In this document: piece after piece, positions 1-64,000 of the stretch
Numbering within the stretch: position 1 is the first letter of the stretch
Layout: every line of letters begins with the position of its first letter
Assembly (NCBI GenBank): GCA_049303675.1
Contig: JBAQNJ010000001.1
Coordinates: 664,711 to 728,710 of the forward strand
Reading direction: 5' to 3'
Length of the DNA: 64,000 nt
DNA from: Microgenomates group bacterium
GTDB lineage: Bacteria; Patescibacteriota; Microgenomatia; UBA12405
Made by a program: the position numbers and the translations under genes
The notes under the pieces: model-generated
Database searches by the model: none
Told to the model about the DNA's origin: nothing
Seen by the model: only the letters and a program-made list of their open reading frames with translations

Positions 1-1
1 C

Positions 2-1111
2 CATTATCTCATCCGCTCCAGCCGCTGGTTTAGCAATCCCTCACCTCTACCTACCTTTGTGTTACTGATTATGCTGCTTACTTACCATCTAATCAAATTC
101 AAAAAATTTGATTATCTGCCCCTAATTGCCCTTCTTTTAGGATTATCACTCCAACTCGAAGCTGCCTCGGCTGTCTTTTTTATTCCCATATTAATCACCA
201 TATTTTTACTAAATATCTCGGTCATCAAAAAAATAAAGCCACTCGACTGGCTCAAAAGCATCTTCGCTTTTTTCATCTTACTACTACCTCAATTAGCCTT
301 TGACATCAAAAACAATTTTTTTATTACCAAAAATTTACTCGGTTTTATTAGTGGCAGCGTTAATTCAGCTACTGGAAAAACTTGGGGTGTTCCCAACCTC
401 ACCTTTATCTTCGATCGATTCAAAATCTATTATCAATATTTATTTTCCAAAATCGATACCAATGTTACAGTATTTTCCCTCTTCTTTTTAGCCATTTTTT
501 TAGTCGGGACTTATCTTCTCTACCGTAAATATTCATCAGACGTATTTTTTCAGATTATTTTTTACTGGTTGGCAGTACCTCTATTTTTACTATTATTTTT
601 TGTCGGCAATTATGGCCAGCTTTACGACTATTATTTGACTGGTTTTTTCCCAGCATTTATCATCTTAATTTCGCTCACTTTTTCCCTATTATCATCCTCC
701 CTCGCCTATTTGTTATTGCCTCTATTTGCCATCTATTTCATTATGGGTAACATTCCTCAGTTATACCATTACCTTACCGACGGCATCGACGGACCAGAGA
801 ATATCGTCTTGGGCAATTCCCTTGCGGCACTCGACTTTGCCTGCGATCGCCATGCCCACACTGCTGCGGGTGACATTCAATTTTATGTTCCCCCCATTAC
901 TCCCTACACCTATGACTATTTGCTCAACTGGCGTTATCAAAATAATAAATGTCCACCTTTTACCAAAACCACAAATACAGTTTACGCACTATACGAAGTC
1001 GACCCAAACAATCCTCAAAATTTAGCCCAATGGTTTACTCGCTTTTCTACCTACAAACTACTCGGAGAAGAAAAGTTCGGCGGCGTCCGTGTCCGCACCT
1101 ATCGTAAATAA
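2..1111 (+). CDS. Polytopic membrane protein, C-terminal portion (5' end cut by window edge); possibly C-terminal half of a GT-C type membrane glycosyltransferase
   Basis: Reading frame is open from base 2 (no stop before the first ATG at 59), so the gene starts upstream of the window. Multiple hydrophobic helices followed by a ~130-aa hydrophilic C-terminal domain; weak resemblance of the C-terminal domain to that of the convergent 1445..2914 product. Confidence 0.45.
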   Translation, partial: HYLIRSSRWFSNPSPLPTFVLLIMLLTYHLIKFKKFDYLPLIALLLGLSLQLEAASAVFFIPILITIFLLNISVIKKIKPLDWLKSIFAFFILLLPQLAFDIKNNFFITKNLLGFISGSVNSATGKTWGVPNLTFIFDRFKIYYQYLFSKIDTNVTVFSLFFLAIFLVGTYLLYRKYSSDVFFQIIFYWLAVPLFLLLFFVGNYGQLYDYYLTGFFPAFIILISLTFSLLSSSLAYLLLPLFAIYFIMGNIPQLYHYLTDGIDGPENIVLGNSLAALDFACDRHAHTAAGDIQFYVPPITPYTYDYLLNWRYQNNKCPPFTKTTNTVYALYEVDPNNPQNLAQWFTRFSTYKLLGEEKFGGVRVRTYRK

Positions 1112-1140
1112 TTGACAAATCATCCTATAATATATATAAT
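1112..1140 (+). promoter_or_regulatory. Consensus sigma70-type promoter TTGACA(1112-1117)-17 nt-TATAAT(1135-1140), 6 nt upstream of ATG 1147 (leaderless or near-leaderless)
   Basis: Exact matches to both consensus hexamers with optimal 17-nt spacing, read directly. Lies immediately after the stop codon (1109-1111) of the upstream gene. Confidence 0.5.
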
Positions 1141-1146
1141 TTATAT

Positions 1147-1443
1147 ATGTCCGAATTCATTTCGACCTTACATTCAAAAAAATTATTTGGAGAATATGGG
1201 TTTGCCATTATTTCCATAAGCGGAACTGAACCAATACTAGCAAGACATAGTAGCCAAGTTACCTATTCTGTTCTTGAGGGTTATGTAGATATCACCACCG
1301 AGACTGAAACTCGTCATCTAACCCATGGTGAAAAGATTACCCTTGAGCCACATACCTACTACCGAAAATCAGGCACTGCCAAAATTATTGCCAGAGACCT
1401 GCCACCTTTTGATGAGGCTAGTTTAGAATATAAAACCAACTAG
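1147..1443 (+). CDS. Small cupin-fold protein (98 aa)
   Basis: ATG start, 98 aa. Spacing of H/E residues (H..LEG ... LEPHTYY) is compatible with the two-motif cupin signature. Has its own strong promoter. Confidence 0.4.
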   Translation: MSEFISTLHSKKLFGEYGFAIISISGTEPILARHSSQVTYSVLEGYVDITTETETRHLTHGEKITLEPHTYYRKSGTAKIIARDLPPFDEASLEYKTN

Positions 1444-1444
1444 T

Positions 1445-2914
1445 TTACTCTGTATAACCCAACAATGGATCGAGTTGATACTCTGATTTCTCGCAATTTG
1501 CGCTAGAGATATTTTTCTCCACCGGCAGGACAATCCCAAATCTCCCCCAACGAGTCGACTCTTCGCTGGCACTTATTTGCCAGGGGATGGCAATGTTGTA
1601 AACAGGGATCTCTGGAGTACCCGCCTTCACCAAATTCAGTCCGTGATACCAAGACAGATATCTAAATCCCACTCCCGCCCCAGGGTCAGCTATAAAATTA
1701 ATCGCCACACATTTATATCCATTCTTTACCGAATCTTGTTTGATATATTCCACCACCTTATTTCTATAATAATACGAATTATCTACGTCACTTTTACCCA
1801 CCAACCAGTAGCCATTAATCAGCAAATAGCCCAGACCTATTGCTATCAAAATTTTATTATCAATTTTTTCCAAATACAGGCTAATTAATACCACATAAAT
1901 TGGCACTAAATTTGTAAAATAATACTCGGATACTACCCTTTTTGATCTAAACTGAACTAGCAATATCATTAGCACCCATCCAATCATCAGCCAAATTTTG
2001 TTTTTATTCTCTCGTGTTTTTGGCCACACCATCGCCGTACATATAGCCACTATCGACCACATTAATAGGGGATTACTCATACTCAGTCCAAAAAATATCC
2101 TTTGGGAAAACTCGACCCCAGCCGCATCGGTCACCTTTAACCACTTTTGTATCCCTCGTGGTCCATTCCAATCTTGATTTATCCCCACCAACATACTCTT
2201 CGTCTGGCTAAAGTTATGTTTTACCTCAAAAACGACAAAGGGTGAAATAGTTATCAAGAAAATCACTAATGACATCAAAACAATTTTCAAATTATTTTTA
2301 TTCCATAAATATGAAAATTTGTTTTTACCCACAAAATAAGCCATTATTGGTAATGGCAATATTGGGATCAGGGCAATATGTAATTGCCAGACAAATCCAC
2401 ATAAAAATCCATAAAGCGGTAGATACTTTAAATTACCCTTCAGTAATCCCATTATTGTTGCCAAGAACCAAATCGACCACAACAATGTTGGTTCAGTTGG
2501 CACCGACCACATATCAAAGACAGCCATCCCATACGAGCAGCAATATATGAATCCAGCAATCACGCCTGCCCTCAATCCAAAGTTAATCTTAACTACCCAA
2601 TATATACTATATATACTGGCCAAACCAATCACTAATAGGGGAATACTCGCCGCCAGTGGGTTCATCCCCCCCACCGCATAAAATATAGCCATGACATAAT
2701 AGTAGAAACTGCCAATAAACACTCCCTCAACACTGGTGATCTGTCCCACCAGACGATTGTGGTGGTTTACCAAAATATCCTTAGCAATCCACGAATACAA
2801 GTCCTGATCATGAGCAAACGAAAATGATCTCTCAAAGTTATAAAGTCTAAATATCAACCCAATTATCAACCATAAAAATATTCCCCAGCCCGCGATTTTT
2901 ATATTCACTTTCAT
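1445..2914 (-). CDS. Integral membrane glycosyltransferase-like protein (GT-C fold candidate, ArnT/PMT-like topology; loop motif HDQD instead of DE)
   Basis: 489 aa, about 11-13 predicted TM helices. First extracytoplasmic loop has AHDQDLY after TM1. Has a C-terminal soluble domain. ATG at 2914. Confidence 0.45.
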   Translation of the reverse strand: MKVNIKIAGWGIFLWLIIGLIFRLYNFERSFSFAHDQDLYSWIAKDILVNHHNRLVGQITSVEGVFIGSFYYYVMAIFYAVGGMNPLAASIPLLVIGLASIYSIYWVVKINFGLRAGVIAGFIYCCSYGMAVFDMWSVPTEPTLLWSIWFLATIMGLLKGNLKYLPLYGFLCGFVWQLHIALIPILPLPIMAYFVGKNKFSYLWNKNNLKIVLMSLVIFLITISPFVVFEVKHNFSQTKSMLVGINQDWNGPRGIQKWLKVTDAAGVEFSQRIFFGLSMSNPLLMWSIVAICTAMVWPKTRENKNKIWLMIGWVLMILLVQFRSKRVVSEYYFTNLVPIYVVLISLYLEKIDNKILIAIGLGYLLINGYWLVGKSDVDNSYYYRNKVVEYIKQDSVKNGYKCVAINFIADPGAGVGFRYLSWYHGLNLVKAGTPEIPVYNIAIPWQISASEESTRWGRFGIVLPVEKNISSANCEKSEYQLDPLLGYTE

Positions 2915-2944
2915 AAAATCATCTTACCACGTATAATCATTCTT
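2915..2944. promoter_or_regulatory. 30-bp divergent intergenic region with TATAAT (2932-2937) 7 nt before ATG 2945 and TAAGAT-like box (2926..2921 on - strand) 6 nt before ATG 2914
   Basis: Hexamers read directly. There is no room for a 5' UTR or Shine-Dalgarno on either side. Confidence 0.35.
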
Positions 2945-3706
2945 ATGACTCCAATCAGCATCGTTATGTCCTGTTACAACGAGGAAAATAATCTAAAAAG
3001 GGGAGTCCTCCAAGAATTGTCCGACTATCTCCAAAAACAACCCTACTCATGGGAGGTGATTATCTCCAACGATGTTTCTACCGACAACAGCTATCAACTT
3101 TTATTAGCTTTTGCCCAAAAACATCCCCATTTTAAAATATACAACCTCTCCAAAAAAGGCGGTAAGCCAGGCGGCATCTGGCATAGTATCCAAAAGGCGC
3201 AATATCCCTACGTTCTCATGACCGATATCGATCAGTCTACCCCCATCAAAGAAATCGAAAAATTCTTACCATTTTTACCCGCCAACGAGGTTGTCATTGG
3301 TTCTCGAGGCCTCCACCGAGAGGGCAATTCCTTTCTCCGCCGAATTGGTGGGCCAGTTTTTCTCTCTCTTCGCCGACTAGTTATCTTACCCCAAATTATC
3401 GACACCCAGTGTGGTTTCAAACTACTCAAAACCGAGGTGGCTAAAATACTTTTTCCCCATCTCCAATTTTTTCGCAAAGAGAAAAATCCCACTGGTTGGC
3501 GAGTGTCCGCCTTTGATGTCGAGCTTCTCTTCATGGCCCAAAAATGGGGTTATAAAATTAAAGAAGTCGAAATTGACTGGCGCAATGAAGACACCAGCAA
3601 TACCAAAGGCGACGACACTCTCCGCTACAAAAATGAGTCATTGCAAATGATTCAGGAAATAATTAGAGTCAAAAAAAATGATCTCCAGGGTCTCTATGAA
3701 AAATAA
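2945..3706 (+). CDS. Polyprenol-phosphate (dolichol-phosphate-type) sugar synthase, GT2 family, Dpm1/GtrB/ArnC-like
   Basis: N-terminal ISIVMSCYNEE GT2 start. DxD region (MTDIDQS). Motif DTQCGFKLL is characteristic of Dpm1/GtrB-type polyprenyl-phosphate glycosyltransferases. 253 aa, no C-terminal TM. Confidence 0.65.
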   Translation: MTPISIVMSCYNEENNLKRGVLQELSDYLQKQPYSWEVIISNDVSTDNSYQLLLAFAQKHPHFKIYNLSKKGGKPGGIWHSIQKAQYPYVLMTDIDQSTPIKEIEKFLPFLPANEVVIGSRGLHREGNSFLRRIGGPVFLSLRRLVILPQIIDTQCGFKLLKTEVAKILFPHLQFFRKEKNPTGWRVSAFDVELLFMAQKWGYKIKEVEIDWRNEDTSNTKGDDTLRYKNESLQMIQEIIRVKKNDLQGLYEK

Positions 3707-5138
3707 ATTTCATCTCGAAGTTATCATCATCGCCATTTTTACCTTACTCTATTTTGCCAGCCGCTTACAAAATCTCACTGCCATTCCTGTATTTGGCGAT
3801 GAGGCAATTTATCTGCGCTGGTCACAAATTATCAAAAGTGTTGACACCCTCCGTTTTATTCCCCAAACTGACGGCAAGCAACCCTTATTCATGTGGTTAA
3901 CTGTTATCCTCTACAAATTTGTTCATGATCCTCTAACTGCCGGTCGTCTAGTTTCAGTTTTTTCCGGCTATCTCAATCTGGCGACAATCTACTTCATCTG
4001 TCGCTATTTTTTTAGTTGGCGCCTTGCAATATTGAGTTCAATTCTTTACCTTTGTTTACCCTTTACCTTCTTTTTTGATCGGCTAGCTCTGCCAGACAAC
4101 TTGTTATCCACTCTCGGTACCCTGTCCCTACTGTTTTCACTATTATTAGCCAAGTATCCTCGGCTAGATTTGGCCTTCATTTTAGGTACACTTCTGGGTC
4201 TTGCTTGGCTCACCAAGTCGCCCGCCATCTACTTTATTACCCTTTCCCTATTTACCTTTATATTTTTTAGACCCGATAATTATAAAAAAATATATTTACC
4301 ACTTGCGTCCATCTTAATATCTGTGGCTATTTACAACATCCTTCGGCTCGGACCACAGTTTGGCCAAATTGCTCTTCGCAATCGTGATTATATCTGGTCT
4401 TTGAGTGAACTAATCCACCACCCCTTTGATCCTTTTGTTCCCCATCTCAAAGACTTATTAATCATCTACTGGCAATATCTTACTTGGCCAATCATCTTCA
4501 TATCATTCTTCGGATTAATATCCCGCTTTCGGAAACTCAATCAAACTCACTTTATAATTTTTTGTTGGTTTATCCTCCCCTTACTTGCCAATCTGGCCAT
4601 AGCTAAAGTATTTACTGCTAGATATATATTATTTACCATTCCCCCACTTATCATTCTCCTGACAGCTACCCTATCCTATTTTAATAACTATTTACTGCTC
4701 CTCATCTTTATTCCTTCTTTATTTTTTAATTACCAAATATCCACTTCACCTTTCAAAACCAAGCTCTATATCAGCGAGGCCGGCTATCTAAAATCATGGA
4801 CCTCTGGTTGGGGGATTGAGCCAGCTGCTCGATATCTTATCCAGCGATCCCTAGTCGCCAACGTTATTGTCGGTACCGAAGGCTATTTTGGCACCCTACC
4901 TGACGGCCTGCAAATTTATACTAATCAATTGTCCCAATTAACTGTCTTTGGTGTGGGAATTGATATCGTCAAAATTCCTGAAAAACTACTCGATGCCCGA
5001 AATCACGGCGATGAAGTCTATCTTCTCTTCAATAAATCTCGTCTCAGACTACCTCCCAGTGAACTAGTTCAGCTCACTCTGATCACAGCCTTCGACAAGC
5101 CAGATGGCGATCAATTATTACTCCTCAAACTAAACTAA
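3678..5138 (+). CDS. ArnT/PMT_2-family (GT39/GT83-like) GT-C membrane glycosyltransferase
   Basis: 486 aa polytopic protein. Loop-1 motif FGDEAIYLRW (the conserved DE of lipid-phosphate-sugar-dependent GT-C enzymes). ATG 3678 overlaps the upstream gene by 29 nt. Confidence 0.55.
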   Translation: MISRVSMKNKFHLEVIIIAIFTLLYFASRLQNLTAIPVFGDEAIYLRWSQIIKSVDTLRFIPQTDGKQPLFMWLTVILYKFVHDPLTAGRLVSVFSGYLNLATIYFICRYFFSWRLAILSSILYLCLPFTFFFDRLALPDNLLSTLGTLSLLFSLLLAKYPRLDLAFILGTLLGLAWLTKSPAIYFITLSLFTFIFFRPDNYKKIYLPLASILISVAIYNILRLGPQFGQIALRNRDYIWSLSELIHHPFDPFVPHLKDLLIIYWQYLTWPIIFISFFGLISRFRKLNQTHFIIFCWFILPLLANLAIAKVFTARYILFTIPPLIILLTATLSYFNNYLLLLIFIPSLFFNYQISTSPFKTKLYISEAGYLKSWTSGWGIEPAARYLIQRSLVANVIVGTEGYFGTLPDGLQIYTNQLSQLTVFGVGIDIVKIPEKLLDARNHGDEVYLLFNKSRLRLPPSELVQLTLITAFDKPDGDQLLLLKLN

Positions 5139-5140
5139 CT

Positions 5141-6835
5141 ATGCCCCCAAAGCAGAGACCACTTATCATTTTACTTATTCTCATCATCCCCAGTATTTTC
5201 TTTTTTTTGAAGCCAGGGCTATATTGGAACATGCACGACGACATGCAATTAATCCGCCAGTTGGAGTTAGAAAAATGTTTAAATGATGGTCAAATTCCCT
5301 GCCGCTGGACCCCAGATCTGGGCTATGGTTATGGCTATCCCTTATTCAACTTTTACCCACCGCTTCCCTATGCCGTTGGGACTCTTTTTAGGGCCACCGG
5401 TTTCACATTTATTACTACCATCAAGCTCACTGCTGCCCTCCAATTCATTTTTGCCGCTGTCGGGATGTATCTTCTCGCCGCTACTTTCTATGGACCAATC
5501 GGCGGTCTTATTTCCGGACTTCTCTACACCTACGCTCCTTATCATGCAGTCAATGTCTATATTAGGGGAGCCATGAACGAGGCTTGGGCTTCGGTTTTTT
5601 TCCCATTCATCTTTTATTTTGCCTACTTGGCTATCTACCGACAAAAAAGGGTATACTATTTACTATTGTCCCTAAGTTACGCCCTTCTCTTACTTTCTCA
5701 CAACCCTATGGCCCTGACATTTAGTCCGTTTCTCGGCTGCTGGATTCTCTACCACCTCTATCAATCACACCAGTTATCCAATCTAAAAATATATTTTAGT
5801 CTGTTTTTCTCACTGCTTGGATCGTTATGTCTTTCGGCCTACTTTTCTCTACCAGTGATTTTTGAAAGTCCGCTAGTCCAGATCGAAACAATGTTCCAAA
5901 ACTATTATTATTATTCGATTCACTTTGCCTCATTTTATCAACTGTTTATCAGTAACTTTTGGGGAGATGGTCCTTCTGTCTGGGGCACTCAAGATGGTAT
6001 GCCCTTCTCCCTCGGCTACTTACTTTCACTGATTTCCCTAACCAGTTTTATACTTTCCCTTTATTCCTATTACCGCACCAAAAAAATAAACCATTTAATA
6101 TTTATATTATTTCCCCTATCAGTTTTTAGTATTTTTCTGGCCCACGAACGGTCTACTTTTATTTGGAAGCTATTTCCTCTCATCCAAAAAATTCAATTCC
6201 CTTGGCGGTTTCTCAATATCTCTACATTTTTATTTTCCTTACTTGCTGGATCAATTATTCTCCATTTTCATCACCGAAACAATTTAAAAATATACTTGCT
6301 TGCCGCTATTATTGTGGTCACCAGCCTCATTGATCTTCGTCATTTTTACCCAGTTACTTCAGGACCAATCACTGACTCTCAGAAATTTTCTGGACTTGCC
6401 TGGACCAATCAGGTCACTGGTGGCATTTATGATTATCTACCCCAGACTGCCCCCACTGCTCCTAGGTCCCCGGCCGCCCCATACCTCGATAGTCTCGATC
6501 CAGCCGCCACCAAATATAGCTTAACTGGTCAAAAAAAGGGGACAGACTGGCTATTTTTTAATATTTCTCTTGCTAATTCCGCCACTATTTCCCTTCCCGT
6601 ATTATATTTCCCCAACTTTAAACTAATAGTCGACAATATCGACACTCCCATTATCCCCGACAGTCAATTAGGCCGGATAAGTTTCAAATTAAATTCAGGT
6701 AACCATCAGGTATATCTAAAATTACACGACACTCCTATTAGATCAATTGGCAACACAATTTCCCTTTTTTCTATTCTGCTATTTATCTATCTATTTATCA
6801 CCACTTTATGGAATCAGAGGAAATTGAAGCCATAA
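5141..6835 (+). CDS. GT-C-like membrane protein of the '6-pyruvoyl-tetrahydropterin synthase-related' (PTPS_related/YfhO-clan) type
   Basis: 564 aa. N-terminal TM then loop HDDMQLIRQLELEKCLNDGQIPCRWTPDLGYGYGYPLFNFYPPLPY. Clear paralog of 25625..27220. Many TM helices. Confidence 0.5.
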   Translation: MPPKQRPLIILLILIIPSIFFFLKPGLYWNMHDDMQLIRQLELEKCLNDGQIPCRWTPDLGYGYGYPLFNFYPPLPYAVGTLFRATGFTFITTIKLTAALQFIFAAVGMYLLAATFYGPIGGLISGLLYTYAPYHAVNVYIRGAMNEAWASVFFPFIFYFAYLAIYRQKRVYYLLLSLSYALLLLSHNPMALTFSPFLGCWILYHLYQSHQLSNLKIYFSLFFSLLGSLCLSAYFSLPVIFESPLVQIETMFQNYYYYSIHFASFYQLFISNFWGDGPSVWGTQDGMPFSLGYLLSLISLTSFILSLYSYYRTKKINHLIFILFPLSVFSIFLAHERSTFIWKLFPLIQKIQFPWRFLNISTFLFSLLAGSIILHFHHRNNLKIYLLAAIIVVTSLIDLRHFYPVTSGPITDSQKFSGLAWTNQVTGGIYDYLPQTAPTAPRSPAAPYLDSLDPAATKYSLTGQKKGTDWLFFNISLANSATISLPVLYFPNFKLIVDNIDTPIIPDSQLGRISFKLNSGNHQVYLKLHDTPIRSIGNTISLFSILLFIYLFITTLWNQRKLKP

Positions 6836-8253
6836 AGGCCAAAACCACTACTAGCATCATCTTCCTAACCTTTCGCAATATTGGGATTCAGGCCATCTCC
6901 ATGCTCGGGTTTTTTCTCCTGACAATTTTACTTGGCACTGCGGAAATTGGCCTATTTGCCATTGTCGCCGAATCAGTTTCCATTTTGGGATATTTTTCTG
7001 ATGTTGGTTTAGCCCCAACTCTAATCCAACAAAAAGCCAAGCCCACCATCGAGCAATTGCGCACTACCTTCCTTATCCAACAAATATTAGTCATCGTTGC
7101 CCTGATAACAGTCTCCATCATCTATCCCTCCATCAGCACCTCACGTCACTATGGCTCAAAAGAATTGTGGATCACCGTTTCTCTTTGTTTTGCTTTTCTG
7201 GCAGCCTCATTAAAAACTATCCCCTCAATCTTACTCGAGCGTGAATTAAATTTTAAGCTACTTTCTACAATCGATATAATCGAAAACATCACTTTTTATT
7301 TTGTCGCCGTTATCTTTGCCCTCTGGGGTTACGGTGCGTTTTCATATGCCATTGCCACTTTTGTCAGAAGTATTTTAGGCCTAGTAATTATTTATATATA
7401 TAGTTGGTGGCCAGTAGGACTATATTTCTCCCTCGACACCACCAAAGCCTTGTTCAAATACGGCATTCCCTTTCAGCTAAATTCATTTATTGCTATGGCC
7501 AAGGACAGATTATCCAACATTCTTGTTGCCGGTATCATTGGCCGTGAATCATTTGGATTGCTCGCTTGGGCCCAAAAAGGTCCCCGAATCCCTCTCAGTT
7601 TCATGGACGCTATTATGAAAGTCACTTTCCCTACCTTTGCCCGAATTCAAGATGAGGCACTTCTTCTCCAAAAATCGTTATCTAGGAGTATATTTTTTAT
7701 CGCTTTAGTTGTTTTTCCCCTCCTAGCAGGCATTTCGGTTGTCGCCCCTGATCTAATTTTACTCATTCCCAAATATTCCAAATGGTCGCCCGCCATTTTC
7801 CCCATGTATCTCTTTGCCATAAGTGCTGCTATCGCTGCTGTCACCACCCCGCTAACCAATGCCTTTAATGCAGTAGGTAAAATTGCCATCACTACCAAAC
7901 TTATGATTATGTGGACTATTTTGACATGGCTTACCTTTCCCATCCTCAGTCATCTCTATGGATTTAGAGGTACCAGTGTCGCCAACCTTCTAGTTGGTCT
8001 CAGTTCTGTTGTAGTTTGGGTTATCGCCCATCGTATTTTTAATATGAACGTACTTACCACCATTTTTCATCCGCTCATCGGCACAAGCTTACTGTTAATT
8101 TCCACTATTTACCTAAACCACTTTTTGTTTGCCCCTTTTTTATCGATCTCCTTAAAAATAATTATTGGCACCCTCGTTTATACCCTCTATTTGTACTATT
8201 TTTGTCATCCCGACATAAAATGGTTTTTTAATCAACTAAAATGGCCAAAGTAA
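6808..8253 (+). CDS. wzx: Wzx-type oligosaccharide/polysaccharide flippase (MOP superfamily)
   Basis: 481 aa, about 12-14 TM. N-terminal pattern (NIGIQAISMLGFFLLTILLG...GLFAIV) is typical of polysaccharide biosynthesis/flippase family proteins. Confidence 0.6.
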   Translation: MESEEIEAIKAKTTTSIIFLTFRNIGIQAISMLGFFLLTILLGTAEIGLFAIVAESVSILGYFSDVGLAPTLIQQKAKPTIEQLRTTFLIQQILVIVALITVSIIYPSISTSRHYGSKELWITVSLCFAFLAASLKTIPSILLERELNFKLLSTIDIIENITFYFVAVIFALWGYGAFSYAIATFVRSILGLVIIYIYSWWPVGLYFSLDTTKALFKYGIPFQLNSFIAMAKDRLSNILVAGIIGRESFGLLAWAQKGPRIPLSFMDAIMKVTFPTFARIQDEALLLQKSLSRSIFFIALVVFPLLAGISVVAPDLILLIPKYSKWSPAIFPMYLFAISAAIAAVTTPLTNAFNAVGKIAITTKLMIMWTILTWLTFPILSHLYGFRGTSVANLLVGLSSVVVWVIAHRIFNMNVLTTIFHPLIGTSLLLISTIYLNHFLFAPFLSISLKIIIGTLVYTLYLYYFCHPDIKWFFNQLKWPK

Positions 8254-9866
8254 AAACTATTTTTACCTATCTTATTTTTATCGCCTGCGTTTTTGCTCAA
8301 ATCCTCCCGCTAGTCAGAAGTGGTCTAAGTTATCCCTATGGGATTGGTTTCTGGGGACCCAATGGTCATGATGCAGTTTGGCATCTTAGTCTAATCAACC
8401 ATATCACCACCCCCACCAATATCCCCATGCCCATCTACGCCGGTCAAAAACTCACTAATTACCATCCTTTTTACGACATCCTCATCCATTATCTAAATAT
8501 TCTAACCCATCTACCCACCTCGATCCTCTATTTCCAAGTATTCCCCGTCATCTCTACCATTCTATTTTTATATCTCAGTTATCGACTAGGAGGCACCTAT
8601 CTTCTCCTTCTCAATACTTTTGCCAATTCTCTTGGCTGGATAGTCACCCTTATTAAATCAGGATCTTTTGCCGGCGAGACAGTCTTCTGGTCAATGCAAT
8701 CGCCCTCAAATCAAATCAATCCACCCTATATCTTATCAATTATTTTTTTATTACAACTTTTATTAATTCTCAAAACCAAATATAAAACAGGTGTTCTTAC
8801 CATTCAAAATTCCCTCACCATCTTTTTAATTTTAGTACTCTTACCAGTTACCAAAGTATATGGCGCCATAATCGGGTTTTCCTTATACAGCGTCTTCACA
8901 ATTTACCATCTCTATATTCACAAAAAATTCTCAAATTTATGGTTACTTATTTTTTCCATTATCACTTCTTACTACCTATTTTCCGTTTACAACCAAAACG
9001 CTTCTTCACTCTTAGTATTCCAACCATTTTGGTTTATTGACTCCATGTTTACCTCCCCCGATCGTCTATTTTTCCCTATTTTTTCGCGTTTACTATTTGG
9101 TCCACATCGTCTAATTTTCGAGCTGTTTGGTATTGGTGTCTTTATCATTGGTAATTTTGGTTTTCGTTTATTGGGATTTTTTCAAAAAAAAATATATTCT
9201 GATTTTTACTATTTATCTATAATATTTTCGATTTTTATAGCTACTTTACTGCCGATATTATTTATTCAGAAAGGCACCAACTGGAATACCATCCAATTCG
9301 TCTATTATGCTCTCATCCTGTCAAACATTTTATTTGCCCAGATACTTCCCCAATTATCAAAGCTAGTTGTAATTTTTATTTTTTCTACTTATTTTTTAAC
9401 CTATATTGCTACCTCACCCAATTATTTAGGCAAAATCCCCCCCGCCGCTCTACCTTATTCCGAGCTCAATGCCCTTCAATTTTTGAAACAGCAACCTCCG
9501 GGTGCTGTTCTCACCTACCCCTATGATCCCCATCTAAGATCACAATTTACCAGTACGCCCCTACCCCTCTATGCCTATGAGACTTCATCCTATGTCTCTG
9601 CTTATAGTACTCACTCCACTTTTCTGGAAGATGAAATGAACCTCCAGAACTCAGGCTACGATGTCAACCTTCGTCGCCAGGCTAGTCTGGCATTCTTCAA
9701 ACAAGAGAATATCTATCAAGATCGGGGATTTTTAGTCAACAACGATATTTCCTATATATATCTGGCTGGGCTGCAATTAGCCAAAACATCACTAAATACC
9801 CAGGATTTATATATAGTACCCCTCTATAATCAAGACAACGTAGTCATCTACAAAGTCCTAAAATGA
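8241..9866 (+). CDS. Polytopic membrane protein, unknown family (candidate polymerase or GT-C by position after wzx)
   Basis: 541 aa, about 12 or more TM. Stop/start overlap with wzx. Conserved-looking loop GPNGHDAVWHL. Contains an A9 tract (9184-9192). Confidence 0.4.
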   Translation: MAKVKTIFTYLIFIACVFAQILPLVRSGLSYPYGIGFWGPNGHDAVWHLSLINHITTPTNIPMPIYAGQKLTNYHPFYDILIHYLNILTHLPTSILYFQVFPVISTILFLYLSYRLGGTYLLLLNTFANSLGWIVTLIKSGSFAGETVFWSMQSPSNQINPPYILSIIFLLQLLLILKTKYKTGVLTIQNSLTIFLILVLLPVTKVYGAIIGFSLYSVFTIYHLYIHKKFSNLWLLIFSIITSYYLFSVYNQNASSLLVFQPFWFIDSMFTSPDRLFFPIFSRLLFGPHRLIFELFGIGVFIIGNFGFRLLGFFQKKIYSDFYYLSIIFSIFIATLLPILFIQKGTNWNTIQFVYYALILSNILFAQILPQLSKLVVIFIFSTYFLTYIATSPNYLGKIPPAALPYSELNALQFLKQQPPGAVLTYPYDPHLRSQFTSTPLPLYAYETSSYVSAYSTHSTFLEDEMNLQNSGYDVNLRRQASLAFFKQENIYQDRGFLVNNDISYIYLAGLQLAKTSLNTQDLYIVPLYNQDNVVIYKVLK

Positions 9867-10816
9867 TAAAATACAAAAGTATGTTAGATAAACCTTTAAT
9901 TAGTGCTGTTATCAATGTTCGCAATGAAGCCGATAATCTAGCCAAATGTTTACGTTCCCTTTCTGGGTTTGCCACTGAAATTATCATTACCGATATGCAT
10001 TCCACCGACAACAGTAAAGAGATTGCTCTCAATGCTGGTGCCAAAGTCTACGACTATCGCTGGTTAAACCATGTCGAGCCGGCGCGCAACTTTGCCCTAG
10101 CCAAAGCCAGTGGAAAGTGGATAATTCTCCTTGATCCCGATGAATATCTCAACCAGACTCTCAAACGAGAACTCCTTAAAATAACCCAACGCAAAGACAT
10201 CGACTGGGTTAAAATCCCTCGAAAAAACATTATTTTCAACAAGTGGATGAGACATTCTCGCTGTTGGCCAGATTATCTCATTAGGTTTTTCAAAAAAAAG
10301 CATGTTACCTGGAAAAATGAAATTCATAGTCAACCCAACACCCTTGGTCACGGACTAACCATCCTCGATAACGAGAAACTCGCCATTAGACATCTCAACT
10401 ACTCCTCAATTAGCCAATATCTAAATCAAACTATTAGATATAGTCGTGTTCAAGCCGAAGAGCTTTTAGATAGCGGCTACAAACTCAAAATCTCTGATCT
10501 AATTCTCAAGCCAATTCAAGAATTCAATAGTCGTTATTATTTTGCTCAGGGTTACAAAGACGGTATTCATGGATTGGTTTTTTGTCTGCTCCAAAGTTTT
10601 TCCATTTGTCTTATTTATATTCGTCTTTGGGAAAAATCTGGTTTTTCAGAAAAAGTCCTCTCCAAGGACTCCTTTGTCTCAGCCATCCAAGAGAGCAGCT
10701 TTGAACACAACTTTTGGTTCACCAAATACTATACCCAAGAATACTCCCACAATATTTTCCACAACAGTCTGATGAAATTAAAGTTATTTTTCAGTCGAAT
10801 TACCAAAAAAATCTAA
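9863..10816 (+). CDS. Glycosyltransferase family 2
   Basis: ISAVINVRNEADNL start. DxD (LLDPDEY). C-terminal hydrophobic helices. Paralog of 11730..12491 and 31965..32876. Confidence 0.7.
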   Translation: MIKYKSMLDKPLISAVINVRNEADNLAKCLRSLSGFATEIIITDMHSTDNSKEIALNAGAKVYDYRWLNHVEPARNFALAKASGKWIILLDPDEYLNQTLKRELLKITQRKDIDWVKIPRKNIIFNKWMRHSRCWPDYLIRFFKKKHVTWKNEIHSQPNTLGHGLTILDNEKLAIRHLNYSSISQYLNQTIRYSRVQAEELLDSGYKLKISDLILKPIQEFNSRYYFAQGYKDGIHGLVFCLLQSFSICLIYIRLWEKSGFSEKVLSKDSFVSAIQESSFEHNFWFTKYYTQEYSHNIFHNSLMKLKLFFSRITKKI

Positions 10817-11733
10817 TGTCCCAAATTGCCATCATTATCCTCAACTGGAACACCACCAAGTTAACTAAAATAACCATTAATTCTTTCTTAAAAATCCACC
10901 ACACTGGCTTCAGGTATCACCTTGTTTTGGTCGACAATGGTTCCCAAAAAGAATGCATTGATGAATTGGAAAAAACTTATAAAAATAACCCAGAGATAAC
11001 CATTCTCAAATCCGCCACCAATACCGGCTACGCCCATGGTAATAATATTGGCATCGAGTGGGCGCTATCACACCACTTTGATTACATCATGATCGCCAAT
11101 TCAGACATCCGAGTTGCTCCTGACTTTCTCGAAATATTATATAAACAGGCTGTTTCATCAACCTCATTATTTTTAGCTCCAAAAATATATTTTGAAAAAG
11201 GCTATGAGTTTCATAAAGAACGTTATCGAAAATCAGAATTAGGCAAAGTGATTTGGGCTATGGGCGGCAAAATAGATTGGGACAACATCTACGGTTCCAA
11301 TATTGCTATCGACGAGGTCGACCAGGGTCAGTACGATCAGCAAGCACCCTCTCCCGACTTTATTAGTGGTTGTTGTTTTTTAGTCAATAGTGCAATTTTT
11401 CGACAAATAGGTTTATTCGATGATAAGTATTACTTATATTTAGAGGATGCCGATTTTTCAGTCAGAGCCACTCTCCAAAAGTATCAATTAAAGATAATTC
11501 CTCAAGCCAAAATCTGGCATATCAATTCCGGCTCAGCTGCCCCTTCGTCCCATATTCAAGATTATTTTATAACCCGCAACCGTCTCCTATTTGCATTTAA
11601 ATACACCTCTTTTCGTACCAAATTCGCTCTGTTTCGAGAAGCAATCAAGTTTTTATTCATCGGTAGATACTGGCAGAAAATCGGTGTCCGGGATTTTCTG
11701 TTTAGTAAATTTGAAAAGGGGAGTTGGTCATGA
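10816..11733 (+). CDS. Glycosyltransferase family 2 (WbbL/rhamnosyltransferase-like architecture)
   Basis: ATG at 10816 in TAATG overlap with upstream stop. IAIIILNWNTTK...LVDNGS...ANSDIRV GT2 motifs. Confidence 0.7.
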   Translation: MSQIAIIILNWNTTKLTKITINSFLKIHHTGFRYHLVLVDNGSQKECIDELEKTYKNNPEITILKSATNTGYAHGNNIGIEWALSHHFDYIMIANSDIRVAPDFLEILYKQAVSSTSLFLAPKIYFEKGYEFHKERYRKSELGKVIWAMGGKIDWDNIYGSNIAIDEVDQGQYDQQAPSPDFISGCCFLVNSAIFRQIGLFDDKYYLYLEDADFSVRATLQKYQLKIIPQAKIWHINSGSAAPSSHIQDYFITRNRLLFAFKYTSFRTKFALFREAIKFLFIGRYWQKIGVRDFLFSKFEKGSWS

Positions 11734-12491
11734 AGTCAAAGCCACTTACTCTAATAATCCTCACTGGAAATAGCCACGACTTATTTGAAAAATCCCTCAC
11801 TAGCTGCACCTTTGCCGATGAAATAATCCTCATCTCCAATGCTACCGACAATACTCATCAAGTAGCCAAATCCATTTACCCAAATATCAAAATTTATCAA
11901 AGTCCTCAGCCTTTTAATTTCTCCACTGCTCGCAACTTGGGCCTAAAACACGCCACCGGAAAATGGATTCTCTACATTGACAGTGATGAAGTTGTCACTC
12001 CCAGTCTAAAAAAACAAATACTGGAAATTATCGACCATCCCTCCAAATATACTAACTACGACCTACCCCGTGCCAATTATTTCTTAGGTCATCGTGTCAG
12101 ATACGGCGGCACCTATCCCGACTATGTCAAGAGACTATTTTTGCGCCGTCATTTAATTAAATATGTCGGTATTCTTCACGAGCAGCCTCAAGTTACCGGC
12201 CCCAGTGGTGTTCTAAATTCCAACTTGTTGCACTACACCCATCGCCATCTACAATCCATGCTCTCCAAAAGCATCGATTGGACCCAAATAGAAGCCCAAC
12301 TCCTCCATCAGGCTCATCATCCCCCAGTTGTTTGGTGGAGATTTATCCGGATGTTGTTCACCAAGCTCTGGCAAAGACTAGTTCTCGAGAGTATGTGGCG
12401 AGATGGTATAGTAGGATGGATATCCCTAATATTTGAAGTTTATGATACCTACATGATCTACGCTTACTTATACGAATTACAACATGCTTAA
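11730..12491 (+). CDS. Glycosyltransferase family 2
   Basis: ATGA overlap with upstream stop. LTLIILTGNSHD...DEIILISNATDNT...YIDSDEV. Confidence 0.65.
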   Translation: MKSKPLTLIILTGNSHDLFEKSLTSCTFADEIILISNATDNTHQVAKSIYPNIKIYQSPQPFNFSTARNLGLKHATGKWILYIDSDEVVTPSLKKQILEIIDHPSKYTNYDLPRANYFLGHRVRYGGTYPDYVKRLFLRRHLIKYVGILHEQPQVTGPSGVLNSNLLHYTHRHLQSMLSKSIDWTQIEAQLLHQAHHPPVVWWRFIRMLFTKLWQRLVLESMWRDGIVGWISLIFEVYDTYMIYAYLYELQHA

Positions 12492-13662
12492 AGCTGCAAT
12501 TTACGACCCCTATCTGGATACTCTTGGAGGAGGGGAGAGATATTGTCTCAGTATTGCCGAATCACTTCTCATAAAAGGCTATCAAGTGGACATCTTTTGG
12601 TCAGGAGATCCTGACATTATCATCCAAGCCCAAAAAAGGTTCAATCTCCAGCTTGACAAGGTTCGTCTAATCCCCGATATTTTCAATGAACATTGTCAAC
12701 ACTTAGAATCAGTTGAAGATACCACCCTCATCGGCACCATCGCCAGCCATCACCAGCCCCTAACCTCACTCTTCCAAAAAATATCCCAGTTTATACACCG
12801 TTACCAAATAACCAGTCAATATGATCTCCTCTTTTATCTTAGTGATTGGAGCATTCCCTTCCTGTTTTCTCATCAAAACATCCTTCACGTCCAAGTTCCC
12901 TTTATCAAATCTACCCATTTTAGGGAAAAATTCCTAAATATCCTAAAAATATTTTTTATTAAAAAAATTATTTGCAATTCCAATTTTACCCAGGGTTTTG
13001 CCCAAGCCAAGTTTGGAGGCAAATGCCTCACTCTCTACCCCCCAGTCGACGTCTCTCAATTTTCTTCTTCAAGTTCCAAACAAAATATCATTCTCTCCGT
13101 TGGTCGTTTTGATAGTTTATTAAATTCAAAAAAACAAGACGTTTTGATTAGAGCTTTTGCCAAGTTAATCAAACAAAACAAAAATAGTGACTGGAAATTG
13201 GTATTGGCCGGCGGCAGCCTCTCTTCTCCCCACTCCAACTCCTATTTATTACACTTGCAGTCTTTAGCCAAAGACCTTCCAGTTGAATTTATCATCAACC
13301 CCGACTTTACCAAGTTAAAATCTGTTTACGAATCCGCCAAAATTTACTGGCATGCTGCCGGCTACGAAGTCGATCAAGCCTCACATCCCGAAAATACCGA
13401 ACATTTTGGCATGGCTCCAGTTGAAGCCATGGCCTCGGGTGCTGTCCCAGTTCTGGTCCACAAAGGTGGTCTTTGTGAAATAATTAGCGACAATTTTGAT
13501 GGTTATTTATGGCAAGACGAATCAGAATTAATCTCCAAAACTCAACTTCTCATGGCCACTCCTCAAAAGTGGTTGGAAATGTCCCAAAAATCTATCAATA
13601 CATCCCAAAAATTCTCCAAGGAATCCTTTAATATCAATTTTACCAACATTCTCAAACTATGA
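12484..13662 (+). CDS. Glycosyltransferase family 4 (GT-B, group 1)
   Basis: C-terminal EHFGMAPVEAMASGAVPV (E-x7-E) motif. 392 aa. Confidence 0.7.
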   Translation: MLKAAIYDPYLDTLGGGERYCLSIAESLLIKGYQVDIFWSGDPDIIIQAQKRFNLQLDKVRLIPDIFNEHCQHLESVEDTTLIGTIASHHQPLTSLFQKISQFIHRYQITSQYDLLFYLSDWSIPFLFSHQNILHVQVPFIKSTHFREKFLNILKIFFIKKIICNSNFTQGFAQAKFGGKCLTLYPPVDVSQFSSSSSKQNIILSVGRFDSLLNSKKQDVLIRAFAKLIKQNKNSDWKLVLAGGSLSSPHSNSYLLHLQSLAKDLPVEFIINPDFTKLKSVYESAKIYWHAAGYEVDQASHPENTEHFGMAPVEAMASGAVPVLVHKGGLCEIISDNFDGYLWQDESELISKTQLLMATPQKWLEMSQKSINTSQKFSKESFNINFTNILKL

Positions 13663-14534
13663 AAAAAATCTCTGTCATTGTTACCAACTGGAATACTGTC
13701 AACTTATTAAAAAAATTTTTTCACAAGGTAGTAGAAAATTCACCAGAAGCCAGTGAAATTATTTTTGCCGATGATGCCTCTCCAGATGGTAGTGTCGCCT
13801 ATATTCGTGAACTCCAAAAAAAATATCCTCAAATCAAAATAATCGCCCACAAAAAAAACCTAGGTTTTGGTAAAAATAGCAATGATGCTGTTCGTCGTGC
13901 CAAGGGTGATTATGTGGTCTTACTCAACAGTGATATTGATCCCCACCGCGGTTATATTAGTCACGCCCTTCCTCATCTCCAAGACGAACAAGTCTTTGGT
14001 GTTGGTTTTTGTGAATTAGGTAATGAAAATTGGTCCAATATATTTTGGAAAGACGGCTATCTTCAATATAACCGTGGTGTCAATAACGGTCAAACCCATA
14101 TCTCCGGCTGGCTATCTGGCGGAGGTTCCATCATTGACAAAGCCAAATTTGAAAAATTGGGTGGTTTCGACAACGTCTACGCTCCCTTTTATTCAGAAGA
14201 TGTCGACTTAGGCTATCGAGCTTGGAAATCAGGCTACACCCTTCTCTGGGAGCCAAAATGTATTATCGAACACAAGCATGAATCAACTATGTCCAAATTT
14301 CCCAAAAGACACCTTGACTACGTCAAAGAGCGCAATCGTTTGTTGACTGTTTTGCGCAATATTACCGACCCTAAAATGCTTTTTGAAAACAAGCTCACCC
14401 AAATCTTACGTGTTTTAACTGGCCCAAATTACCTTAAAATTATCCTCGCTGCCCATCGCCAGCTTAAATTAAATTCACCCCCTCTCGTCTTTCCAGTTCG
14501 AACGGATGCTGAAATATTTGCTATGTTCAAATGA
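13659..14534 (+). CDS. Glycosyltransferase family 2
   Basis: ISVIVTNWNT...FADDASPDGS...LLNSDIDP. Contains an A8 tract at 13851-13858. Confidence 0.7.
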   Translation: MKKISVIVTNWNTVNLLKKFFHKVVENSPEASEIIFADDASPDGSVAYIRELQKKYPQIKIIAHKKNLGFGKNSNDAVRRAKGDYVVLLNSDIDPHRGYISHALPHLQDEQVFGVGFCELGNENWSNIFWKDGYLQYNRGVNNGQTHISGWLSGGGSIIDKAKFEKLGGFDNVYAPFYSEDVDLGYRAWKSGYTLLWEPKCIIEHKHESTMSKFPKRHLDYVKERNRLLTVLRNITDPKMLFENKLTQILRVLTGPNYLKIILAAHRQLKLNSPPLVFPVRTDAEIFAMFK

Positions 14535-16891
14535 AGAAATATCTACCTTTACTGATAATTTTCACCATCATTGGGCTCTTTTACTATCCTTTCTTTCGCC
14601 ACCACCTTGTCCCCGTTCCACTTGATATTGTTCCAGGAATGTATTTGCCGTGGCTAGACCGTACTATCCCCGTCAAAAACCCCTTACCCTCTGATGTTGT
14701 CTCTCTGACCCTACCGCTACGCTATTTATCCGTAAATTTATTTCGCAGTGGCCAATGGCCACTCTGGAACAGCCAAATTCTCTCGGGGACTCCGCTTTTA
14801 GCCACATTCCAATCAGCTTCACTATCACTATTCAACATACTGTATTTACTTCCATTTTCTTTTCTTGATGTCTGGTCTATCCAAATCATTCTCCAGCCAA
14901 TTTTAGCTTTTCTCTTTTTTTATCTATTTATTTCCCTTTACCAAAAAAACCAATTTGCTGTCATTACCAGTTCACTTATCTGGGCATTCAACGGTTTTTT
15001 TGCGCTCTGGTTTCAATACAATACCGTTGTTTATGCTGGGCTATTTCTGCCTTTATGCTTATATTCCATCAACAAATTTTCCCAAAATTATCTTTGGGGA
15101 TTCTTGCTAGCTGCTTCTCTCGCTCTCTCAGCCATCTCCGGTAACCCACCTGTCACTATCATTATTATTTGTGCCTCAATTGTTTATTCCCTGTTTTATT
15201 TATATCGGCAACCATCAAAACTAATATTTTTATCTTTCTTTTTTATACTATCCTTATTGTATTCATCACCTCAGCTCTCAGTTGGGCTGGCCAATTCCCA
15301 GAATTCTATCCGTGATTCCGATCAGGTAGCCTTAAATTCACACATAAAATACTTACCACTGGTCCGGTTACTCACCGCCATCTCCCCAGATTATTTTGGT
15401 CACCCCAGTACTCGAAATACCTGGATAGACCAAAGTTTATATGACAACTTGACAATCTATAATGGAATTTTACCCCTAACCCTGATTATATTGAGTTTGT
15501 TCATCTATCCAGTTCTCAAATCAAAACTGCTCCTAAATTATTCCTATACCATAACAGCCCTTTCCTTTCTCTTTATGCTCCCCAATATTTTTTCCCAAAC
15601 TGTTGGCACTTGGAAATTCCTCGGACTCAACTCAATGGTTTTCACTCGGACGTCAATTTTATATTCATTTGCCCTGTCCACGATTAGTGGACTCGTCTTG
15701 GGTCACCTCATCACTTCAAAAATTAAAAAACCAATAATTTCCCTGCTTGTTCTCCCCTTAGCCACCACGACGATGCTTGTCGCCACCTTTTTAATCAGTA
15801 AATATTATCAAACAGTGCCTTATCTTGACTACAACTGGCAAGTGCAATCACGTGTGGCCCTCCGTAACGCCATTCTTCCTTGTCTTTTATCAATTTCGAT
15901 TTCTTTTCTAATTATTATTTTTATCAAATTTAGCCAGCATCATTTCACCCACCTTATTTTGCTAGCCTTATTCCTTGTCAATACGTTTGATCTTTATCGT
16001 TTTTTTTACAAATACAACAGCTTCACTTCCTCAAAATATTTTTATCCATCCCACGAAGTTTTAAATTATTTGGGGGATCACTCTTTTAGGTTTGCTCGGG
16101 AAAATGCACAAATTCTACCTTCAAATATGTGGCTAATGTACCCCCATCTCCAAACTGCTACCGGCTACGACACCACCTATTCCACTAATTACGGTCACTT
16201 CATGTCATTACTCAACAGCGGCAATATCTCCGGACTCACCAACAGATTTGTCGAGATAGACAATCAAAACTCTCACCTAATAAACCTCCTTTCCCTAGAT
16301 CATTTTCTAGCTACCAAAAAAGACAAATTTGAGTTGTCAGTCCAAGGTAAATTATCTCCCTCGATAGCCCACGCCAATTTTGAGTTGGTCAAGGATTATG
16401 GCACCTACCAACTTCTCAAAAATAATCAGGCGCTCCCCTTCGTCAGGTCAGTCAAAAAAATTGTTTTTTCCCCCGACTTAGCCACCACCAAGGAGTTATT
16501 GCTAGGTCCCCAATATGATCAGATTGCTATTCTTTCCGATAATCTAGATAGTTCACCCGAACTGGACAGCGAGGTGGTGATCAGTCAGGTTAATCAACTG
16601 TCCCAGTCAGTTACTTTTACCACCAATTCCTCCGCCCTCAAACCATCATTTATCACTATTAGTCAAAACTATGATCCAAATTGGACCGCTTCTATAGATG
16701 GCCAAAGCACTCGAATATATCAGACGAACCTCACTTTTCAGGGATTACTCATCCCCTCTGGCAGGCATCTAATCAGGTTGTCCTACCAACCCAAAATATT
16801 TTACTATTCACTCTTCATCTCCGCCATTTCCCTTATACTCTCCCTTCTTGTAATATTAATTAGTAGCCTATGGCCCAAAATTACCAAATAA
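14531..16891 (+). CDS. YfhO-like large GT-C membrane glycosyltransferase (candidate)
   Basis: 786 aa. N-terminal DIVPGMYLPW...GQWPLWNSQILSGTPLLA loop pattern followed by many TM helices and C-terminal TM. Size and architecture match the YfhO family. Confidence 0.45.
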   Translation: MKKYLPLLIIFTIIGLFYYPFFRHHLVPVPLDIVPGMYLPWLDRTIPVKNPLPSDVVSLTLPLRYLSVNLFRSGQWPLWNSQILSGTPLLATFQSASLSLFNILYLLPFSFLDVWSIQIILQPILAFLFFYLFISLYQKNQFAVITSSLIWAFNGFFALWFQYNTVVYAGLFLPLCLYSINKFSQNYLWGFLLAASLALSAISGNPPVTIIIICASIVYSLFYLYRQPSKLIFLSFFFILSLLYSSPQLSVGLANSQNSIRDSDQVALNSHIKYLPLVRLLTAISPDYFGHPSTRNTWIDQSLYDNLTIYNGILPLTLIILSLFIYPVLKSKLLLNYSYTITALSFLFMLPNIFSQTVGTWKFLGLNSMVFTRTSILYSFALSTISGLVLGHLITSKIKKPIISLLVLPLATTTMLVATFLISKYYQTVPYLDYNWQVQSRVALRNAILPCLLSISISFLIIIFIKFSQHHFTHLILLALFLVNTFDLYRFFYKYNSFTSSKYFYPSHEVLNYLGDHSFRFARENAQILPSNMWLMYPHLQTATGYDTTYSTNYGHFMSLLNSGNISGLTNRFVEIDNQNSHLINLLSLDHFLATKKDKFELSVQGKLSPSIAHANFELVKDYGTYQLLKNNQALPFVRSVKKIVFSPDLATTKELLLGPQYDQIAILSDNLDSSPELDSEVVISQVNQLSQSVTFTTNSSALKPSFITISQNYDPNWTASIDGQSTRIYQTNLTFQGLLIPSGRHLIRLSYQPKIFYYSLFISAISLILSLLVILISSLWPKITK

Positions 16892-17682
16892 GTATTATCA
16901 TCCCTACTTGGAACACCTCCCTGATTACCCTCAAATGTATTCAGACACTGCGCCGCTATTTACCCCAAAACTTCGCTCAAATTATAATCGTCGACAATGG
17001 CTCCACTGATGATACCGCCAAAGTCATGGGAAAATTAAAGGATATTGTTTATATTCGCAACTCCACAAATCTAGGCTTTGCCAAAGGCAACAATATCGGC
17101 GCCCGACAGGCTAATGCTCCGACACTCTTATTTCTAAATTCTGATATGGAGCTAATCGATTCTTCGATTGTCGATATGGTCAAATATTTTAATTCCCATC
17201 CTCAAATTGGCTTAATTGGGCCTCGGTTTCTCAATATAGATTTAACTGTTCAAGGATCGGTGATGCCCCCCCAAACCCCACTCAACGCCTTTAAGCAATA
17301 CTGGCTCAATATCCCCAATGCCTACACCAAATACTCGCCAAATGTCTCCCTACCCACACCGGTTTGGGCTGTTTCCGGTGGAGCCGTGCTAATCAAAACT
17401 AATTTATACCAGCAAATAGGCGGCTGGGATGAGCGTTATTTTTTTTACTACGAAGATCTCGAACTGTGTCGTCAAGTACGCACCCTAGGTCAGCAAATAT
17501 ATTACTATCCTAATTGTCAGTTAATTCACCGTCATGGCGCCTCGGGAACAGCTATTGTCGATTCAAAAAACCAATGGCGCCGTCTCATTCCCTCGTCAAA
17601 ATTATATTTTGGGTACTTCACCCATTATCTTATTTTTTTGATCACATGGTCCAGTCAAAAAATATTTGGAAATCACCAATAA
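16870..17682 (+). CDS. Glycosyltransferase family 2
   Basis: ISIIIPTWNTS...VDNGSTDDT...LNSDMEL. 270 aa. Confidence 0.7.
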   Translation: MAQNYQISIIIPTWNTSLITLKCIQTLRRYLPQNFAQIIIVDNGSTDDTAKVMGKLKDIVYIRNSTNLGFAKGNNIGARQANAPTLLFLNSDMELIDSSIVDMVKYFNSHPQIGLIGPRFLNIDLTVQGSVMPPQTPLNAFKQYWLNIPNAYTKYSPNVSLPTPVWAVSGGAVLIKTNLYQQIGGWDERYFFYYEDLELCRQVRTLGQQIYYYPNCQLIHRHGASGTAIVDSKNQWRRLIPSSKLYFGYFTHYLIFLITWSSQKIFGNHQ

Positions 17683-18941
17683 TCATTCTCGTCACCATCC
17701 TCTTTGGCTTACTTATCCGTGTTTATATTACTCCACTCAACCAACAGGGCGACATTCAGGTCCACCAGGAATGGAGTCGTATTATTTATCAGCAGAGACC
17801 TCTGGGTTCATATTTTTTTAGTAATTGGACTTACACCCCACCCACCCAGCCACCGCTGATGCTACTTGGTTTTTGGACATCACAACATATCTACCAAAAC
17901 CGCTACCTCCTCTCCCAAATTCACAATCAAATTCACCTGCCTCCAGCTTCATTTATTATTTGGTTCGATAAAAATGGCGAATGGTTGTTACTAAAATCAT
18001 GGGCAATTCTCGGCGATATTTTATCAGCCTTAATCGTTTATATTCTGGTAAAAAACATCACTCATAATTATCTTTATGCATATTTAGGGATCATCTTTGT
18101 GCTCTTCAACCCTGTTTCTATTTTTGAAAGTGCCTATTGGGGTCAAAACGACATTGTTGGAGCCCTTTTTTTATACCTGTCACTCTATCTCCTCCTGTCC
18201 CTTCGTTACAGTTATCTCTCCCTTCCTTTATTTATTATCTCAGTCCTACTCAAACCTACCACACTTATTCTCTCACCCCTCCTCCTCTATGTATTTATTC
18301 AAAAATTCAATTATTCATTATTATTACAGCAATTAATTGGGCTGGTTTTCAGTCTTATTATCCTCATAATCTGCTTTCAACCCTTTGTTAAATCTACTTT
18401 AGAAATAAAGGACATCATCTCCCAAAGAATTGTCACTTCAGCCAAAGGTACAGTTAAAGCCTCCCACTCCGCCTTCAACTTTTATTCGTTAGTTTTTACT
18501 CTTGACAAAACCAATGCCGACTACAAAATATTTAATATTCCACTCTCCACCTATTCAATTTTAATTTACCTTCTGCTCAATTTAACTATTGCCATTTTTA
18601 TTCTAAAAAGTAAACCAAGTATCGTAAATTATCTTGTTTCTGCTTATATTTTATCCCAAGGTTCTTTTCTTTTTATGACCGGCATGATGGAACGCTATTT
18701 CTTTCCCGCCTTCCTTGCCGCCACCATTCTCATGACTATCAACTTCCACCATTTAAAGTACGTTCTATTTCTTCAGCAGATTTGTTGGTTTATCAATCTA
18801 GTCTTCGCCCGTCCTCAAAGTGTTATCCTCGTCAAGTCATTCTCATTGATTTCTCTCTGCCTCTTTTTCTATATTTTTTATACTACAATTTATCCTCTAA
18901 TTGCCTCCAATAGTACGGCGGCGAACCATCAGGACGTCTAA
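17646..18941 (+). CDS. Polytopic membrane protein, GT-C-like (unassigned family); paralog of 20496..21650
   Basis: First ATG after the upstream stop region is 17646 (ORF-track start 17514 overlaps the GT2 extensively). N-terminal FGLLIRVY...GDIQVHQEW...YTPPTQPPLMLLGFW parallels the N-terminus of 20496..21650. Confidence 0.4.
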   Translation: MVQSKNIWKSPIIILVTILFGLLIRVYITPLNQQGDIQVHQEWSRIIYQQRPLGSYFFSNWTYTPPTQPPLMLLGFWTSQHIYQNRYLLSQIHNQIHLPPASFIIWFDKNGEWLLLKSWAILGDILSALIVYILVKNITHNYLYAYLGIIFVLFNPVSIFESAYWGQNDIVGALFLYLSLYLLLSLRYSYLSLPLFIISVLLKPTTLILSPLLLYVFIQKFNYSLLLQQLIGLVFSLIILIICFQPFVKSTLEIKDIISQRIVTSAKGTVKASHSAFNFYSLVFTLDKTNADYKIFNIPLSTYSILIYLLLNLTIAIFILKSKPSIVNYLVSAYILSQGSFLFMTGMMERYFFPAFLAATILMTINFHHLKYVLFLQQICWFINLVFARPQSVILVKSFSLISLCLFFYIFYTTIYPLIASNSTAANHQDV

Positions 18942-20490
18942 TTATTTTGACCTCCTTTACCACATAATTTCTGTACTCCAACTCAGTTGTTGTACAGCCT
19001 TCGGCATCCACAAACAGTATTTGATTATTAGACTTCAGATCAGATCCCGCATATTTTTTACTCGGACACTTTTCGTTCGAAAATACATAGTTGCTCCTCA
19101 TCCCTCCCAAAAAGTTCACCCATGGTTCTAAACCATCAGGTGAGTTACTCAAATATATTTGAGTGTATTTTGATCCGACCTTGCCCAGCTCTTCTACCAG
19201 CTCTGCCGCACCACCGTTTCTAAAATAACTAGCCAAGCTCATCTTTTGATGAATCAAGTACATGTGAGAAAAATAAATAAAGTTAAGACCATAGAGTGCC
19301 CAGCAACCCAGATAGACTACCTTCCATTTTTTAGAAATTTCACCCATTTGATACATTCCGTAGGCCATCAAAACAATCAAAAAAGGCACCATAAAAATTG
19401 CTCGTTGTAAGTTAGGAGTATCTTCATTGGTAATGGCAGCGGGCAGGGGAGACAACGCCAACAGTGCCACTATCAACAACAGTTCCCTTCTTTGGCCAAC
19501 CCCAAAAAGTCCTATCACCACCAGTACGAATTCAATGTATGTTAGTAGTCCCACATAGGGCACGGTATAACGAATCGGTTTGGCGCTATTTCCCAACAAA
19601 AAATCCGTCCCAAAGTATTCTTTATACTCTTCTGCGAATCTTCTTAGATAAGCCGCCCATCTATTATGGAAAATTCTCGCCCTCAATACCTCGTTTGGTC
19701 CTTCCTCGGTGGGCATTTTAGTAACCTCATAAAGTACTTGGAAATCACTCTTCAAGCTTACTTGCCCCATCCTTCCCCGAGCACTAGGATTAATAAACAT
19801 CAACCCAGTTGTCATCAATATCGCCAGCACCAAATAAATCTGTCGCCATCCCATCCTTGAAGTCAATACCAGTCTATTAAATAACACCACAACTACTACA
19901 AAAACAATTCCCAATACTCGGATATTATGGTAGAAAAAAAATGTCACCACCAGACTCAAATAACACCCCACAGCATATTTAGTCAAGTCCACTTTGATCA
20001 ATTTAATCAAAAAGTACAATGCCCACAATGTTCCAAATACAGCCACTATACTCTCGCTCGTCGATCTACTAGCCACAATATGCCATGGATTTAAAGCCAA
20101 CATCAGCGCACTTATCATCGCCAATCTCTTCTTAGAAGATAGTTGGTATACCAATAGATACAAAGTCACCACTGATAGTCCGCCTACTATAGCAAAAGGC
20201 AATCTTACCGCCAGTACTGTTTTTCCAAACAGCACTAATGACGGTATGATTAGGTAAATGAGTCCTGTTGGCCTAAAATCCCCAAAAGAATCATAATACA
20301 TAGGCAAGTAATTACCTTTATCATCACCACCTGTCTGCAAAATCAAATAGGCATTCCAGCCCGCCTTTACTTCATCAACATGTAATCCATAGGGTACATC
20401 TGCCAATTGATATAATCTCACCACTAGGGCCACTCCCAAAATAAGCAACAACCACCAACTATTTTTGTATCCCACATCGTATAATAACAC
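18883..20490 (-). CDS. ArnT/PMT_2-family GT-C membrane glycosyltransferase
   Basis: Loop motif LHVDEVKAGWNAYLILQTGGDDKG, FGDFRPTGL, VRLPFAIVGG and LNPWHIVASRS are shared with the tandem paralogs at 23992-31975. First codon at 20490 is GTG. An alternative GTG start at 20475 is possible. Convergent 59-nt overlap with 17646..18941. Confidence 0.6.
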   Translation of the reverse strand: MLLYDVGYKNSWWLLLILGVALVVRLYQLADVPYGLHVDEVKAGWNAYLILQTGGDDKGNYLPMYYDSFGDFRPTGLIYLIIPSLVLFGKTVLAVRLPFAIVGGLSVVTLYLLVYQLSSKKRLAMISALMLALNPWHIVASRSTSESIVAVFGTLWALYFLIKLIKVDLTKYAVGCYLSLVVTFFFYHNIRVLGIVFVVVVVLFNRLVLTSRMGWRQIYLVLAILMTTGLMFINPSARGRMGQVSLKSDFQVLYEVTKMPTEEGPNEVLRARIFHNRWAAYLRRFAEEYKEYFGTDFLLGNSAKPIRYTVPYVGLLTYIEFVLVVIGLFGVGQRRELLLIVALLALSPLPAAITNEDTPNLQRAIFMVPFLIVLMAYGMYQMGEISKKWKVVYLGCWALYGLNFIYFSHMYLIHQKMSLASYFRNGGAAELVEELGKVGSKYTQIYLSNSPDGLEPWVNFLGGMRSNYVFSNEKCPSKKYAGSDLKSNNQILFVDAEGCTTTELEYRNYVVKEVKIIRRPDGSPPYYWRQLEDKL

Positions 20491-20495
20491 TATTG

Positions 20496-21650
20496 ATGAA
20501 TCTAAAATCCGTTATCATCTTCGGACTTCTTTTGCGGCTTCTGATTGCCCCCTTTTTTTATCACCCCGACATAAAAAGTCAATATTTTCATTTTCAATTT
20601 CTTAGCCAAGGCGTATATAACATTTATGACTATCTCGAGAAAGACAGGCTTACTCTACCTTATCAAGATACATTCAACTATCAGCCTCTAACCTATTTGG
20701 TTTTTGGCACCATCAATATTTTTCTCTCACCGCTTTATCCGGCTGACTTTTATGTCTGGATCAATGACTGGGGTCCAGACCAAAACAATTATCCCAACCT
20801 ACCAATTTTCCTGTTAATTCTCAAACTACCATACCTATTATTAGATCTCGGCATTGGTTATCTACTCTACCGGAAACTCGGCCAAAAACCTCTACTCCTC
20901 TGGCTATTCAATCCCTTTTCCTTGTACTTTATTTATGTACTAGGTAATTTCGACATTATCCCCGTGTTTCTTACTGTACTTGCTTGGTATTTTTTCGATA
21001 CCCGCAAATCATTATCGTTTTTGTTTTTAGGTATCGCCACTTCGCTCAAACTCTACCCACTCCTCTTTTTACCATTTTTTATATTTTTCAAAACAAAAGA
21101 TATTTCCAAAAACTTGTTTTTCTTCCTGTTGCCAGTAGCTCTTTCTACCCTTCCGTTTCTTAGTTCCAATAGTTTCCTTCATTCTTTTGTTGGCTCAGGA
21201 CTAAGTCAAAAAGTATTCGAGCTAAAATTATATTCTCTTCCCCTGTTCCCCCTCATTTACGGGCTTATTTTTATAAAATATATTATCAGTTCCTCCAAAA
21301 ACATACCCCTTTCCCTGACTTATGTATTTTTACTTTTTATCAGTACAGTTAGTTTTCATGGTCAATGGCTTCTCTGGTTTATACCCTTTATCCTAATATC
21401 TACACATAAATCACTTCCCAAAATATTTTTCTTTGTTGCCACTCTCACCCTCTCTCTCCTATACCTACTGTTAACTGACGACAAATACCTCGTCTGGGGT
21501 CACTTTATACCCGTAGATACACAATTTATTTATCAGCCCTACCCTTACCAATATATTCTCCATCGTTTTCTCATCAACCCTGTTATATTTCAAAATTACC
21601 TTAAAATAATTATCGGTCTCCTGTCAACTTTATTTTTTCTAGTCAAATAA
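20496..21650 (+). CDS. Polytopic membrane protein, GT-C-like (unassigned family)
   Basis: ATG 20496 (the ORF-track start 20493 is TTG). TATAAT at 20480-20485. N-terminus resembles that of 17646..18941. Confidence 0.4.
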   Translation: MNLKSVIIFGLLLRLLIAPFFYHPDIKSQYFHFQFLSQGVYNIYDYLEKDRLTLPYQDTFNYQPLTYLVFGTINIFLSPLYPADFYVWINDWGPDQNNYPNLPIFLLILKLPYLLLDLGIGYLLYRKLGQKPLLLWLFNPFSLYFIYVLGNFDIIPVFLTVLAWYFFDTRKSLSFLFLGIATSLKLYPLLFLPFFIFFKTKDISKNLFFFLLPVALSTLPFLSSNSFLHSFVGSGLSQKVFELKLYSLPLFPLIYGLIFIKYIISSSKNIPLSLTYVFLLFISTVSFHGQWLLWFIPFILISTHKSLPKIFFFVATLTLSLLYLLLTDDKYLVWGHFIPVDTQFIYQPYPYQYILHRFLINPVIFQNYLKIIIGLLSTLFFLVK

Positions 21651-22258
21651 TGAAAAAATATTTCCCTTATTTAATACTCCAGATCCTAATTCTTATCAGC
21701 CTCTTCCTCGTCCTACCTGTCCTTATAATCCGCGACCGTCTCTTTGTCTCGATCGACACCGGCCAAAAATTATTGCCCCTAATTAGCCAGCACCCCTACA
21801 CTCGAACTATTTACAACTCTCCCTTAGGCACAAAATCAATTCAACTTCATCTCAAAAATCCTTCTCTCAAAAACAATAGCCGAATTTTTGTCGATATTCT
21901 CGATACCCAAAATATTCCCCTATCTCAGTTTGTCTTCTCTGGCTCCAATATCGGTGATCCTAGCTGGATAAATCTTGATTTTACCCCACTTAAAAATACT
22001 GATTTTCAGATAAATATTTATACCGACAACCAGAATGATCAATCTCTCTATATTTATACCGATAACTCATCAGTCCCTGATTTTAGATCATTTTACACTA
22101 CCCCCAGTTATCTTCGCCGGTTCACCACCAATTTCAATTACCAAATTCATCAAGCCACCCTCCGCCACCCTCTTCACTCAATATTGTATTGTCTGCTTAT
22201 TATTTACCTGAATATCACTTTATTCCAATCACTCTATGATCGGCAAACTAAAAAATAA
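21650..22258 (+). CDS. Hypothetical bitopic membrane protein with about 140-aa N/S/T/Y-rich exposed domain
   Basis: TAATG overlap start. N-terminal signal-anchor helix. C-terminal helix HSILYCLLIIYLNITLF. No recognisable catalytic motif. Confidence 0.35.
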   Translation: MKKYFPYLILQILILISLFLVLPVLIIRDRLFVSIDTGQKLLPLISQHPYTRTIYNSPLGTKSIQLHLKNPSLKNNSRIFVDILDTQNIPLSQFVFSGSNIGDPSWINLDFTPLKNTDFQINIYTDNQNDQSLYIYTDNSSVPDFRSFYTTPSYLRRFTTNFNYQIHQATLRHPLHSILYCLLIIYLNITLFQSLYDRQTKK

Positions 22259-23969
22259 CTATCTCATTATAATAATTTTGTTTTTCTCCTTTCTCAGCAA
22301 AACAATATTGTTAGGTAGTTTCCCTACCGGTATCAGCAACGACGAACTCCATTTTGTACTCAATGCCAAGTCGGTCTACTACCGCTTTAGCGACATAGCT
22401 CATAGTGGTTGGAACCCACTAACACTATCTACCATTCCCCGAGAGACCAGTTCAGAGCTGCCGTTTTTAATTCTTGCTCCCCTCATTGGTCCGCTACCTA
22501 CCAATCTTTTTACTGCCCGACTTCCTCTGGCAATCCTCGGCACGATTTTTACTTATCTTATTTACCTCATTACCCTAAGATTATTTAAATCCAAACCTAT
22601 CTCTCTACTATCTGCCCTAATTTCTGTTCTAAATCCATGGGCTTTTTATGTCTTTCGTACCTCATTTGATGCCCCGATTGCCCTAACCTTTTTTCTCTGG
22701 GGAATTTATCTAGTCCTTCGCTATTCAGACTCACACTCAGTCTATTCTCTTCTCCCTTTTACCATTGCCTTTTACACCTATATCGGCACCAAACTGATAT
22801 TTATTCCGATTATCTTTGCCACTGTCTATTTTAGTTATCACCGATTAAAACTATCCAAAAAATCCGCTCTCCTTATCTGTTTTGTTTCCCTGATCATTTT
22901 TTCCTTCTACCTTATTAAAACTTTTTCTAGTCACGAAGTCAGGTTGGGGGAACTGATAACCCCCCACAGTCCCATTATTGTCAATGAAGTTATCCAAAAC
23001 CGGACTGCCTCCGTTTCTTCACCCCTTACCCCCCTCATCAACAACCGCTATGTTATATTTCTAAAATTTATTATTACCAAATACCTTACCAACTTTTCAC
23101 CTGATTTGTTTTTCCTTACTGGCGATCACACTTTTATGGTGTCTCTTTGGCAGCATGGCTATTTTTACTATCTCGATGCCCTTCTCTTGTTTATCGGTAT
23201 TGTTTATCTCTTTTCCCGATACCCCTACGCTTTCTTTTATCTCGTTTTTCTCATTGCCCTATCTCCACTCCCTGAGGCTCTTCGCTCCGATAAAATTCCC
23301 GCATATGCATTTCACAGTTGCTTTCAATATCCTTTTATATACATCTTTATTGCCTCTGGCATTTACTACTTATGGACACTCAAAAATAAATATATTTTTC
23401 TATTTCTCCTTACTATCCAAACAATTCAAATTTTCAACCTAGTTGACATCTATTTCAACCGCTATCCAGTATATCAACCAGAAGCTTTTACTTTTTCTCG
23501 TCAGGTCCTCAGTCAATACCTCTGGCTATCCTCACCGCTTGTTCAAAATATCTATGTTATTACCTCCGATCCAGATTCAACTTTCCGCAATTATATTTTT
23601 TATCAAAATCTCTTAAACAAGTCATCGATTGACAATATCTCTAGTCAATATCGTCAGTTCCCCAATCGTAACTATTTTCGCTTAGGTAACATTGTCTTTA
23701 CCAACGATATCAACCATACTCCCCGCCAAGATGCACCAACCGATATTTACATTCTCCAAAAATCACTCAGCCAAAGAGCCCCCCATGAGCCATCAAAATT
23801 TATTAACTTATTAAACACCACCGACACTCTATATACCATCAGCAATGACAAACTCTGTCCGCAGGCCCCCACCACCAACGGCCTACCTCTGCAAACATGG
23901 CAATTCTCAATTTCTCGACTCTCTCCTCCTCAGTTTTGCCAGCTTTATATATCTCCAGACTCTCATTAA
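22236..23969 (+). CDS. ArnT/PMT_2-like GT-C membrane glycosyltransferase
   Basis: Loop GISNDELHFVLNAKS. ARLPLAILGTIFTY. LNPWAFYVFRTSFD. 577 aa. Confidence 0.5.
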   Translation: MIGKLKNNYLIIIILFFSFLSKTILLGSFPTGISNDELHFVLNAKSVYYRFSDIAHSGWNPLTLSTIPRETSSELPFLILAPLIGPLPTNLFTARLPLAILGTIFTYLIYLITLRLFKSKPISLLSALISVLNPWAFYVFRTSFDAPIALTFFLWGIYLVLRYSDSHSVYSLLPFTIAFYTYIGTKLIFIPIIFATVYFSYHRLKLSKKSALLICFVSLIIFSFYLIKTFSSHEVRLGELITPHSPIIVNEVIQNRTASVSSPLTPLINNRYVIFLKFIITKYLTNFSPDLFFLTGDHTFMVSLWQHGYFYYLDALLLFIGIVYLFSRYPYAFFYLVFLIALSPLPEALRSDKIPAYAFHSCFQYPFIYIFIASGIYYLWTLKNKYIFLFLLTIQTIQIFNLVDIYFNRYPVYQPEAFTFSRQVLSQYLWLSSPLVQNIYVITSDPDSTFRNYIFYQNLLNKSSIDNISSQYRQFPNRNYFRLGNIVFTNDINHTPRQDAPTDIYILQKSLSQRAPHEPSKFINLLNTTDTLYTISNDKLCPQAPTTNGLPLQTWQFSISRLSPPQFCQLYISPDSH

Positions 23970-23991
23970 TATAATTAGTATAAAATAGATT

Positions 23992-25644
23992 ATGTACCGT
24001 AATTGGCTCTTAGTCCTAGTTCTTCTTTTTTCCTTTACCATTCGTATTTATAAAATAACCTCCTTACCACCAGCCTTATTCTCAGATGAAGTCGACGCCG
24101 GCTACCAAGCACTAGTATTTAATAATTCCTCTACCGACTATTTTGGCAACCAGTTCCCCGTACATTTTCACTCTTTTTCTGATTGGCGCACCTCCCTCCA
24201 AATATATTCCATTGCTCTTGTCCAAAAAATAGTCGGCACTTCCGCCCTCAACCTCAGCATCCGTCTACCCTCGGCTATTTATGGCACCATCTCTGTATAT
24301 ATATTTTATCTATTATTATCCACCCAGTTTTCCGGCAACATCCCCTTACTGGGTAGTCTGCTTTTGGCCATTAGCCCATGGCATATTATTTATAGCCGCA
24401 CTGGGTTTGAGGTTTCAGGAATGTTTCTCTTTATCTTATTGGGAATATTATTTTGGCAAAAGTTTATCATTTCATCCCACCCAAAATATCTCTATCTGAC
24501 TGTATTTTCATTTTGTCTTACCCCCTATTTTTATAGTACCGCCAAGTTGTTTATCATCATCATCGCCATTTGCATCCTCATTATTTGGTTTCCCCAAATT
24601 ATTAAAATAAAAGCCATCCCCTTAATTATCTCCATTTTTCTCGGATTACTGCTTTTACTACCACTCATCTCCGATACTTTGGCCTCTCGAGCAGGGTTCA
24701 GATTTTCCTACATTAGTATATTTACCACTCCCCACCGCGAGCAAGTTACCGATTCTCTTCGTTACGAAGATGTCCTCCTCAACCATCCCCAACAAATTGG
24801 ACTAGCTACCCCACCTACTTCCTACCTCTTTCACAATAAGTATCAATTAGTCTGGCAAAAATTTGTAGAGAACTATTTTTCCGCATATAGTAGCCAATTT
24901 CTATTTATCAAAGGTGATCAAAACTTACGCCAAGGGTTAGGTGAGAGGGGACTACTCTATTATCTGGATTTTTTCCTAATTCCCCTCGGAATCATCAGTT
25001 TGTTTATTTCCAAAAACAAAAACCGATTATCAGTGTTTTTCCTTTTAATTTTACTCACCGCCCCCATTCCCTTTGCTCTCACCCGAGATTCGGACTCTCC
25101 CCACGCCACCCGACTTTTGCTCATGTTGCCTTCACTTATATATTTTTCTTTCCTAGGTCTAAAAACTATTCTCCAAAAATCTCGAATTTTCTTTATTATT
25201 TGTCTGTCAATATTGACTCTCAACTTCATCACTACCTCGCATTATTACCACTATCACTACCCCCAAATCTCTGCCCGTTCTTGGCATGCGGGTATGCAAT
25301 CAGCAGTTGAAGCCAGTCTTGCCCTACCACCTGCCAACATATATTTTAGTTCCAAGTACGAACCATTTTTGCCTTTCTTTTTGCTCTATTCACATTACTT
25401 ACCCAAAGATCCAAACATTCAGCACCACCTTACCTCGGTCAGCAATCAGTTTTTCGACGGACAGGTCCTCGACAACCAATATTATTTTGGGAATATTAAT
25501 TGGCACTCCGTTCCCCCTACCTCCAACAATCTCTTTGTTATCCCCAGCCAAGAGTTAACCAGTGCCACCGGCTACTCCATCAAAACAAAAATAGCCAAAG
25601 TTTATCAAAACAGCGAAGATTTTTATGTCTTATCCCAAAATTAA
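23992..25644 (+). CDS. ArnT/PMT_2-like GT-C membrane glycosyltransferase
   Basis: FSDEVDAGYQALVF, IRLPSAIYGTISV, ISPWHIIYSRTGFE. TAAAAT 5 nt upstream of the ATG. Confidence 0.55.
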   Translation: MYRNWLLVLVLLFSFTIRIYKITSLPPALFSDEVDAGYQALVFNNSSTDYFGNQFPVHFHSFSDWRTSLQIYSIALVQKIVGTSALNLSIRLPSAIYGTISVYIFYLLLSTQFSGNIPLLGSLLLAISPWHIIYSRTGFEVSGMFLFILLGILFWQKFIISSHPKYLYLTVFSFCLTPYFYSTAKLFIIIIAICILIIWFPQIIKIKAIPLIISIFLGLLLLLPLISDTLASRAGFRFSYISIFTTPHREQVTDSLRYEDVLLNHPQQIGLATPPTSYLFHNKYQLVWQKFVENYFSAYSSQFLFIKGDQNLRQGLGERGLLYYLDFFLIPLGIISLFISKNKNRLSVFFLLILLTAPIPFALTRDSDSPHATRLLLMLPSLIYFSFLGLKTILQKSRIFFIICLSILTLNFITTSHYYHYHYPQISARSWHAGMQSAVEASLALPPANIYFSSKYEPFLPFFLLYSHYLPKDPNIQHHLTSVSNQFFDGQVLDNQYYFGNINWHSVPPTSNNLFVIPSQELTSATGYSIKTKIAKVYQNSEDFYVLSQN

Positions 25645-27220
25645 TTCCTCCACCATTGTCAAAATATTTCTAGTTATAATATTTTTGGTCACAAACTACC
25701 GCTTGCTTCGGCCCGGCATCCTCTCGATGCAGGATGACTTGCATGTTTTTCGACTCCAACAATTTGATCAATGCCTAAATGACGGCCAATTTCCCTGTCG
25801 CTATATTCCCGATGCTGGTCTTGGTTACGGTTCGCCTGTTTTCAATTTTTACCCACCACTTGTTTATTACATTGCCGAAATTTTCCACCAGTTTGGCTTT
25901 AGTTTTGTGGAAAGTATCAAATTACTCTTTATAGTCCCTGGAATTATTCGGCTTATATCAATGTACTTATTAGCCTCGATATTTTTTGGAAATTGGGGGG
26001 GGCTCATTTCTGCCGCTATCTTTTCTCTTGCTCCCTATCAGGCCACCAACACTTTTGTTCGCGGAGCCATTGCTGAAAATCTCGCCATTAGTCTCGCCCC
26101 TTTACTCTTCTACTATCTTCATCAAAAAAATTACAAATTATTCACTTTAGTTTTGTTTTTTATTCTCCTCACTCACCATCTCACTCTAATCTACCTACTA
26201 CCAGCAATCTTAGTTTTTGTTTTAATCCAAAAACAGCTAAATTTCTCTCTGATATTCTCCGGAATATTATCTTTAGTTATGTCTAGTTCTTTTGTCCTGC
26301 CAGCGCTTATCGAAAAAAACCTGACCACCGTCAATACCATGACTCAGGGTTATTTTGATTTTCACAATCACTTTGCCAATCTATATCAAATATTTATATC
26401 GCGTTTTTGGGGATATGGTGCCTCCCAGTGGGGTCCAGTCGACGACATGTCCTTTCAACTAGGTTATCTCCAATGGCTGATTCCCCTTATCATACTGTTA
26501 TATCTATTCACTAAACGTCAGTTATTTTCCTCCAAACTATTTTTGTCTTTTTTCCTAATTGGACTATTTGCCTTGTTCCTAGCCCACCCCAAATCCAATT
26601 TTCTCTGGGAACATATTTTCATTTTGCCCTATTATCAATTCCCCTGGCGTTTTCTTGGACTTGCCACTATTACTTTTGGATTTATCAGCGGCTATCTTAT
26701 CACCCTTATTCCTCCAAAATATGCATCCTCTCTCGCCATCACTATAGTCATTTTGGCCCTATTTTTAAATATTCAATTTTTTAGAGAAGATCTTTGGTTT
26801 TCCCATCTCACCGATAATCAAAAATTATCCGGTGCCTCGCTAGTTCAGCAATCAGGCGCGGGATTACGGGATTATTGGCCCAGCTATGGCCATAATTTTC
26901 CCACCTCCTTCGCCACTCCACGACCCGAAATTACCAAAAAATCAAACCATGTCTCTGGCACTATCACTACTATCCAAACCACAACCCTCACCCTACCCCT
27001 AGTTTATTTCCCTAGCTGGCATCTGACTCTCAATGGTCAAGATTCTCCTTTCACTCTTGACCCTGAATTAGGACTAATCCAAATAAATTTACCCTCCGGC
27101 CAGTCTACTTTCGAGCTCAATTTTAGCAACACCCCAATCAGAACTATTGCCAACTGGCTTTCAATATTTGGCTTTACAATCTATATAATATATATTGTCC
27201 GTGACAAAATACATCGATAA
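25625..27220 (+). CDS. PTPS_related-type GT-C-like membrane protein (paralog of 5141..6835)
   Basis: QDDLHVFRLQQFDQCLNDGQFPCRYIPDAGLGYGSPVFNFYPPLVYY aligns residue-for-residue with the 5141 product. Confidence 0.5.
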   Translation: MSYPKINSSTIVKIFLVIIFLVTNYRLLRPGILSMQDDLHVFRLQQFDQCLNDGQFPCRYIPDAGLGYGSPVFNFYPPLVYYIAEIFHQFGFSFVESIKLLFIVPGIIRLISMYLLASIFFGNWGGLISAAIFSLAPYQATNTFVRGAIAENLAISLAPLLFYYLHQKNYKLFTLVLFFILLTHHLTLIYLLPAILVFVLIQKQLNFSLIFSGILSLVMSSSFVLPALIEKNLTTVNTMTQGYFDFHNHFANLYQIFISRFWGYGASQWGPVDDMSFQLGYLQWLIPLIILLYLFTKRQLFSSKLFLSFFLIGLFALFLAHPKSNFLWEHIFILPYYQFPWRFLGLATITFGFISGYLITLIPPKYASSLAITIVILALFLNIQFFREDLWFSHLTDNQKLSGASLVQQSGAGLRDYWPSYGHNFPTSFATPRPEITKKSNHVSGTITTIQTTTLTLPLVYFPSWHLTLNGQDSPFTLDPELGLIQINLPSGQSTFELNFSNTPIRTIANWLSIFGFTIYIIYIVRDKIHR

Positions 27221-28805
27221 AATCACCTTTTGGACAGTTCTGCTATTGGCCATATTTTTTCGGCTCTATCAGCTATCCTCTCTTCCCTCTGGTTTAAACT
27301 GGGACGAAATTTCTCATGGTTACAATTCCTATTCTATTTTGCACACCGGCAAGGATCAATGGGGGATTAGCTATCCCATTTTTAATTTTCGAGCCTATGG
27401 CGATTTTCCCACTGTCCTCAACATGTATCTCACTATTCCCTTTATTAAATTGTTTGGATTAAATTCACTCACCATCAGATTACCCAACGCTCTAGTTTCA
27501 ATTATATTTGTCGTCTACAGCTATCTATTTGCCAAAATCACCTTCAAAAAAAATAGTATGGCATTACTTTCAATGACCCTAGCCGCCTTTCTACCATGGA
27601 GTTTCTTTGTCTCTCGGGGTGTTTTTCAATCCACCTTCTCCATGACCCTTATTCTCATGGGATTATTTCATTTCTACAAATCATTTAAAAATCCGTATCA
27701 CTTTCTTCTTTCCTTACTTTTTTTTGGCTTATCACTTTATAGTTATCACAATGCGCGCATAATAATTCCGGTACTTTTACCATTTATCATAGTCTATTAT
27801 CGATTCCAACTTTTTCAATCAGTTTATAAAAACAAAAAAATTGTTTTCACTAGCATACTCATTATTTTATTTTTATTTATCCCCAATCTGGTCAATTTAT
27901 TTTCACCTACCTCCTTTGCTAGGAACCGCTGGGTAGGAATTATTAATCCCAACTCCATCAATTTACTCAATAATCGTCGTAATGAATTTGTCGGCCCAGC
28001 AATTATCAATCGACTCCTCAACAATCGCCCTCTTTATTTTATACAAACCCTAACTCTAAATTATTTGAATCTTTTCAACCCTATTCCCTTATTTTTCTCA
28101 GGTACCCAAAACCAGCAGTTATCAGTACCCGACATGGGAATAATTTTTCCCATACTTCTACCTTTTTTATATATTGGTTTATACCTTTCCTTAAAAAATA
28201 AAATATATCTACCGATACTATTCATCTTACTAATTTCCCTGCTCCCTGCCGCCCTTACTGTCGGGGACTATCCTGTTCTCCGAGCCAGTAGCGCCCTCAT
28301 CTTTTATATTTTATTTATAACTCTCGGCCTATCACAGCTCAAAAATATGCCCTCGATTATACCCATATTAACAATTTTTATATTTTTTATTTTGTATTGG
28401 TCAAAATATAAAAACTACAATTATCACTATTCTTCAACATGGCAATACGGCTATCAGTCAGTTGTCGACTATATCAAAAAAAATTATAACCAGTATGATC
28501 AGATAGTCATCACCAAAAAATACGGTGAACCCCACGAGTTTGTCTTGTTTTACTGGCCCTGGGACCCAGCCAAATACCAGAGTGATACCCATCTTTCCTC
28601 AAACTTTCATTCAGATTGGTACTGGGTAGACAGCTTTGATAAATTTATCTTCAAAAATGATTGGGAAATAAAAAATTCCCCATATAACAATAAAACCCTC
28701 CTGATTACCAGCCCAGGAAACTATCCTTTAGCAAATTCTCATTATCAAAAATCAATCAATTTCCTCAATCAAACTCCCGCATTTGATATCATCAGCTATG
28801 AATAA
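27195..28805 (+). CDS. ArnT/PMT_2-like GT-C membrane glycosyltransferase
   Basis: NWDEISHGYNSYSILHTGKDQWG, AYGDFPT, IRLPNALVSIIFV, LPWSFFVSRGVFQ. Confidence 0.55.
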   Translation: MSVTKYIDKITFWTVLLLAIFFRLYQLSSLPSGLNWDEISHGYNSYSILHTGKDQWGISYPIFNFRAYGDFPTVLNMYLTIPFIKLFGLNSLTIRLPNALVSIIFVVYSYLFAKITFKKNSMALLSMTLAAFLPWSFFVSRGVFQSTFSMTLILMGLFHFYKSFKNPYHFLLSLLFFGLSLYSYHNARIIIPVLLPFIIVYYRFQLFQSVYKNKKIVFTSILIILFLFIPNLVNLFSPTSFARNRWVGIINPNSINLLNNRRNEFVGPAIINRLLNNRPLYFIQTLTLNYLNLFNPIPLFFSGTQNQQLSVPDMGIIFPILLPFLYIGLYLSLKNKIYLPILFILLISLLPAALTVGDYPVLRASSALIFYILFITLGLSQLKNMPSIIPILTIFIFFILYWSKYKNYNYHYSSTWQYGYQSVVDYIKKNYNQYDQIVITKKYGEPHEFVLFYWPWDPAKYQSDTHLSSNFHSDWYWVDSFDKFIFKNDWEIKNSPYNNKTLLITSPGNYPLANSHYQKSINFLNQTPAFDIISYE

Positions 28806-30384
28806 GTGGTGGCTCATAATTATTACCCTCATCGCTCTTAGTCTTAGGCTTGCCTATATCAACTACCCTCCTCTTCTCTGGGACGAAGCCTCCATTGGCT
28901 ACAACGCCTACAGTCTCATCCATACCGCCCGCGATGAATACGGGCAATTGCTTCCTCTTATATTTAAATCTTTTGGCGATTACAAGCCCGGACTATACAT
29001 CTACCTTGCCACCCCTTTTATCGCTCTATTTGGACTAAATACTCTCGCCCTTAGGCTGCCCTCAATTATTCTGGGTTCTTTACTACCCCTACTTTTATAT
29101 TTGGTAGTCAAAAAACTATCCCCTCACCACAAATTATTACCTTTATTTTGTGCCATTCTTTTGGCGTTTAACCCATGGAACATCCACTTCTCCCGAGGCG
29201 CTTGGGAGACCAATGTCATGTTATTTGAACTCCTTTTAGGGACGTATTTGTTTATTTCTAAAAAGTTTACCTTTGCCTCGATCATCCTAGCTCTCTCGTT
29301 TTATACCTATCAGGGCGGCAAACTCTTTGCTCCACTACTTTTACTTATTCTAGTTTTTAGTTTCTATCAAACCCTAGACAAGAAAAAATATCTCCAGCTA
29401 ATTTTGCCTTTTGTCATCATCTCCCTACCACTTATCTATGGCCTAATTACCCAAAACGACTCCAACCGTCTCAATGTCTTTGCTCTTTGGAATTACCATC
29501 GACCGGCTGCCGATTCACAACAGATAACTATAGAATCCTCTAATCTAAACTACTCTGTCTTCCACCACGAGCTAATATTTTTCACCCGCAATTTTTTGAC
29601 TAGATATTTCAACTATTTTTCCTTCCGATTTCTCACCTTCGAAGGTGATTGGCAAATTACTCGCCACTCTGCCCCTTATATTGGAGTCCTCTTGTATCCC
29701 TCAATATTTTTTTTCTTTCTTGGCCTAGTTCGCACCCAGCTCCAAAAATATTCCAAACTAGATATAATTTTTAGCCTCTGGTTACTGACTGCCCCTTTGC
29801 TCGGGGCTCTTACCCGAGACATCATTCAACCTGTCCGTACCCTGCCTTTGTCCATTCCCCTTATTTACTTTACCGCTGTCGGTATTATATTTGCCCTAGA
29901 AAAGATTCCCCGCAAATTTATTTTTTATTTTAACTTTTTTCTTTTGACTTTATATTCTTTATCCCTTGTCACCTATCTTGAGCTCTATTATCAACATATG
30001 GTCAAGGTCAATCCTTCTCACTGGCTCTTTGGCTATCAGTCTGCTATCCAATATGTAATCGCCAACCAAACCGGCAAAACAGTCACTTTCACCGATTTTT
30101 ACGGACAACCGTATATTTATTATCTATATTATTCCCAATACCCACCTTTAAAATATCAATCCCAAGCAAAATTGATTAGCAGTGGTATTGATACTGGTAG
30201 GATAACCCAAATCGATAATCTAAAGTTTGAAGTTCCCAATTTTAATTCCCAAAAAAACCTGCCTCACCAATTACTCATCCTTTCCCACGATGACGCCCTT
30301 AGGCAGGGGATTGATATGAAAGTATTGACCCCACTTAGTCCTATCAATGGTTATTCCACTTTTTATGCCTACCAAACTAACTAA
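28783..30384 (+). CDS. ArnT/PMT_2-like GT-C membrane glycosyltransferase
   Basis: LWDEASIGYNAYSLIHTARDEYG, FKSFGDYKPG, LRLPSIILGS, FNPWNIHFSRGAWE. Closest paralog of 30347..31975. Confidence 0.55.
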   Translation: MISSAMNKWWLIIITLIALSLRLAYINYPPLLWDEASIGYNAYSLIHTARDEYGQLLPLIFKSFGDYKPGLYIYLATPFIALFGLNTLALRLPSIILGSLLPLLLYLVVKKLSPHHKLLPLFCAILLAFNPWNIHFSRGAWETNVMLFELLLGTYLFISKKFTFASIILALSFYTYQGGKLFAPLLLLILVFSFYQTLDKKKYLQLILPFVIISLPLIYGLITQNDSNRLNVFALWNYHRPAADSQQITIESSNLNYSVFHHELIFFTRNFLTRYFNYFSFRFLTFEGDWQITRHSAPYIGVLLYPSIFFFFLGLVRTQLQKYSKLDIIFSLWLLTAPLLGALTRDIIQPVRTLPLSIPLIYFTAVGIIFALEKIPRKFIFYFNFFLLTLYSLSLVTYLELYYQHMVKVNPSHWLFGYQSAIQYVIANQTGKTVTFTDFYGQPYIYYLYYSQYPPLKYQSQAKLISSGIDTGRITQIDNLKFEVPNFNSQKNLPHQLLILSHDDALRQGIDMKVLTPLSPINGYSTFYAYQTN

Positions 30385-31975
30385 AATTCTCCTAGCTGCC
30401 ATCCTCATTTTTGCCATCATTATTCGGGGGTACAAAATCGATGTTTTACCCTCACTCAATCCCGACGAAGCTGCCCTCGGCTACAATGCCTACTCTCTCC
30501 TCCAAACCGGCAAAGACGAACATGGCACCCAGTGGCCGATTCACTTCAAATCATTTGGCGATTACAAACCAGGCGGTTATGTTTATCTGGCCCTGCCAGT
30601 TATCAAAGTTCTAGGTCTTACACCCCTTGCCGTTCGTCTCCCCAACCTTATCTTTTCAATACTAACAATATACATATTATATAAACTTGTTTTACTTTTA
30701 ACTTTCGACTTTCAACTGTCAACATTGACCGCCTTCGTTTTGGCGGTCAACCCCTGGCACATCCACTTTTCCCGAGGTGCGTGGGAATCTTCTACTGCCT
30801 TGTTTTTTATAATACTAGGTATCTATTTGTTCTATTCATACATCATAAATCGCAAATCATATATCTTTTTACTATCATGTTTGTCCTTTGTTGCTTCTTT
30901 GTATATCTATCATTCCGCTCGTCTCGTCACCCCACTCATAGTCCTATTTTTACTATTTTCCAATTTGAAATTTATCGTTAATAATTTGAAATTAATCCTC
31001 TTACCCACACTTATCGCTATCTTATTCACCATCCCCGTATTTATTTCCTTTATAAATAATGGTGGTACCGCTCGGCTAGGTGGCGTTGGCTTAACTGCCG
31101 ACAGAGGACCACTTTCCCGATCCGAAGAGCTACTCAACCAACATCCCCAGTTTAACTATTTTGATCGTATCGTTCACAACAAAAGAATCTTATATTTACT
31201 CTCTTGGGCTCAAAAATACACTTCCCACTATGATGCTAACTTTTTATTTATCAATGGTGATGATGTCCCTCGCAGTCGTTCACCAGAAATGGGCCAACTC
31301 TATCTACTTGAACTTCCACTATTTATCTTAGGCGTTATCTACCTCCTAAAGTTCTCTAGCTCCAACATTCTTCTCCCTCTCACTACAGCCCTTTTTCTCT
31401 TTTCACCCATCGCTTCATCACTTACCTTTCAGGCTCCCTCAGCCCTCCGTGCCCTACCTCTGGTTATCCCTTTTTCCATCACCATCGCTGCCGGACTACT
31501 ATACTTTGCCAAGATCACCCAAAGATATTTTCCTCACAATCTGTTTCTGATTACCATCACCTATATATTTTCCTTGTTCTATTTTGTTGATGCCTATTTT
31601 GTTCATGCTCCCCAACGCTATCCTTTTGCTTGGAACACCGGATTTTCTCAGGAGATGAAGTTTGTTGAATCCCAAAAATCAAAATATGAAAATATCTATT
31701 TTACTGATTCCTATGACCAGCCCTACATTTTATACTTATTTTATAATGCCTACCCACCGCTCAAAATTCAAACACAGATTAGTCTAACCTCTCCTGATAA
31801 ATACGGATTTTCTACTGTCAACACTATCGACAACATTCATTTTGGTAAAATAGACTGGGATACTATCCCTAGCCATAGCTTAGTTATCGCCGGCTACGAA
31901 AAAATACCCGCGGTCCCTCTTGCCTCGGTCGTCCAAGCTGGCGGCACCATTGGCTTTAGAATATATGAAAAATAA
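30347..31975 (+). CDS. ArnT/PMT_2-like GT-C membrane glycosyltransferase
   Basis: NPDEAALGYNAYSLLQTGKDEHG, FKSFGDYKPGG, VRLPNLIFSI, VNPWHIHFSRGAWE. Confidence 0.55.
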   Translation: MVIPLFMPTKLTKILLAAILIFAIIIRGYKIDVLPSLNPDEAALGYNAYSLLQTGKDEHGTQWPIHFKSFGDYKPGGYVYLALPVIKVLGLTPLAVRLPNLIFSILTIYILYKLVLLLTFDFQLSTLTAFVLAVNPWHIHFSRGAWESSTALFFIILGIYLFYSYIINRKSYIFLLSCLSFVASLYIYHSARLVTPLIVLFLLFSNLKFIVNNLKLILLPTLIAILFTIPVFISFINNGGTARLGGVGLTADRGPLSRSEELLNQHPQFNYFDRIVHNKRILYLLSWAQKYTSHYDANFLFINGDDVPRSRSPEMGQLYLLELPLFILGVIYLLKFSSSNILLPLTTALFLFSPIASSLTFQAPSALRALPLVIPFSITIAAGLLYFAKITQRYFPHNLFLITITYIFSLFYFVDAYFVHAPQRYPFAWNTGFSQEMKFVESQKSKYENIYFTDSYDQPYILYLFYNAYPPLKIQTQISLTSPDKYGFSTVNTIDNIHFGKIDWDTIPSHSLVIAGYEKIPAVPLASVVQAGGTIGFRIYEK

Positions 31976-32876
31976 GCAAAAACTATCTATCGTAATAGCC
32001 ACTTACAACGAGGCTGACAACATTAAACGCTGCCTCGATAGCATCAATGATATTGCCGACGAAATTATTATTGTTGATGGTGAGTCCAGAGATACTACTG
32101 TAGAAATTGCCAAAAAATACTCAAAAGTCACCATAATTACCACTACCAATAAGCCAAATTTTCATATTAATAAGCAAATTGGAATTGAGGCTTGTAAAAA
32201 CGAATGGATTTTTTTGCTTGATGCAGATGAAGAAGTTAGTCCACAATTAGCCAAAGAAATCACCAATTTACTCAGTCAAACATCTTCACAAATTACCCTA
32301 TCTCAAAGTAAAATAAAAAACAAACTACTATTACGTCATCAAAAAATAGTCGAATTAAGAGATGGAAACTACGACAAAAAAGACTCAGAATATACCGCTT
32401 TTTTTGTGCCTCGCCTGAATTATTTTTTAGGTAAATTTATTCGCTATGGTGGTGTCTATCCCGATGGTCAAGTTAGACTCTTTCAAAAAAGTTGTTCCCG
32501 ACAGCCAGCCAAGGATGTTCACGAACAAATTAGTACCGATGGTCGTGTCGGCTGGCTACAGTCAGATCTTTACCACTATGCTGATCCAACATTTTCTCGC
32601 TATCTATTGAGAAATAATCGATATACCTCAAACATTGCCACCGAACTTCAATCAAAAAATATCAAATTTAACTTCTCCAACTTTATTTTATATTTTTTTA
32701 TAAAACCTATTTACTGGTTCTTATTAACATATTTTAGACACAAAGGACTTTTAGACGGCTTTGCTGGGTTTGTATTTTCTTTTTACTCCTCACTACGCTT
32801 TCCCATTGCCTATATAAAGTATTATGAATTAGCAAAAACAAACGAAACCATTTCCTTAAAAAAAGATTGGGATTAA
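31965..32876 (+). CDS. Glycosyltransferase family 2 with C-terminal membrane helices
   Basis: ATG 31965. LSIVIATYNEADNIKRCL...IIIVDGESRDTT...LLDADEEV. Hydrophobic C-terminus. Confidence 0.65.
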   Translation: MKNKQKLSIVIATYNEADNIKRCLDSINDIADEIIIVDGESRDTTVEIAKKYSKVTIITTTNKPNFHINKQIGIEACKNEWIFLLDADEEVSPQLAKEITNLLSQTSSQITLSQSKIKNKLLLRHQKIVELRDGNYDKKDSEYTAFFVPRLNYFLGKFIRYGGVYPDGQVRLFQKSCSRQPAKDVHEQISTDGRVGWLQSDLYHYADPTFSRYLLRNNRYTSNIATELQSKNIKFNFSNFILYFFIKPIYWFLLTYFRHKGLLDGFAGFVFSFYSSLRFPIAYIKYYELAKTNETISLKKDWD

Positions 32877-32877
32877 T

Positions 32878-33945
32878 ATGCCAAAAAAATATAATATAGC
32901 CATTGATGTTTCTCCACTTTCCGATGGCAACTCCACTCGTGGCGTCGGTTATTACACCAAAAATCTAGTAGCCGCACTCCATTCCGAGGTCAAAACCAAT
33001 CCACTTTACAAAAACTTTAGTATCCATTTAATTCAAAATTCTAAATTTGAAATTAAAAATTTTGATCTGGTTCATTATCCCTACTTCGATCCCTTTTTCC
33101 TCACCCTACCACCCAAAAAAAATATTCCTCAAATAATTACCATTCATGATCTTATCCCTCTAGAGTTTCCCCAACATTTTCCTGTCGGTATCCGCGGCTA
33201 TATAAAATGGCTAATTCAAAAATATCGTGCCAAAATGTCCGATTATATAATTACCGTCTCCCACCATTCCAAATATGCTATTTCTGATATTCTCCGATAT
33301 CCTGTAGACCAAATATATGTTACCTATGAAGGAGCTAACTCTAGTTTCCAGCCAATATCCGACAAAAATCAACTTTCTCTTATAAAGAAAAAATATTCTC
33401 TCCCTGACAAATTTATCTTGTATGTCGGCGACATAAATTGGAACAAAAATATCCGAACCTTAGTCAACGCCTGTCAAAAACTGAATTACCACCTAATTAT
33501 TGTTGGTTCTTCTGCCACCAAAAAAGTCACCCATCATCCCTGGACCCAAGATATCCTCTGGCTTCAGGGACAAAACTCACCCTATATCCATTGTTTAGGT
33601 TTTATCTCTGATCTGGAACTGCCCTATATCTACAATCTAGCTACCATTTATTGTCAACCATCGTTTGCTGAAGGTTTTGGATTACCACTAATTGAAGCGA
33701 TGCAATCCGGTACTCCCATTGTTTATAGTCGATCCACCAGTTTGCCAGAACTAGCAGGCGACTGCGGCCTCAGCTTTGACCCACTTGATCAAATCTCCTT
33801 AGAAAAATCCCTCACCAGACTTTGGAATAACCCCACTTTGCGTCAGCAGCAAACTAAAAAAGGACTCCATCAATCCCTTCAATTTAAGTGGCAGTATACC
33901 GCCATTCAAACTTTAGCTCTTTATGATTTAGCTCTTACCTCATGA
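32878..33945 (+). CDS. Glycosyltransferase family 4
   Basis: EGFGLPLIEAMQSGTPIV E-x7-E motif. 355 aa. Confidence 0.7.
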   Translation: MPKKYNIAIDVSPLSDGNSTRGVGYYTKNLVAALHSEVKTNPLYKNFSIHLIQNSKFEIKNFDLVHYPYFDPFFLTLPPKKNIPQIITIHDLIPLEFPQHFPVGIRGYIKWLIQKYRAKMSDYIITVSHHSKYAISDILRYPVDQIYVTYEGANSSFQPISDKNQLSLIKKKYSLPDKFILYVGDINWNKNIRTLVNACQKLNYHLIIVGSSATKKVTHHPWTQDILWLQGQNSPYIHCLGFISDLELPYIYNLATIYCQPSFAEGFGLPLIEAMQSGTPIVYSRSTSLPELAGDCGLSFDPLDQISLEKSLTRLWNNPTLRQQQTKKGLHQSLQFKWQYTAIQTLALYDLALTS

Positions 33946-34754
33946 AAAGTCAACTTCATTTTCTCTCGGTAATTGTCCCAGTTTACAAACAAGAAAAAAC
34001 CATCAAAAAAGATCTTCATAAAATTCAACAAACCCTTGAACAAATCCGCTATCCTTATGAACTAATTGTCGTTATCGACGGAAAAAGTGAAGATAACTCA
34101 TATAAAGTTGCCCAAAAAAGTGCCAACCAGAATCTAAAAGTAATAGGCTACCAACAAAATCACGGCAAGGGCTACGCTATTCGCTATGGTATGGCCCATA
34201 CCCGCGGCGACTATGTCGCCTTTATTGATTCAGGCATGGAGATTGACCCCAATGGTATTTCCATTCTTCTCGAGCATATGGAATGGTATCAGGCGGATAT
34301 AGTTGTTGGCTCCAAATTTCACCCCGCCTCGTTAATCAAATACCCCCTCCATCGTCGGATTATTAGCCTAGGTGCCCATCTCACTTCGGTAGTGCTTTTT
34401 CAATTAAACATACACGACACTCAGGCAGGAATCAAAATATTTAAACAGTCAGTCCTCAACAAAATTCTTCCCCGATTATTAATCAAAACATTCGCCTTTG
34501 ATCTGGAGATGTTAGCAGTCGCCAAATATTTGGGTTTTACCCGTATTTACGAAGCTCCCATAAAACTCAATTATGATTTTAGTAGCACTCATTTAAATAG
34601 TTCTCTTCTCAAGACTATAATCATGTGTCTCAAAGACTCCCTCGCTGTTTTTTATAGGTTAAACATCTTGCACTATTACGACGACAAGAACCGCCGAAAA
34701 TGGATATTTGACAAGGATCTCCAAATGAGAATCAATACCGGTGAATATGAATAA
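33942..34754 (+). CDS. Polyprenol-phosphate sugar synthase-like GT2 (Dpm1/GtrB-like, soluble form)
   Basis: LSVIVPVYKQEK...VVIDGKSEDNS...FIDSGME...DTQAGIKIF (compare DTQCGFKLL in the 2945 gene). Confidence 0.55.
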   Translation: MKSQLHFLSVIVPVYKQEKTIKKDLHKIQQTLEQIRYPYELIVVIDGKSEDNSYKVAQKSANQNLKVIGYQQNHGKGYAIRYGMAHTRGDYVAFIDSGMEIDPNGISILLEHMEWYQADIVVGSKFHPASLIKYPLHRRIISLGAHLTSVVLFQLNIHDTQAGIKIFKQSVLNKILPRLLIKTFAFDLEMLAVAKYLGFTRIYEAPIKLNYDFSSTHLNSSLLKTIIMCLKDSLAVFYRLNILHYYDDKNRRKWIFDKDLQMRINTGEYE

Positions 34755-35712
34755 AACACCTTTTTTTTCTATTATTATCCCTGTCCGTGTCGAGACTGCC
34801 TATCTCGTCCAAACTTTACTTTACCTAAAAAAACAAACCTATAAATCATTTGAAGTCTTGGTGATTACCGACAAAATATCCCTTACTGCCAATCCTGCTC
34901 AAAAAAGAAATGTCGGTGCCAAAATGTCAAAGGGTAAATATCTGGCTTTTATTGACGACGACTCCTATCCCGATCCAAATTGGCTAAAAAATTTATTCAA
35001 ACAGATTAAACTTCACACCGATTATTCCGCCTTTTGTGGACCATGTCTGACACCGCCAGATGATGACATTTACCAACAAGCCTCTGGTCTAATTTGGTCA
35101 TCTTTTCTTGGTAGTGGGGGAGCTGGTGTCTATCGCAACCACATTTCTGCTGCTCGTCTTGTCGATGATTTTCCCTCAGTCAACTTAACCGTCAAAAAAT
35201 CTGATTTTAATCATGTAAAAGGTTTTGATACCCATCACTGGCCAGGCGAAGATACTATCTTATGTCTAAATTTAATAAATTTAGATAAAAAAATATATTA
35301 CCATCCCACCATCATTGTCTATCATCATCGCCGACCAGTCATTATCGCCCACCTCCAGCAAATCACCCGCTATGCTCTCCACCGCGGCCATTTTGCCCGT
35401 GTCTTCCCCAAAACTAGTTTTAAAATAGGTTACTTAATCCCCAGTATTTTTACCCTATATTGTTTATCATTGTTTATACTTCACTCTCCCTATTTCACTA
35501 TTCCTCTTTATATATATTTATTATTATTACTAATTACTTTTTTACAATTAAAAATTAAAAATTTAAAATTTAAAATTATCGCTTTAGCGATTGCGACCAT
35601 CCCTATTACCCATCTATATTATGGTGTATTATTTATCATCGGTTTTTTGTCACCAAAGTTAAAGTTTAGCCAACACAAAATTGACTCTAGTAACCAATAT
35701 CTAGGCGGTTGA
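34741..35712 (+). CDS. Glycosyltransferase family 2 with C-terminal multi-TM domain
   Basis: FSIIIPVRVET...FIDDDSYPD. About 4 C-terminal TM helices. Confidence 0.65.
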   Translation: MNMNKTPFFSIIIPVRVETAYLVQTLLYLKKQTYKSFEVLVITDKISLTANPAQKRNVGAKMSKGKYLAFIDDDSYPDPNWLKNLFKQIKLHTDYSAFCGPCLTPPDDDIYQQASGLIWSSFLGSGGAGVYRNHISAARLVDDFPSVNLTVKKSDFNHVKGFDTHHWPGEDTILCLNLINLDKKIYYHPTIIVYHHRRPVIIAHLQQITRYALHRGHFARVFPKTSFKIGYLIPSIFTLYCLSLFILHSPYFTIPLYIYLLLLLITFLQLKIKNLKFKIIALAIATIPITHLYYGVLFIIGFLSPKLKFSQHKIDSSNQYLGG

Positions 35713-35742
35713 TTTTATACTCCTACTTATATAGTATTAGTT

Positions 35743-37221
35743 ATGATTCAAAAATTCTCTATTTCCATTTCCTACCCTCCATTAGAAAACTCCAAGGGTA
35801 TTCCTTTTTTGGCTCAAAACCGACAATTTCAGTGGACCAATACTGGCAATGTAATTTTGCCAGTCATACCGGCTTATGGAGCCTCGGCCCTCAAAAATCT
35901 AGGTTATAAAGTCTATTGGGACGACGCCATTGCGAAGAAAATTCCTTATCAAAAATGGTTGTCTCGAATTATTAAGAGAAAACCTTCCTTAATTGCCATA
36001 GAATCCAAAACACCCACCATTAAAAGGCATTGGAAAATTATCAACGAACTAAAAACCAAGCTACCTCGCTCAATTATTGTTCTCATGGGCGATCATGTTA
36101 CTGCTTTGCCCGAGGAATCATTGCAAAATAGTCTCGTTGATTATGTTATCACTGGTGGTGACTACGATTTCATGTTACTAAATCTGGTCGACCATTTAGC
36201 CCACCAAGTCAAGTTAGAATCAGGATTTTGGTATCGAGAAAGAAAAGTTATCACAAATACAGGCAAATTTGCCCTCAAACATCATAATTTAGATACACTT
36301 CCACCCATCGATCGAGAACTAACTAATTGGAAAATATATGGTAACGATAACACCAATTTCAAATATCACCCTGGCGCTTATCTCATGACCGGCAGAGATT
36401 GTTGGTGGGGAAAATGTACTTTCTGTAGCTGGATCAGTATTTTTCCGGGTAACAACTTTCGTAATTTTTCCGTCAAGCATACGGTTGATGAAATTGAATA
36501 CATGGTCTCTCTCGGCATCAAAGAAATTTTTGATGATGCTGGCACACTTCCCATCGGTCCATGGCTTCGTGATTTTTGTCAGGAAATGATCAAGAGGGGA
36601 CTCAATCAAAAAGTAGTTATGGGCTGCAACATGCGCTTTGGTGCTCTAAATCAAGAACAATATGATCTCATGGGACAGGCCGGTTTTCGTTTTATCCTCT
36701 ATGGATTAGAATCTAGTAATCAAAATACTCTCGACAAGATTGTCAAAAATACTCAGGTAGAGGATTCCCGTAAAACTCTAATTATGGCCAAAAAAGCCGG
36801 ACTGGAGCCACATCTGACCATCATGATCGGTTACCCTTGGGAAACCAAGGCTGATGCTATAAATACCCTAAATGAGGCCAGAAGTCTATTTAAAGACGGT
36901 CTGGCTGATAGCATGCAGGCCACCATTGTCGTGCCCTACCCAGGCACCCCACTTTTCAAACAGTGTCAAGAAAATAACTGGCTCACTACCCTTGATTGGA
37001 ACGAATACGACATGCGCCATCCAGTCATGACTGGACCCATCCCCCCCCAAGAGCAGCTTCAATTGGTTCAAAGTTTATTTCATGGTATCCTCACTCCACA
37101 ATTTCTAATTAGAAAGATATTTTCCATCCGTAAGATGAGTGACCTCACTCATTTGTTCAACTATGCCATCAAATATCTCAAAAAACTCCGCGACTTCCCC
37201 CTCACTGCTCCAGCAAATTAG
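35743..37221 (+). CDS. B12-binding-domain radical SAM protein (class B-like), non-canonical cluster motif CWWGKCTFC (Cx4Cx2C)
   Basis: N-terminal Rossmann-like B12-binding-type segment. Cys codons at 36392-36394, 36407-36409 and 36416-36418. TATAGT at 35730-35735 is 7 nt before the ATG. Confidence 0.65.
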   Translation: MIQKFSISISYPPLENSKGIPFLAQNRQFQWTNTGNVILPVIPAYGASALKNLGYKVYWDDAIAKKIPYQKWLSRIIKRKPSLIAIESKTPTIKRHWKIINELKTKLPRSIIVLMGDHVTALPEESLQNSLVDYVITGGDYDFMLLNLVDHLAHQVKLESGFWYRERKVITNTGKFALKHHNLDTLPPIDRELTNWKIYGNDNTNFKYHPGAYLMTGRDCWWGKCTFCSWISIFPGNNFRNFSVKHTVDEIEYMVSLGIKEIFDDAGTLPIGPWLRDFCQEMIKRGLNQKVVMGCNMRFGALNQEQYDLMGQAGFRFILYGLESSNQNTLDKIVKNTQVEDSRKTLIMAKKAGLEPHLTIMIGYPWETKADAINTLNEARSLFKDGLADSMQATIVVPYPGTPLFKQCQENNWLTTLDWNEYDMRHPVMTGPIPPQEQLQLVQSLFHGILTPQFLIRKIFSIRKMSDLTHLFNYAIKYLKKLRDFPLTAPAN

Positions 37222-37933
37222 TACCAAATATAAAATTTATGGATTTTGGTGGACCATAAGATTGACCGCCCAATTCCTTTATCGAAAAATATTTTTTGAA
37301 TTATTGCGCCACTCCTACTCACAATATGGCGAGGATCTAATTATTGCCAGTATCCTAAATAAAAAAAATATATATTACGTCGACATTGGGGCTAATCACC
37401 CCCAAAAATTCAACAATACCTTTATGTTTTATCGTCATGGATCATCGGGTATAAATATCGAACCAAACAAATCACTCCTAAGTCAATATTTTTCCACTCG
37501 TCCCCGTGACCTCAATCTCAACCTCGCCATCTCAGACAAAAACACCTCACTGATTTTCTACAATATGTATCCTGATGTCAACTCTACTATATCCAAAACT
37601 CAATATCTTCACACCCAAAACCTGCATTCTCTTTTAATCAATAAACAAAAAATTAAAGTGAAAACTCTTCAGCATACCCTCCACAAATATCTACCCACCA
37701 ACCAACCCATTGATCTCCTCTGTATCGACACAGAAGGGCATGATTACCAAGTTTTGAAAAGTAATGATTGGTCAAAGTATTCGCCCACAGTCATCTGTAT
37801 TGAAACACAACTCCACGGACTCGAGCAGCAATATCTGTTAAAATTAGGCTATCTACTCTATGCCCAAACAAGCCTCAACAGCATCTACCTCAAAAAAGAT
37901 TCTTCTCTTTTTTCCCTCCCCACTCCCTTATGA
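37139..37933 (+). CDS. FkbM-family SAM-dependent methyltransferase
   Basis: YGEDLIIASIL...YVDIGAN...GINIEPN pattern of the FkbM (Methyltransf_21) family. Annotated start overlaps the upstream radical SAM gene by 83 nt. An in-frame TTG at 37262 would avoid the overlap. The 3' end overlaps the next radical SAM gene by 74 nt. Confidence 0.5.
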   Translation: MTSLICSTMPSNISKNSATSPSLLQQISTKYKIYGFWWTIRLTAQFLYRKIFFELLRHSYSQYGEDLIIASILNKKNIYYVDIGANHPQKFNNTFMFYRHGSSGINIEPNKSLLSQYFSTRPRDLNLNLAISDKNTSLIFYNMYPDVNSTISKTQYLHTQNLHSLLINKQKIKVKTLQHTLHKYLPTNQPIDLLCIDTEGHDYQVLKSNDWSKYSPTVICIETQLHGLEQQYLLKLGYLLYAQTSLNSIYLKKDSSLFSLPTPL

Positions 37934-39422
37934 ACGTAATTGGCATGGAGTCCCTCTCGCTCTGTTAGCCATCTCCAGAATCCTCGACCAAGAGGGTTAT
38001 GACATTAAAATTTATACTCGCTATCTTCAAAAAAACTATGAAAGAGAAATCTTAAAAAATGGTCAAAATGCCATTTGTTTAGGCATTAGTGCCATGACCG
38101 GATTCCAAATTTTTGATGGTCTAAAACTAGCTCGAAAATTTAAAAAAAAATATCCCCAAGTTCCCATAGTCTGGGGAGGCTGGCATCCCTCCATCTTGCC
38201 TCTACAAACGATTAAGGATCCCTGTGTCGATATTATTGTCAAAGGTCAGGGAGACATTACTTTTACCAAGCTTGTCCATGCTCTTCAAAACCAGCAGGAC
38301 TTACAAAAAATCAACGGCATAGTCTACAAAAAAGGCGAAAAAATTATGATCACTCCTGAGCGAGGACCGGTCGATTTATCACTTGTTCCCCATCTTCCCT
38401 ATCACTTAGTTGACGTCAAAAGTTGCACTATTCCTACCGAATATGGCCTTCGGACTGCTCCCTATATCAGTAGTTATGGCTGTCCCCATCGCTGTGCCTT
38501 TTGTGTCGAGGAAATTGTCAACAAACGTAGCTGGAAAGGTGTACCCGCACTCACTGTGGTCAATGAATGGGAAAATCTCTATCGTACCTATGGTGCCGAC
38601 TCAATAGCCGTCTATGACAGCAATTTTTTTGTAGACGAAAATCGAGTGAAATTAATATGCCAAGAAGTGATCAATAGAAAATTACCCATAAAGTGGGGCA
38701 ATGCCAATGGGCGTGCCGGCCAACTAAGTCGATACCGACCCGAGACATGGGAGCTAATGGAACAATCAGGTTGCACCATGATTTTAACTGGTGCCGAATC
38801 AGGGGATCAAAAATCCCTTGATTTCATTAGTAAAGATATGAATGTTGAAGAAATAGTCAAATTTACCCAACTTTGCCATCAACACCATATCAAAATCCTC
38901 TATTCATTTCTCGTCGGGCTTCCCTGGTCCAACCAACCCCAAGAAAATGATCAGTTCGTTGCCACCGAGTACCGTTCCACTCTCGGATTAATTGATAGAT
39001 TACTTAAAATCTGTAATCGTAACCGTTATACCTACTATGTTTTTTTACCTTACCCAGGAGCCTCACTTTACAATCGGGCTCTTAAATTGGGTCTACGCGC
39101 TCCTCAAAGTTTTAGTCAATGGACCAGTTATCTCATGTCACCTGAAAACGCCTTTGAAGAAACAGTTAGGCAGCAGTGGATAAGCCAAAAGGATGCCCGA
39201 ATGACCGCCATGCTTACTCAATATATATTTGGCATCATGGATCGCGACACTTATACCATGTTATACCCGAGACTTACCAATCTCTTTTCTCGAGTTCTCT
39301 TTACTATTGGCTATTACACTGCTTTAATTGTAGTCAGCCTCCGTTGGAAATATAAATACTTTGGTCTACCATTCGATTATTGGCTGTTTTCATTAGTTCA
39401 TCAATATGGCGGCATCATCTAA
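37860..39422 (+). CDS. B12-binding-domain radical SAM protein (class B-like)
   Basis: KKILLFFPSP...LALLAISRIL N-terminal B12-binding-like fold. Canonical SYGCPHRCAFC (CxxxCxxC). A9 tract at 38142-38150. Confidence 0.75.
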   Translation: MPKQASTASTSKKILLFFPSPLPYERNWHGVPLALLAISRILDQEGYDIKIYTRYLQKNYEREILKNGQNAICLGISAMTGFQIFDGLKLARKFKKKYPQVPIVWGGWHPSILPLQTIKDPCVDIIVKGQGDITFTKLVHALQNQQDLQKINGIVYKKGEKIMITPERGPVDLSLVPHLPYHLVDVKSCTIPTEYGLRTAPYISSYGCPHRCAFCVEEIVNKRSWKGVPALTVVNEWENLYRTYGADSIAVYDSNFFVDENRVKLICQEVINRKLPIKWGNANGRAGQLSRYRPETWELMEQSGCTMILTGAESGDQKSLDFISKDMNVEEIVKFTQLCHQHHIKILYSFLVGLPWSNQPQENDQFVATEYRSTLGLIDRLLKICNRNRYTYYVFLPYPGASLYNRALKLGLRAPQSFSQWTSYLMSPENAFEETVRQQWISQKDARMTAMLTQYIFGIMDRDTYTMLYPRLTNLFSRVLFTIGYYTALIVVSLRWKYKYFGLPFDYWLFSLVHQYGGII

Positions 39423-40437
39423 AATACCCTCAGTCTCATTTGTCATCCCGGTACTAAATTCAGGCGATGTTTTAGCCAATTGTCTATTTTCTATTAGAGC
39501 CCAAAAATACCCCCAAAATAAGATAAAAATAATTATCGTCGATGGTGGATCAACTGACGAAACAATTGATATTGCCCGAAGTTATCACTGTCACATTATA
39601 GAAAACTCACTCAAAACAGCTGAGGCCGGCAAGTCAATTGGCGTTGACTGTGTGTCTACTGACCTAGTTGCTTTAATTGATTCTGACAACATTCTCCCCT
39701 CGACTACGTGGCTCAAGATGATGGTCATTCCTTTGAGGCAGGACAGTCGTATTCTTGGAGCCGAGCCGTGGTCATTCACTTATCGATCTCTTGCCGGCTT
39801 TATCGAAAGATATAGTTCCCTTATTGGTGCCAACGATCCTTATACTCTTATAGCCGGCAACTACGACCGCCAAAATCTAATTACCAATAATTGGACTAGT
39901 CTAAATATACATATTTACAACCATCGATATTACCAATCTTTCGCCATAAAACGAGGACAGATAATTCCTACTATTGGAGCCAATGGTACTATCTACCGCT
40001 CCAATTTTCTCCAACAATATAAAACAGGTGACTATTTTTTTGATATCGACTATCTCTCGTTGGCTCTAAAATCAATTAAACAAGTCCACTTTGCCAAGGT
40101 AAAAATCGGTATTATCCATACCTACTGCGAATCTTCCCTGACCAAGTTTTATCAAAAACAGCTACGCCGTGTCAAAGACCTTTATATTTACAAAAATGAA
40201 CGCTATTACCCACTAGTCCACAACCATTTTAAACCATCATTTTTATTTACACTTTATGTGCTGACAATTTTTCCCATGATTTATCACAGCTTACTTGGCT
40301 ATTTTCGACAGCGGGATAAAGCGTGGTTTTTTCACCCTATCGCTTGTATTATTACCTTCTATGTATACAGCACCCAAACCATATTATATTTTCTGGGGCT
40401 GAACCAACCTCAGAGTCGTCATCAATGGCACCAATAA
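39406..40437 (+). CDS. Glycosyltransferase family 2 with C-terminal TM helices
   Basis: VSFVIPVLNSGD...IIIVDGGSTDET...LIDSDNI. Confidence 0.65.
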   Translation: MAASSKIPSVSFVIPVLNSGDVLANCLFSIRAQKYPQNKIKIIIVDGGSTDETIDIARSYHCHIIENSLKTAEAGKSIGVDCVSTDLVALIDSDNILPSTTWLKMMVIPLRQDSRILGAEPWSFTYRSLAGFIERYSSLIGANDPYTLIAGNYDRQNLITNNWTSLNIHIYNHRYYQSFAIKRGQIIPTIGANGTIYRSNFLQQYKTGDYFFDIDYLSLALKSIKQVHFAKVKIGIIHTYCESSLTKFYQKQLRRVKDLYIYKNERYYPLVHNHFKPSFLFTLYVLTIFPMIYHSLLGYFRQRDKAWFFHPIACIITFYVYSTQTILYFLGLNQPQSRHQWHQ

Positions 40438-41543
40438 AAACAATTCTTCACCTTACTCCTTTTTACCCACCAAACATTGGTGGCGTCGAGACCCATCTTC
40501 AGGACCTCACCCAAGTTTTATCTACTCAAAATTATCGCCAGATTGTTCTGACTTATTCACCACTTACTACCACTGTTACCTATCAAAGACTCGAAAAAAA
40601 ACCAAACCTGATTATCAGAAGGTTTTATTTATTCGGCCACAACCTGTTCCACACGCTAGAAAAATACCCTCTTCTCAATTTCTGTTACATCACTCCCTAC
40701 CTATTAGTCAGATCTATTCTCTGGTTATTATTCCACCCCCAAAAAATCGACACTATCCACTCCCACGGATTAAATGGTGCCATTATCGGCAATATTCTCC
40801 AAAAAATATTTTCTATTCCTCGACACCTGACCTCTATCTATTCTACTTACGATAATGTCCCCCTCAATTCACTTGGCACCAAAATACTCGTCTCTACCCT
40901 TAATCACACCAATCATATTGTCACTCAAACAGACCAATCCATCCACCAACTAATTTCACTCGGGGTAGAGCCGAAGAGAATTTCCCGCTATTATCATTGG
41001 CTCGACCTAAATCGTTTTCATCCAGTCAAAAACAAACCATCAACATTTTCAGTATTATTTATTGGCAGGCTAATTCCCGCCAAAAATGCCCTAATGTTGG
41101 CCAAAGTAGCCAGCAAATTTCCTCAACTAATTTTCAATTTCGTGGGTACTGGCCCAGACTATCCTTCACTCAAAAAAATGTCGCTTGTGTTTCCCAATAT
41201 CCGTTTACACGGTGACATTCCTTATAGTCGTCTTCATGAATATTACCAAAGCAACAGCATCTTATGCTTACCCTCCAAATATAGCGAAGGTTGGGGCAGG
41301 GTATTGGCCGAGTCAGTCGCTTGTGGCACTCCTGTGATTTGTAGCCACCTCGGGGGTACAGTCGAAGCAGTCGACTCTACTGTGGCCATTCTGATTCCCC
41401 CCACCATTAGTAATTTCACCAAATCCATCAGGCTTCTCTCTACCCACTCAAAAATATATCTCCAAATGTGCCGACACTGTCGACCCTATGCCACCCAACA
41501 CTATTCCAGCGACAATATCCACTATATCACCCAATTTTACTAA
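40425..41543 (+). CDS. Glycosyltransferase family 4
   Basis: ATG 40425. ILHLTPFYPPNIGGVETH...EGWGRVLAESVACGTPVI. Confidence 0.65.
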   Translation: MAPIKTILHLTPFYPPNIGGVETHLQDLTQVLSTQNYRQIVLTYSPLTTTVTYQRLEKKPNLIIRRFYLFGHNLFHTLEKYPLLNFCYITPYLLVRSILWLLFHPQKIDTIHSHGLNGAIIGNILQKIFSIPRHLTSIYSTYDNVPLNSLGTKILVSTLNHTNHIVTQTDQSIHQLISLGVEPKRISRYYHWLDLNRFHPVKNKPSTFSVLFIGRLIPAKNALMLAKVASKFPQLIFNFVGTGPDYPSLKKMSLVFPNIRLHGDIPYSRLHEYYQSNSILCLPSKYSEGWGRVLAESVACGTPVICSHLGGTVEAVDSTVAILIPPTISNFTKSIRLLSTHSKIYLQMCRHCRPYATQHYSSDNIHYITQFY

Positions 41544-42163
41544 CCTTTTTCTACCTCAAGGTATAGACCCAAATCTCGATGAATTGGCAAATCCAACTTG
41601 GCCACATCCGGCATCTTACTCTTAGCAAATTGTGACAAACCTATCTTAGTAAAACCAACTTTTCTCAATAAATCTACCATCGATTTTTGGTTATACATCC
41701 ATTGATGTCCCCGAATAACAGCTGACTTGATTCCTATATTTTTATCTTTATCATAACCATAAAATTCCCGACAAAAGATATCTGCATTTTCCCATTTTTT
41801 ATATCTACCAACCAATTTATCTAAGTCTGGCACCACCAACCTCATCTTCCCGCCAATTCTCAGCACTCTCCAGCATTCTTTCAAGAATTTTTCTGCTTCG
41901 TATTTTTCCAAGTGTTCCATAAAATTCGAGTGATAGATCCAATCAACACCACCACTCTGAAGCGGGATACCCTTGCGTAAATCATACAACCATATTTTTG
42001 GCCACTTTCTCAAATAACTCTTAGCTACAATTCCCAGTCTTACCAATATAGTCAAAATCAGCGGAAACTTACTCAGTAGTGGTAGCCAACCCCAATCAAA
42101 ATTTATCCACCCCTCCATCCCATCCGGACCAGAACCCAAATTAATGTTCACTTTTCTCTTCAT
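41540..42163 (-). CDS. Class I SAM-dependent methyltransferase
   Basis: VNINLGSGPDGMEGWINFD (motif I-like), MEHL, RVLRIGGKMRLVVP. 207 aa. Confidence 0.55.
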   Translation of the reverse strand: MKRKVNINLGSGPDGMEGWINFDWGWLPLLSKFPLILTILVRLGIVAKSYLRKWPKIWLYDLRKGIPLQSGGVDWIYHSNFMEHLEKYEAEKFLKECWRVLRIGGKMRLVVPDLDKLVGRYKKWENADIFCREFYGYDKDKNIGIKSAVIRGHQWMYNQKSMVDLLRKVGFTKIGLSQFAKSKMPDVAKLDLPIHRDLGLYLEVEKG

Positions 42164-42181
42164 CCCTATATAATATCAAAT
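42164..42181. promoter_or_regulatory. 18-bp divergent promoter region: TATAAT (42169-42174) 7 nt before ATG 42182; TATTAT on - strand (42175..42170) 6 nt before ATG 42163
   Basis: Read directly. Confidence 0.35.
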
Positions 42182-43381
42182 ATGCACCGACCCCAACTCT
42201 TAGTAATCTGTCATGTAAATTTAGGAACAAGTCTGAGTGGAGGAGATAGGATTTTTTTAAACATAATCAAATATTGGCGCAAATACTACCATATTTCTGC
42301 CCTAGCCTCACCCGAAGCTATTAATCTAATAAACCGAAATAAATTACATCCCCAGATTATTTCGACTACCAAATTACCAACCATTAGCCGACTAACCACT
42401 TTTAATCTATTTATTCATCATTCTCTCCGATTTATTACCGGCATTATCTTTTGTCTTACCCACCAGTCAATTTTAAAAAAAGCCCAATATATTTACACCT
42501 CTTCAGATTTTTATGGCGATTTTATCTTTGGGTTAATTGCCAAGTTAGTTAATCCGGCTATTGTCTGGTTTTGTGGTTACTATTTGATGGCACCAAAACC
42601 TACAAATCCAAATTCTCCATACATTATCAATAAATATCCACTTCGAGGATATATATATTATCTAGCCCAAATTCCCACCATTTTTTTTGCCAAAAAATAC
42701 GCCGATCATCTATTTGTCACCTCCGAGCCAGATGTTAAAGTATTTAAAAATAGCCACCTACCAATTAGTAAAATTCATATTATTCAGGGTGGAGTCTATT
42801 TACCAACTCCCCAACAATTATCGACTATGTTACCGCCAAGAGAACGCCAATATGACGCCTTTTTTCTCGGTCGGCTCCACTCCCAAAAGGGAATTATTGA
42901 AATGGTCGAAATCTGGAGACTTGTTGTCAATAAATACCCCACTGCCAAACTCGTAATTATTGGTGATGGCGAACTAATGATACAAATGCTGCAAAAAATT
43001 TCTAAATTAAAATTAAAAAATAACATTACTATAATTGGATTCTTAATCGGACCCGAAAAGTTCAATATCATTAAAGATAGCAAAATTGTTATTCATCCCG
43101 CCACCTACGATAGTGGCGGTATGGCCGCCGCCGAAGCGATGGCGTGGGGACTACCCGGAGTCAGTTTTGACCTTCCGGCACTCAAAACATATTATCCCAT
43201 TGGTATGATCAAAACACCCAATTTGGATATCCAAAAATTTGCTGACAACATTGTTCTGCTTCTTCGAGATCAAAAGCTGTACCACCATATCTCACAAGAT
43301 GCCCTAAAGCTAACCAGAGATGTCTGGGGTTGGGCAAAACGACTTGACAATATCTACTCTCAGATAAAGGTCAGTAGGTAG
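42182..43381 (+). CDS. Glycosyltransferase family 4
   Basis: GGMAAAEAMAWGLPGVSFDL. 399 aa. Confidence 0.65.
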   Translation: MHRPQLLVICHVNLGTSLSGGDRIFLNIIKYWRKYYHISALASPEAINLINRNKLHPQIISTTKLPTISRLTTFNLFIHHSLRFITGIIFCLTHQSILKKAQYIYTSSDFYGDFIFGLIAKLVNPAIVWFCGYYLMAPKPTNPNSPYIINKYPLRGYIYYLAQIPTIFFAKKYADHLFVTSEPDVKVFKNSHLPISKIHIIQGGVYLPTPQQLSTMLPPRERQYDAFFLGRLHSQKGIIEMVEIWRLVVNKYPTAKLVIIGDGELMIQMLQKISKLKLKNNITIIGFLIGPEKFNIIKDSKIVIHPATYDSGGMAAAEAMAWGLPGVSFDLPALKTYYPIGMIKTPNLDIQKFADNIVLLLRDQKLYHHISQDALKLTRDVWGWAKRLDNIYSQIKVSR

Positions 43382-44847
43382 GTTCTAGTAAACGCTCCCA
43401 ATTTTATTCCAAAGCCTCTCCATCCATCCCGCTTGACTATTTCCCTAATCGTCCCTACAAACCCACTATGCCTTATTCTCGTTTTTAAATACAACATCGC
43501 TGCTTTTGGTAAGTTACTTTCAATTTCCTTTTTACTATAGTCAGGATATTGATAGACAGCGGTATTACCATTGTATTTGCGCCAATCACTCGTCAACAGA
43601 TAGCCCTTATCCATCAACAAATTGTAAAATGGAGTTCCGGGCTGAGGTGTACACACCGATGCCTGAAAATCCCACAATAAACCTTCTTTTGTCAGCTTAT
43701 TTATCAAGTCTAGGGTTTTGCCATCTTCCACTACATTTGAATCAGGTGAACCAAAAGTGAAGGTAGCGTACATCCTCATCCCCACCTTTTTTGCCATCTT
43801 CAACACCTCAATTATTCGATCCACATTCACATTTTTTACCATTCCTCTGGCTGTTTTTACTGACGCTGTCTCAATCCCGATTCTGATTTTATAATAACCA
43901 GCCTTTCTCATCATCGCCATCATCTCCTCGTCAAATGTCCAATAGCCACACATAGCATCGTACTTCAAGTCTGTCAGCTTATTGTCGATGATCGCTTGAC
44001 ACAACTCCATCACAAATTTTTTATTCGAATTGTGGTTTTCCTCATCAAAAAAGATTCCCTCCATCTCTGGATATTTATTTTTCAAATACTTTATTTCCGC
44101 AATGACGTCAGCCACCTCTCTAACTCTAAAATTTGGTTTTCCATAATAAGTTTGCCGTGCCACACAAAAATTGCAGTTCATTGGGCAGCCTCGAGTAGCA
44201 AAAAATTCAATTTCTTTATAATCACAGCCGCCAATTCTTGTATAGTTTATCCGACTAATATCCTTATCTTCCGGAAAAGGCAATTTTGTCACATCCAACA
44301 GCTCCTTAACTGGATTGGGATATATACCGTCAATTTTTTTGGCTGATTGGCCTTCGATTAACTTAACCACTGCTGGCTCATATTCACCTGTAGCTACAAA
44401 ATCAATTCCATCTGCTAGTACATCACTGGGGAAAGCCGTTGGATGTTGGCCACAAAAAATCAATTTTGTCCCAAATTTTTTCTTAAACTTCAGGGCAAAT
44501 CTCAAGTCATATTTATATACCACCGATGAAGTCTCCAATACCAAATAATCAGGTCTGAATGATTTGTATTTCTCAAAATATGCCTCCGCTGTCAACTCTT
44601 CGTAATTTCCATCTACCATTTTTACTTTCAATTTTTTGTTCTGTTTCAACATTGAAGATAGATATCCCAGTTCATAAGGATAAAAGTTGAAAGATTTAGT
44701 CTTACCCACACAAGTTGACCACCTAGATGGAAACAGAATATAATGATTTCCTTCATCATCCAGACCGACAGAGTTACACACCAATACTTTTTTTGTTATT
44801 TTCATAAAATATGATAACATCTTTTTATTATCTACTACAGCTGTCAT
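43360..44847 (-). CDS. B12-binding-domain radical SAM protein (class B-like)
   Basis: TRGCPMNCNFC canonical motif. N-terminal B12-binding-like region. ATG at 44847. Confidence 0.75.
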   Translation of the reverse strand: MTAVVDNKKMLSYFMKITKKVLVCNSVGLDDEGNHYILFPSRWSTCVGKTKSFNFYPYELGYLSSMLKQNKKLKVKMVDGNYEELTAEAYFEKYKSFRPDYLVLETSSVVYKYDLRFALKFKKKFGTKLIFCGQHPTAFPSDVLADGIDFVATGEYEPAVVKLIEGQSAKKIDGIYPNPVKELLDVTKLPFPEDKDISRINYTRIGGCDYKEIEFFATRGCPMNCNFCVARQTYYGKPNFRVREVADVIAEIKYLKNKYPEMEGIFFDEENHNSNKKFVMELCQAIIDNKLTDLKYDAMCGYWTFDEEMMAMMRKAGYYKIRIGIETASVKTARGMVKNVNVDRIIEVLKMAKKVGMRMYATFTFGSPDSNVVEDGKTLDLINKLTKEGLLWDFQASVCTPQPGTPFYNLLMDKGYLLTSDWRKYNGNTAVYQYPDYSKKEIESNLPKAAMLYLKTRIRHSGFVGTIREIVKRDGWRGFGIKLGAFTRTYLLTFI

Positions 44848-44858
44848 AATTAATTATG
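44845..44858. promoter_or_regulatory. Perfect 14-nt palindrome CATAATTAATTATG containing both divergent start codons (44847 on - strand, 44856 on + strand) and CATAAT boxes 5 nt from each
   Basis: Reverse complement of 44845-44858 is identical to itself. Only 8 bp separate the two paralogous radical SAM genes. Confidence 0.4.
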
Positions 44859-46418
44859 AAAACAGACGTTATTCTAATATTTGTCGGTCAGTATAACTCC
44901 AAAAACCCCTATCATCACTACGTTTCCCCACTCGGAATTGCCAATGTATCCGCCTATTTAAATAAGCAAAAGATAACAACTAAACAAGTAGACTTACGTC
45001 TACTACCCGATTTTAATGCCTTAAAGAAAATCCTTCTCCAGCGTAAACCCACAATGATCGGTTTTTCCCAACTCACTACCGAAGCAGATTTGATCGACAA
45101 TCTTGTCGAGCAAGTCAATACACTTCTCCCTAAAACAAAATTAATAATCGGTGGGCCTCACCCATCAGTTTTACCTCGTGAATCCGCTAGCATTCCCCAC
45201 ATTCTGGCTGCAGTTTACGGGGAAGGTGAGATCACTGCTTACAATTTATTTAAGTCATTTCAACAACACACCCCACTATCAAAGATTAAAGGTATAGCCT
45301 ATCGACACAAATCTGGAGAAATTATCCTCAATCCTCCACAAGAATTTATTAAAAACTTAGATATATTACCTTTTCCCGATCGCCACATTCTCAATTCAGG
45401 GGACTATTTTAGCCAAGCATACGACCTATTTTTTCCCATGAAATACCCCTATGCCAACATTTTTGTCAGTCGCGGTTGTCCCGCCATGTGCACCATGTGT
45501 CAACCCACAATTGATAAATTATTTGGTCGCCCCTTTAGATTCCGTAGCGCCAAAAACGTCATCACTGAGATAAAAATGTTAATCAAAAAATATCATGTCC
45601 AGAGTATCATATTTTGGGATGACACCCTCACTGCTAACAAAAAATGGATGGAGGAATTTACCTCTCTCATTGTTGCCGAAAAATTAAATTTTGACTGGTG
45701 GTGTTATTCACGGGTCAATTACATCAATCCAGAAGTTCTTAAAATAGTCAAACAGGCAGGTTGTAAAATGATCTGTTTTGGTATTGAATCTGGGTCAGAC
45801 CGCATTCTCAAAGTAATCAACAAGGGTACCAACGCCGCCCAGAATGAGTATGCTATCAATCAATGCCACAAATACGGTATTCTCGCCAACGCCAATATGA
45901 TGATTGGTATGCCCACCGAAACACTTGACGATGTCATCATGACAGACCAGCTTTTGGCTCGCACCAAACCAGACATAGTTTGGGCTTCAGTTTTATCACC
46001 ACTTCCAGGAACATATCTAGGCGACGCCTTTATGCGTAGCGATGAATTCCAGCGAACCTCAGCCCACAATAATTGGAGTGAACTAATCCGCGCCCAGACA
46101 GGCAAGGCCAAGATAAACAATACTATCGACATTAAATACATCATAAAATACCAATCCCGATGGCATTATACTCGATTTAAACCCAGCCTCCTATTCAAAA
46201 AATATTATCGTGATATCTGTGCCAGTCGAATTGCCTGCCACCTTACTTCTCACCATCCTGAGAGAATATTTCACGAGTTTATTATCGGCCCATTAATCGA
46301 ATTAACTAGACACTTTTATTGGCTACTCTACTACTATTGGAACTATGAAATGTTCCCTCAACCTCTACCACTCCATGTTGAGCCATTAGGGCCGAAACGA
46401 TCCAAAGTATTGGGATAG
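44856..46418 (+). CDS. B12-binding-domain radical SAM protein (class B-like)
   Basis: SRGCPAMCTMC canonical motif. N-terminal B12-binding-like region. Long C-terminal tail. Confidence 0.75.
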   Translation: MKTDVILIFVGQYNSKNPYHHYVSPLGIANVSAYLNKQKITTKQVDLRLLPDFNALKKILLQRKPTMIGFSQLTTEADLIDNLVEQVNTLLPKTKLIIGGPHPSVLPRESASIPHILAAVYGEGEITAYNLFKSFQQHTPLSKIKGIAYRHKSGEIILNPPQEFIKNLDILPFPDRHILNSGDYFSQAYDLFFPMKYPYANIFVSRGCPAMCTMCQPTIDKLFGRPFRFRSAKNVITEIKMLIKKYHVQSIIFWDDTLTANKKWMEEFTSLIVAEKLNFDWWCYSRVNYINPEVLKIVKQAGCKMICFGIESGSDRILKVINKGTNAAQNEYAINQCHKYGILANANMMIGMPTETLDDVIMTDQLLARTKPDIVWASVLSPLPGTYLGDAFMRSDEFQRTSAHNNWSELIRAQTGKAKINNTIDIKYIIKYQSRWHYTRFKPSLLFKKYYRDICASRIACHLTSHHPERIFHEFIIGPLIELTRHFYWLLYYYWNYEMFPQPLPLHVEPLGPKRSKVLG

Positions 46419-47169
46419 TCACTATTTGGAAAACCACCATTAGTCTCCGCGGCAAATGAATATTAAATTTCGTCAAAATAGAATACCCTAGCACTTGACG
46501 ATACTCCAACATGTTATTTTTTACTAAAATATCAGTATAACCACATCTTTCAAACAGTCTAATCAGTCCATGATCGCTAAACAAAAATTTATGATACGGA
46601 TAATCAGCATGGTACCAATTTATTCCAGCCAAGTCAGCCTCCCATGAATTAACATTTGGTACCCGCACTACCAATTTAGCGCCATTATTCAAATATCTAG
46701 TCAATTTAACCAAAAACGCGTCTGGGTTCTCAATATGCTCTAATACTTGATACATCAACACCACATCAAATTTCATCTTGAAGCTATCCAAACTAGCAAA
46801 TACTTTACCTTTTCCTATTTTGTTAGATAGATTGTCGCGGGCCCACTTTGACTTATCGATTCCATACACTTTATATAATCTTTTGTTTAATTCGTTTATC
46901 ATTTTTCCCCCACCAAAACCTATCTCCAATATTTTATCAGTCGATTTCAAGTTCAAAGTCCGATATCTATCCCAAAATGACAGCCAGTCGATAATCCCCA
47001 TCCACCAGACATTTACCCCCCGAGTATAATATTTTCCCTGATACAGTTGGCTTTCTGCCACTTTTTTCAATAACCTTAAACTGCCACACTCAGGGCAACG
47101 ATAATATTTTTTATATACCGTATCTCCCTCCTCTTGACTACCGCACACCCAGCATTTTAACTTTTTCAT
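46306..47169 (-). CDS. Class I SAM-dependent methyltransferase with N-terminal C4 zinc ribbon
   Basis: CWVCGS...CPECGS zinc ribbon. ILEIGFGGGKMINEL...VLMYQVLEHIENP...LVVRVPN. Convergent 113-nt overlap with 44856..46418. Confidence 0.55.
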   Translation of the reverse strand: MKKLKCWVCGSQEEGDTVYKKYYRCPECGSLRLLKKVAESQLYQGKYYTRGVNVWWMGIIDWLSFWDRYRTLNLKSTDKILEIGFGGGKMINELNKRLYKVYGIDKSKWARDNLSNKIGKGKVFASLDSFKMKFDVVLMYQVLEHIENPDAFLVKLTRYLNNGAKLVVRVPNVNSWEADLAGINWYHADYPYHKFLFSDHGLIRLFERCGYTDILVKNNMLEYRQVLGYSILTKFNIHLPRRLMVVFQIVTIPILWIVSALMAQHGVVEVEGTFHSSNSSRVANKSV

Positions 47170-48061
47170 AATGATACCCTTGTGACTTCCATAATATCAC
47201 CATTATCTGCATAACCATATTTGGAAAAACATTATATCTGTTAATATTTTTTTCCAACCACAATTGTGGCCCATTCCAAATCTTCCATGCCCCAACATCC
47301 AATATCATTTTGCCGATACCGCTCTTAACCAAAAAAGGTAAAAAATTAATCGGCAACTTCGACTCTAGGTGGAAAAGGCCCCGACCATGACTTATAAATC
47401 TCGATTTAATTTCCGCCAAACCCAACTCATGATAGTGCCAGACAACCGCCAGTCCATCATAAAATAATTTTAAACCCTTTGTTTTGGCTCTATAGGCAAA
47501 CTCAATATCTTCCCACGCCGCAGTCGGAAATTCTTCGCAAAATTTTATATCATTTTGCCTTACGAACTCATTTTTCATCGATAAATTACAAGTCCACAAG
47601 TAATACCAGGGGATCTGCATAATTCTCTTTTTATCAGTAAACAAATAGTTAAAATGTAATCCACTTTGGCCTACCAACCATTTCATTGCCGGAATATTGA
47701 CAGTATCGGGATGGTTTTGAGTAAATCCCACCATCGCCCTAGAGATTTCCGGTCGCCTTTGGTGAAACATCAAATGTCTTTCTATAAAATTATCGTCGAC
47801 AAAACTATCATCATTTAAAAACAAGAGTAACTTTCCTCTTGCCCTTTGCATCGCCTCATTTCTCGCTTTGGCTGGACCATTCGCCCCTTCCACCACAATA
47901 ATTTCATCTGTTTTATTATCAATCTGCTGGTTTAGTAATCTCAGTGCTTCATGCAAGACATCACTCCGGTCCAAAGTCGGAATTATTACACTCAACCTTA
48001 TTCGTGTCTTAGTTTTTTCCATACCCATAAAATTCGCAAGACCACAAATATAATCGGCCAA
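47138..48061 (-). CDS. Glycosyltransferase family 2
   Basis: RLSVIIPTLDRSD...FLNDDSFVDD. Codon at 48061 is TTG. ATGs at 48028 or 48022 (MGMEKTK / MEKTK) are more likely starts. Confidence 0.6.
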   Translation of the reverse strand: MADYICGLANFMGMEKTKTRIRLSVIIPTLDRSDVLHEALRLLNQQIDNKTDEIIVVEGANGPAKARNEAMQRARGKLLLFLNDDSFVDDNFIERHLMFHQRRPEISRAMVGFTQNHPDTVNIPAMKWLVGQSGLHFNYLFTDKKRIMQIPWYYLWTCNLSMKNEFVRQNDIKFCEEFPTAAWEDIEFAYRAKTKGLKLFYDGLAVVWHYHELGLAEIKSRFISHGRGLFHLESKLPINFLPFLVKSGIGKMILDVGAWKIWNGPQLWLEKNINRYNVFPNMVMQIMVILWKSQGYHYEKVKMLGVR

Positions 48062-49392
48062 GAAATTATCTTGGGCAATTTCATAGCAAACGCCGTCCCT
48101 AGCAACATTTTTCGCAAGACAATCATGTCCACCGACGACAAATATTTTGTCTTCATATTACTAGTATTACCGTTGAACTTATTCCAATCAAAATCCTCTA
48201 TTAATCCGTTCTTCAGTGCATCATCAAACATTTCTGTCCCAGGATACGGGGTAATTGTACTAAAGCCCACTGACTCAGGATTGAGTTTGACCAGATATTC
48301 AAATGTATTCGACATAGTTCTCAAATTCTCATCAGGCAATCCAATTATCATCAAAAAATGTAATTTTACTCCTACTTCTAGGGCCGTCTGTCTAATTTTA
48401 GTCACCGCATCTAGGCTTACCCCTGGTTTTCCTTGATAAATTATTAGTTCCTGATCCAGTGTCTCAACTCCAACATTTATTCCCATACATCCTGCCTTTT
48501 TCATTATCTTTAACAGCTCTGGTGTCAACACATTAATTCTCGTCTCACACCACCAATCAAACTTTAGTTTATTTTTTATGATCAACTGACACAGTTCCTC
48601 AGTTCTCTTATTATCGAGGGTAAATGTCGCATCTCTAAACAAAATACTTCGAATACCCAGATCCACTATATTCTTTATTTCCAAAATTATTCGATGATTA
48701 CTCATTGCCCGCCATGCTTTTCCTTGAACTAGGGGATAAGGACAATAAAATCCGCAAGGATAGGGACAGCCACGGCTAGTCTGCATGGTAGTCACTACTC
48801 CGGGCAACAAGACATATTTATATAAATTAGATTTAGTCAATTCCCGTGCTGAAATCGGTAAATCATCCAGATTTTTGATTCTATCCTCGATGGTAATCGG
48901 CTCAAACACCACCTTACCTCGCGACAAATATATGCTGGCTGTATTACGCTTTTTTTCAACATATTCATGGATAGTCAAATCACATTCACCAAACAAGATT
49001 CTCTCTGCACCGCTATCCCATAGTGCTTTTTCCAATATTTGTCGGTAACTAATCCCAGTTTTGATAATCACTCGAATATTTTTATATTTATCGATCAATT
49101 TTCTGACAAACATTGTGTCCTCAGTTAGTGTCGGTAATGCCATTCCACACAAAACCAAATCAATTTTGTGAGTCACCATGTATTTTTCAAAATAGCCAAA
49201 GTCGTCAATACTCTCAGCAATCGCATCTACAAAATACACCCCATACTTTTTCTTTATCAAAGTCGCCGCCGAATTCAACAAATCAATCGGCGGCAAAACC
49301 ACCCCTTCCCCACCACTATAGCCCAAACCACCTGCCATATCTCTATTAATTGTCTTGTCACTTGAGGGTGGGTTTACTATCAATATATTCAT
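47998..49392 (-). CDS. B12-binding-domain radical SAM protein, non-canonical motif CPYPCGFYC (Cx3Cx3C)
   Basis: MNILIVNPPSS N-terminus typical of this class. Cys cluster encoded about 48735-48785 on the - strand. Confidence 0.6.
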   Translation of the reverse strand: MNILIVNPPSSDKTINRDMAGGLGYSGGEGVVLPPIDLLNSAATLIKKKYGVYFVDAIAESIDDFGYFEKYMVTHKIDLVLCGMALPTLTEDTMFVRKLIDKYKNIRVIIKTGISYRQILEKALWDSGAERILFGECDLTIHEYVEKKRNTASIYLSRGKVVFEPITIEDRIKNLDDLPISARELTKSNLYKYVLLPGVVTTMQTSRGCPYPCGFYCPYPLVQGKAWRAMSNHRIILEIKNIVDLGIRSILFRDATFTLDNKRTEELCQLIIKNKLKFDWWCETRINVLTPELLKIMKKAGCMGINVGVETLDQELIIYQGKPGVSLDAVTKIRQTALEVGVKLHFLMIIGLPDENLRTMSNTFEYLVKLNPESVGFSTITPYPGTEMFDDALKNGLIEDFDWNKFNGNTSNMKTKYLSSVDMIVLRKMLLGTAFAMKLPKIISWPIIFVVLRILWVWKKLRHE

Positions 49393-51107
49393 TGTTTACT
49401 TCGTGCTCTTAATTGTAACAGTGCCTCCATTGCTTGTTTATGGTTTGGGTATGCCCTGAGTATCCCCTCTAAGACTGCTATCGCCTGACTATTTTCTCCC
49501 ATTTGAGACAACACCACTGCCAAGACATAATTGACAGTTGGATCATTCGGGCTAACTTTGAGTGCTTTGTTCACATCCTCCAATGCCTGGTCAATTTTTT
49601 TTTCAGTAAGATCGATATTAATTAAGCTTAAATATGTTTGGTACAAAGTTGGACTATAATAAAGGGCAGTATTATAGCTTTCCCTAGCCAAATCCAATCT
49701 GCCCATCTTGAAAAATATATTCGCCCGATTATGGAAGGCATCGGCATAGTTTGGTTTGACAATAGTTGACTGAGTAAATCCCTTGATCGCATTATCATAT
49801 TGCTTTAGCTTATCGTAATCATCCCCAATGTTGTTCCAAGCATTATGTGAATTGGGAGACACCTGACAGGTATTTACCCACAACAAATGATTTGTAGTCC
49901 AATCTTTATTTCTCTGAACTGTTCTAATACTGTAAAAAACCATCAACAATACCAGCAACAACCCTGCCACATATTTATTAAAATTTCCAATTTTAGTGAA
50001 AATTAGCCCCAGCAACAGACAAAATCCCAGTGAACCCAAATAGGCATATCTCTCCGCCACTAGCCAGCTCACTTTTACCGGTGCCATCGACGGCAGAATC
50101 GCCAATAATATAAATAATAAAGCAAATGAATATCTCCTATCCACCCACGAAAAATATATAATAATCCCCAAATACGACAACAATATTAGCCAATTTAGCC
50201 AAACCGGAAAAATATACATCGTGTGGTATAAAGTCAGATCTATTGGCAGCCACAGTAACTGGAGATACTTAGCAATTCCTGTTGGATACTGAAAAAATGG
50301 ATTATAAAAAATACTTTCCGATATATTTGTTCCCGAGTTTACTATTGTCACCCGCGACACGATATGAGGCCAGAAAAATACCAAGACGAGCAACATTGGC
50401 AACAATAACCACGGCCAATATTTGAACCACTTATTATGCCTAATATCAATTTTGAACAACCATAAATACAAGGGAATAATAAAAAATAATGAAAACGGTC
50501 TCGGATTGTCTGTCAAAAACCCTAGTATAAAAAACAGCCACATTCCTCCAAAATATTCGATTTTTTCAGTCTCGACAAACTTGATAAACAATAGTAGGGA
50601 CATTAATACATACATGGCTATCAACAGATACGGCTTGCCCGATATCCAGGTTACCGCCTCCACATGGATCGGATGAACAATAAAGATTGACATCGTCAAC
50701 CACGCCACCACTTTCCCAAACAGATGATAAACCAAGACAAATGCCAAAACACAAGTCACCATAAAAATTACCAAACTACTTAAATGATATTGAAGTGGAG
50801 CCACCCCAAACACTTTGGCCACCATGCTATGGATAAAATAAGTAGTTGCCCCACCTCTAAAGGCATATTGCCATTCTGTTAATTCAGGATTATTCAAAAT
50901 AGTCGCATAATCATCCGACACAAAATCTCCCTGCATTCCATTAGCAAACACCACAATTATCGCCAATAATATAATAGCCAAAAAAACAATATTCTCCTTA
51001 ATAATCTTCAAAAATTGCAACTTTTCCACTGGGCCAGTGTATGACTCTATCACCCTGACACTTTCTTCATGTATTTTTCTCAATTTCTTTAATTTTCTCT
51101 GGGACAT
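49389..51107 (-). CDS. TMTC-like protein: N-terminal polytopic membrane (GT-C-like, loop motif DFVSDDYATILNNP) domain plus C-terminal TPR repeats
   Basis: C-terminal about 200 aa form tandem about 34-aa TPR-like repeats (AWNNIGDDY..., ADAFHNRANIFF..., ...). ATG at 51107 is preceded by TAAAAT (51118..51113) at 5 nt. The ORF-track start 51161 is TTG. Confidence 0.5.
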   Translation of the reverse strand: MSQRKLKKLRKIHEESVRVIESYTGPVEKLQFLKIIKENIVFLAIILLAIIVVFANGMQGDFVSDDYATILNNPELTEWQYAFRGGATTYFIHSMVAKVFGVAPLQYHLSSLVIFMVTCVLAFVLVYHLFGKVVAWLTMSIFIVHPIHVEAVTWISGKPYLLIAMYVLMSLLLFIKFVETEKIEYFGGMWLFFILGFLTDNPRPFSLFFIIPLYLWLFKIDIRHNKWFKYWPWLLLPMLLVLVFFWPHIVSRVTIVNSGTNISESIFYNPFFQYPTGIAKYLQLLWLPIDLTLYHTMYIFPVWLNWLILLSYLGIIIYFSWVDRRYSFALLFILLAILPSMAPVKVSWLVAERYAYLGSLGFCLLLGLIFTKIGNFNKYVAGLLLVLLMVFYSIRTVQRNKDWTTNHLLWVNTCQVSPNSHNAWNNIGDDYDKLKQYDNAIKGFTQSTIVKPNYADAFHNRANIFFKMGRLDLARESYNTALYYSPTLYQTYLSLINIDLTEKKIDQALEDVNKALKVSPNDPTVNYVLAVVLSQMGENSQAIAVLEGILRAYPNHKQAMEALLQLRARSKQ

Positions 51108-51112
51108 AGTCC

Positions 51113-51134
51113 ATTTTAGCAAAAAAATGCTAAA
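51113..51134. promoter_or_regulatory. Candidate -10 box (TAAAAT, - strand) overlapped by perfect inverted repeat TTTAGCA-N6-TGCTAAA (51115-51134); possible operator
   Basis: Read directly. The inverted-repeat arms are 7 bp and the spacer is A6. Confidence 0.3.
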
Positions 51135-51464
51135 CTCATCCAGCTGAAAGATATACTCCAACCACTAATACTCACCGTTTATCGACTCGAAGGCTATAGA
51201 TTTTTAGCCACCAGAACTAGCCACCCGTCTTTTTCTCAAATAATCCTTCGGCCACTAGACCAGAAAGATTCGTTTTTGACCCATCAGGCAGTCACCTTCT
51301 TACACAATAATCTCTGTGATCAATGTATTTGTTCTTCACATGTTCGCCTCGGTGACAAAGCACTCCATTGCCAAAATCCCCAAAGACATCCTAGTTATCG
51401 GACCAATCTTGATTTAAATTGTTACCTGCCTCAAAACATAGCCGAATATCGTCTCCACTGGTAA

Positions 51465-52358
51465 CTACATCTTCCACGCAAGACGATAGCCCAGTTCCTT
51501 TTTAGCTTTCTCCGATTTAAAACTCATGTTTACCAGTTTGGCCATTGCCAACCATTTTACCAATCCAGCTGGCAACCTAAACCTCAAATATTTTTTACCC
51601 AATATATGAGACAACTTTTGCAAATAATCAATTACCCGTATATTTTGGCCACCTAATATATATTCTTCGCCCGATTTTCCCGCCTCATATGCCAAAACAA
51701 TTCCCATCCCCAGATCATGAACGTCCACAATATTGATAATTCTCTCTTTACTCCCAATCGCCGCCATTATCCCCCCAGGAATTCCACCACCTATATTCTG
51801 CCATATCCAAGCCAAAAACTTACTGTTAATATTATTACTATATTTTTTCCACGAATTTACGTCCACCACAATACTCGGCATCACTGTCACCACCTTTCTC
51901 TTCTGCGCTCGTATTACTTTCAACGCCTCGATCTTTGTCTGAATATATTTGTCTTTTTTAGCATCTTCTCGGAGAGCCGCCTTTTCGTCGCCTGTCTTCT
52001 CACCTGTATCTGCATAGACTACTACGCTAGACACCATCACCAGTTTTGTCTTCTCATCTGCCATATTCATAATTCTTCCAACAGTCTTCACATTAATTTC
52101 CCAAAATTCTTCCCACGATTTAGTTTTATCCATTGTTGCCGCACAATGAATTAGTCCGTCAACATTTCTCAACATTTTTTTCAAAACAATCACATTTGTC
52201 AAATCTCCTTCAACAACTTCAACTTCCTTAGCTGTCCAGCCATGTTTTCGACTGTGTGCCAATATTCTCACCCCAAAACCTTTCTCCAGCAATATTTTAA
52301 CCACTACCCGCCCCACAGTCCCTGTCGCCCCTGTCACTGCCACAATTCTTTTATTCAT
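51465..52358 (-). CDS. NAD(P)-binding epimerase/dehydratase-like SDR (NmrA/atypical SDR type)
   Basis: IVAVTGATGTVGRVVV (TGxxGxxG Rossmann motif) at the N-terminus using ATG 52358. The ORF-track start 52397 is TTG. Confidence 0.6.
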   Translation of the reverse strand: MNKRIVAVTGATGTVGRVVVKILLEKGFGVRILAHSRKHGWTAKEVEVVEGDLTNVIVLKKMLRNVDGLIHCAATMDKTKSWEEFWEINVKTVGRIMNMADEKTKLVMVSSVVVYADTGEKTGDEKAALREDAKKDKYIQTKIEALKVIRAQKRKVVTVMPSIVVDVNSWKKYSNNINSKFLAWIWQNIGGGIPGGIMAAIGSKERIINIVDVHDLGMGIVLAYEAGKSGEEYILGGQNIRVIDYLQKLSHILGKKYLRFRLPAGLVKWLAMAKLVNMSFKSEKAKKELGYRLAWKM

Positions 52359-52380
52359 CAATGCATTATATAATAGTTCT
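52359..52380. promoter_or_regulatory. Bidirectional leaderless promoter: overlapping opposing TATAAT boxes within ATTATATAAT (52365-52374), each 6 nt from its ATG (52358 on - strand, 52381 on + strand)
   Basis: Read directly. Confidence 0.4.
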
Positions 52381-53181
52381 ATGATCCAGCTAATCAAAGA
52401 AATTCATTCTATCGTCAAATGGCGCGAGTTGCTCTGGCAGATGGTGGGTCGGGAAATCAAAGCTCGCTACAAACAATCAATTCTTGGCTACTTTTGGGTT
52501 ATTCTCAATCCACTTGCCCAAATGCTAGTCATGTCTTTTGCTTTTTCCATTATCATGCGCATTCCTACCAATGCCGCCGGCAACATTCCCTATTCCATCT
52601 TCTTGTTTGTCGGCCTCTTACCATGGACACTTTTTTCCAACTCTCTTTCTTTTTCTTGCAGCTCTCTCGTCAATTCTGCCTCGCTAATTACTAAAATATA
52701 TTTCCCTCGGACAATCCTAGTTATCGCTACCATTCTTGCCAAAATTATTGATTTTATTTTTGCCCTAACTATTTTGATTATCTATATGGTCATTTATCAA
52801 ATTCCCATTAATTTCAACATACTCTGGATATTTCCTATTTTTATCATTCAACAAATATTTACTCTCGGTTTATCACTTTTTATTGCCGCTGCCAATTTGC
52901 TTTACCGCGACATCCAATATTTACTCAATTTGTTACTAGTTTTGTGGATGTATCTCACCCCCGTTATTTATCCTGCCGATATCGTCCCCGACAAATACAG
53001 GTTTGTCTTTCAACTCAATCCTATGGCCGTAATTATTAACGCCTATCGTCAAACCGTCCTCGGCGGTGGCACCCCCAACATCTCCAGCCTAGTTATTGCC
53101 CTAATTCTCTCAGTTTTCATGCTCTTTATCGGCTTATCCTATTTCAAGTCCCGTGAAAAAATCTTCGCGGATAACATCTAA
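52381..53181 (+). CDS. wzm: ABC-2 type polysaccharide/teichoic-acid exporter permease (Wzm/TagG/KpsM-like)
   Basis: GREIKARYKQSILGYFWVILNPL signature of ABC-2 permeases. Six TM helices. 266 aa. Confidence 0.75.
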   Translation: MIQLIKEIHSIVKWRELLWQMVGREIKARYKQSILGYFWVILNPLAQMLVMSFAFSIIMRIPTNAAGNIPYSIFLFVGLLPWTLFSNSLSFSCSSLVNSASLITKIYFPRTILVIATILAKIIDFIFALTILIIYMVIYQIPINFNILWIFPIFIIQQIFTLGLSLFIAAANLLYRDIQYLLNLLLVLWMYLTPVIYPADIVPDKYRFVFQLNPMAVIINAYRQTVLGGGTPNISSLVIALILSVFMLFIGLSYFKSREKIFADNI

Positions 53182-53182
53182 C

Positions 53183-53698
53183 ATGTCACCAATAAAACCA
53201 AAAACCTACGCTTTTATTGACAGCCAAAATCTTAATCTTGGTGTCAAGAGTCAGGGTTGGTCCCTTGACTGGAGTAAATTCCGACAATATCTCCGGAATA
53301 AATTCAACGTCTCAAAAGCTTATATATTCATTGGTTACAAGCCGGGAAACGAGTCTCTCTACACCACTCTTCAACAAAATGGATTTGTAATAATTCTAAA
53401 ACCAACTTTAGAATTGCCCAACGGCACTGTTAAAGGTAATGTCGACGCTGAACTAGTTTTGCATACTATGATCGAATATCCCCATTTTCAAAAAGCGATA
53501 ATCGTTTCTGGTGACGGAGATTTCAGGTGCCTAGTCGAGTATCTATCTCAAAAAAAGAAATTGTTACACGTCTTAACTCCCAACAAGTTTTATTCTAGAT
53601 TATACAAACCTTTTTCTGGTTATATTATTAGAATTGATATACTAAAAAATAGTCTACAACAAAAAAAGACTGGCATCGGCGGTCGGTCGAAACCTTAG
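53183..53698 (+). CDS. NYN-domain (LabA-like, PIN-fold) predicted ribonuclease
   Basis: YAFIDSQNLNLG ... IVSGDGDF pattern of NYN domains. ATG 53183 is 1 nt after the wzm stop. Confidence 0.55.
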   Translation: MSPIKPKTYAFIDSQNLNLGVKSQGWSLDWSKFRQYLRNKFNVSKAYIFIGYKPGNESLYTTLQQNGFVIILKPTLELPNGTVKGNVDAELVLHTMIEYPHFQKAIIVSGDGDFRCLVEYLSQKKKLLHVLTPNKFYSRLYKPFSGYIIRIDILKNSLQQKKTGIGGRSKP

Positions 53699-53740
53699 GC
53701 TTATCCAGTCATCGTGATAAACAATTATATAAAATATTCC

Positions 53741-54472
53741 ATGAAAAATCAAGCCAACCCACCCATCGTCATAAAATTTGATCATGTCACCAAAGACTTT
53801 TCACACAATAATCAAAAAACATTCAAGGAATTTCTCCCCGCCCTATTCCTAGGGGAGAAAACTGTCGATCGCTTTACTGCACTCCAAGACATCTCATTTG
53901 AAATCAAAAAAGGCGAATGTATCGGTATCATTGGTCCAAACGGTAGCGGCAAGTCAACTATCCTCAAACTAATTGCTCGAGTCATGAGTCCAAGTAGCGG
54001 TACTGTCCATGTCCATGGCAAGGTCTCACCCCTCATCGAGCTTGGAGCGGGCATGCACCCAGAGTTAACTGGTCGGGAAAATATTTATCTTAATGGGGCA
54101 ATATTAGGCCTTCATCGACGTGAAATAGATGCCAATCTCCAGGGTATTATTGATTTTTCTGAGCTGTCCGAGTTTATTGACCAGCCCATCAAACATTACA
54201 GTTCCGGCATGTATATGCGCCTAGCATTTAGTATTGCTATTCATGTTAATCCCGAGATATTAATTGTCGACGAAATTCTGGCAGTCGGGGATCCTGAATT
54301 TCAGACAAAATGTATTACTAGAATGAACCAATTCAAAAAAAAAGGTGTTACCACCGTCTTCGTTTCTCATGATCTGGATCTAGTTTACAAGTTTTGCACC
54401 AGAGTCATTAAACTAAACCATCCTCGCGTTGTAAATAGTAGTTTACACATTACAACTCAGACACTTAAATGA
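53741..54472 (+). CDS. wzt: ABC transporter ATP-binding protein (Wzt/TagH-like, short form without C-terminal carbohydrate-binding domain)
   Basis: Walker A GPNGSGKST. Signature YSSGMYMRLAFSIA. Walker B ILIVDE. H-loop VSHD. TAAAAT (53730-53735) 5 nt before ATG 53741. Confidence 0.75.
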   Translation: MKNQANPPIVIKFDHVTKDFSHNNQKTFKEFLPALFLGEKTVDRFTALQDISFEIKKGECIGIIGPNGSGKSTILKLIARVMSPSSGTVHVHGKVSPLIELGAGMHPELTGRENIYLNGAILGLHRREIDANLQGIIDFSELSEFIDQPIKHYSSGMYMRLAFSIAIHVNPEILIVDEILAVGDPEFQTKCITRMNQFKKKGVTTVFVSHDLDLVYKFCTRVIKLNHPRVVNSSLHITTQTLK

Positions 54473-55287
54473 GTATTTATCACAAACATTTTTCACCAAA
54501 ACAAATTTTAGATCAAAACACTAGTTATTCGAAAATACTCTCAAAAATACATTCTGCTCCCCAAAGAGTGCTTGATATAGGTTGTGCATCGGGTTATTTC
54601 GGGGAAGTAATCATTAAAAAATACAAGACGGAAGTCTGGGGAATCGATTCTAATCTGAAAGATATCAATATAGCTGCCAAGAAGTTAACTAGGGTAATGA
54701 AACTGGATATAGAAAACTATGATTTTCGCAAAATAAAAGAAAAATTTGATCTTATTATTTTAGCCGATATAATCGAACACTTAAAAAATCCATCTATTTT
54801 ATTAACAAAAGTTCAACACCTTTTAACTCCCACTGGAATAGTGATTTGCTCAGTTCCCAATTTTCTACACTTTTCCATCAAATGCAAAATTATGAACAAT
54901 AATTGGAGTTATGAAAGCTTTGGTCTTTTAGATAAGACACACCTTCATTTTTTTGGTTACAACAGTTTAGTCAGTTTATTAGAATCTACTAATTATTATA
55001 TTTACGATATGGATTTTGTTACCACTGAATTGTCTAGGAAGCTGCTTCTAAAAAGTCTTGTTGGCTCTGACATTCCTTTGACTGCTGGGCATATCGATAA
55101 ACTGTTTTCTTTAGAATCGAGAATCTTTCAATACATTATTGTAATGGGTACTAAAAAACCAATAAAATATAATAGCTATCTCAATAAAAAGCTATCGGTT
55201 CTTCAGGAAAACAAAACTAAGAGTTTATTTAATCGCCTAGTATCATTCATCATACCCATCTTTCAAAAAATATATGGAAAACAATAA
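54469..55287 (+). CDS. Class I SAM-dependent methyltransferase
   Basis: VLDIGCASGYFGEV (motif I), LIILADIIEHL. Confidence 0.6.
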   Translation: MSIYHKHFSPKQILDQNTSYSKILSKIHSAPQRVLDIGCASGYFGEVIIKKYKTEVWGIDSNLKDINIAAKKLTRVMKLDIENYDFRKIKEKFDLIILADIIEHLKNPSILLTKVQHLLTPTGIVICSVPNFLHFSIKCKIMNNNWSYESFGLLDKTHLHFFGYNSLVSLLESTNYYIYDMDFVTTELSRKLLLKSLVGSDIPLTAGHIDKLFSLESRIFQYIIVMGTKKPIKYNSYLNKKLSVLQENKTKSLFNRLVSFIIPIFQKIYGKQ

Positions 55288-56314
55288 AGTATTTGCTTCA
55301 ATAATTGTCCTCAACTACCAGGGTGAAAAAATTATCAAACAAACCATTGATTCCCTTCTCGAAGTAAAATACCCTCGTGGAAAATTCGAAATAATTATTG
55401 CCGATAATCACTCTCTAGACAATAGTACTGAAATCATTAAATCATATGGTAATGGTGTAAAATATCTGCCATTTTCCCAAAATTTTGGGTTTGCCAAAGG
55501 TAATAACCTAGCTATTAAGTCAACTCACGGTAAATATATCATCCTCCTAAATAACGATTGCATTGTTGAGAGAAACTGGTTGAGTGAATTAATTAAATTA
55601 GCAGACACAAATCCAAAAATATTTTCTGTCGGCTCCAAAATAAAACAATACCCCCCGTCAAAAAATACCATACAAAATGCCGGTAGTATTGTATTTCACG
55701 ATGGCTACACTAAGGATATAGGTGCGATTATCAATCAAGATCATCAGCAATCATACGAACAAGACTCAGGTCAATACGACGAACCATCCTCTGTCTATAG
55801 CACCTGTGGAGCCGCAGTGCTATATCGACGAAGTATCATGAAAAAAATTGGCTTATTAGATGAAAATTTTTTTATGTACTACGAAGATCTAGAAATTTGC
55901 GAGAGGGCCAGACTGTGTGGTTACCAAAATATGTATTGCCCAACTGCTGTTGCCTACCATAACCATGCCCAATCTAGCAAAGAGTGGTCACCATTTTTTA
56001 TTTACCATACTGAAAAAGGACGACTACTCCATATCTTCTACCACTTTCCACTTAAAGTATTTCTCACCCAATTCGTAATTTTTACAGCTAAATCAAAGCT
56101 ACGTTTCATCAGATCAATATTAATTCGAAAAAATACGTTAAGGAGTTGGCAATATTTAAAGGTAATTTTTTATTTTATTTTCAGTTTTCCCAAAATCAGT
56201 CGCAAACGTAAATTATTTTCCAGATTATACACATCAGACAAAAGATCAAAGAACTATCACCAAATTCTCTCGGGTTATTGGTACCTCAAAAAAAACGCTT
56301 ATCAGGTTATTTGA
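55274..56314 (+). CDS. Glycosyltransferase family 2
   Basis: ASIIVLNYQGEK...IIADNHSLDNS...LLNNDCIV...YYEDLE. Confidence 0.7.
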   Translation: MENNKVFASIIVLNYQGEKIIKQTIDSLLEVKYPRGKFEIIIADNHSLDNSTEIIKSYGNGVKYLPFSQNFGFAKGNNLAIKSTHGKYIILLNNDCIVERNWLSELIKLADTNPKIFSVGSKIKQYPPSKNTIQNAGSIVFHDGYTKDIGAIINQDHQQSYEQDSGQYDEPSSVYSTCGAAVLYRRSIMKKIGLLDENFFMYYEDLEICERARLCGYQNMYCPTAVAYHNHAQSSKEWSPFFIYHTEKGRLLHIFYHFPLKVFLTQFVIFTAKSKLRFIRSILIRKNTLRSWQYLKVIFYFIFSFPKISRKRKLFSRLYTSDKRSKNYHQILSGYWYLKKNAYQVI

Positions 56315-57729
56315 TGCTGTTAAATTTTATGAAAACTGCTTTTATCTACGACAAATGGTATTCTCAGCTGGGTGGTGGTGAGGTAGTTGCTTCCCACCTA
56401 GCACTTTGCCTTCACCAATTAGGTTACGACACTACTATAATATCCGGTTCCTCCGTTTCCCTCGACAAAATAAAATCAATCCAAGGACTAGATCTGTCTT
56501 CCATCAAATTTGTTGAATCCTTCGACGATCAGCTTCGACTTAATCAAATTACTGCAGGTGCCAATATCTTTATTAATACTTCCTTTTGGGACTACTCTGT
56601 TGGTTCAGCCGAAAAAAATTATTATTATTGTTTTTTTCCTAGTCCCATCAAATCCCAACTCCTAAAACAGATTTTATCCTCTGTTGTCCGTCCCTACGAA
56701 ATTACCTCTGATCACAAATACATTTTTTACAATCTAGTCCCTAGCCGTACCTACACCCTCAAATTTTCCCTTGTTTTACCAGAATTTTCCGTTACTAATT
56801 TAAAAAACAGTGCCATAAAACTAGAAAATGCGACTATACTTAGCCATCAAATTACCATAAATCACTTCCAAAACAAAATCAGCTATAAATTTGTCTATCA
56901 GCCACTTACCAGCTCTGTCTGGTTCAAATCAAAGCTTCCCCTCAAACTTTACCATTATCCCTTTCAAAATAAGCTATTTTCTCTCCTTCGCTCCGGCACT
57001 TTTGTTGACCTGAAGAACAATTTAAAAGGATTCCATAAAATCTTCGCCACCTCTGTCTATACCCAGCAGTGGATCCAAAAATATTGGCATATTAAGTCGT
57101 CACTATTGTATCCACCAGTTCCTTTGCTAGTCAGTCGGCATAACCCTAAGAAAAAACAAATTTGTTCCATCGGTCGGTTTACCACACTCGGCAATAATAA
57201 AAAACATGAGGTAATGATTCAGGCTTTCAAACAGTTAATCGATGCGGGACTACTCGGCTGGGAACTTCATTTGGCTGGTGGATTAGGCAACGAACCCACT
57301 AGTCAACAATATGCCCAGAACCTACAGCATCAAATTGGTAGTTACCCCATATTTCTTCACTTTAGCCCGCCTCGATCATTTATCAAGCAAATGTTGTCAG
57401 AATCTACCATTTATTGGCATGCCGCTGGTTTTGGATTAGACCGAGACAAATACCCAGAACAATTTGAACATTTTGGTATTACCCCCCTCGAAGCCATCTC
57501 CGCTGGTTGTGTCCCAGTTGTTTTTGCTGGTGGGGGACTAACTGAAGTTGTTACCTCCATAGGACTAGATCCTAAGCTTCATACCTTTCACACCATCCCC
57601 GAGCTTGTTAGTCACACCAAAAAAATTATCAAAGACAGAACTACTTTACCACCAAATATCCACAAACTCATATCCTCCAAATTTTCCATCAATACTTTCT
57701 ACAAGAATCTAATAAAATTAGTTACCTAA
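56314..57729 (+). CDS. Glycosyltransferase family 4 with N-terminal extension
   Basis: ATG 56314 in TGATG overlap. EHFGITPLEAISAGCVPVV motif. Confidence 0.65.
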   Translation: MLLNFMKTAFIYDKWYSQLGGGEVVASHLALCLHQLGYDTTIISGSSVSLDKIKSIQGLDLSSIKFVESFDDQLRLNQITAGANIFINTSFWDYSVGSAEKNYYYCFFPSPIKSQLLKQILSSVVRPYEITSDHKYIFYNLVPSRTYTLKFSLVLPEFSVTNLKNSAIKLENATILSHQITINHFQNKISYKFVYQPLTSSVWFKSKLPLKLYHYPFQNKLFSLLRSGTFVDLKNNLKGFHKIFATSVYTQQWIQKYWHIKSSLLYPPVPLLVSRHNPKKKQICSIGRFTTLGNNKKHEVMIQAFKQLIDAGLLGWELHLAGGLGNEPTSQQYAQNLQHQIGSYPIFLHFSPPRSFIKQMLSESTIYWHAAGFGLDRDKYPEQFEHFGITPLEAISAGCVPVVFAGGGLTEVVTSIGLDPKLHTFHTIPELVSHTKKIIKDRTTLPPNIHKLISSKFSINTFYKNLIKLVT

Positions 57730-59521
57730 AATAGACTAGTTGTCTAACCCACCAAAAATCAGCCGTCATATTCGTCACTGATTTACGATCATAATATCGT
57801 TGATACAGCACCTCTCGATCATCTGTGCTCACAGTATTTTTATTGTAAAATCCATCTTCAATTTTCATCTTATTGCTCCCCATATCTACCTTATTCTCAC
57901 CCAGTTCCAACATAGATAATTCAAATCTCTGACTCTTATTATCGGTCAACAATTCCATTACCAATTCATCAGCTGCCCCGACACTGATTTTCTTATCATA
58001 ATAAAAAACCAATTTTCCTTCCTTAATTGTTCCAGCACTTGTTTGACAGACGTTCTTGACACATACTTTTAATCCACCTATATCCCAAAAAATATTATCC
58101 ATAGTTACCTGACTAAAACTAATGTTCTGACTACTTTCCAGCCTAAAAATAGTAGCCACTCTTCTAACAACTTTATCTCCTTCAATTGGCAAGCTAGCAC
58201 CACCAGCAAACACAATCGTTGGCCGCTTACCCCAATAATTAGGAATCAGTAGCCACCGATGAACCATATTCTTCTTCAGCCGATAAATAGGGGAGTACTT
58301 GGGCAAAAACTCACCAAGGCTCCAATAATCAAATTGAGCCTGCCGATTGTCAATCATTGATTCATCAAATTTCCCTACCTTAATTCCCTGATATTGAGTT
58401 TCGTAAGGGACAGTCACACCCACCAGCTGGACATACAACCCAAACACAGCCAAACCTAGCAGCCACTTTTTACTCTCCTTACCCCAATTATCAGCCAGTA
58501 CCAATCCAGCGAGAGGAATCAGTGGAGCCAAATACCTCGGCCCCCAGCTCAATTCTCCCGACCAAATATCAAATAAACTGTAAAACCCCACAAATACCAC
58601 CGTACCAAAAATCATCAATCTCGACCAATTACTCTTTCTCCATGTCGCTAGGGCGGTTATTAGCGCCAGCCCCCACACTGGACTATAAATAGTAATACTC
58701 CGTCCCGAGCTGAGCAACATCCCCCACATTGCCTGAAAAATATCTCTCTGTCCATTTTCTCCAGCCGTAAAGACCGTTAGCCATGTAAATCCACCCATTT
58801 CAAAAAACACCATTACTCCTACCAATAACCCCACTCCTAGTCCTATCTTAACCATATTATTTTGCCAGTTTCTATCAATTAAATAATATCCTGCCAACAG
58901 CAATATCAGTCCAAACGACATATTGTAAGAAAAAATCAGCGCCACTATTGTCGCTACAGCAACAACCAGATATCCATTGACCAACGACCATAGCAAAATA
59001 ACTGACTCAAGGGTCATCAACAAGTTGGGAAATGAATGCTTGGCCAGTGGCAGCAAATTTGTCGTCAGGCTAATAATCAGTGCCATCAGTACAGCCTTAT
59101 TTTTATTTTTGACAATTTTTGTAAATAACAAATACAAAAATATAAACAAACAAAAAGCAATAATTGGATTTATAAACGAAGCCAAAAAAGTTAGCAAATA
59201 ATCCGATTCCAGTGGAAAATTGGCCGCCGGTTTATATCCCTTCTGTTCATAAATAAATTTACTTATCCATACCGCCGGCAGCATGGCTATAGCATAGCCC
59301 TTACTAGCTCCAGAGTAATATTTACCCCCAATCGGATCTGTTGTTCCTCCACCAATCCCATATTTAGGGTTGGTCACTTCCCAGCTTCCCTTGTATACCA
59401 AGTTTCTAGCCATGTTTAAGGAAGACATTCCGTCCACTGATTCAATTTGCCCCGACGCAGTCACTACCAATACAATTGCTATCAACAATAGTGCCCAGCC
59501 TAGACTAAATTTTTGCCACAT
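57722..59521 (-). CDS. Large polytopic membrane protein, unknown family (GT-C-like candidate)
   Basis: About 600 aa. Many TM helices then C-terminal soluble domain. ATG 59521 preceded by TATAAT (59532..59527 on - strand) at 5 nt. The ORF-track start 59527 is TTG. Confidence 0.4.
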   Translation of the reverse strand: MWQKFSLGWALLLIAIVLVVTASGQIESVDGMSSLNMARNLVYKGSWEVTNPKYGIGGGTTDPIGGKYYSGASKGYAIAMLPAVWISKFIYEQKGYKPAANFPLESDYLLTFLASFINPIIAFCLFIFLYLLFTKIVKNKNKAVLMALIISLTTNLLPLAKHSFPNLLMTLESVILLWSLVNGYLVVAVATIVALIFSYNMSFGLILLLAGYYLIDRNWQNNMVKIGLGVGLLVGVMVFFEMGGFTWLTVFTAGENGQRDIFQAMWGMLLSSGRSITIYSPVWGLALITALATWRKSNWSRLMIFGTVVFVGFYSLFDIWSGELSWGPRYLAPLIPLAGLVLADNWGKESKKWLLGLAVFGLYVQLVGVTVPYETQYQGIKVGKFDESMIDNRQAQFDYWSLGEFLPKYSPIYRLKKNMVHRWLLIPNYWGKRPTIVFAGGASLPIEGDKVVRRVATIFRLESSQNISFSQVTMDNIFWDIGGLKVCVKNVCQTSAGTIKEGKLVFYYDKKISVGAADELVMELLTDNKSQRFELSMLELGENKVDMGSNKMKIEDGFYNKNTVSTDDREVLYQRYYDRKSVTNMTADFWWVRQLVYFR

Positions 59522-59561
59522 CACCAATTATACATTCCTCTGCGTGATATCATCGTATATT

Positions 59562-60323
59562 GTGAAATTTACTATTATCACACCTTCCTACAACCAAGCT
59601 AAGTTTTTGCAGCAAACGATCGATAGTGTCGTTAGTCAAGCAGGGGATTTTGAGATTGAATATTTTATTCTCGATGGCGGATCTACCGATGGCTCGGTCA
59701 ATATTATCCGCCAATATACTTCTACTCCAAAAATAAAAATTATCTGGCAATCAAAGCCGGACGGAGGACAAACCGCCGCCCTAAACTATGGATTATCCCA
59801 AGCTACGGGAGATATTATTGCCTATATCAACTCCGATGACTATTATTTACCCAGCACCTTTTCCCAAGTACTCAAATATTTCAATTCTCATCCAAAGGCT
59901 CTCTGGCTGGCAGGTAATTGCGTAGTCACTGATCCAAAATTAAAATGGACATTTTGGCTCAAGCATATTTGGCCCATCCAATACTTCAAAAATTGTTTAT
60001 ACGTTTTCAACACCATCAATCAGCCATCAGTTTTTTTAAAAAAAGAGCTAGTCGACCAAGTCGGTCTCTTTGATCAGTCTCTCCACTACGCTTTTGACTA
60101 CGACTACTGGCTCCGTTGTCTCCAGATCCAGCTCCCCAGTCGTATTTTTCACAATTTTTCCGTCTTTCGCATTCATCCCGATTCCAAGGGTAATACTAGT
60201 TACCATCATCAATTTGACGAGGATTGGGCAGTCATCAATCGCTATCAACCATCAAAATTACTTCACACCACCCATTCTCTGGCGATCATTCTCGTCACCG
60301 CAATTTATAAACTCCTAAAATGA
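59562..60323 (+). CDS. Glycosyltransferase family 2
   Basis: GTG 59562 gives (M)KFTIITPSYNQ, the canonical GT2 N-terminus. The TTG at 59370 used by the ORF track would overlap the divergent gene by 150 nt. FILDGGSTDGS...YINSDDYY. Confidence 0.6.
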   Translation: MKFTIITPSYNQAKFLQQTIDSVVSQAGDFEIEYFILDGGSTDGSVNIIRQYTSTPKIKIIWQSKPDGGQTAALNYGLSQATGDIIAYINSDDYYLPSTFSQVLKYFNSHPKALWLAGNCVVTDPKLKWTFWLKHIWPIQYFKNCLYVFNTINQPSVFLKKELVDQVGLFDQSLHYAFDYDYWLRCLQIQLPSRIFHNFSVFRIHPDSKGNTSYHHQFDEDWAVINRYQPSKLLHTTHSLAIILVTAIYKLLK

Positions 60324-61462
60324 AACCAACAATTGTCTTCTTCCACCCCCATTTCTTGCTACATGGCGGAGCCACAAGGGTAGTTCTCGAGCAAGCCTTA
60401 GGACTTCAGACCAGTGGGTTTGATATCCAGATCATCACCACAAAATCAGATCCAAAAATTATAGCTGACTTTCCCCATCTAAAAATCTCCACCCTTTCAA
60501 AATATTCTACTGGTAATCTAATGTTTTGGATTACTTTTCCGCTATTTTTCTACCACCTAGTGAAAACCATAAACTCTATACCCAATAAAATACTTTACTG
60601 CCACTCACTAGCCATTTACTGGGGAATACTATACAAAATTCTTCATCCAAATACTAAATTAATTGTCTATTTCCATGATCTTGGTTTTCCCTACTATGAT
60701 TCATTATTGGAAACAAGTAGCCTACCGTTTTTCCCGAAAATAATCATTAATATCTCTAAACCAATTTTTAATATTTTTAGATCACTTCTAATAAATCTAC
60801 CCGACTACACTATTGCTAATAGCCTTGCTTGTCGTAATTATATAAGTGATAATTATCACCGACTTGTAGACATTGTTATTACACCGGGGGTAAATACCGA
60901 ACTATTTAAACCAAGTTCAATCAAAAAAAAATACCTAGTGACCGCCGGTCGCCTTGAGAAAATCAAAAACATAGACACAATTATTTATGCCTTTGCTTCA
61001 TATATCAATCAGAACAAGACCTCAACCATCTCCCTTATCATTGCTGGAGACGGGATCGAGAGACTGTCTCTTAAGAATCTAAGTTCTAAGCTTGGTGTTT
61101 CCACAAGAATAAAGTTTATTGGTACCCAGCCTCATTCTAAATTGGCAAATCTATTTAGCCACGCCTTATTGGGTATCTATATGTCTCCCGCAGAATCTTT
61201 TGGCCTTACGGCCATAGAATGTCTGTCCTCAGGTACGCCAATTATTGGTGTAAACAAAAATGGCATTGGTCAAATAACATCCGAGTTTGATCCAAACTTT
61301 CTTGTGTCAAATAGTTCAATTGATTTAGCGGATAAAATTACCAGTATATTGTCTAAACCTATTCCAGAGACATTAAATAAAAGAGCTAGAAAAGCAGCTC
61401 TGAAATATTCATGGAAAATACAAGTTAACATACTCACCCAATGGCTCAAATCATCTTTTTAA
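60320..61462 (+). CDS. Glycosyltransferase family 4
   Basis: ESFGLTAIECLSSGTPIIG. 380 aa. A9 tract at 60923-60931. Confidence 0.7.
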   Translation: MKPTIVFFHPHFLLHGGATRVVLEQALGLQTSGFDIQIITTKSDPKIIADFPHLKISTLSKYSTGNLMFWITFPLFFYHLVKTINSIPNKILYCHSLAIYWGILYKILHPNTKLIVYFHDLGFPYYDSLLETSSLPFFPKIIINISKPIFNIFRSLLINLPDYTIANSLACRNYISDNYHRLVDIVITPGVNTELFKPSSIKKKYLVTAGRLEKIKNIDTIIYAFASYINQNKTSTISLIIAGDGIERLSLKNLSSKLGVSTRIKFIGTQPHSKLANLFSHALLGIYMSPAESFGLTAIECLSSGTPIIGVNKNGIGQITSEFDPNFLVSNSSIDLADKITSILSKPIPETLNKRARKAALKYSWKIQVNILTQWLKSSF

Positions 61463-63564
61463 TATTTTTAATATTATATTATCCTATCGTTACCCGCTTG
61501 TATTCATATTTGCTCAATGGCAACAAAAACCTAGCCATTGCCTCCACTATTGCCACCACCCCATTGTTCCTAAGTCTCTTTCTCTACACAATTTTCTATT
61601 TTCTCCCATCTTACCCACAGTCTTTCTATCTAACTATTTTGGCAACACCAGCCATTGCTCTAAATTTTATTCTAAAATCAAAATTTACTTTTCCAAAGGT
61701 CACTAAATTAAACTTTTCCCAAATTCCCAAAGTTTATATTACCCTTTTAGCAATTCCCATCTTATTGATAACAATGAGAATTTGGTTTTGGCCGATCAAT
61801 TGGGATGATCAAATATATTATATTGAACAAGCGTACTCCATCGGGCAAGAACGTAGCTTAGAAACATTTTTAAATTGGGGTACATTTAAAAATAACCAAC
61901 TTATTTATAATATTAACCCATCAATTCGCCCTGGACTTCCACTAATCTACTCACTGTCCAGCCTAGTCTCCGGCAATCTCACCGACACTACCCTTTTTTC
62001 CCAAACTATAACTTTTTACTACTTTATAGTATTTATTGTCATTTTTACTATATTCTTACGACTAGTTGATCCCAAACATTATTCTATAAACTCATTAATA
62101 GGCATATTTTTAGTTTTTACTTCCTACCTTTTTGTCAATCTCACAGTTCTCGGATTTAAAGAGATAATCATTGTTTGCCTTATGTTACTGTCAATTTTGC
62201 GATATCACCAACTTACCACCGATCCAAGCATCAAACTTTTTGTATATTTGGGGATACTTTTTGGATTTATGTCCTACATAAATTACAGTGGGTCACTCTT
62301 AGCCTGTATGTTTATTGTTCAAACATTTTTTGTAATAAACTCTAAGATAATTCAAAAGCTAGCAAGACTATTGTTATTTACATTTATTCTAACTCTCGTG
62401 AGTGGTCTTGAGTTTATATATTTTTTCAATGTCCTTACAAATGGCAAGATAACCAATATCACCGTCAAGCAAGTTTTAGTCCAAAGCTACAACAAGATAA
62501 GACAATTCAACTCCACCTCAACAGGATTAAAACCAACAGCAGTGGAGCCTGCAACAAGACCGTCAGAATACCGTTCCTACGGTATCAACACGGCTGTTGA
62601 TGTCTATTCTAAGGGCAAATTGCAAGGCTTTTTTCAAATACAATATTACGGCATAATATTCTTAGTTTTTTTAGCTACTGTCGTCCTATTTTATCAACCA
62701 TTAGTCTCAAATCAACTTACTCGAACCGTTTTGATATTTATTACACTTTTTTTTCTAATCTTTATTGACATTTTTGGTCTCAACAAACACAAATATGCAG
62801 AAATACTTACAGTCAGCCACAAGTACACTGCTTTTTTAGTTCCATTTGTCAGCATATTGATATCATCCCAGTGGCACAACTGGAAAATCTTAATATCCAG
62901 ACTAAATACAAAAATACTAATGTTGACTCTCGCTGCCATGATAGTCACCGGTGCACTATTTTCAACCTATCCAGAACTAATATATGGCATTGTGAAAATA
63001 ATAATTCCCATACACAGTACCGAAAGTCACTATTTTCAAGTTATTAAGAATGGAGGATTTGAATTATTATTTATTGGCTTAATATTATCTGTGTATTTTT
63101 TGATTAACAAAAAAAATTCCATTGATGAAATCAAACACATTTATATCTTAATTATATTTGTTCTTTCACCATTTTTACTATTTTTTGATAGCAACTTTGG
63201 CATATATAATACACTGTTCAAATCCTTTTCCAGTTACAGCCAAAAATTACTATTGATTCCGGGGTGGGAAAGCCTCTACACCCCCATAAATTACCTAAAT
63301 AGTCTCCCTCCTGATAGTAAGTTTCTTTTTATAAATACCAACACCAATCAGCTAGGGATACACCTTCGAATTTCTGCCCACAATACAAACTATACCAGTG
63401 TTCCTGTTGCCAAGCCAGATTCCTATAATAGAATTTCAAACATGGTGAAACAAACAAAATCTGAATACCTAATAGTTCATCCAGACCAGTTCCAATTTCC
63501 CAGACATCAACTAATGATTCAAACTAATGATTTTTCGGTTTACAAGATAAATTTTCCTAACTAA
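61441..63564 (+). CDS. Large polytopic membrane protein with loop motif WPINWDDQIYYIEQA (GT-C-like candidate)
   Basis: 707 aa, about 14 or more TM helices. DD-containing loop reminiscent of the DE/DD loop of ArnT/PMT/TMTC enzymes. Confidence 0.4.
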   Translation: MAQIIFLIFLILYYPIVTRLYSYLLNGNKNLAIASTIATTPLFLSLFLYTIFYFLPSYPQSFYLTILATPAIALNFILKSKFTFPKVTKLNFSQIPKVYITLLAIPILLITMRIWFWPINWDDQIYYIEQAYSIGQERSLETFLNWGTFKNNQLIYNINPSIRPGLPLIYSLSSLVSGNLTDTTLFSQTITFYYFIVFIVIFTIFLRLVDPKHYSINSLIGIFLVFTSYLFVNLTVLGFKEIIIVCLMLLSILRYHQLTTDPSIKLFVYLGILFGFMSYINYSGSLLACMFIVQTFFVINSKIIQKLARLLLFTFILTLVSGLEFIYFFNVLTNGKITNITVKQVLVQSYNKIRQFNSTSTGLKPTAVEPATRPSEYRSYGINTAVDVYSKGKLQGFFQIQYYGIIFLVFLATVVLFYQPLVSNQLTRTVLIFITLFFLIFIDIFGLNKHKYAEILTVSHKYTAFLVPFVSILISSQWHNWKILISRLNTKILMLTLAAMIVTGALFSTYPELIYGIVKIIIPIHSTESHYFQVIKNGGFELLFIGLILSVYFLINKKNSIDEIKHIYILIIFVLSPFLLFFDSNFGIYNTLFKSFSSYSQKLLLIPGWESLYTPINYLNSLPPDSKFLFINTNTNQLGIHLRISAHNTNYTSVPVAKPDSYNRISNMVKQTKSEYLIVHPDQFQFPRHQLMIQTNDFSVYKINFPN

Positions 63565-64000
63565 ATTCATTATCAACTCTTTCCACAATACGTAATTTTG
63601 TCCTTGAGTAAGTTCATCTGCAGAAAAATCTCTCCCAACATCATTTGGATGTTTTAATGGAAGTAACATTTTTTCAATTTTCATATTTTCAAATTTGCTA
63701 CCACCTTTAGTATGGGTCGCGTCGCTTCTGCCAAATCCAATATTTTTTACCAAGTTTACATTTGGAATAATCCCCAGCATATTATGTTTCCACATCATCC
63801 AATTCCACTGATAATCCCAAGCAGTATCAAGTTCTCCAGATCTTATCCCTCTAAATATTAATTTCCAATATAGTCGATCTTTCCATTTATTAAAAACATT
63901 ATCCAAAACTACATTTTTCTTTTCTTCATAATCACTTATTTCAATATCATATAATTTCCAAGCCCTTCTCCAAGTAGCCCACCCGCAAGAATGACTATAT
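63511..64000 (-). CDS. Hypothetical protein, C-terminal part (N-terminus lies beyond window end)
   Basis: Frame stays open from 63906 up to base 63999 on the - strand (translating ...YSHCSGWATWRRAWKLYDIEISDYEEKKNVV-LDNVFNKW...). The ORF-track start at 63906 is a TTG, so the true start is outside the window. Trp-rich soluble sequence, no family assigned. Confidence 0.4.
   Translation of the reverse strand, partial: YSHSCGWATWRRAWKLYDIEISDYEEKKNVVLDNVFNKWKDRLYWKLIFRGIRSGELDTAWDYQWNWMMWKHNMLGIIPNVNLVKNIGFGRSDATHTKGGSKFENMKIEKMLLPLKHPNDVGRDFSADELTQGQNYVLWKELIMNLVRKIYLVNRKIISLNH

Follow-up and report, generated by a model that had tools for sequence, protein, structure and literature searches.

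The locus considered here lies on a 998-kb contig of a Shapirobacteria-like MAG of a CPR/Microgenomates bacterium with a tiny genome and raises the question of what six membrane-protein genes, arranged back to back within the 64 kb of DNA analysed (the window), are for. They encode anciently diverged membrane glycosyltransferases, which most likely place sugars onto a surface polymer outside the membrane. The array shows paralogy, a GT-C fold and conserved motifs, is syntenic between species and lies close to donor-synthase-like genes; it is real and conserved in the lineage, yet of an already known kind of enzyme system.

Gene organisation of the array

The ORF positions of the six array genes (22236, 23992, 25625, 27195, 28783 and 30347, all on the + strand) and of a related gene, 18883(-), were confirmed. 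NCBI, where the array genes already bear the name "glycosyltransferase family 39", differs from the window ORFs only at three start codons, those of A3 (27195..28805, NCBI start 27201), A4 (28783..30384, NCBI start 28798) and A5 (30347..31975, NCBI start 30365). The array is part of a run of 17 same-strand genes (20496-41543) which overlap or lie at most 30 nt apart, a spacing that suggests a single transcription unit. Terminator-like sites showed no excess (18 versus 12.9 ± 3.4 by chance), and the array shows neither pseudogenes nor mobile elements. The run starts with a GT87-like polytopic protein of 385 aa and a 202-aa protein with two TM segments (20493..22258, +), the GT87 match of 22.9 bits being below the Pfam gathering score of 25; this pair was found again at loci L028, L035, L044, L048, L050, L059 and L081.

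Paralogy, motifs and fold

The preliminary description proposed that 22236, 23992, 27195, 28783 and 30347 are tandem paralogs (A1 to A5) and that their shared blocks recur in 18883..20490 (-), here A0, which is transcribed divergently from the array. Both proposals were borne out by all-versus-all BLASTP: within these six proteins (family A), 15/15 pairs are significant (46.6-237 bits, E 5e-8 to 3e-74, 22-35% identity), including A4 with A5 (35% identity, E 3e-74) and A0 with A5 (E 5e-50). The most divergent member, A1 (22236..23969, 577 aa), matches A0 at E 5e-23 and the remaining members at E 5e-8 to 5e-17; it too retains the DE, RLP and PW..R motifs. Since 300 shuffled versions stay at or below 29.3 bits, far under the real pairs, the likeness is not compositional. 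The loop motifs quoted earlier (NDELHF, SDEVDAGYQ, WDEISHGYNSY, WDEASIGYNAY and PDEAALGYNAY) fall in register in the alignment, where D36-E37, R95-L96-P97, P134-W135 and R141 are invariant in all six members. The D-E pair, directly after TM1, is invariant in 66 homologs as well. The FGD(Y/F)(K/R)P block is less general than described, with its strict form in 28783, 30347 and 18883 and degenerate forms in 22236, 23992 and 27195. Judged by sequence, none of the paralogs looks like a dead enzyme.

Profile searches supported the PMT_2 assignment for part of the set. Against a Pfam gathering score of 26.1, PMT_2 matched A2 (23992..25644, 550 aa; 30.5 bits), 27195 (37.4), 18883 (37.2) and, elsewhere in the window, 3678 (47.1) and 1445 (29.1), whereas 28783 (24.0), 30347 (23.4), 25625 (22.7) and 61441 (23.3) fell below it and 22236 had no PMT_2 match, or any other match in Pfam. 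18883 also passed the gathering score of Pfam PMT (24.0 bits versus 22.7). No NCBIfam model reached its cut-off when the array genes were searched, and a profile search against PDB sequences detected no solved GT-C relative.

The fold was examined with AF2 models of 30347 (pLDDT 90.3, pTM 0.91) and 25625 (pLDDT 86.5, pTM 0.90). At E ≤ 1e-3, both match only GT-C enzymes (PglB/STT3, ArnT, PMT, ALG9/12 and Emb/Aft), at a probability of 1.00, with transporters appearing only at E > 0.06 and a TM of about 0.1. The GT-C nature claimed for these genes is thus agreed upon by HMM matches, alignment and two confident models, with no transporter family indicated. The 30347 model favours no family among PglB, ArnT, PMT and ALG9 (TM 0.45-0.52, 12-15% identity). 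Its nearly even distance to PglB, ArnT and PMT, together with the negative profile search for solved GT-C enzymes, makes 'ArnT/PMT_2-like' a fold-level label only. The WWDxG oligosaccharyltransferase signature and the MIR domain are not present in the array proteins.

The sixth array gene, 25625..27220 (531 aa), encodes a PTPS_related/YfhO-like GT-C (family B) and had correctly been set apart as PTPS-related, its orthologs carrying PF10131/PF09586; its relation to family A is marginal in profile comparison (E 1e-3). Its outer loop 1 contains QDD, its C-terminal part forms a beta-sandwich and a transmembrane helix ends the chain; its Foldseek matches include ArnT 5f15, STT3, AftD and PglB. The beta-sandwich ectodomain gave weak local Foldseek matches to glycoside-hydrolase beta-sandwich domains; ectodomains of this kind bind the glycan acceptor in AftD and GT136 enzymes (PMC8035078, PMC11127046).

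Conservation across the lineage

The array is not specific to one strain: among species-level loci with at least 8.5 kb of upstream sequence, 38/46 have at least five family A/B genes. A5, the most conserved member, has 336 relatives in species-representative genomes, and its homologs within Shapirobacteria are 55-71% identical. A4 lies directly upstream of A5 at 61/65 loci and A3-A4 at 44/58. The gene order A3-A4-A5-GT2-GT4-GT2-GT2-rSAM is conserved, and that of the four glycosyltransferases downstream of A5 is kept at nearly all loci. The upstream part is variable, with A1, A2, B and at least five further orthogroups present or absent by species; the orthogroup of A1 comprises 8 proteins from 80 loci. 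The window paralogs all belong to separate orthogroups, out of about 11, and the duplications are old, as judged from identities of 50-69% between orthologs and 22-35% between paralogs. Ortholog identity declines from A5 (69%) through A2/B (50%) to A1 (about 40%), and identities to the orthologs at locus L002 are 65% for A4, 64% for A3 and 51% for the syntenic A2. Outer loop 1, the long loop 241-320 and the C-terminal domain are 88%, 72% and 60% identical among A5 orthologs and 33%, 21% and 20% identical between paralogs. This pattern, in which loops and C-terminal domain are kept within orthogroups and have diverged between paralogs, would fit a distinct acceptor specificity for each paralog.

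Other GT-C and glycan genes in the window

At least seven GT-C enzymes of one family had been proposed for the window. The expansion is in fact larger, with twelve well-supported GT-C genes (1445, 3678, 5141, 14531, 18883, 22236, 23992, 25625, 27195, 28783, 30347 and 49389), two candidates under the Pfam threshold (20493 and 61441) and two further PMT_2-like genes at or just beyond the left window edge. One of the latter is the truncated ORF 59-1111, which had been among four polytopic proteins in the window with no family match. With family A, 3678, 1445 and 61441 have only the Pfam family in common and no BLAST-level similarity. The DE loop reported for 3678 was seen as GDEAIY. Of two suggested DD variants, 61441..63564 (+), a 707-aa polytopic GT-C candidate, has WDDQ, but 1445..2914 (-), a PMT_2 GT-C, has DQD in outer loop 1. 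DD is also found in outer loop 1 of 49389..51161 (-), a PMT_2 GT-C (32.5 bits) whose C-terminal TPR repeats match many TPR families, and 14531..16891 (+) encodes a YfhO-family GT-C of 786 aa (40.7 bits; YfhO gathering score 28.5).

Genes for glycan assembly surround these enzymes, with 13 GT2 and 6 GT4 proteins in the window. Directly downstream of A5, four cytoplasmic Leloir glycosyltransferases assigned by Pfam (GT2, GT4, GT2, GT2; 31920..35712, +) include 33942-34754, a candidate polyprenyl-phosphate-sugar synthase that, among solved proteins, is most closely related to DPMS 5mlz (E 4.7e-12), ArnC and GtrB; it matches NCBIfam PpgS over its full length (52 bits) and shares 81% identity with the ortholog at L002. 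A second module (2945..6835, +) consists of a GtrB-like GT2 (2945-3706; best solved relatives GtrB 5eke, E 4.5e-9, DPMS and ArnC), the PMT_2 GT-C 3678-5138 and a second family B protein (5141-6835), which is 36% identical to 25625 and matches PTPS_related weakly (17.6 bits). Neither candidate donor synthase has the C-terminal TM helices of GtrB/DPMS, and a membrane partner would therefore be needed. Export candidates are a Wzx-type flippase (6808..8253, +; Polysacc_synt_3, E 1.9e-42) and an ABC-2 permease with an ABC ATPase, separated by a NYN-domain gene (52381..54472, +; Pfam ABC2_membrane, NYN and ABC_tran). An LCP (LytR_cpsA_psr) ligase is encoded about 7 kb left of the window. No initiating phosphoglycosyltransferase, Wzy polymerase, O-antigen ligase or GtrA-type flippase was recognisable in the 64-kb window.

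Alternative functions

The reading favoured here, at a probability of roughly 0.55, is that a wall glycopolymer is built or decorated outside the membrane by several GT-C enzymes, which probably have one or a few polyprenyl-phosphate-sugar donors in common. The paralogs may instead be protein O-glycosyltransferases of PMT/GT39 or TMTC type, each with its own targets among secreted or surface proteins (for example pilins, S-layer proteins or adhesins) or its own sequence contexts within them; the GT2/GT4 enzymes would then serve a separate glycan. DE in loop 1 is a PMT-type motif (Pmt1/2) and is the one found in family A; 18883 passes the PMT gathering score, the NCBI label is GT39 and Pmt4 and Pmt1/2 are among the structural matches. 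PF02366 (PMT, the family of protein O-mannosyltransferases) is present in many A5 orthologs, and a PMT_2 protein with TPR repeats is encoded in the cluster (49389); both observations fit protein acceptors and speak against a polymer. However, 30347 scores under the PMT threshold, PMT does not match four of the paralogs at all, the 30347 model is no nearer to PMT than to PglB or ArnT, and the array sits closely among polysaccharide-type genes (GT2/GT4 and exporters, with the LCP ligase nearby), with which it is also syntenic. To our knowledge, bacteria with characterised PMTs (Actinobacteria) have one copy only. Protein O-glycosylation is considered less likely than the polymer reading.

A lower probability still is assigned to the array being a diversity cassette, in which alternative, partly redundant decorators vary a surface antigen, for example for phage evasion or host matching, and a subset matters in each strain. 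The species-dependent upstream part and its declining ortholog identity agree with such a role, which overlaps with the periphery of the wall-glycopolymer reading, but the A3-A4-A5 core occurs almost everywhere, in one fixed order and with high conservation, and the array keeps its catalytic motifs in all members and shows neither pseudogenes nor mobile elements. Improbable to a further degree is an ArnT-like role, in which the head group of a membrane lipid or glycolipid is modified and not a polymer or protein. It would accord with the JGI label of homologs ('4-amino-4-deoxy-L-arabinose transferase-like'), with ArnT 5f15 being among the best structural matches of 30347 (TMq 0.52) and with the ArnC-like GT2 nearby, yet there is no sequence-level relation to ArnT, at least six head-group specificities are hard to rationalise, and LCP ligase and exporters indicate a wall polymer. 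CPR bacteria are also generally held to be devoid of LPS and lipid A. That the shared blocks are a compositional or topological coincidence of hydrophobic membrane proteins such as transporters might be suggested by 3/6 genes being below the Pfam gathering score or unmatched and by the NCBIfam result, but is effectively refuted by Foldseek of both models, the shuffled controls and the invariant polar residues in register.

Relation to known systems and proposed mechanism

The closest known systems are those of multi-component (three-component) transmembrane glycosylation in Gram-positive bacteria, including CsbB/GtcA/YfhO, GtlA/GtlB, Lactococcus CsdAB/CD/EF and GacI/J/K/L (PMC8035078). As is proposed for this locus, they pair a GT-A making the polyprenyl-phosphate-sugar with a polytopic GT-C of PMT_2/YfhO type. 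An outer loop of the GT-C bears an acidic motif, its gene lies within a wall-polysaccharide cluster, and the third component may be a flippase of Wzx type. Whereas they are serotype-specific and use one GT-A/GT-C pair per modification, the array has six GT-C genes in one overlapping run, is conserved over the whole class and belongs to a window with at least 14 GT-C genes, few donor-synthase candidates and no GtrA flippase found.

Tandem GT-C paralogs at one locus are also known from mycobacteria (aftA-embC-embA-embB, and the PPM-dependent mannosyltransferases PimE and MptA/B/C), where several GT-C enzymes share one lipid-linked donor (DPA for AftA-EmbCAB, PPM for MptA/B/C) and act serially outside the membrane on a wall-linked heteroglycan, as is proposed here; an LCP ligase attaches the product, and an LCP ligase gene lies near the window. 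Emb and Aft match the array models in structure, yet not in sequence; the array proteins, of about 540 aa, lack the large carbohydrate-binding C-terminal domains of Emb, with one small beta-sandwich in family B, and the polymer is putative in this CPR bacterium of roughly 1 Mb. In the eukaryotic lumen, the diverged GT-C paralogs ALG3/9/12 (Dol-P-Man) and ALG6/8/10 (Dol-P-Glc) likewise use the same lipid-phosphate-sugar, each extending a lipid-linked glycan by a single defined residue, and the structural matches include ALG9 and ALG12; unlike the array, their genes are not clustered, and their acceptor is a Dol-PP-oligosaccharide for N-glycosylation. The oligosaccharyltransferase signature WWDxG is absent here. 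ArnT (GT83), PMT (GT39) and PglB/STT3 (GT66) have in common with the array the GT-C class A fold, an acidic catalytic motif opening outer loop 1, a C-terminal extracytoplasmic domain and weak Pfam PMT_2 and PMT matches, but are too distant for detection by sequence profile, and lipid A is an improbable acceptor in this organism.

By analogy with the known mechanism of transmembrane glycosylation (PMC8035078), the six array genes would encode active, functionally distinct GT-C enzymes that have their catalytic acidic pair, D-E or D-D, in outer loop 1 and would take sugar from a polyprenyl-phosphate-sugar at the outer face of the cytoplasmic membrane. The donor lipid would be made at the inner face by the GT2s 33942-34754 and 2945-3706 and then flipped. 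The acceptor may be a cell-wall glycopolymer or a lipid-linked glycan, with a core that the GT2/GT4 enzymes of the cluster assemble in the cytoplasm and that the Wzx-like flippase or the ABC-2 transporter exports. With one or a few donors in common, the paralogs would address different acceptor positions or linkages and therefore act in series or in parallel, extending and decorating the polymer. A3-A4-A5 would thus provide a lineage-wide core structure, and A1, A2, B and the further orthogroups its variable peripheral decoration.

Paralogy and enzyme class of the array genes

The six ORFs previously reported between positions 22236 and 31975 are present as described. Five of them, starting at 22236, 23992, 27195, 28783 and 30347 on the + strand (A1 to A5), had been proposed to be paralogs of one another and of the gene at 18883-20490 on the - strand (A0), and together they form a single family, family A, in which all 15 pairwise BLASTP comparisons were significant (46.6-237 bits, 22-35% identity). 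A compositional artefact was ruled out by a control of 300 shuffled sequences, the top score of which was 29.3 bits. The conserved blocks listed in the preliminary description were retained in part: the DE, R-L-P and P-W/R blocks are invariant in family A, whereas the strict FGD(Y/F)(K/R)P block is found in three members only. The family A alignment contains 21 invariant columns, including D36-E37 right after TM1, R95-L96-P97, P134-W135 and R141, and the D-E pair in the first loop is invariant across the six paralogs and 66 homologs. The gene at 25625-27220(+), located amid the array, lies outside family A and is probably PTPS-related, in agreement with its initial description; it is 36% identical to 5141-6835, with which it forms family B, and many of its orthologs at 47-52% identity have precomputed matches to PF10131 and/or PF09586. 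In the first-loop acidic motif of family B, D37 is invariant and D38 nearly so, and profile-profile comparison of the two families gave a marginal match (E 1e-3) confined to the PMT_2 core. According to the positive-inside rule, the acidic motif is predicted to be on the extracytoplasmic side.

The proposed assignment to PMT_2 (PF13231; gathering score 26.1 bits) could be verified directly for 23992 (30.5 bits), 27195 (37.4 bits) and 18883 (37.2 bits), whereas 28783 (24.0 bits), 30347 (23.4 bits) and 25625 (22.7 bits) scored just under the threshold and 22236 had no match; membership of these others is deduced from paralogy. With PMT (PF02366; gathering score 22.7 bits), 18883 scored above threshold (24.0 bits), 30347 below it (20.3 bits) and the other four had no match, and a precomputed PF02366 match is carried by many A5 orthologs. 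PF10131 did not match 25625 and matched its paralog 5141 weakly (17.6 bits, under the gathering score of 26.4). No NCBIfam model reached its cut-off, the only matches being weak ones to Agl23 (39 bits vs a cut-off of 126). The family A profile extends to 26,641 clusters (50% identity) at E ≤ 1e-3 and to 6,013 at E ≤ 1e-30.

In the hydropathy scan, TM segments extend to about residue 420 and the last ~120 aa form a soluble tail, concordant with the AF2 secondary structure. This fits the architecture expected of GT-C class A, with about 11-13 TM helices and a C-terminal domain predicted to be extracytoplasmic. Profile searches of PDB sequences with 6- and 66-sequence alignments found no GT-C enzyme, and the relationship therefore had to rest on fold. 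The AlphaFold model of 30347, built from 66 sequences (pLDDT 90.3, pTM 0.91), gave 32 Foldseek matches at E ≤ 1e-3, all of which are GT-C enzymes: PglB, STT3, AglB, ALG9/12, ArnT, Pmt4, EmbA/B/C and DPY19 (TM 0.45-0.52, 12-15% identity). The 25625 model (pLDDT 86.5, pTM 0.90) gave eight matches at E ≤ 1e-3, again all GT-C and including ArnT, STT3, AftD and PglB; the protein ends in a TM helix, preceded by a C-terminal beta-sandwich (residues 437-500) that locally and weakly resembles glycoside-hydrolase beta-sandwich domains. Since the significant structure matches are to GT-C enzymes only, the six array genes are assigned to the class A GT-C glycosyltransferases. The significant fold matches of 30347 and 25625 refute the transporter reading, transporters appearing among the 30347 matches only at E > 0.06 and TM of about 0.1.

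None of the six can be assigned more narrowly to ArnT, PMT or the oligosaccharyltransferases. A GT83 ArnT identity was rejected because ArnT was not detected in PDB sequences even at E ≤ 10, leaving a likeness at the level of fold (TM 0.47-0.52 and 12-13% identity for the 30347 model). Among the GT66 oligosaccharyltransferases (PglB, STT3, AglB), PglB and STT3 were the top fold matches, but the WW[DN]xG motif occurs in 0 of the 9 GT-C proteins checked, and this reading was dropped for lack of the motif.

Conservation and organization of the array

Synteny and one-to-one orthology of the array extend to another Shapirobacteria genome (GCA_016188545.1), with identities of 51% for A2, 50% for the family B gene, 64% for A3, 65% for A4 and 69% for A5. 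Genes downstream of the array match their orthologs at 56-82% identity; the paralogs share only 25-35%. A conservation scan using one genome per species returned 336 A5 relatives, from which 80 loci were kept. A4 is immediately upstream of A5 in 61 of 65 loci and A3-A4 in 44 of 58, and at least five family A/B genes are present in 38 of the 46 loci having at least 8.5 kb of upstream sequence, the most frequent orders being A2-B-A3-A4-A5 and A1-A2-B-A3-A4-A5. The 281 family A proteins cluster into about 11 orthogroups, with the six window paralogs in six different ones. The duplications are therefore old, as judged from the high ortholog and low paralog identity, the synteny and the separate orthogroups. 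Across the lineage the core A3-A4-A5-GT2-GT4-GT2-GT2-rSAM is maintained, with variation at the array's upstream end. Conservation also differs by region: identity among A5 orthologs vs among paralogs is 88% vs 33% in outer loop 1, 72% vs 21% in the long loop 241-320 and 60% vs 20% in the C-terminal domain. This pattern points to specialisation of the paralogs, and would be expected if the paralogs have their catalytic chemistry in common but each recognises substrates of its own.

The same Shapirobacteria-type syntenic array (55-64% identity) was also found in records titled 'uncultured Gammaproteobacteria' or 'Candidatus Methanoperedens' (loci L006, L010, L011, L015, L031 and many others), MAG labels which are probably wrong.

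According to the NCBI gene calls, which place the start codon of the 542-aa ORF 30347 18 nt further downstream, 17 same-strand genes at 20496-41543 overlap or are at most 30 nt apart. A promoter/terminator scan returned counts near shuffle expectation, with no excess of terminator-like sites, and intergenic space is absent, so that a polycistronic unit across this run can reasonably be proposed. The start codons of the divergent genes 18883-20490(-) and 20493-21650(+) are at most ~20 nt apart (20475-20496), leaving no intergenic room for two promoters. The window also displays an extreme compositional asymmetry between strands, with a GC skew of about -0.3 along the entire + strand. At third codon positions the skew is -0.48 in + strand genes and +0.49, on their own coding strand, in - strand genes; the bias therefore goes with the DNA strand, irrespective of transcription. 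Some 80% of the coding sequence is on the C-rich strand, the reverse of the usual G-rich leading-strand bias.

The surrounding glycan locus

The window corresponds to the reverse strand of JBAQFH010000001.1 (998,417 bp), a contig of the Microgenomates (CPR/Patescibacteria) assembly GCA_049287145.1. It is densely coding, being fully tiled by 55 ORFs of at least 120 aa, and nearly all of it is a glycan-biosynthesis locus. It encodes ~19 Leloir glycosyltransferases (13 GT2 and 6 GT4), a Wzx-like flippase (6808-8253), an ABC-2 permease (52381-53181) and ATPase (53714-54472), four SAM methyltransferases, five B12-binding radical SAM paralogs, an epimerase and many polytopic membrane proteins. An NYN-domain (RNase-like) gene (53153-53698) sits between the ABC-2 permease and ATPase genes. 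To the left of the window (flanking sequence L085, 11804-20308) are two further PMT_2-like genes, including the truncated ORF 59-1111 at the window's left side, and a GT2 gene, followed by FtsEX, an M23 peptidase and an LCP (LytR_cpsA_psr) ligase. To the right (flanking sequence L084, 12071-22124), more than 10 kb contains additional GT2, GT4, Acyl_transf_3, methyltransferase and DegT genes. In total, the locus covers at least 78 kb of the 998-kb contig and encodes ~16 GT-C enzymes.

The radical SAM paralogs are at 35743-37221, 37860-39422, 43360-44847(-), 44856-46418 and 47998-49392(-), inside the glycan cluster. Conservation within the locus is highest for the first two (82% identity to their orthologs at L002, the locus compared for synteny), and the best NCBIfam match of these paralogs is HpnJ (136.6 bits, far under cut-off). 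These enzymes may produce an unusual (methylated or rearranged) sugar. The membrane proteins (polytopic or bitopic) at 8241-9866, 17514-18941, 57722-59527(-) and 21650-22258 have no Pfam or NCBIfam match; a homolog of 17514 is kept beside the array in many genomes, and the 202-aa protein at 21650-22258 recurs alongside a GT87-like gene. Three of these were left out of the GT-C count, as hhalign found nothing between family A and 8241 or 57722 (E about 0.2) and a marginal match of 17514 to the PMT_2 core (E 9e-4). The gene at 49389-51161(-) encodes a PMT_2 GT-C enzyme with fused C-terminal TPR repeats, a layout resembling that of eukaryotic TMTC protein O-mannosyltransferases, which hints at a protein acceptor for that member.

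Proposed function of the array

Two GT2 genes are candidate polyprenyl-phosphate-sugar synthases. The gene at 33942-34754 is 81% identical to its L002 ortholog, making it the best-conserved glycosyltransferase gene of the cluster, exceeded only by the two radical SAM genes at 82%; its nearest solved relatives are archaeal dolichol-phosphate-mannose synthase, ArnC and GtrB, and the NCBIfam model PpgS aligned full-length. The other, at 2945-3706, is directly upstream of the PMT_2 gene 3678-5138 and has GtrB, DPMS and ArnC as nearest solved relatives. Both are without TM helices. A GT-A synthase-like gene, its activity predicted, is thereby encoded with GT-C enzymes, as in multi-component transmembrane glycosylation systems, and the adjoining DPMS/GtrB/ArnC-like GT2 genes are circumstantial evidence for a polyprenyl-phosphate-sugar as GT-C donor. 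No GtrA-like flippase gene was found in the window; a Wzx-like candidate is present at 6808-8253.

The best-supported explanation is a multi-component transmembrane glycosylation pathway, a known mechanism (PMC8035078, PMC11127046), with an unusually large GT-C component and with donor, acceptor, membrane topology, serial action and co-transcription all predicted. The many cytoplasmic GT2/GT4 enzymes would synthesise a polymer or lipid-linked core for export via the Wzx-like or ABC-2 system. Outside the membrane, the GT-C paralogs would then extend or decorate the exported glycan, and its final attachment to peptidoglycan might be carried out by the nearby LCP enzyme. The few donor synthases relative to the many GT-C enzymes suggest that several enzymes share each donor and differ in acceptor or linkage, as do the enzymes of the ALG3/9/12 series and the mycobacterial PPM- and DPA-dependent enzymes. 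The nearest known tandem arrangement is the mycobacterial aftA-embCAB locus.

The main alternative, that the GT-C paralogs perform protein O-glycosylation, is unlikely. It is supported by the NCBI GT39 label, the PMT matches in A5 orthologs and 18883, the PMT-type DE motif and the PMT_2+TPR protein within the cluster, but the 30347 model resembles PMT no more than PglB or ArnT, and the array's conserved gene neighbourhood is of a polysaccharide type. The reading as a purely antigenic-diversity cassette fits in part, agreeing with the variable upstream end of the array and conflicting with its conserved core. Lipid modification of the ArnT type is improbable in a lineage that is not known to have lipid A.

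Within the transmembrane glycosylation pathway, a more specific role is possible and is put forward tentatively: the A3-A4-A5 core and its variable partners may constitute an ALG- or Emb-like extracytoplasmic assembly line, maybe a hetero-oligomeric complex produced from translationally coupled genes, which would build the main heteroglycan linked to the wall in Shapirobacteria and related Microgenomates. If so, this glycan would be a lineage-defining CPR envelope polymer with a role comparable to that of mycobacterial arabinogalactan/LAM, at least one new CAZy GT-C family would be founded on these enzymes, and more than 8% of a 1-Mb genome would be spent on one structure, possibly the host-cell interface.

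The enzyme class and general mechanism are already known, and the genes are annotated GT39 by NCBI. In the searchable literature, nothing relevant was found on GT39, PMT_2 or GT-C expansions in CPR, Patescibacteria, Microgenomates or Shapirobacteria, the nearest being PIM genes in Saccharibacteria, nor any description of this conserved tandem array, of such a GT-C gene density in a CPR genome or of the family A GT-C subfamily. Sequence searches detect no solved or characterised relative of this subfamily and, given its size, characterising a single member would allow thousands of proteins to be annotated. The array genes are concrete candidates for heterologous expression, cryo-EM and glycan chemistry. 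The envelope of CPR bacteria (Patescibacteria) is almost uncharacterised and their genomes measure about 1 Mb, yet at least 78 kb is devoted here to one glycan locus. Being ancient and conserved across the class, the GT-C array marks a core envelope structure and not a strain-specific antigen, and provides an entry point to CPR envelope biology.

Follow-up and report, generated by a model that had tools for sequence, protein, structure and literature searches.

A putative glycan-tailoring gene set with five radical SAM enzymes, one of them AprD4-like, in a Microgenomates glycosylation island

Results and Discussion

Gene content of the interval

In the 64-kb window (the whole stretch of DNA that was analysed) from an uncultured, Shapirobacteria-related Microgenomates bacterium with a MAG of ~1 Mb, we identified five radical SAM genes, rS1 to rS5, which together with their neighbours probably constitute a glycan-tailoring gene set assembled from mosaic units within a cell-envelope glycosylation island and operating by the mechanism proposed below. 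The best reading of this interval is that it yields a glycan modified by radical chemistry, with the radical SAM set most likely decorating cell-surface sugars. The gene identities, architecture, synteny, fusions and relationship to AprD4 on which this reading draws were established directly.

The five ORFs were located at positions 35743–37221 (rS1, + strand), 37860–39422 (rS2, +), 43360–44847 (rS3, −; 481 aa at 43360–44805 in the public gene call), 44856–46418 (rS4, +) and 47998–49392 (rS5, −), in agreement with the initial annotation, and all five scored above the Pfam Radical_SAM cutoff (38–75 bits versus 29.5). No sixth radical SAM ORF or fragment was found in the whole 64-kb window, so the clustering of these genes is not a matter of chance.

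Pfam analysis placed three methyltransferases, two GT2 and two GT4 genes between the radical SAM genes. These are an FkbM-family (Methyltransf_21) SAM methyltransferase (37139–37933, +; PF05050, E 2.4e-19), whose true start probably lies downstream of the overlap with rS1; a GT2 (39406–40437, +); a GT4 (40323–41543, +; a 372-aa product in the public annotation); a small class I SAM methyltransferase (Methyltransf_11; 41540–42163, −; PF08241, E 2.9e-5); a GT4-type glycosyltransferase (Glycos_transf_1; 42182–43381, +; PF00534, E 2.4e-23); a class I SAM methyltransferase (Methyltransf_23) fused to a CxxC...CxxC zinc ribbon (46306–47169, −; PF13489, E 2.5e-20); and the GT2 that follows the AprD4-like gene rS5 (47138–48061, −; PF00535, E 7e-13). 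The three interleaved methyltransferases, one of them carrying a zinc ribbon, and the GT2 genes had been recognised previously, but of the three GT4 genes claimed for the interval the third lies upstream of it (32878–33945, +), among three further GT2 genes identified by Pfam (31920–32876, 33942–34754 and 34741–35712, all +).

Directly upstream of rS5 is a membrane GT-C (PMT_2) glycosyltransferase with C-terminal TPR repeats (49389–51161, −), followed by an extended SDR of the NAD-dependent epimerase/dehydratase family (51465–52397, −; PF01370, E 2.6e-21), a Wzm-like ABC-2 permease (52381–53181, +), an NYN-domain ORF (53153–53698, +) and a Wzt-like ATPase (53714–54472, +). The Wzm-like/Wzt-like pair is a likely exporter of lipid-linked glycan. 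The island spans more than 80 kb and includes GT2, GT4, PMT_2, YfhO, Wzx, Wzm/Wzt and acyltransferase_3 genes; this surrounding annotation upholds the earlier assignment to a glycan locus and not to a RiPP one, and it speaks against a lipid locus as well. Also as described before, the genes are tightly packed, with a coding density of ~100% and a sole gap of ~300 bp outside the five-gene interval, and a Shine-Dalgarno-like motif precedes only 1 of 52 genes.

rS5 and the AprD4-like cassette

The rS5 protein matched the NCBIfam AprD4 family NF033070 with 251 bits (E 1.6e-74) against an equivalog cutoff of 500 and, because of this shortfall, is a relative of AprD4 and not its ortholog. Residues 3–423 of rS5 aligned with residues 9–421 of AprD4 in PDB 6FD2 (E 1.6e-54), and the two proteins have GCPYPC.FYCPYPL in common, including the cluster motif CX3CX3C (CPYPCGFYC). 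The Pfam search returned no match to the B12-binding domain PF02310 in rS5. AprD4 itself, a radical SAM enzyme that dehydrates 1,2-diols, works without binding cobalamin (review PMC12931638). Its partner is the NADPH reductase AprD3, and its substrates are pseudodisaccharide and pseudotrisaccharide glycosides and not NDP-sugars (PMC5461906). Based on this family membership, rS5 is a putative 1,2-diol dehydratase without a detectable B12-binding domain, so at most four of the five enzymes would use B12 and one step would be a deoxygenation, not a methylation.

A cassette that recurs in many phyla combines an AprD4-like radical SAM gene with genes for an extended SDR, a GT2 and a class-B radical SAM. 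Among 80 AprD4-like loci, of which ~35 are from Nitrospira or Nitrospirota so that the counts are phylogenetically redundant, the AprD4-like gene had an extended SDR at a distance of no more than 4 kb in 59 and a further class-B radical SAM at that distance in 55; a homolog of the GT2 at 47138–48061 was either that close or part of a fusion in at least 37. At 31 of the 80 loci, the AprD4-like domain forms part of a fusion with GT2, GT4 and TPR polymerase-like proteins. Nitrospirota fusions have the order AprD4-like::GT2::GT2::TPR, with an additional 1990-aa multi-GT version, and two Planctomycetota loci (L052 and L058) encode an SDR::AprD4-like fusion. The GT2 at 47138–48061 aligned with residues 511–725 of one such protein (L043:10001-14167; 30% identity, E 3e-28) and is the counterpart of the first of the two GT2 domains in the Nitrospirota fusions. 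Since its relatives are fused to SDR and GT2 partners, rS5 is linked with a reductase as well as with the assembly of glycans, and the fusion pattern points to sugar deoxygenation by this enzyme. The SDR of the window is the candidate for its reductase partner, although it lies two genes from rS5 and is only 21–29% identical to SDRs abutting AprD4-like genes elsewhere.

NDP-sugars are the typical substrates of extended SDRs from the epimerase/dehydratase family. That such an SDR is a neighbour or fusion partner of the AprD4-like domain would fit an alternative in which this enzyme set works on soluble sugars that are still nucleotide-activated, ahead of their transfer, giving unusual NDP-deoxy or branched sugars instead of a modified lipid-linked or assembled glycan, and fusion to GT domains is itself compatible with action on nucleotide sugars. 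However, the substrates of AprD4 are glycosides, the fusions join glycan-assembling and polymerase-like proteins, and the window and its flanks showed no gene for a nucleotidyltransferase or an NDP-sugar 4,6-dehydratase. We consider this alternative unlikely, and favour modification of the glycan itself.

rS1 to rS4 and the chemistry of the set

The initial annotation treated the five proteins as paralogous B12-binding radical SAM enzymes. Against a PF02310 gathering score of 32.1 bits, rS1 (35.5 bits), rS2 (43.0) and rS4 (56.4) were above and rS3 (24.3) was below. Thus, the proposed Pfam check recovered PF04055 in all five proteins (47.5, 38, 58 and 74.9 bits in rS1 to rS4, respectively) but PF02310 above its cutoff in three only, and the B12-binding description falls away for rS5. 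The cluster motif is the canonical CX3CX2C in rS2, rS3 and rS4 and a non-canonical CX4CX2C (CWWGKCTFC) in rS1. The class-B two-domain architecture that had been suggested was evident from Pfam and, for rS1 and rS3, from AF2 models compared by Foldseek, which gave AprD4 as the closest solved structure to both (rS1, pLDDT 78.5, top matches AprD4, TsrM, QCMT and OxsB; rS3, pLDDT 93, AprD4 at TM 0.72). The five proteins share only 23–30% pairwise identity, and each has its own orthologs in other genomes at 50–87%; for this reason the genes are not recent paralogs, and paralogy holds at the superfamily level only.

The best NCBIfam matches of rS1 to rS4 were HpnJ and BchE, with scores far below the cutoffs. 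Both of these are non-methylases. No characterised NCBIfam family, methylases included, reached its cutoff with rS1 to rS4, so C-methylation by these enzymes is a guess from precedent, with rearrangement as an alternative. A reading in which all five enzymes depend on cobalamin and act mainly as C-methyltransferases, giving a heavily C- and O-methylated glycan, would draw on the three PF02310 matches, on the alignment of rS2 with the cobalamin domain of TokK and of rS4 with those of OxsB and CysS, on the three interleaved class I methyltransferases, and on the existence of class B enzymes that C-methylate sugars, namely GenK, GenD1, Fms7 and MoeK5 (PMC12931638). The AprD4-family identity of rS5, whose model AprD4 works without cobalamin (PMC12931638), its CX3CX3C motif and lack of PF02310, the non-methylase NCBIfam matches of the other four and the proximity of the rS1 and rS3 models to AprD4 all speak against this reading, which we regard as improbable. 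Of the earlier proposal of an unusual glycan, the radical modification is therefore retained and the C-methylase emphasis is not.

Top NCBIfam matches also included HpnR and a "lipid biosynthesis B12-binding/radical SAM protein" family, which raised the alternative that the enzymes modify a polyprenyl carrier or membrane lipid, as do class B enzymes of hopanoid, ladderane and tetraether pathways. However, HpnJ scored 137–169 bits against a cutoff of 577.6 and rSAM_ladder_B12 59–106 bits against 360, the ~100 kb of surrounding context held no lipid-synthesis genes, and the fusions join GT domains. In its hopanoid glycoside substrate, HpnJ itself targets the sugar. Modification of a lipid is thus very improbable. 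Least probable of all is modification of a peptide or protein, either a RiPP or a surface protein glycosylated by PMT_2 enzymes: weak matches to the RiPP maturases ApyD and rSAM_ocin_1, SPASM fusions in the rS3 family and the many PMT_2-type protein-mannosyltransferase-like genes are outweighed by RiPP-family scores far under cutoff, cross-phylum partners that are an SDR and GT2s, a packing that leaves no room for a precursor gene and, as already stated in the initial annotation, no protease or RiPP transporter annotated in the window or flanking genes.

Mosaic structure of the interval

The arrangement is syntenic in two Shapirobacteria genomes, with proteins 73–87% identical. It had been described as a single module, but comparison with other loci shows a mosaic of at least three separately distributed units and not a local gene-family expansion.

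The first unit is the GT2-GT4-GT2-GT2-rS1 block, with rS1 as its last gene. This order recurs in two Microgenomates contigs (L089 and L090), where rS1 is the lone radical SAM near the block. Among the matches listed for rS1, the top 120 clusters were all at least 65% identical and every named cluster was from Shapirobacteria or Patescibacteria; rS1 is common in assemblies of these groups, which makes the B12 supply questioned in the initial annotation less of a puzzle. GRDCWWGKCTFCSW is invariant in the rS1 family (n = 29 members).

The second unit comprises rS2, the FkbM methyltransferase and the GT2, GT4 and methyltransferase genes, with rS4 added on. The N-terminal domain of rS2 aligned with the TokK cobalamin domain at E 1.5e-10, and its orthologs, 61–82% identical in L009, L010 and L012, came from Patescibacteria only among the loci found. 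The FkbM gene between rS1 and rS2 is also present in L010, the GT2 at 39406–40437 and GT4 at 40323–41543 are syntenic in L009 and L010, and both the Methyltransf_11 gene between two GT4 genes and the zinc-ribbon Methyltransf_23 gene after the GT2 are kept in L009, L010, L012 and L014. Of the five proteins, rS4 gave the strongest match to the B12 domain, and among PDB sequences it matched QCMT, OxsB (cobalamin domain included) and CysS. Even the nearest representative of a 50% cluster shares just 41% identity with rS4, and the gene is not present in the otherwise syntenic L010 locus; it is an accessory, dispensable add-on.

The third unit, SDR...rS5-GT2-MT-rS3, is the local form of the many-phyla cassette. 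Orthologs of rS3 at 50–60% identity adjoin AprD4-like genes in Omnitrophota, Actinomycetota, Planctomycetales and Falkowbacteria, and most rS3 orthologs have a precomputed PF02310 match; the family profile also matches the B12-domain fragment 4Q37. None of its 689 homologs at E ≤ 1e-20 is named, and rS3 belongs to an uncharacterised but conserved family whose genes accompany AprD4-like ones across several phyla. A SPASM-domain radical SAM is the fusion partner of some rS3-family members. The PMT_2-TPR gene adjoins rS5 orthologs in L009, L010, L012 and L013 and lies near them in L014, and in L009, L010, L012 and L014 the Wzm-like/NYN/Wzt-like genes adjoin the cassette.

Proposed function

For the favoured radical-modified glycan, we infer the substrates, the order of steps and the chemistry and cofactor use of rS1 to rS4 as follows. 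The GT2 and GT4 enzymes would assemble a polyprenyl-phosphate-linked glycan in the cytoplasm. Using a 5'-deoxyadenosyl radical and no cobalamin, rS5 would remove water from a vicinal diol on a sugar residue, leaving a keto-deoxy sugar, and the SDR would then reduce the ketone for a net deoxygenation, as AprD4/AprD3 do on paromamine. rS1 to rS4 may functionalise unactivated sugar C–H bonds by C-methylation, the commonest precedent, or by a rearrangement of the HpnJ/OxsB type, and O- or N-methylation would be the task of the three class I methyltransferases. The adjacent Wzm/Wzt could export the product; alternatively, the many PMT_2 GT-C enzymes could flip and transfer it.

Comparison with known systems

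The enzymes are of known kinds, in an uncharacterised variant and a new context. rS5 resembles AprD4 in its CX3CX3C motif and full-length alignment but differs in falling under the equivalog cutoff. The SDR of the window is of the extended type, whereas in Streptomyces the partner is of the classical adh_short type.

Domain composition of the five radical SAM proteins

The initial annotation described five paralogous B12-binding radical SAM genes in a glycosylation locus, and our ORF listing reproduced all five at the same coordinates and strands: rS1 (35743–37221, +), rS2 (37860–39422, +), rS3 (43360–44847, −), rS4 (44856–46418, +), and rS5 (47998–49392, −). Their radical SAM identity was upheld by Pfam, where each protein scored 38–75 bits against PF04055 (gathering score 29.5), and BLASTP and TBLASTN searches across the 64 kb identified no further radical SAM gene, whole or fragmentary. 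The B12-binding (PF02310) designation held for three proteins, with rS1, rS2, and rS4 scoring 35.5, 43.0, and 56.4 bits, respectively, above the gathering score of 32.1 bits, but not for rS5, for which the Pfam search returned no PF02310 match. rS3 falls below the gathering score at 24.3 bits; most of its orthologs carry PF02310 and its profile matches the B12-domain fragment 4Q37. The canonical [4Fe-4S] cluster motif CX3CX2C is present in rS2, rS3, and rS4, whereas rS1 has the non-canonical CX4CX2C and rS5 has CX3CX3C. Pairwise identity among the five is only 23–30%, and the term paralogous thus applies at the superfamily level; the five are superfamily relatives rather than a recent expansion.

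The genes between the radical SAM genes encode an FkbM methyltransferase, a GT2, a GT4, a small Methyltransf_11 protein, a second GT4-type protein, a zinc-ribbon Methyltransf_23 protein, and a GT2. The three methyltransferases are as originally listed and the two GT2 genes fit the original count of one or two, but two rather than three GT4 genes lie in the interval, the third being located at 32878–33945. The divergent rS3 and rS4 ORF starts are 8 bp apart inside a perfect palindrome, CATAATTAATTATG (44845–44858), the rS3 start in the public annotation being 42 nt further in. Other divergent pairs are likewise separated by only ~18 bp (42163/42182), so that the promoters must sit within neighbouring genes.

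Relationship of rS5 to AprD4

The top NCBIfam match of rS5 is the AprD4 family NF033070 (E 1.6e-74, profile positions 8–420 of 456), with a score of 251.4 bits that lies under the equivalog cutoff of 500 bits. Residues 3–423 of rS5 align with full-length AprD4 (PDB 6FD2; E 1.6e-54), and the two proteins have in common GCPYPC.FYCPYPL (CX3CX3C), FRD, and WWCETR, the cluster motif reading CPYPCGFYC in rS5 and CPYPCRFYC in AprD4. All members of the rS5 family compared (29/29) keep CX3CX3C. rS5 is a relative of AprD4 rather than its equivalog, and is predicted not to be a B12 enzyme.

AprD4 is a radical SAM 1,2-diol dehydratase that works with AprD3, an NADPH reductase, in the removal of the 3'-hydroxyl of paromamine, and it also accepts pseudotrisaccharides (PMC5461906). 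Although AprD4 has a Rossmann-like domain, it does not bind cobalamin (2026 review, PMC12931638). A candidate reductase partner for rS5 is the extended SDR encoded at 51465–52397 (−), two genes from rS5; the SDR subclass of this candidate differs from that of the adh_short gene found beside the Streptomyces homolog. The aminoglycoside (2-deoxystreptamine) context is absent from the neighbourhood of rS5, which contains only GT2, GT4, PMT_2, methyltransferase, and ABC-2 transporter genes.

Conservation of the AprD4-like cassette across phyla

We retrieved 80 AprD4-like loci from species-representative genomes via an alignment of rS5 homologs and compared their ORFs with the window proteins. These loci span Patescibacteria, Omnitrophota, Elusimicrobiota, Planctomycetota, Actinomycetota, Nitrospirota, Cyanobacteria, Tumebacillus, and Streptomyces, with Nitrospirota contributing the largest share. 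An extended SDR is encoded within 4 kb of the AprD4-like gene in 59 of the 80 loci and an additional class-B radical SAM protein within the same distance in 55, and a GT2 resembling the one following rS5 (47138–48061, −) is found within 4 kb or fused in at least 37 of the 80. The AprD4-like ORF itself exceeds 1000 aa in 31/80 loci. According to Pfam, these proteins include a 1388-aa Nitrospira fusion with the order AprD4-like::GT2::GT2::TPR and a 1990-aa Nitrospirota fusion with extra GT domains; a Planctomycetota protein of ~780 aa joins SDR(Epimerase) to the AprD4-like region in the order SDR::AprD4-like. The window GT2 aligns to the Nitrospira fusion at the first of its two GT2 domains (30% identity, E 3e-28), and the window gene order therefore mirrors the domain order of the fusion. 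In Patescibacteria, Omnitrophota, Elusimicrobiota, and Actinomycetota the parts of the cassette occur as separate genes. The envelope-type cassette has an extended SDR in the place of the reductase, whereas in Streptomyces a classical adh_short SDR gene directly follows the AprD4 homolog, an arrangement that fits the role of AprD3.

The SDR and GT fusions are the strongest evidence that rS5 would act with a reductase and inside glycan assembly. Action on NDP-sugars is less probable, fitting less well both with the substrate class of AprD4, which consists of glycosides, and with the GT fusions.

Organisation of the locus and of the surrounding glycosylation island

Comparison with other genomes showed that the "module" of radical SAM genes is a mosaic. 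The closest species-representative genomes are those of Candidatus Shapirobacteria. One Shapirobacteria locus (L009) carries rS5, rS4, rS3, and rS2 with all interleaved genes at 50–87% identity, the compared stretch ending inside rS2. In another (L010), rS5-GT2-MT-rS3 are contiguous and rS2, FkbM, and rS1 are also found, with rS4 absent from this locus. Orthologs of rS3 (50–60% identity) adjoin AprD4-like genes in Omnitrophota, Actinomycetota, Planctomycetales, and Falkowbacteria. In other Microgenomates, rS1 again closes the PMT_2(n)-GT2-GT4-GT2-GT2 block known from the window, and no other radical SAM gene lies within 10 kb of it on either side.

Together with ~20 kb of each flank, the window forms a single very large glycosylation island, which contains many GT2/GT4 genes, YfhO, a Wzx-like flippase, a Wzm/Wzt ABC-2 exporter, Acyltransferase_3 genes, more methyltransferases, and at least 10 PMT_2-type GT-C membrane proteins, some of them encoded in tandem by related genes. 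The region 18883–31975 encodes six distantly related membrane proteins (~530–580 aa, 22–34% identity), three of which match PMT_2 (GT-C). Five of the six genes lie in a tandem run at 22236–31975, and further PMT_2-like genes are found in the window and flanks. Between the genes for the Wzm-like permease and the Wzt-like ATPase lies an ORF with an NYN domain (53153–53698, +; a predicted RNase), and two homologous ORFs occupy the same place in a Patescibacteria locus (L012). The sole sizeable non-coding stretch near the cluster (~51108–51464, ~300–350 bp) lies between the PMT_2/TPR and SDR genes; we considered it as a remnant of the extra 327-aa ORF found there in L009, and no remnant was detectable.

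The initial description of tight packing and missing Shine-Dalgarno sequences was borne out: Shine-Dalgarno-like 4-mers precede 1 of 52 genes, compared with ~7% of random windows of the same sequence, and coding density is ~100%. Many window genes overlap, by 4–100 nt, and a tRNA scan found no tRNA genes in the window. The window also shows an extreme strand compositional asymmetry, with a (+)-strand GC skew of about −0.3 across positions 1–64000 and a coding-strand GC skew at third codon positions of −0.475 for the 42 "+" genes versus +0.491 for the 10 "−" genes. The two strands also differ in the amino-acid usage of their genes (e.g., Val 4.5% versus 8.1%, Gly 4.5% versus 7.0%). The C-rich strand bears most genes; by the usual rule, it would be the lagging one.

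Families, fold, and putative cofactor of rS1–rS4

The rS1 family is tightly conserved: the 120 best listed clusters all show at least 65% identity, and every source-named cluster among them is from Shapirobacteria or Patescibacteria. The rS1 motif GRDCWWGKCTFCSW (CX4CX2C) is invariant across the alignment of this family (A2), and the loop that follows it (residues 222–237) has low confidence in the AlphaFold model. The rS3 family comprises 689 homologs at E ≤ 1e-20, none of them named; the homologs P0147, P0153, P0176, and P0186 reach ~800 aa and have, in addition to the first, another radical SAM region that includes a SPASM domain (PF13186). rS4 is a generic class B protein, with 7,381 cluster representatives at E ≤ 1e-30, the best of them just 41% identical. 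Several of its homologs (P0362, P0372, P0373, P0393, and others) are giants of 1,500–2,700 aa, in each of which class-B radical SAM-like stretches occur two to four times.

The best NCBIfam matches of rS1–rS4 are HpnJ, which ranks first for rS1, rS3, and rS4, and BchE, with scores between one quarter and one third of the respective cutoffs. The equivalog cutoffs were missed for HpnJ (104–169 bits; cutoff 577.6) and BchE (96–152; 481), as were those for HpnR (60–80; 650), ladderane (59–106; 360), and QCMT (47–122; 360), and no methylase, lipid, or RiPP family of NCBIfam came near its cutoff with any of the four proteins. Across the ~100 kb of the window and flanks we identified no lipid-synthesis genes and no RiPP protease or transporter, and within 35743–49392, where coding density is ~100%, there is no intergenic room for a RiPP precursor gene, in agreement with the initial annotation, which had listed precursor peptide, protease, and transporter as missing. 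On the family cutoffs and gene context, we considered and rejected lipid and RiPP targets, both of which are disfavoured.

rS2 matches the cobalamin domain of TokK at the sequence level, and rS4 matches QCMT, OxsB (cobalamin domain included), and CysS. The rS1 and rS3 sequences match chiefly the cores of AprD4 and QCMT; a weak match to OxsB was obtained with the rS1 family profile. The AF2 models of rS3 (pLDDT 93) and rS1 (pLDDT 78.5) feature a Rossmann domain and a partial TIM barrel. Foldseek ranked AprD4 first for both models (TM ~0.72), followed by QCMT, TsrM, CysS, OxsB, and TokK (TM 0.58–0.71). The predicted structures thus confirmed the two-domain class B architecture for rS1 and rS3, the top structural match, AprD4, being an enzyme that does not bind cobalamin.

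Class B enzymes hold cobalamin base-off, and the protein makes no direct contact with the lower (alpha) face of the cofactor; the section of the review that describes this gives no sequence rule or diagnostic motif for cobalamin binding (PMC12931638, section 15), and any such binding by rS1–rS4 is putative. On sugars, class B enzymes are known for C-methylation (GenK, GenD1, Fms7, MoeK5) as well as for transformations of another or an unknown type (OxsB, HpnJ) (PMC12931638). rS1–rS4 may catalyse either C-methylation or another class B transformation. No genes for cobalamin uptake or synthesis (btuFCD, cob), and no nrdJ or metH, were identified within the ~100 kb of the window and flanks. The reading of all five proteins as B12-dependent methylases is contradicted for rS5, an AprD4 relative without a PF02310 match, so that the puzzle of five B12-dependent enzymes narrows to at most four; it also becomes more general, because rS1 orthologs are numerous in Patescibacteria assemblies.

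Proposed pathway and its implications

From the gene identities, architecture, synteny, fusions, and AprD4 relationship described here, we infer the substrates, step order, cofactors, and products of a pathway in which cytoplasmic GT2 and GT4 enzymes would assemble a polyprenyl-phosphate-linked glycan. rS5 would dehydrate the vicinal diol of one residue via a 5'-deoxyadenosyl radical, and the SDR would reduce the resulting ketone, giving net deoxygenation. rS1–rS4 may functionalise C-H bonds at sugar carbons, and the FkbM-type and class I methyltransferases may add O-methyl or N-methyl groups. The product would leave via Wzm/Wzt, or be flipped and then transferred outside by PMT_2 or YfhO GT-C enzymes.

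We tentatively propose, at somewhat below an even chance, that the window exposes a widespread radical SAM glycan-tailoring system, in which a cobalamin-independent AprD4-type diol dehydratase, an extended SDR, a dedicated GT2, and a class-B partner deoxygenate and C-functionalise sugars during the assembly of cell-surface polysaccharides. If so, bacteria would have in AprD4-type chemistry, which to date is known solely from aminoglycoside antibiotics, a general means of making deoxy or branched envelope sugars, and Shapirobacteria-like CPR bacteria would stack up to four more class-B enzymes on it, among them a CX4CX2C enzyme typical of the clade. Antibiotic pathways are where radical SAM sugar chemistry (AprD4, GenK, and relatives) has been characterised; here these kinds of enzymes would be wired into primary envelope glycan assembly in carriers that range from ultra-small CPR bacteria to nitrifiers (Nitrospira), Planctomycetes, and other phyla. 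If correct, the reading would predict that envelopes contain novel deoxy or C-branched sugars, for which it supplies candidate genes, and those carriers known from isolates and not just from MAGs (Nostoc calcicola, Tumebacillus avium, and Streptomyces) offer a route to experiments. For CPR physiology, the alternatives become sharper: corrinoid scavenging for up to four envelope enzymes, or many "B12-binding" radical SAM proteins that are, like AprD4, B12-free.

The enzyme kinds are known, whereas the cross-phylum envelope-glycan cassette and the extra class-B enzymes in a CPR genome appear to be undescribed in the literature searched. This search returned nothing relevant on radical SAM/B12 enzymes in CPR glycan loci or on AprD4 homologs in polysaccharide synthesis; the radical SAM clusters with nitrogenase paralogs in Elusimicrobia are a different system, and the mention of cobalamin in a paper on groundwater CPR is ambiguous.

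Comparison with known systems

In polysaccharide pathways with Wzm/Wzt export and terminal methylation (WbdD-type), as in the island, Wzm/Wzt genes adjoin those for cytoplasmic GTs and SAM methyltransferases, and the Nitrospirota version of the cassette has multidomain GT-TPR proteins. The characterised Wzm/Wzt systems are not known to include radical SAM tailoring enzymes, and CPR bacteria, the host type here, are not known to have lipopolysaccharide. HpnI/HpnJ, involved in hopanoid glycoside formation with a proposed ring contraction, resemble the cassette in that a GT2 gene adjoins a class-B radical SAM gene, and HpnJ would perform non-methylating class B chemistry on a sugar ring. However, the window proteins with HpnJ as top match score 137–169 bits, far under the HpnJ cutoff of 577.6 bits, and are not accompanied by hopanoid genes. 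The ring contraction by OxsB is a precedent for non-methylating class B chemistry on a sugar ring (PMC12931638).

The cobalamin-dependent sugar C-methyltransferases GenK, GenD1/GntE, Fms7, and MoeK5 combine an N-terminal Rossmann domain (PF02310) with a radical SAM domain and modify sugar carbons of glycosides (PMC12931638; PMC4340712, PMC4039129). The known examples come from antibiotic pathways of Actinobacteria rather than from envelope glycan loci, and their likeness to rS1–rS4, whose best matches are the sub-cutoff HpnJ and BchE, is one of architecture.

The closest parallel for rS5 is AprD4/AprD3, which catalyses C3'-deoxygenation in apramycin biosynthesis (6FD2). The two share CX3CX3C with its flanking residues, no B12 domain being detectable in rS5, as well as an associated reductase of the SDR superfamily, a candidate one in the case of rS5, and the known AprD4 substrate is a sugar residue inside a glycoside. 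They differ in the putative partner, which is an extended SDR (PF01370) for rS5 and a classical adh_short protein next to the Streptomyces homolog, and in their setting, since rS5 lies in a primary cell-envelope glycosylation island rather than in a 2-deoxystreptamine aminoglycoside cluster. The rS5 cassette further adds a GT2 and a second radical SAM protein of the class-B type.

Follow-up and report, generated by a model that had tools for sequence, protein, structure and literature searches.

We propose that the protein encoded at 49389-51107 on the minus strand of a 64-kb window (the whole stretch of DNA analysed), which belongs to a candidate-phyla-radiation bacterium of the Shapirobacteria group, is an outward-transferring glycosyltransferase of the TMTC branch of GT-C enzymes, that its gene is a core gene of a Wzm/Wzt locus, and that the genes behind it constitute an accessory cassette acting in the cytoplasm. 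We assign to this explanation as a whole a probability of about 60%.

The enzyme would take a sugar from a polyprenyl-phosphate carrier, with R353 holding the carrier phosphate and D65/D66 serving as the catalytic acid pair, and would pass it on, on the membrane's outer side, to an acceptor displayed by the TPR domain. By comparison with TMTC, this acceptor would most likely be a protein, secreted or exposed at the surface; a protein is suggested by analogy only, since polysaccharide machineries too are scaffolded by TPR domains, and the near-universal Wzm/Wzt pairing fits an action on the exported glycan at least equally well. With SHKSYRP, the motif that contacts mannose, deleted, the donor is probably a sugar other than mannose. 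The lineage-specific cassette, three coupled genes and an upstream SDR, would operate on the cytoplasmic side, probably on a lipid-linked sugar, from which the AprD4-type radical SAM enzyme and the SDR may remove a hydroxyl, while the GT2 would add a sugar and the tail-anchored methyltransferase would methylate.

A bacterial relative of animal TMTC proteins

The 572-aa product was originally predicted to combine a polytopic N-terminal domain and a loop with C-terminal TPR repeats. The membrane domain (aa 1-418; 49854-51107, minus strand) is indeed present, with about 11 predicted TM helices and the N-terminus placed inside, and the loop GDFVSDDYATILNNP occupies residues 60-74, immediately past the first TM helix. 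The TPR repeats are also there (Pfam TPR_1, E 4.6e-19), in a part of about 155 aa rather than the predicted 200 or so, with 10 helices or roughly 5 repeats, which would lie outside the cell. Pfam PMT_2 (E 1.2e-7) matches TM2-TM7 of the membrane domain.

Profile comparison by hhalign of the family's N-domain with the N-domains of animal TMTC1-4 gave a probability of 100% and E 1.5e-43 over 362 columns (query 44-413, template 10-438), that is, along the full length of the membrane domain and without the TPR part. Reciprocally, the family HMM scored 17 TMTC N-domains at 105-153 bits versus at most 24.5 bits for the other GT-C paralogs of the window, and the TMTC HMM gave the window protein 100.9 bits. 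BLASTP with the TPR-free domain retrieved a sponge TMTC3-like protein and a fish TMTC3 over 428-438 columns (76 and 66 bits). The AF2 model of the N-domain is of high confidence (pLDDT 92.1, pTM 0.90), and its top 30 or so Foldseek matches in PDB are exclusively GT-C enzymes, among them STT3, ArnT, AglB, PglB, ALG12/9, AftB, Emb, DPY19 and Pmt1/2/4, at weak E-values of 8e-3 to 1. The TMTC/GT-C identity suggested at the outset is thus corroborated by hhalign, reciprocal HMM and fold, and an O-antigen ligase or a transporter, considered there as what the membrane domain might be instead, is ruled out by the same hhalign homology. One expectation failed: Pfam DUF1736, the TMTC signature, gives no match to the protein even at E up to 10 and is absent from the frequent families among 72 relatives.

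Using the published definitions of TMTC motifs, including the M1 DD and the M7 arginine that binds the lipid-carrier phosphate (PMC7801869), we find DD, HPIHxEAV, ERxxY and RNxDW retained. The DD motif (M1; codons 50910-50915, minus strand), a putative catalytic acid in the first extracytoplasmic loop, is aligned with FVFDD of TMTC, and ERxxY (M7; E352-R353-Y354-A355-Y356, codons 50040-50054, minus strand) with VVAERVLY. M3 (RxD) is kept in part only, as K158-P-Y160. Three of the seven motifs are lost or replaced, namely M2 (SHKSYRP, deleted), M4 (KEQ to DNPR) and M5 (DW to YH), so the chemistry and the donor may differ from those of TMTC. Across 72 diverse family sequences, down to 24% identity, no variation is seen at D65, D66, E150, W154, Y160, P288, P343, R353, Y354 or R399, and almost none at E352. 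The conserved motifs (D65-D66, HPIHVE150AV, N269-P270, Y294-H295, P339...P343, E352-R353-x-x-Y356 and R399-N-x-D-W403) are all predicted to lie in outward-facing loops.

Polysaccharide export is often scaffolded by TPR proteins, and since M2, M4 and M5, which in TMTC contact metal and sugar, are gone, one might take the protein for a membrane-anchored TPR scaffold of the export machinery with no catalytic activity left. We consider this very improbable, since the DD pair, the ERxxY arginine and about 10 more loop residues are invariant at only 24-30% identity, a degree of conservation that would be surprising in a non-catalytic protein.

Animal TMTC1-4 (protein O-mannosyltransferases, CAZy GT105) share with the window protein a colinear 11-TM GT-C N-domain followed by C-terminal TPRs, the motifs DD, HPIHxEAV, NP, PxxP-like and ERxxY, and homology that reaches the TPR junction (RNxDW...NAxxNNxG). 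The window protein is, however, far smaller, with about 5 TPRs versus at least 9, lacks the EL1 segment bearing SHKSYRP as well as a DUF1736 match, and has D-N-P-R for KE(T/Q)xxT and Y-H for DW; it is bacterial, with polyprenyl instead of dolichyl carriers and no cadherin targets, and its gene is located in a Wzm/Wzt glycan locus. With ArnT (GT83) and PMT/Pmt (GT39) it shares the PMT_2 match, the GT-C fold and a catalytic Asp in the first outer loop, and the ArnT structures 5F15 and 5EZM are among its best structural matches, but it carries a TPR domain in place of the MIR domain of PMT or the periplasmic domain of ArnT and is far more similar in sequence to TMTC. TMEM260, the other animal O-mannosyltransferase that combines GT-C and TPR, has distant bacterial homologues and follows the same plan, with TPR-like repeats placed after an 11-TM GT-C domain (PMC10214176). 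The membrane domain of the window protein matches in Pfam only PMT_2 and no TMEM260-type family, and the sequence evidence points to TMTC over TMEM260. These alignments place the protein, as a divergent bacterial form, in the TMTC branch of the GT-C glycosyltransferases. That bacterial counterparts are uncharacterised agrees with the names of bacterial relatives, which, wherever one is given, are all 'tetratricopeptide repeat protein', 'hypothetical protein' or JGI 'protein O-mannosyl-transferase', and with the literature found, where a single mention says no more than that prokaryotic homologues exist (PMC7801869).

A core gene of a Wzm/Wzt surface-glycan locus

We compared 74 Shapirobacteria species-level loci that contain the TMTC-like gene. 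Its most conserved neighbour is Wzm: of the 42 loci whose flank reaches at least 4 kb, 41 have it upstream, and in most loci it is 69-82% identical; Wzt is 62-79% identical in relatives. A CofD-family gene lies directly upstream in 37 of 55 loci, and in 47 of 62 the downstream gene converges on the TMTC-like one from the other strand. In the window, the Wzm-type ABC-2 permease (52381-53181, plus strand; ABC2_membrane, E 2.3e-17) is divergent from the SDR and GT-C genes, and its partner, a Wzt-type ABC ATPase, is found at 53714-54472 (plus strand; ABC_tran, E 1.1e-22). By synteny, the TMTC-like gene is a conserved core gene of the Shapirobacteria Wzm/Wzt (ABC-transporter-dependent) surface-glycan locus. 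As in known Wzm/Wzt pathways, the window has these two genes side by side, together with cytoplasmic GT2/GT4 enzymes and methyltransferases, and shares with decoration systems GT-C enzymes that work outside the membrane (PMC11127046); unlike those pathways and the three-component Gtr/GacL systems, it has no recognisable WaaL, LCP or PglL-type ligase.

A rather unlikely reading makes the TMTC-like protein itself the missing ligase, in function an O-oligosaccharyltransferase on a TMTC scaffold, which would move the exported polyprenyl-PP-glycan en bloc onto a surface-protein or cell-wall acceptor selected by the TPRs. Wzm and Wzt adjoin the gene almost without exception (41 of 42 species), amid glycosyltransferases that vary, and the gene is single-copy, 50-70% identical and nearly invariant on its TPR surface, as would be expected if recognition were confined to the reducing end and the acceptor, both conserved. 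The window contains no recognisable ligase of the Wzy_C/WaaL or LCP kind, the motif contacting a monosaccharide (mannose) is deleted, and the oligosaccharyltransferases STT3, AglB and PglB are among the best structural matches. Against this, the sequence-level relatives of known chemistry (TMTC, and ArnT and PMT of the PMT_2 clan) all use monophosphate-linked single sugars, the WWDYG-type or any other OST signature is absent, and the real ligase may be one of several polytopic proteins of the window that have no annotation.

An optional, probably cytoplasmic cassette

Four co-directional leftward genes had been described at 46306-51161, and the four minus-strand open reading frames are confirmed, as is the overlapping stop and start between the GT-C and radical SAM genes, whose TGA and ATG share the ATGA at 49389-49392. 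The radical SAM and GT2 genes overlap by 25 nt with the GT2 start at ATG 48022, or by 64 nt with TTG 48061, and the GT2 and methyltransferase genes by 32 nt. Synteny does not support the four genes as a conserved functional unit: the full order (at identity of at least 38%) recurs in only 2 of the 74 relatives, about 90% of the TMTC-like orthologs are without the cassette, and in the 6 species that have the cassette it is the immediate same-strand neighbour of the GT-C gene, on the downstream or the upstream side (the latter in L020). The three genes behind the TMTC-like gene are an optional accessory cassette, not fixed partners.

The radical SAM enzyme (464 aa; 47998-49392, minus strand) had been labelled as B12-dependent; Pfam shows no B12-binding match for it, and its family, AprD4, does not depend on cobalamin. 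It matches NCBIfam rSAM_AprD4 with E 1.6e-74 and 251 bits, where the equivalog cut-off is 500 bits, and aligns with AprD4 (PDB 6FD2) with E 1.6e-54 across aa 3-423, including an identical, unusual GCPYPCxFYCPYPL stretch with the CX3CX3C cluster motif (aa 209-217; 48742-48768, minus strand). We therefore consider it a putative AprD4-type diol dehydratase, acting on a sugar 1,2-diol. In apramycin biosynthesis AprD4 is paired with the NADPH reductase AprD3 (PMC5461906), and we propose that the SDR is the corresponding reductase partner here. This gene (51465-52397, minus strand, likely start ATG 52358) encodes a member of the NAD-dependent epimerase/dehydratase family (Pfam Epimerase, E 2.6e-21); an SDR is found near the radical SAM gene in all 6 loci with readable flanks (five relatives and the window): in L020, L021 and L022 it comes directly after that gene, and in L006/L007, as in the window, it precedes the GT-C gene. 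Different from the apramycin pair are the location in a CPR cell-surface glycan locus instead of an aminoglycoside cluster and an additional C-terminal hydrophobic tail (aa 434-457).

The GT2 assignment (GT-A fold; 47138-48061, minus strand) is confirmed by Pfam Glycos_transf_2 (E 7e-13), with 79 bits to NCBIfam EpsD-like, far under its cut-off, and a likely start at ATG 48022 (294 aa) deduced from a 293-aa ortholog in L001. Equally sound was the call of a zinc-ribbon SAM-dependent methyltransferase (287 aa; 46306-47169, minus strand; Methyltransf_23, E 2.5e-20), whose four N-terminal cysteines, C6-x2-C9...C25-x2-C28, lie at 47086-47154 (minus strand). Its C-terminal TM-like segment (aa 243-267) is shared by three orthologs, and within the cassette only this protein and the radical SAM enzyme have hydrophobic tails.

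A unit that glycosylates and then modifies, as originally envisaged, is topologically unlikely, with the GT-C catalytic motifs extracytoplasmic and the modifiers needing cytoplasmic cofactors; no signal peptide-like N-terminus is seen on the radical SAM enzyme, GT2 or methyltransferase. If the two are coupled at all, modification should come first and transfer last. In such a reversed order the GT2 could make a polyprenyl-P-sugar, the AprD4-like enzyme, SDR and methyltransferase could tailor it at the inner face and, after a flip, the GT-C enzyme could add a deoxy, methylated side-branch or cap to the exported polysaccharide, as in Gtr/GacL-like three-component decoration; this we regard as unlikely. 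The head-to-tail overlap of the four genes, the invariable adjacency of the cassette to the GT-C gene (6 of 6 species) and the membrane-anchoring tails, suited to lipid-linked substrates, argue for it, and the pairing of a GT2 with a GT-C enzyme is the hallmark of three-component systems (PMC11127046). Yet a GT-C enzyme found without the cassette in most orthologs cannot depend on it; moreover, the GT2 resembles EpsD/HpsN-type polysaccharide GT2s weakly, has no predicted TM helices and no match to polyprenyl-phosphate sugar synthases, and neither a GtrB-type or other polyprenyl-phosphate sugar synthase nor a GtrA-type flippase was identified as a partner. The window GT-C enzyme has TPRs, which Gtr/GacL enzymes are not known to carry.

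The promoter of the TMTC-like gene

An inverted repeat overlapping the promoter, as had been claimed, is not supported: the sole repeat nearby, an imperfect 11-nt palindrome around CAGCTG (51136-51151, 82%), is placed upstream of the -10, not across it, and does not recur in relatives. A generic sigma-70 scan of 51108-51464 revealed no -35/-10 pair. The leaderless type of promoter itself finds support in the extended -10 element TGCTAAAAT (51113-51121, minus strand), 5 nt before the ATG at 51107 and conserved in relatives. Of 54 orthologous loci, 47 have TAnAAT 5-7 nt ahead of the ATG and 51 have it 3-12 nt ahead, compared with 4e-4 expected per locus by chance (background 1.3e-4 per position), and the TG extension (TGnTAnAAT) is present in 45. 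Homology-anchored starts are ATG in 53 of the 54 orthologs, the lone exception resembling a mis-set start. We predict from this arrangement that the TMTC-like gene is served by an extended -10 promoter of its own, of the leaderless type, and that its transcript has no leader or almost none. Where the CofD open reading frame overlaps the promoter, the encoded residues vary and the DNA consensus stays constant.

Homology of the head gene product to animal TMTC proteins

The gene at 49389-51107 (minus strand), which heads a leftward run of four genes (46306-51161), encodes a protein of 572 aa with a basic N-terminus, a first transmembrane helix, GDFVSDDYATILNNP (aa 60-74) directly after it, about ten more helices and, finally, TPRs. 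All four minus-strand ORFs are present as the original prediction described them, and so is the polytopic N-terminal domain with its loop and C-terminal TPRs, except that the repeats, taken to cover about 200 aa, measure about 155 aa. In Pfam the C-terminus matches TPR_1 with E 4.6e-19 and many further TPR models, and the TPR arm is conserved, being found in 71/71 relatives scanned; PMT_2 also matches the protein (E 1e-7).

The original prediction saw in this product the counterpart of eukaryotic TMTC proteins, and this idea has been borne out by profile comparisons with animal TMTC1-4, so named by NCBI/UniProt and all possessing PF08409, of which the TPR-free N-domains were compared. The hhalign comparison of the N-domain gave a probability of 100% and E 1.5e-43 over 362 colinear columns, independently of the TPRs. 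The HMM of the bacterial family scored every TMTC N-domain at 105-153 bits, whereas other GT-C proteins of the window did not exceed 24.5 bits, and in the reverse search the TMTC HMM gave 100.9 bits for the 49389-51107 product and matched no other window ORF. The similarity to TMTC is specific homology and not generic GT-C resemblance.

Of the profiles suggested earlier as a check, TPR and TMTC thus answered positively and DUF1736 (PF08409) did not: it has no Pfam match at E <=10 on the isolated membrane domain, and is found neither among frequent families of 72 relatives nor in the precomputed Pfam annotation of bacterial relatives. The TM7-TM8 loop, where TMTCs carry PF08409, still aligns. 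Structure prediction, also suggested as a check, agrees with the assignment. The AlphaFold (AF2) model of aa 1-418, built from an alignment of 72 diverse relatives, has 11 long helices with pLDDT 92.1 and pTM 0.90, and its PDB matches in Foldseek are exclusively GT-C enzymes (STT3, ArnT, AglB, PglB, ALG12/ALG9, AftB, Emb, DPY19, Pmt1/2/4), with probabilities near 1 and TM-scores of 0.45-0.50, but weak E-values; a solved TMTC structure was not among the matches from the copy of the PDB that was searched. With the full-length model (pLDDT 77.7), TPR proteins dominated the Foldseek matches, from which the membrane domain could not be judged; querying the PDB with the full-length sequence likewise gave TPR proteins only. 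An O-antigen ligase or a transporter, which the original prediction named as the identities that would overturn it, is ruled out by fold and homology. The N-terminus would lie inside and the TPRs on the non-cytoplasmic side, to judge from the odd number of helices, the basic character of the N-terminus and its colinear match to TMTC topology (PMC7801869).

Comparison with the TMTC motif list of Eisenhaber et al. (PMC7801869) demonstrates both retention and loss, and the conserved residues are all located in outward loops. The DD of M1, in the first lumenal/outer loop, is kept as D65 and D66, aligned to FVFDD and invariant across 72 sequences down to 24% identity; HPIHTEAV reads HPIHVEAV with an invariant E150; of DNPA the NP is retained (N269, P270); M7, ERxxY, which precedes TM10 and contains the phosphate-binding Arg, is kept as A-E352-R353-Y-A-Y356 against AERVLY; and RNxDW at the TPR junction is kept as R399...W403. 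M6, PxxP, occurs in an altered form, P339...P343, with spacing one residue wider, and M3, RxD, is partial (K158-P-Y160). In contrast, M2, SHKSYRP, is lost within a 16-residue deletion, M4, KE(T/Q)xxT, is replaced by D-N-P-R203, and M5, DW, by Y294-H295 in the still alignable TM7-TM8 loop.

According to the published TMTC models, M2 and M4 provide mannose, phosphate and metal contacts (PMC7801869); by these models the lost motifs are mannose and metal contacts, and the kept ones are catalytic acids and the binder of the carrier phosphate. We therefore class the 49389-51107 product as a divergent TMTC from bacteria, with a donor that is probably not mannose. That it might be a dead scaffold is unlikely in view of the invariant catalytic residues.

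The membrane domain has relatives in 21,454 cluster representatives at E <=1e-3. The nearest relatives of the 572-aa product all belong to Candidatus Shapirobacteria, and distant ones (~30% identity) occur in Patescibacteria, Roizmanbacteria and Omnitrophota MAGs. Bacterial relatives that have a name are called only "TPR protein", "hypothetical protein" or, by JGI, "protein O-mannosyl-transferase". In agreement with the statement that bacterial counterparts are uncharacterised, we found no paper characterising a bacterial member, and one that notes the existence of prokaryotic homologues.

An AprD4-type radical SAM enzyme and its neighbours

The second gene of the run (47998-49392, minus strand) had been called a B12 radical SAM gene, a label that has to be abandoned: the B12-binding domain PF02310 has no Pfam match in it, and among NCBIfam models it fits that of the AprD4 family diol dehydratases best (NF033070; E 1.6e-74). 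The score of 251 bits lies below the equivalog cut-off of 500 bits, so the protein is a relative, not an equivalog, and its substrate probably differs. Its match to the AprD4 structure PDB 6FD2 has E 1.6e-54 and aligns aa 3-423 against 9-421, with the runner-up PDB match at 36 bits, and GCPYPCGFYCPYPL aligns to AprD4 GCPYPCRFYCPYPL, which is the same unusual cluster motif, CX3CX3C, retained also in five orthologs. AprD4 is a cobalamin-independent radical SAM 1,2-diol dehydratase that pairs with the NADPH reductase AprD3 for the deoxygenation of one sugar carbon (PMC5461906, PMC12931638), and it does not bind cobalamin (PMC12931638). A B12-dependent methylase is ruled out for 47998-49392 by the missing PF02310 and the AprD4 matches. 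The four window paralogs of this gene, at 35743-37221, 37860-39422, 43360-44847 and 44856-46418, do match PF02310, with E-values of 3e-15, 3e-5, 5e-11 and 1e-8 that are only partly above the Pfam cut-off; their best NCBIfam models are HpnJ, BchE and PhpK-like methylases, those at 37860-39422 and 43360-44847 share 60-87% identity with orthologs from related genomes, and all four are probably C-methylases of the glycan.

A short-chain dehydrogenase of the epimerase/dehydratase family (SDR; 51465-52397, minus strand, in the window) accompanies the AprD4-like gene in 6/6 loci with readable flanks, which would be consistent with a pairing of the AprD4/AprD3 kind. It is located upstream of the GT-C gene in the window and in two orthologous Shapirobacteria loci (L006 and L007), and directly after the radical SAM gene in three others (L020, L021, L022).

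The expected overlap of stop and start between the GT-C and radical SAM genes was seen as a shared ATGA (49389-49392). The radical SAM gene overlaps the GT2 gene (47138-48061, minus strand) by 25 nt, or 64 nt counted from TTG, and GT2 overlaps the methyltransferase gene by 32 nt. The last gene (46306-47169, minus strand) indeed encodes a zinc-ribbon methyltransferase, a Methyltransf_23 enzyme with C6xxC9...C25xxC28. It converges with the plus-strand radical SAM gene 44856-46418, the two overlapping by 113 nt (46306-46418), and no terminator-like site is present between them. C-terminal hydrophobic tails are found on the methyltransferase and on the AprD4-like protein, where the tail falls outside the AprD4-aligned region, while other radical SAM paralogs lack them; these tails suggest that both enzymes may work at the membrane on a lipid-linked sugar.

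Gene neighbourhood and promoter

The synteny sample consisted of one genome per species and comprised 74 loci with a TMTC-like ortholog (41-69% identity), whose flanks were scored with the window proteins. Linkage to an ABC glycan exporter is conserved: Wzm is found upstream in 41/42 loci with enough flank, nearly always divergent, with Wzt beside it, and in the window the locus type is evident from ABC2_membrane and ABC_tran matches at 52381-54472 and from cytoplasmic glycosyltransferases nearby. The order GT-C/TPR, radical SAM, GT2, methyltransferase occurs at >=38% identity in 2/74 species loci, the GT2 and methyltransferase orthologs at this threshold being limited to L006 and L007, and a looser version of it with an inserted SDR is present in L021 and L022. 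In 47/62 loci the gene directly downstream runs on the opposite strand, an AprD4-like gene follows the GT-C gene in five only (L006, L007, L021, L022, L045), and in L020 a complete cassette, radical SAM-SDR-GT2-methyltransferase-radical SAM, is located upstream of it. Conservation of the four-gene order, which had been proposed as a check, was thus not found, and the operon as a functional unit is not supported. Given the 41/42 linkage to Wzm against these few and variously placed AprD4-like genes, the TMTC-like gene belongs to the conserved core of the Wzm/Wzt locus, and the genes behind it in the window make up an accessory cassette, which is mobile and has a tendency to lodge beside it.

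A CofD/YvcK-family gene, not present in the window, directly precedes the TMTC-like gene, in the same direction, in 37/55 loci (L004 7033-8001, L005 7013-8047, L022 9034-9996 and 34 others), and it overlaps the GT-C start in the loci inspected, which are these three. This suggests a functional link between the two genes that nobody has described.

The gap between Wzm (52381-53181, plus strand) and Wzt (53714-54472, plus strand) is filled in the window by an NYN-domain gene (53153-53698), and in relatives by a CofD gene, a Fic/RhuM plus 23S-rRNA-IVP pair, two NYN copies or a 162-aa ORF without assignment (L001 6311-8025, L003 4217-5179, L004 3653-4141, L021 6617-7850); the slot looks like a hotspot of variable cargo inside the transporter operon. 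Many MAG records titled "uncultured Gammaproteobacteria bacterium" (L013, L014, L016, L018, L022 and about 25 others) contain 44-55% identical orthologs in Shapirobacteria-type synteny, and one such ortholog record each is titled Methanoperedens and Bacteroidales; these titles look like placeholders or mis-binning.

The TMTC-like gene has its own promoter, as was claimed. A generic sigma-70 scan of the 357-nt spacer 51108-51464 gave no promoter, and TGCTAAAAT is located 5 nt upstream of the ATG. Starts could be anchored by homology in 54 orthologous loci, and in these TAnAAT occurs 3-12 nt upstream in 51/54 and 5-7 nt upstream in 47/54, with the TG extension in 45, compared with a background for the extended motif of 1.3e-4 per position in these loci, or about 4e-4 expected per three-position window. 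The start is ATG in 53/54; the remaining locus, L075, has GTT, which points to a wrongly set start. Where CofD overlaps the -10 stretch, the encoded residues vary (A/D/G/V, K/R, M/I) and the DNA consensus stays constant, which argues for a constraint acting at the level of DNA. In the ortholog starts of L003-L079, TAnAAT is also found 5-7 nt before first genes, usually without TG (Wzm 24/53, CofD 31/48, GT4a 12/24), and is rare or absent at internal ones (Wzt 0/10, GT2b 0/19, GT4b 0/9, MT11 1/16). From this recurrence, leaderless-type promoters seem to be a habit of the lineage, and may be the norm in Shapirobacteria, with the TMTC-like gene heading its own transcript. The conserved TGnTAnAAT 5-7 nt before the ATG offers a testable case of leaderless expression in this lineage.

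The inverted repeat said to overlap the promoter did not survive: all that can be seen is an imperfect palindrome of 11 nt, which is located upstream of the -10 and has no counterpart in relatives, and a repeat over the promoter is therefore ruled out. A non-coding spacer of 357 nt is itself unusual for such a tightly packed locus; it has no ORF, and searches of it for the remnant of a CofD pseudogene and for a known RNA (Rfam, E <=1) gave no match.

Possible role of the enzyme in a glycan island

We propose that the TMTC-like enzyme, working at the outer face, would take a sugar off a polyprenyl-phosphate carrier and pass it to an acceptor bound by the TPRs; by TMTC analogy the likeliest acceptor is a protein, to which we give a probability of slightly under one half (about 0.45). 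The cassette would act earlier, on the cytoplasmic side, making a sugar that is deoxygenated or methylated. The cytoplasm is the site of radical SAM chemistry, of NDP-sugar-dependent GT2 activity and of SAM-dependent methylation, and since the GT-C site faces outward, the order "glycosylate-then-modify" put forward originally is in conflict with this topology.

We may also consider, as a rather improbable extension, that the TMTC-type GT-C/TPR enzyme is an O-oligosaccharyltransferase (ligase) of a novel bacterial class, attaching the Wzm/Wzt-exported glycan to surface proteins chosen by the TPR domain. In its favour, the window shows no recognisable Wzy_C or LCP ligase, nor was one found among its unannotated polytopic ORFs. 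If this were true, the enzyme would stand in for the WaaL/PglL/LCP-type ligases missing from the CPR locus, and animal TMTCs would descend from a bacterial surface-glycan ligase. A side-chain transferase of the Gtr/GacL type, fed by the cassette, is another alternative of low probability.

The surface chemistry of CPR bacteria, which is assumed to mediate host attachment, is hardly known. For CPR biology the TMTC-like enzyme matters as a strongly conserved glycosyltransferase of the outer face that has its own promoter and is linked to the Wzm/Wzt exporter. A 2017 paper (PMC5461906) described the AprD4-type dehydratase, known from an antibiotic pathway, as the sole dehydratase among radical SAM enzymes, and the presence of such an enzyme with an SDR in a surface-glycan cassette suggests that radical deoxygenation also tailors envelope sugars. 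Defects of TMTC3 cause human brain malformations (PMC7801869, PMC10214176), and the 572-aa bacterial homologue, with its DD and ERxxY core and a minimal TPR arm, would be a tractable surrogate for work on TMTC structure and mechanism.

The 64 kb in full are a single glycan-biosynthesis island, in which the density of outer-face glycosyltransferases is exceptional: at least nine polytopic PMT_2-type GT-C paralogs of ~480-710 aa each (an array at 18883-31975, plus 1445-5138, 25625-27220 and 61441-63564), six of them mutually 23-35% identical, one YfhO-like (14531-16891) and one GT87-like (20493-21650) membrane protein. Also encoded are numerous enzymes of the GT2 and GT4 families, a Wzx-like flippase, the Wzm/Wzt ABC exporter, several methyltransferases and five radical SAM paralogs. 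The window is AT-rich (GC ~39%), and its plus-strand GC skew is strongly negative throughout (-0.08 to -0.44), though most genes are on the plus strand.
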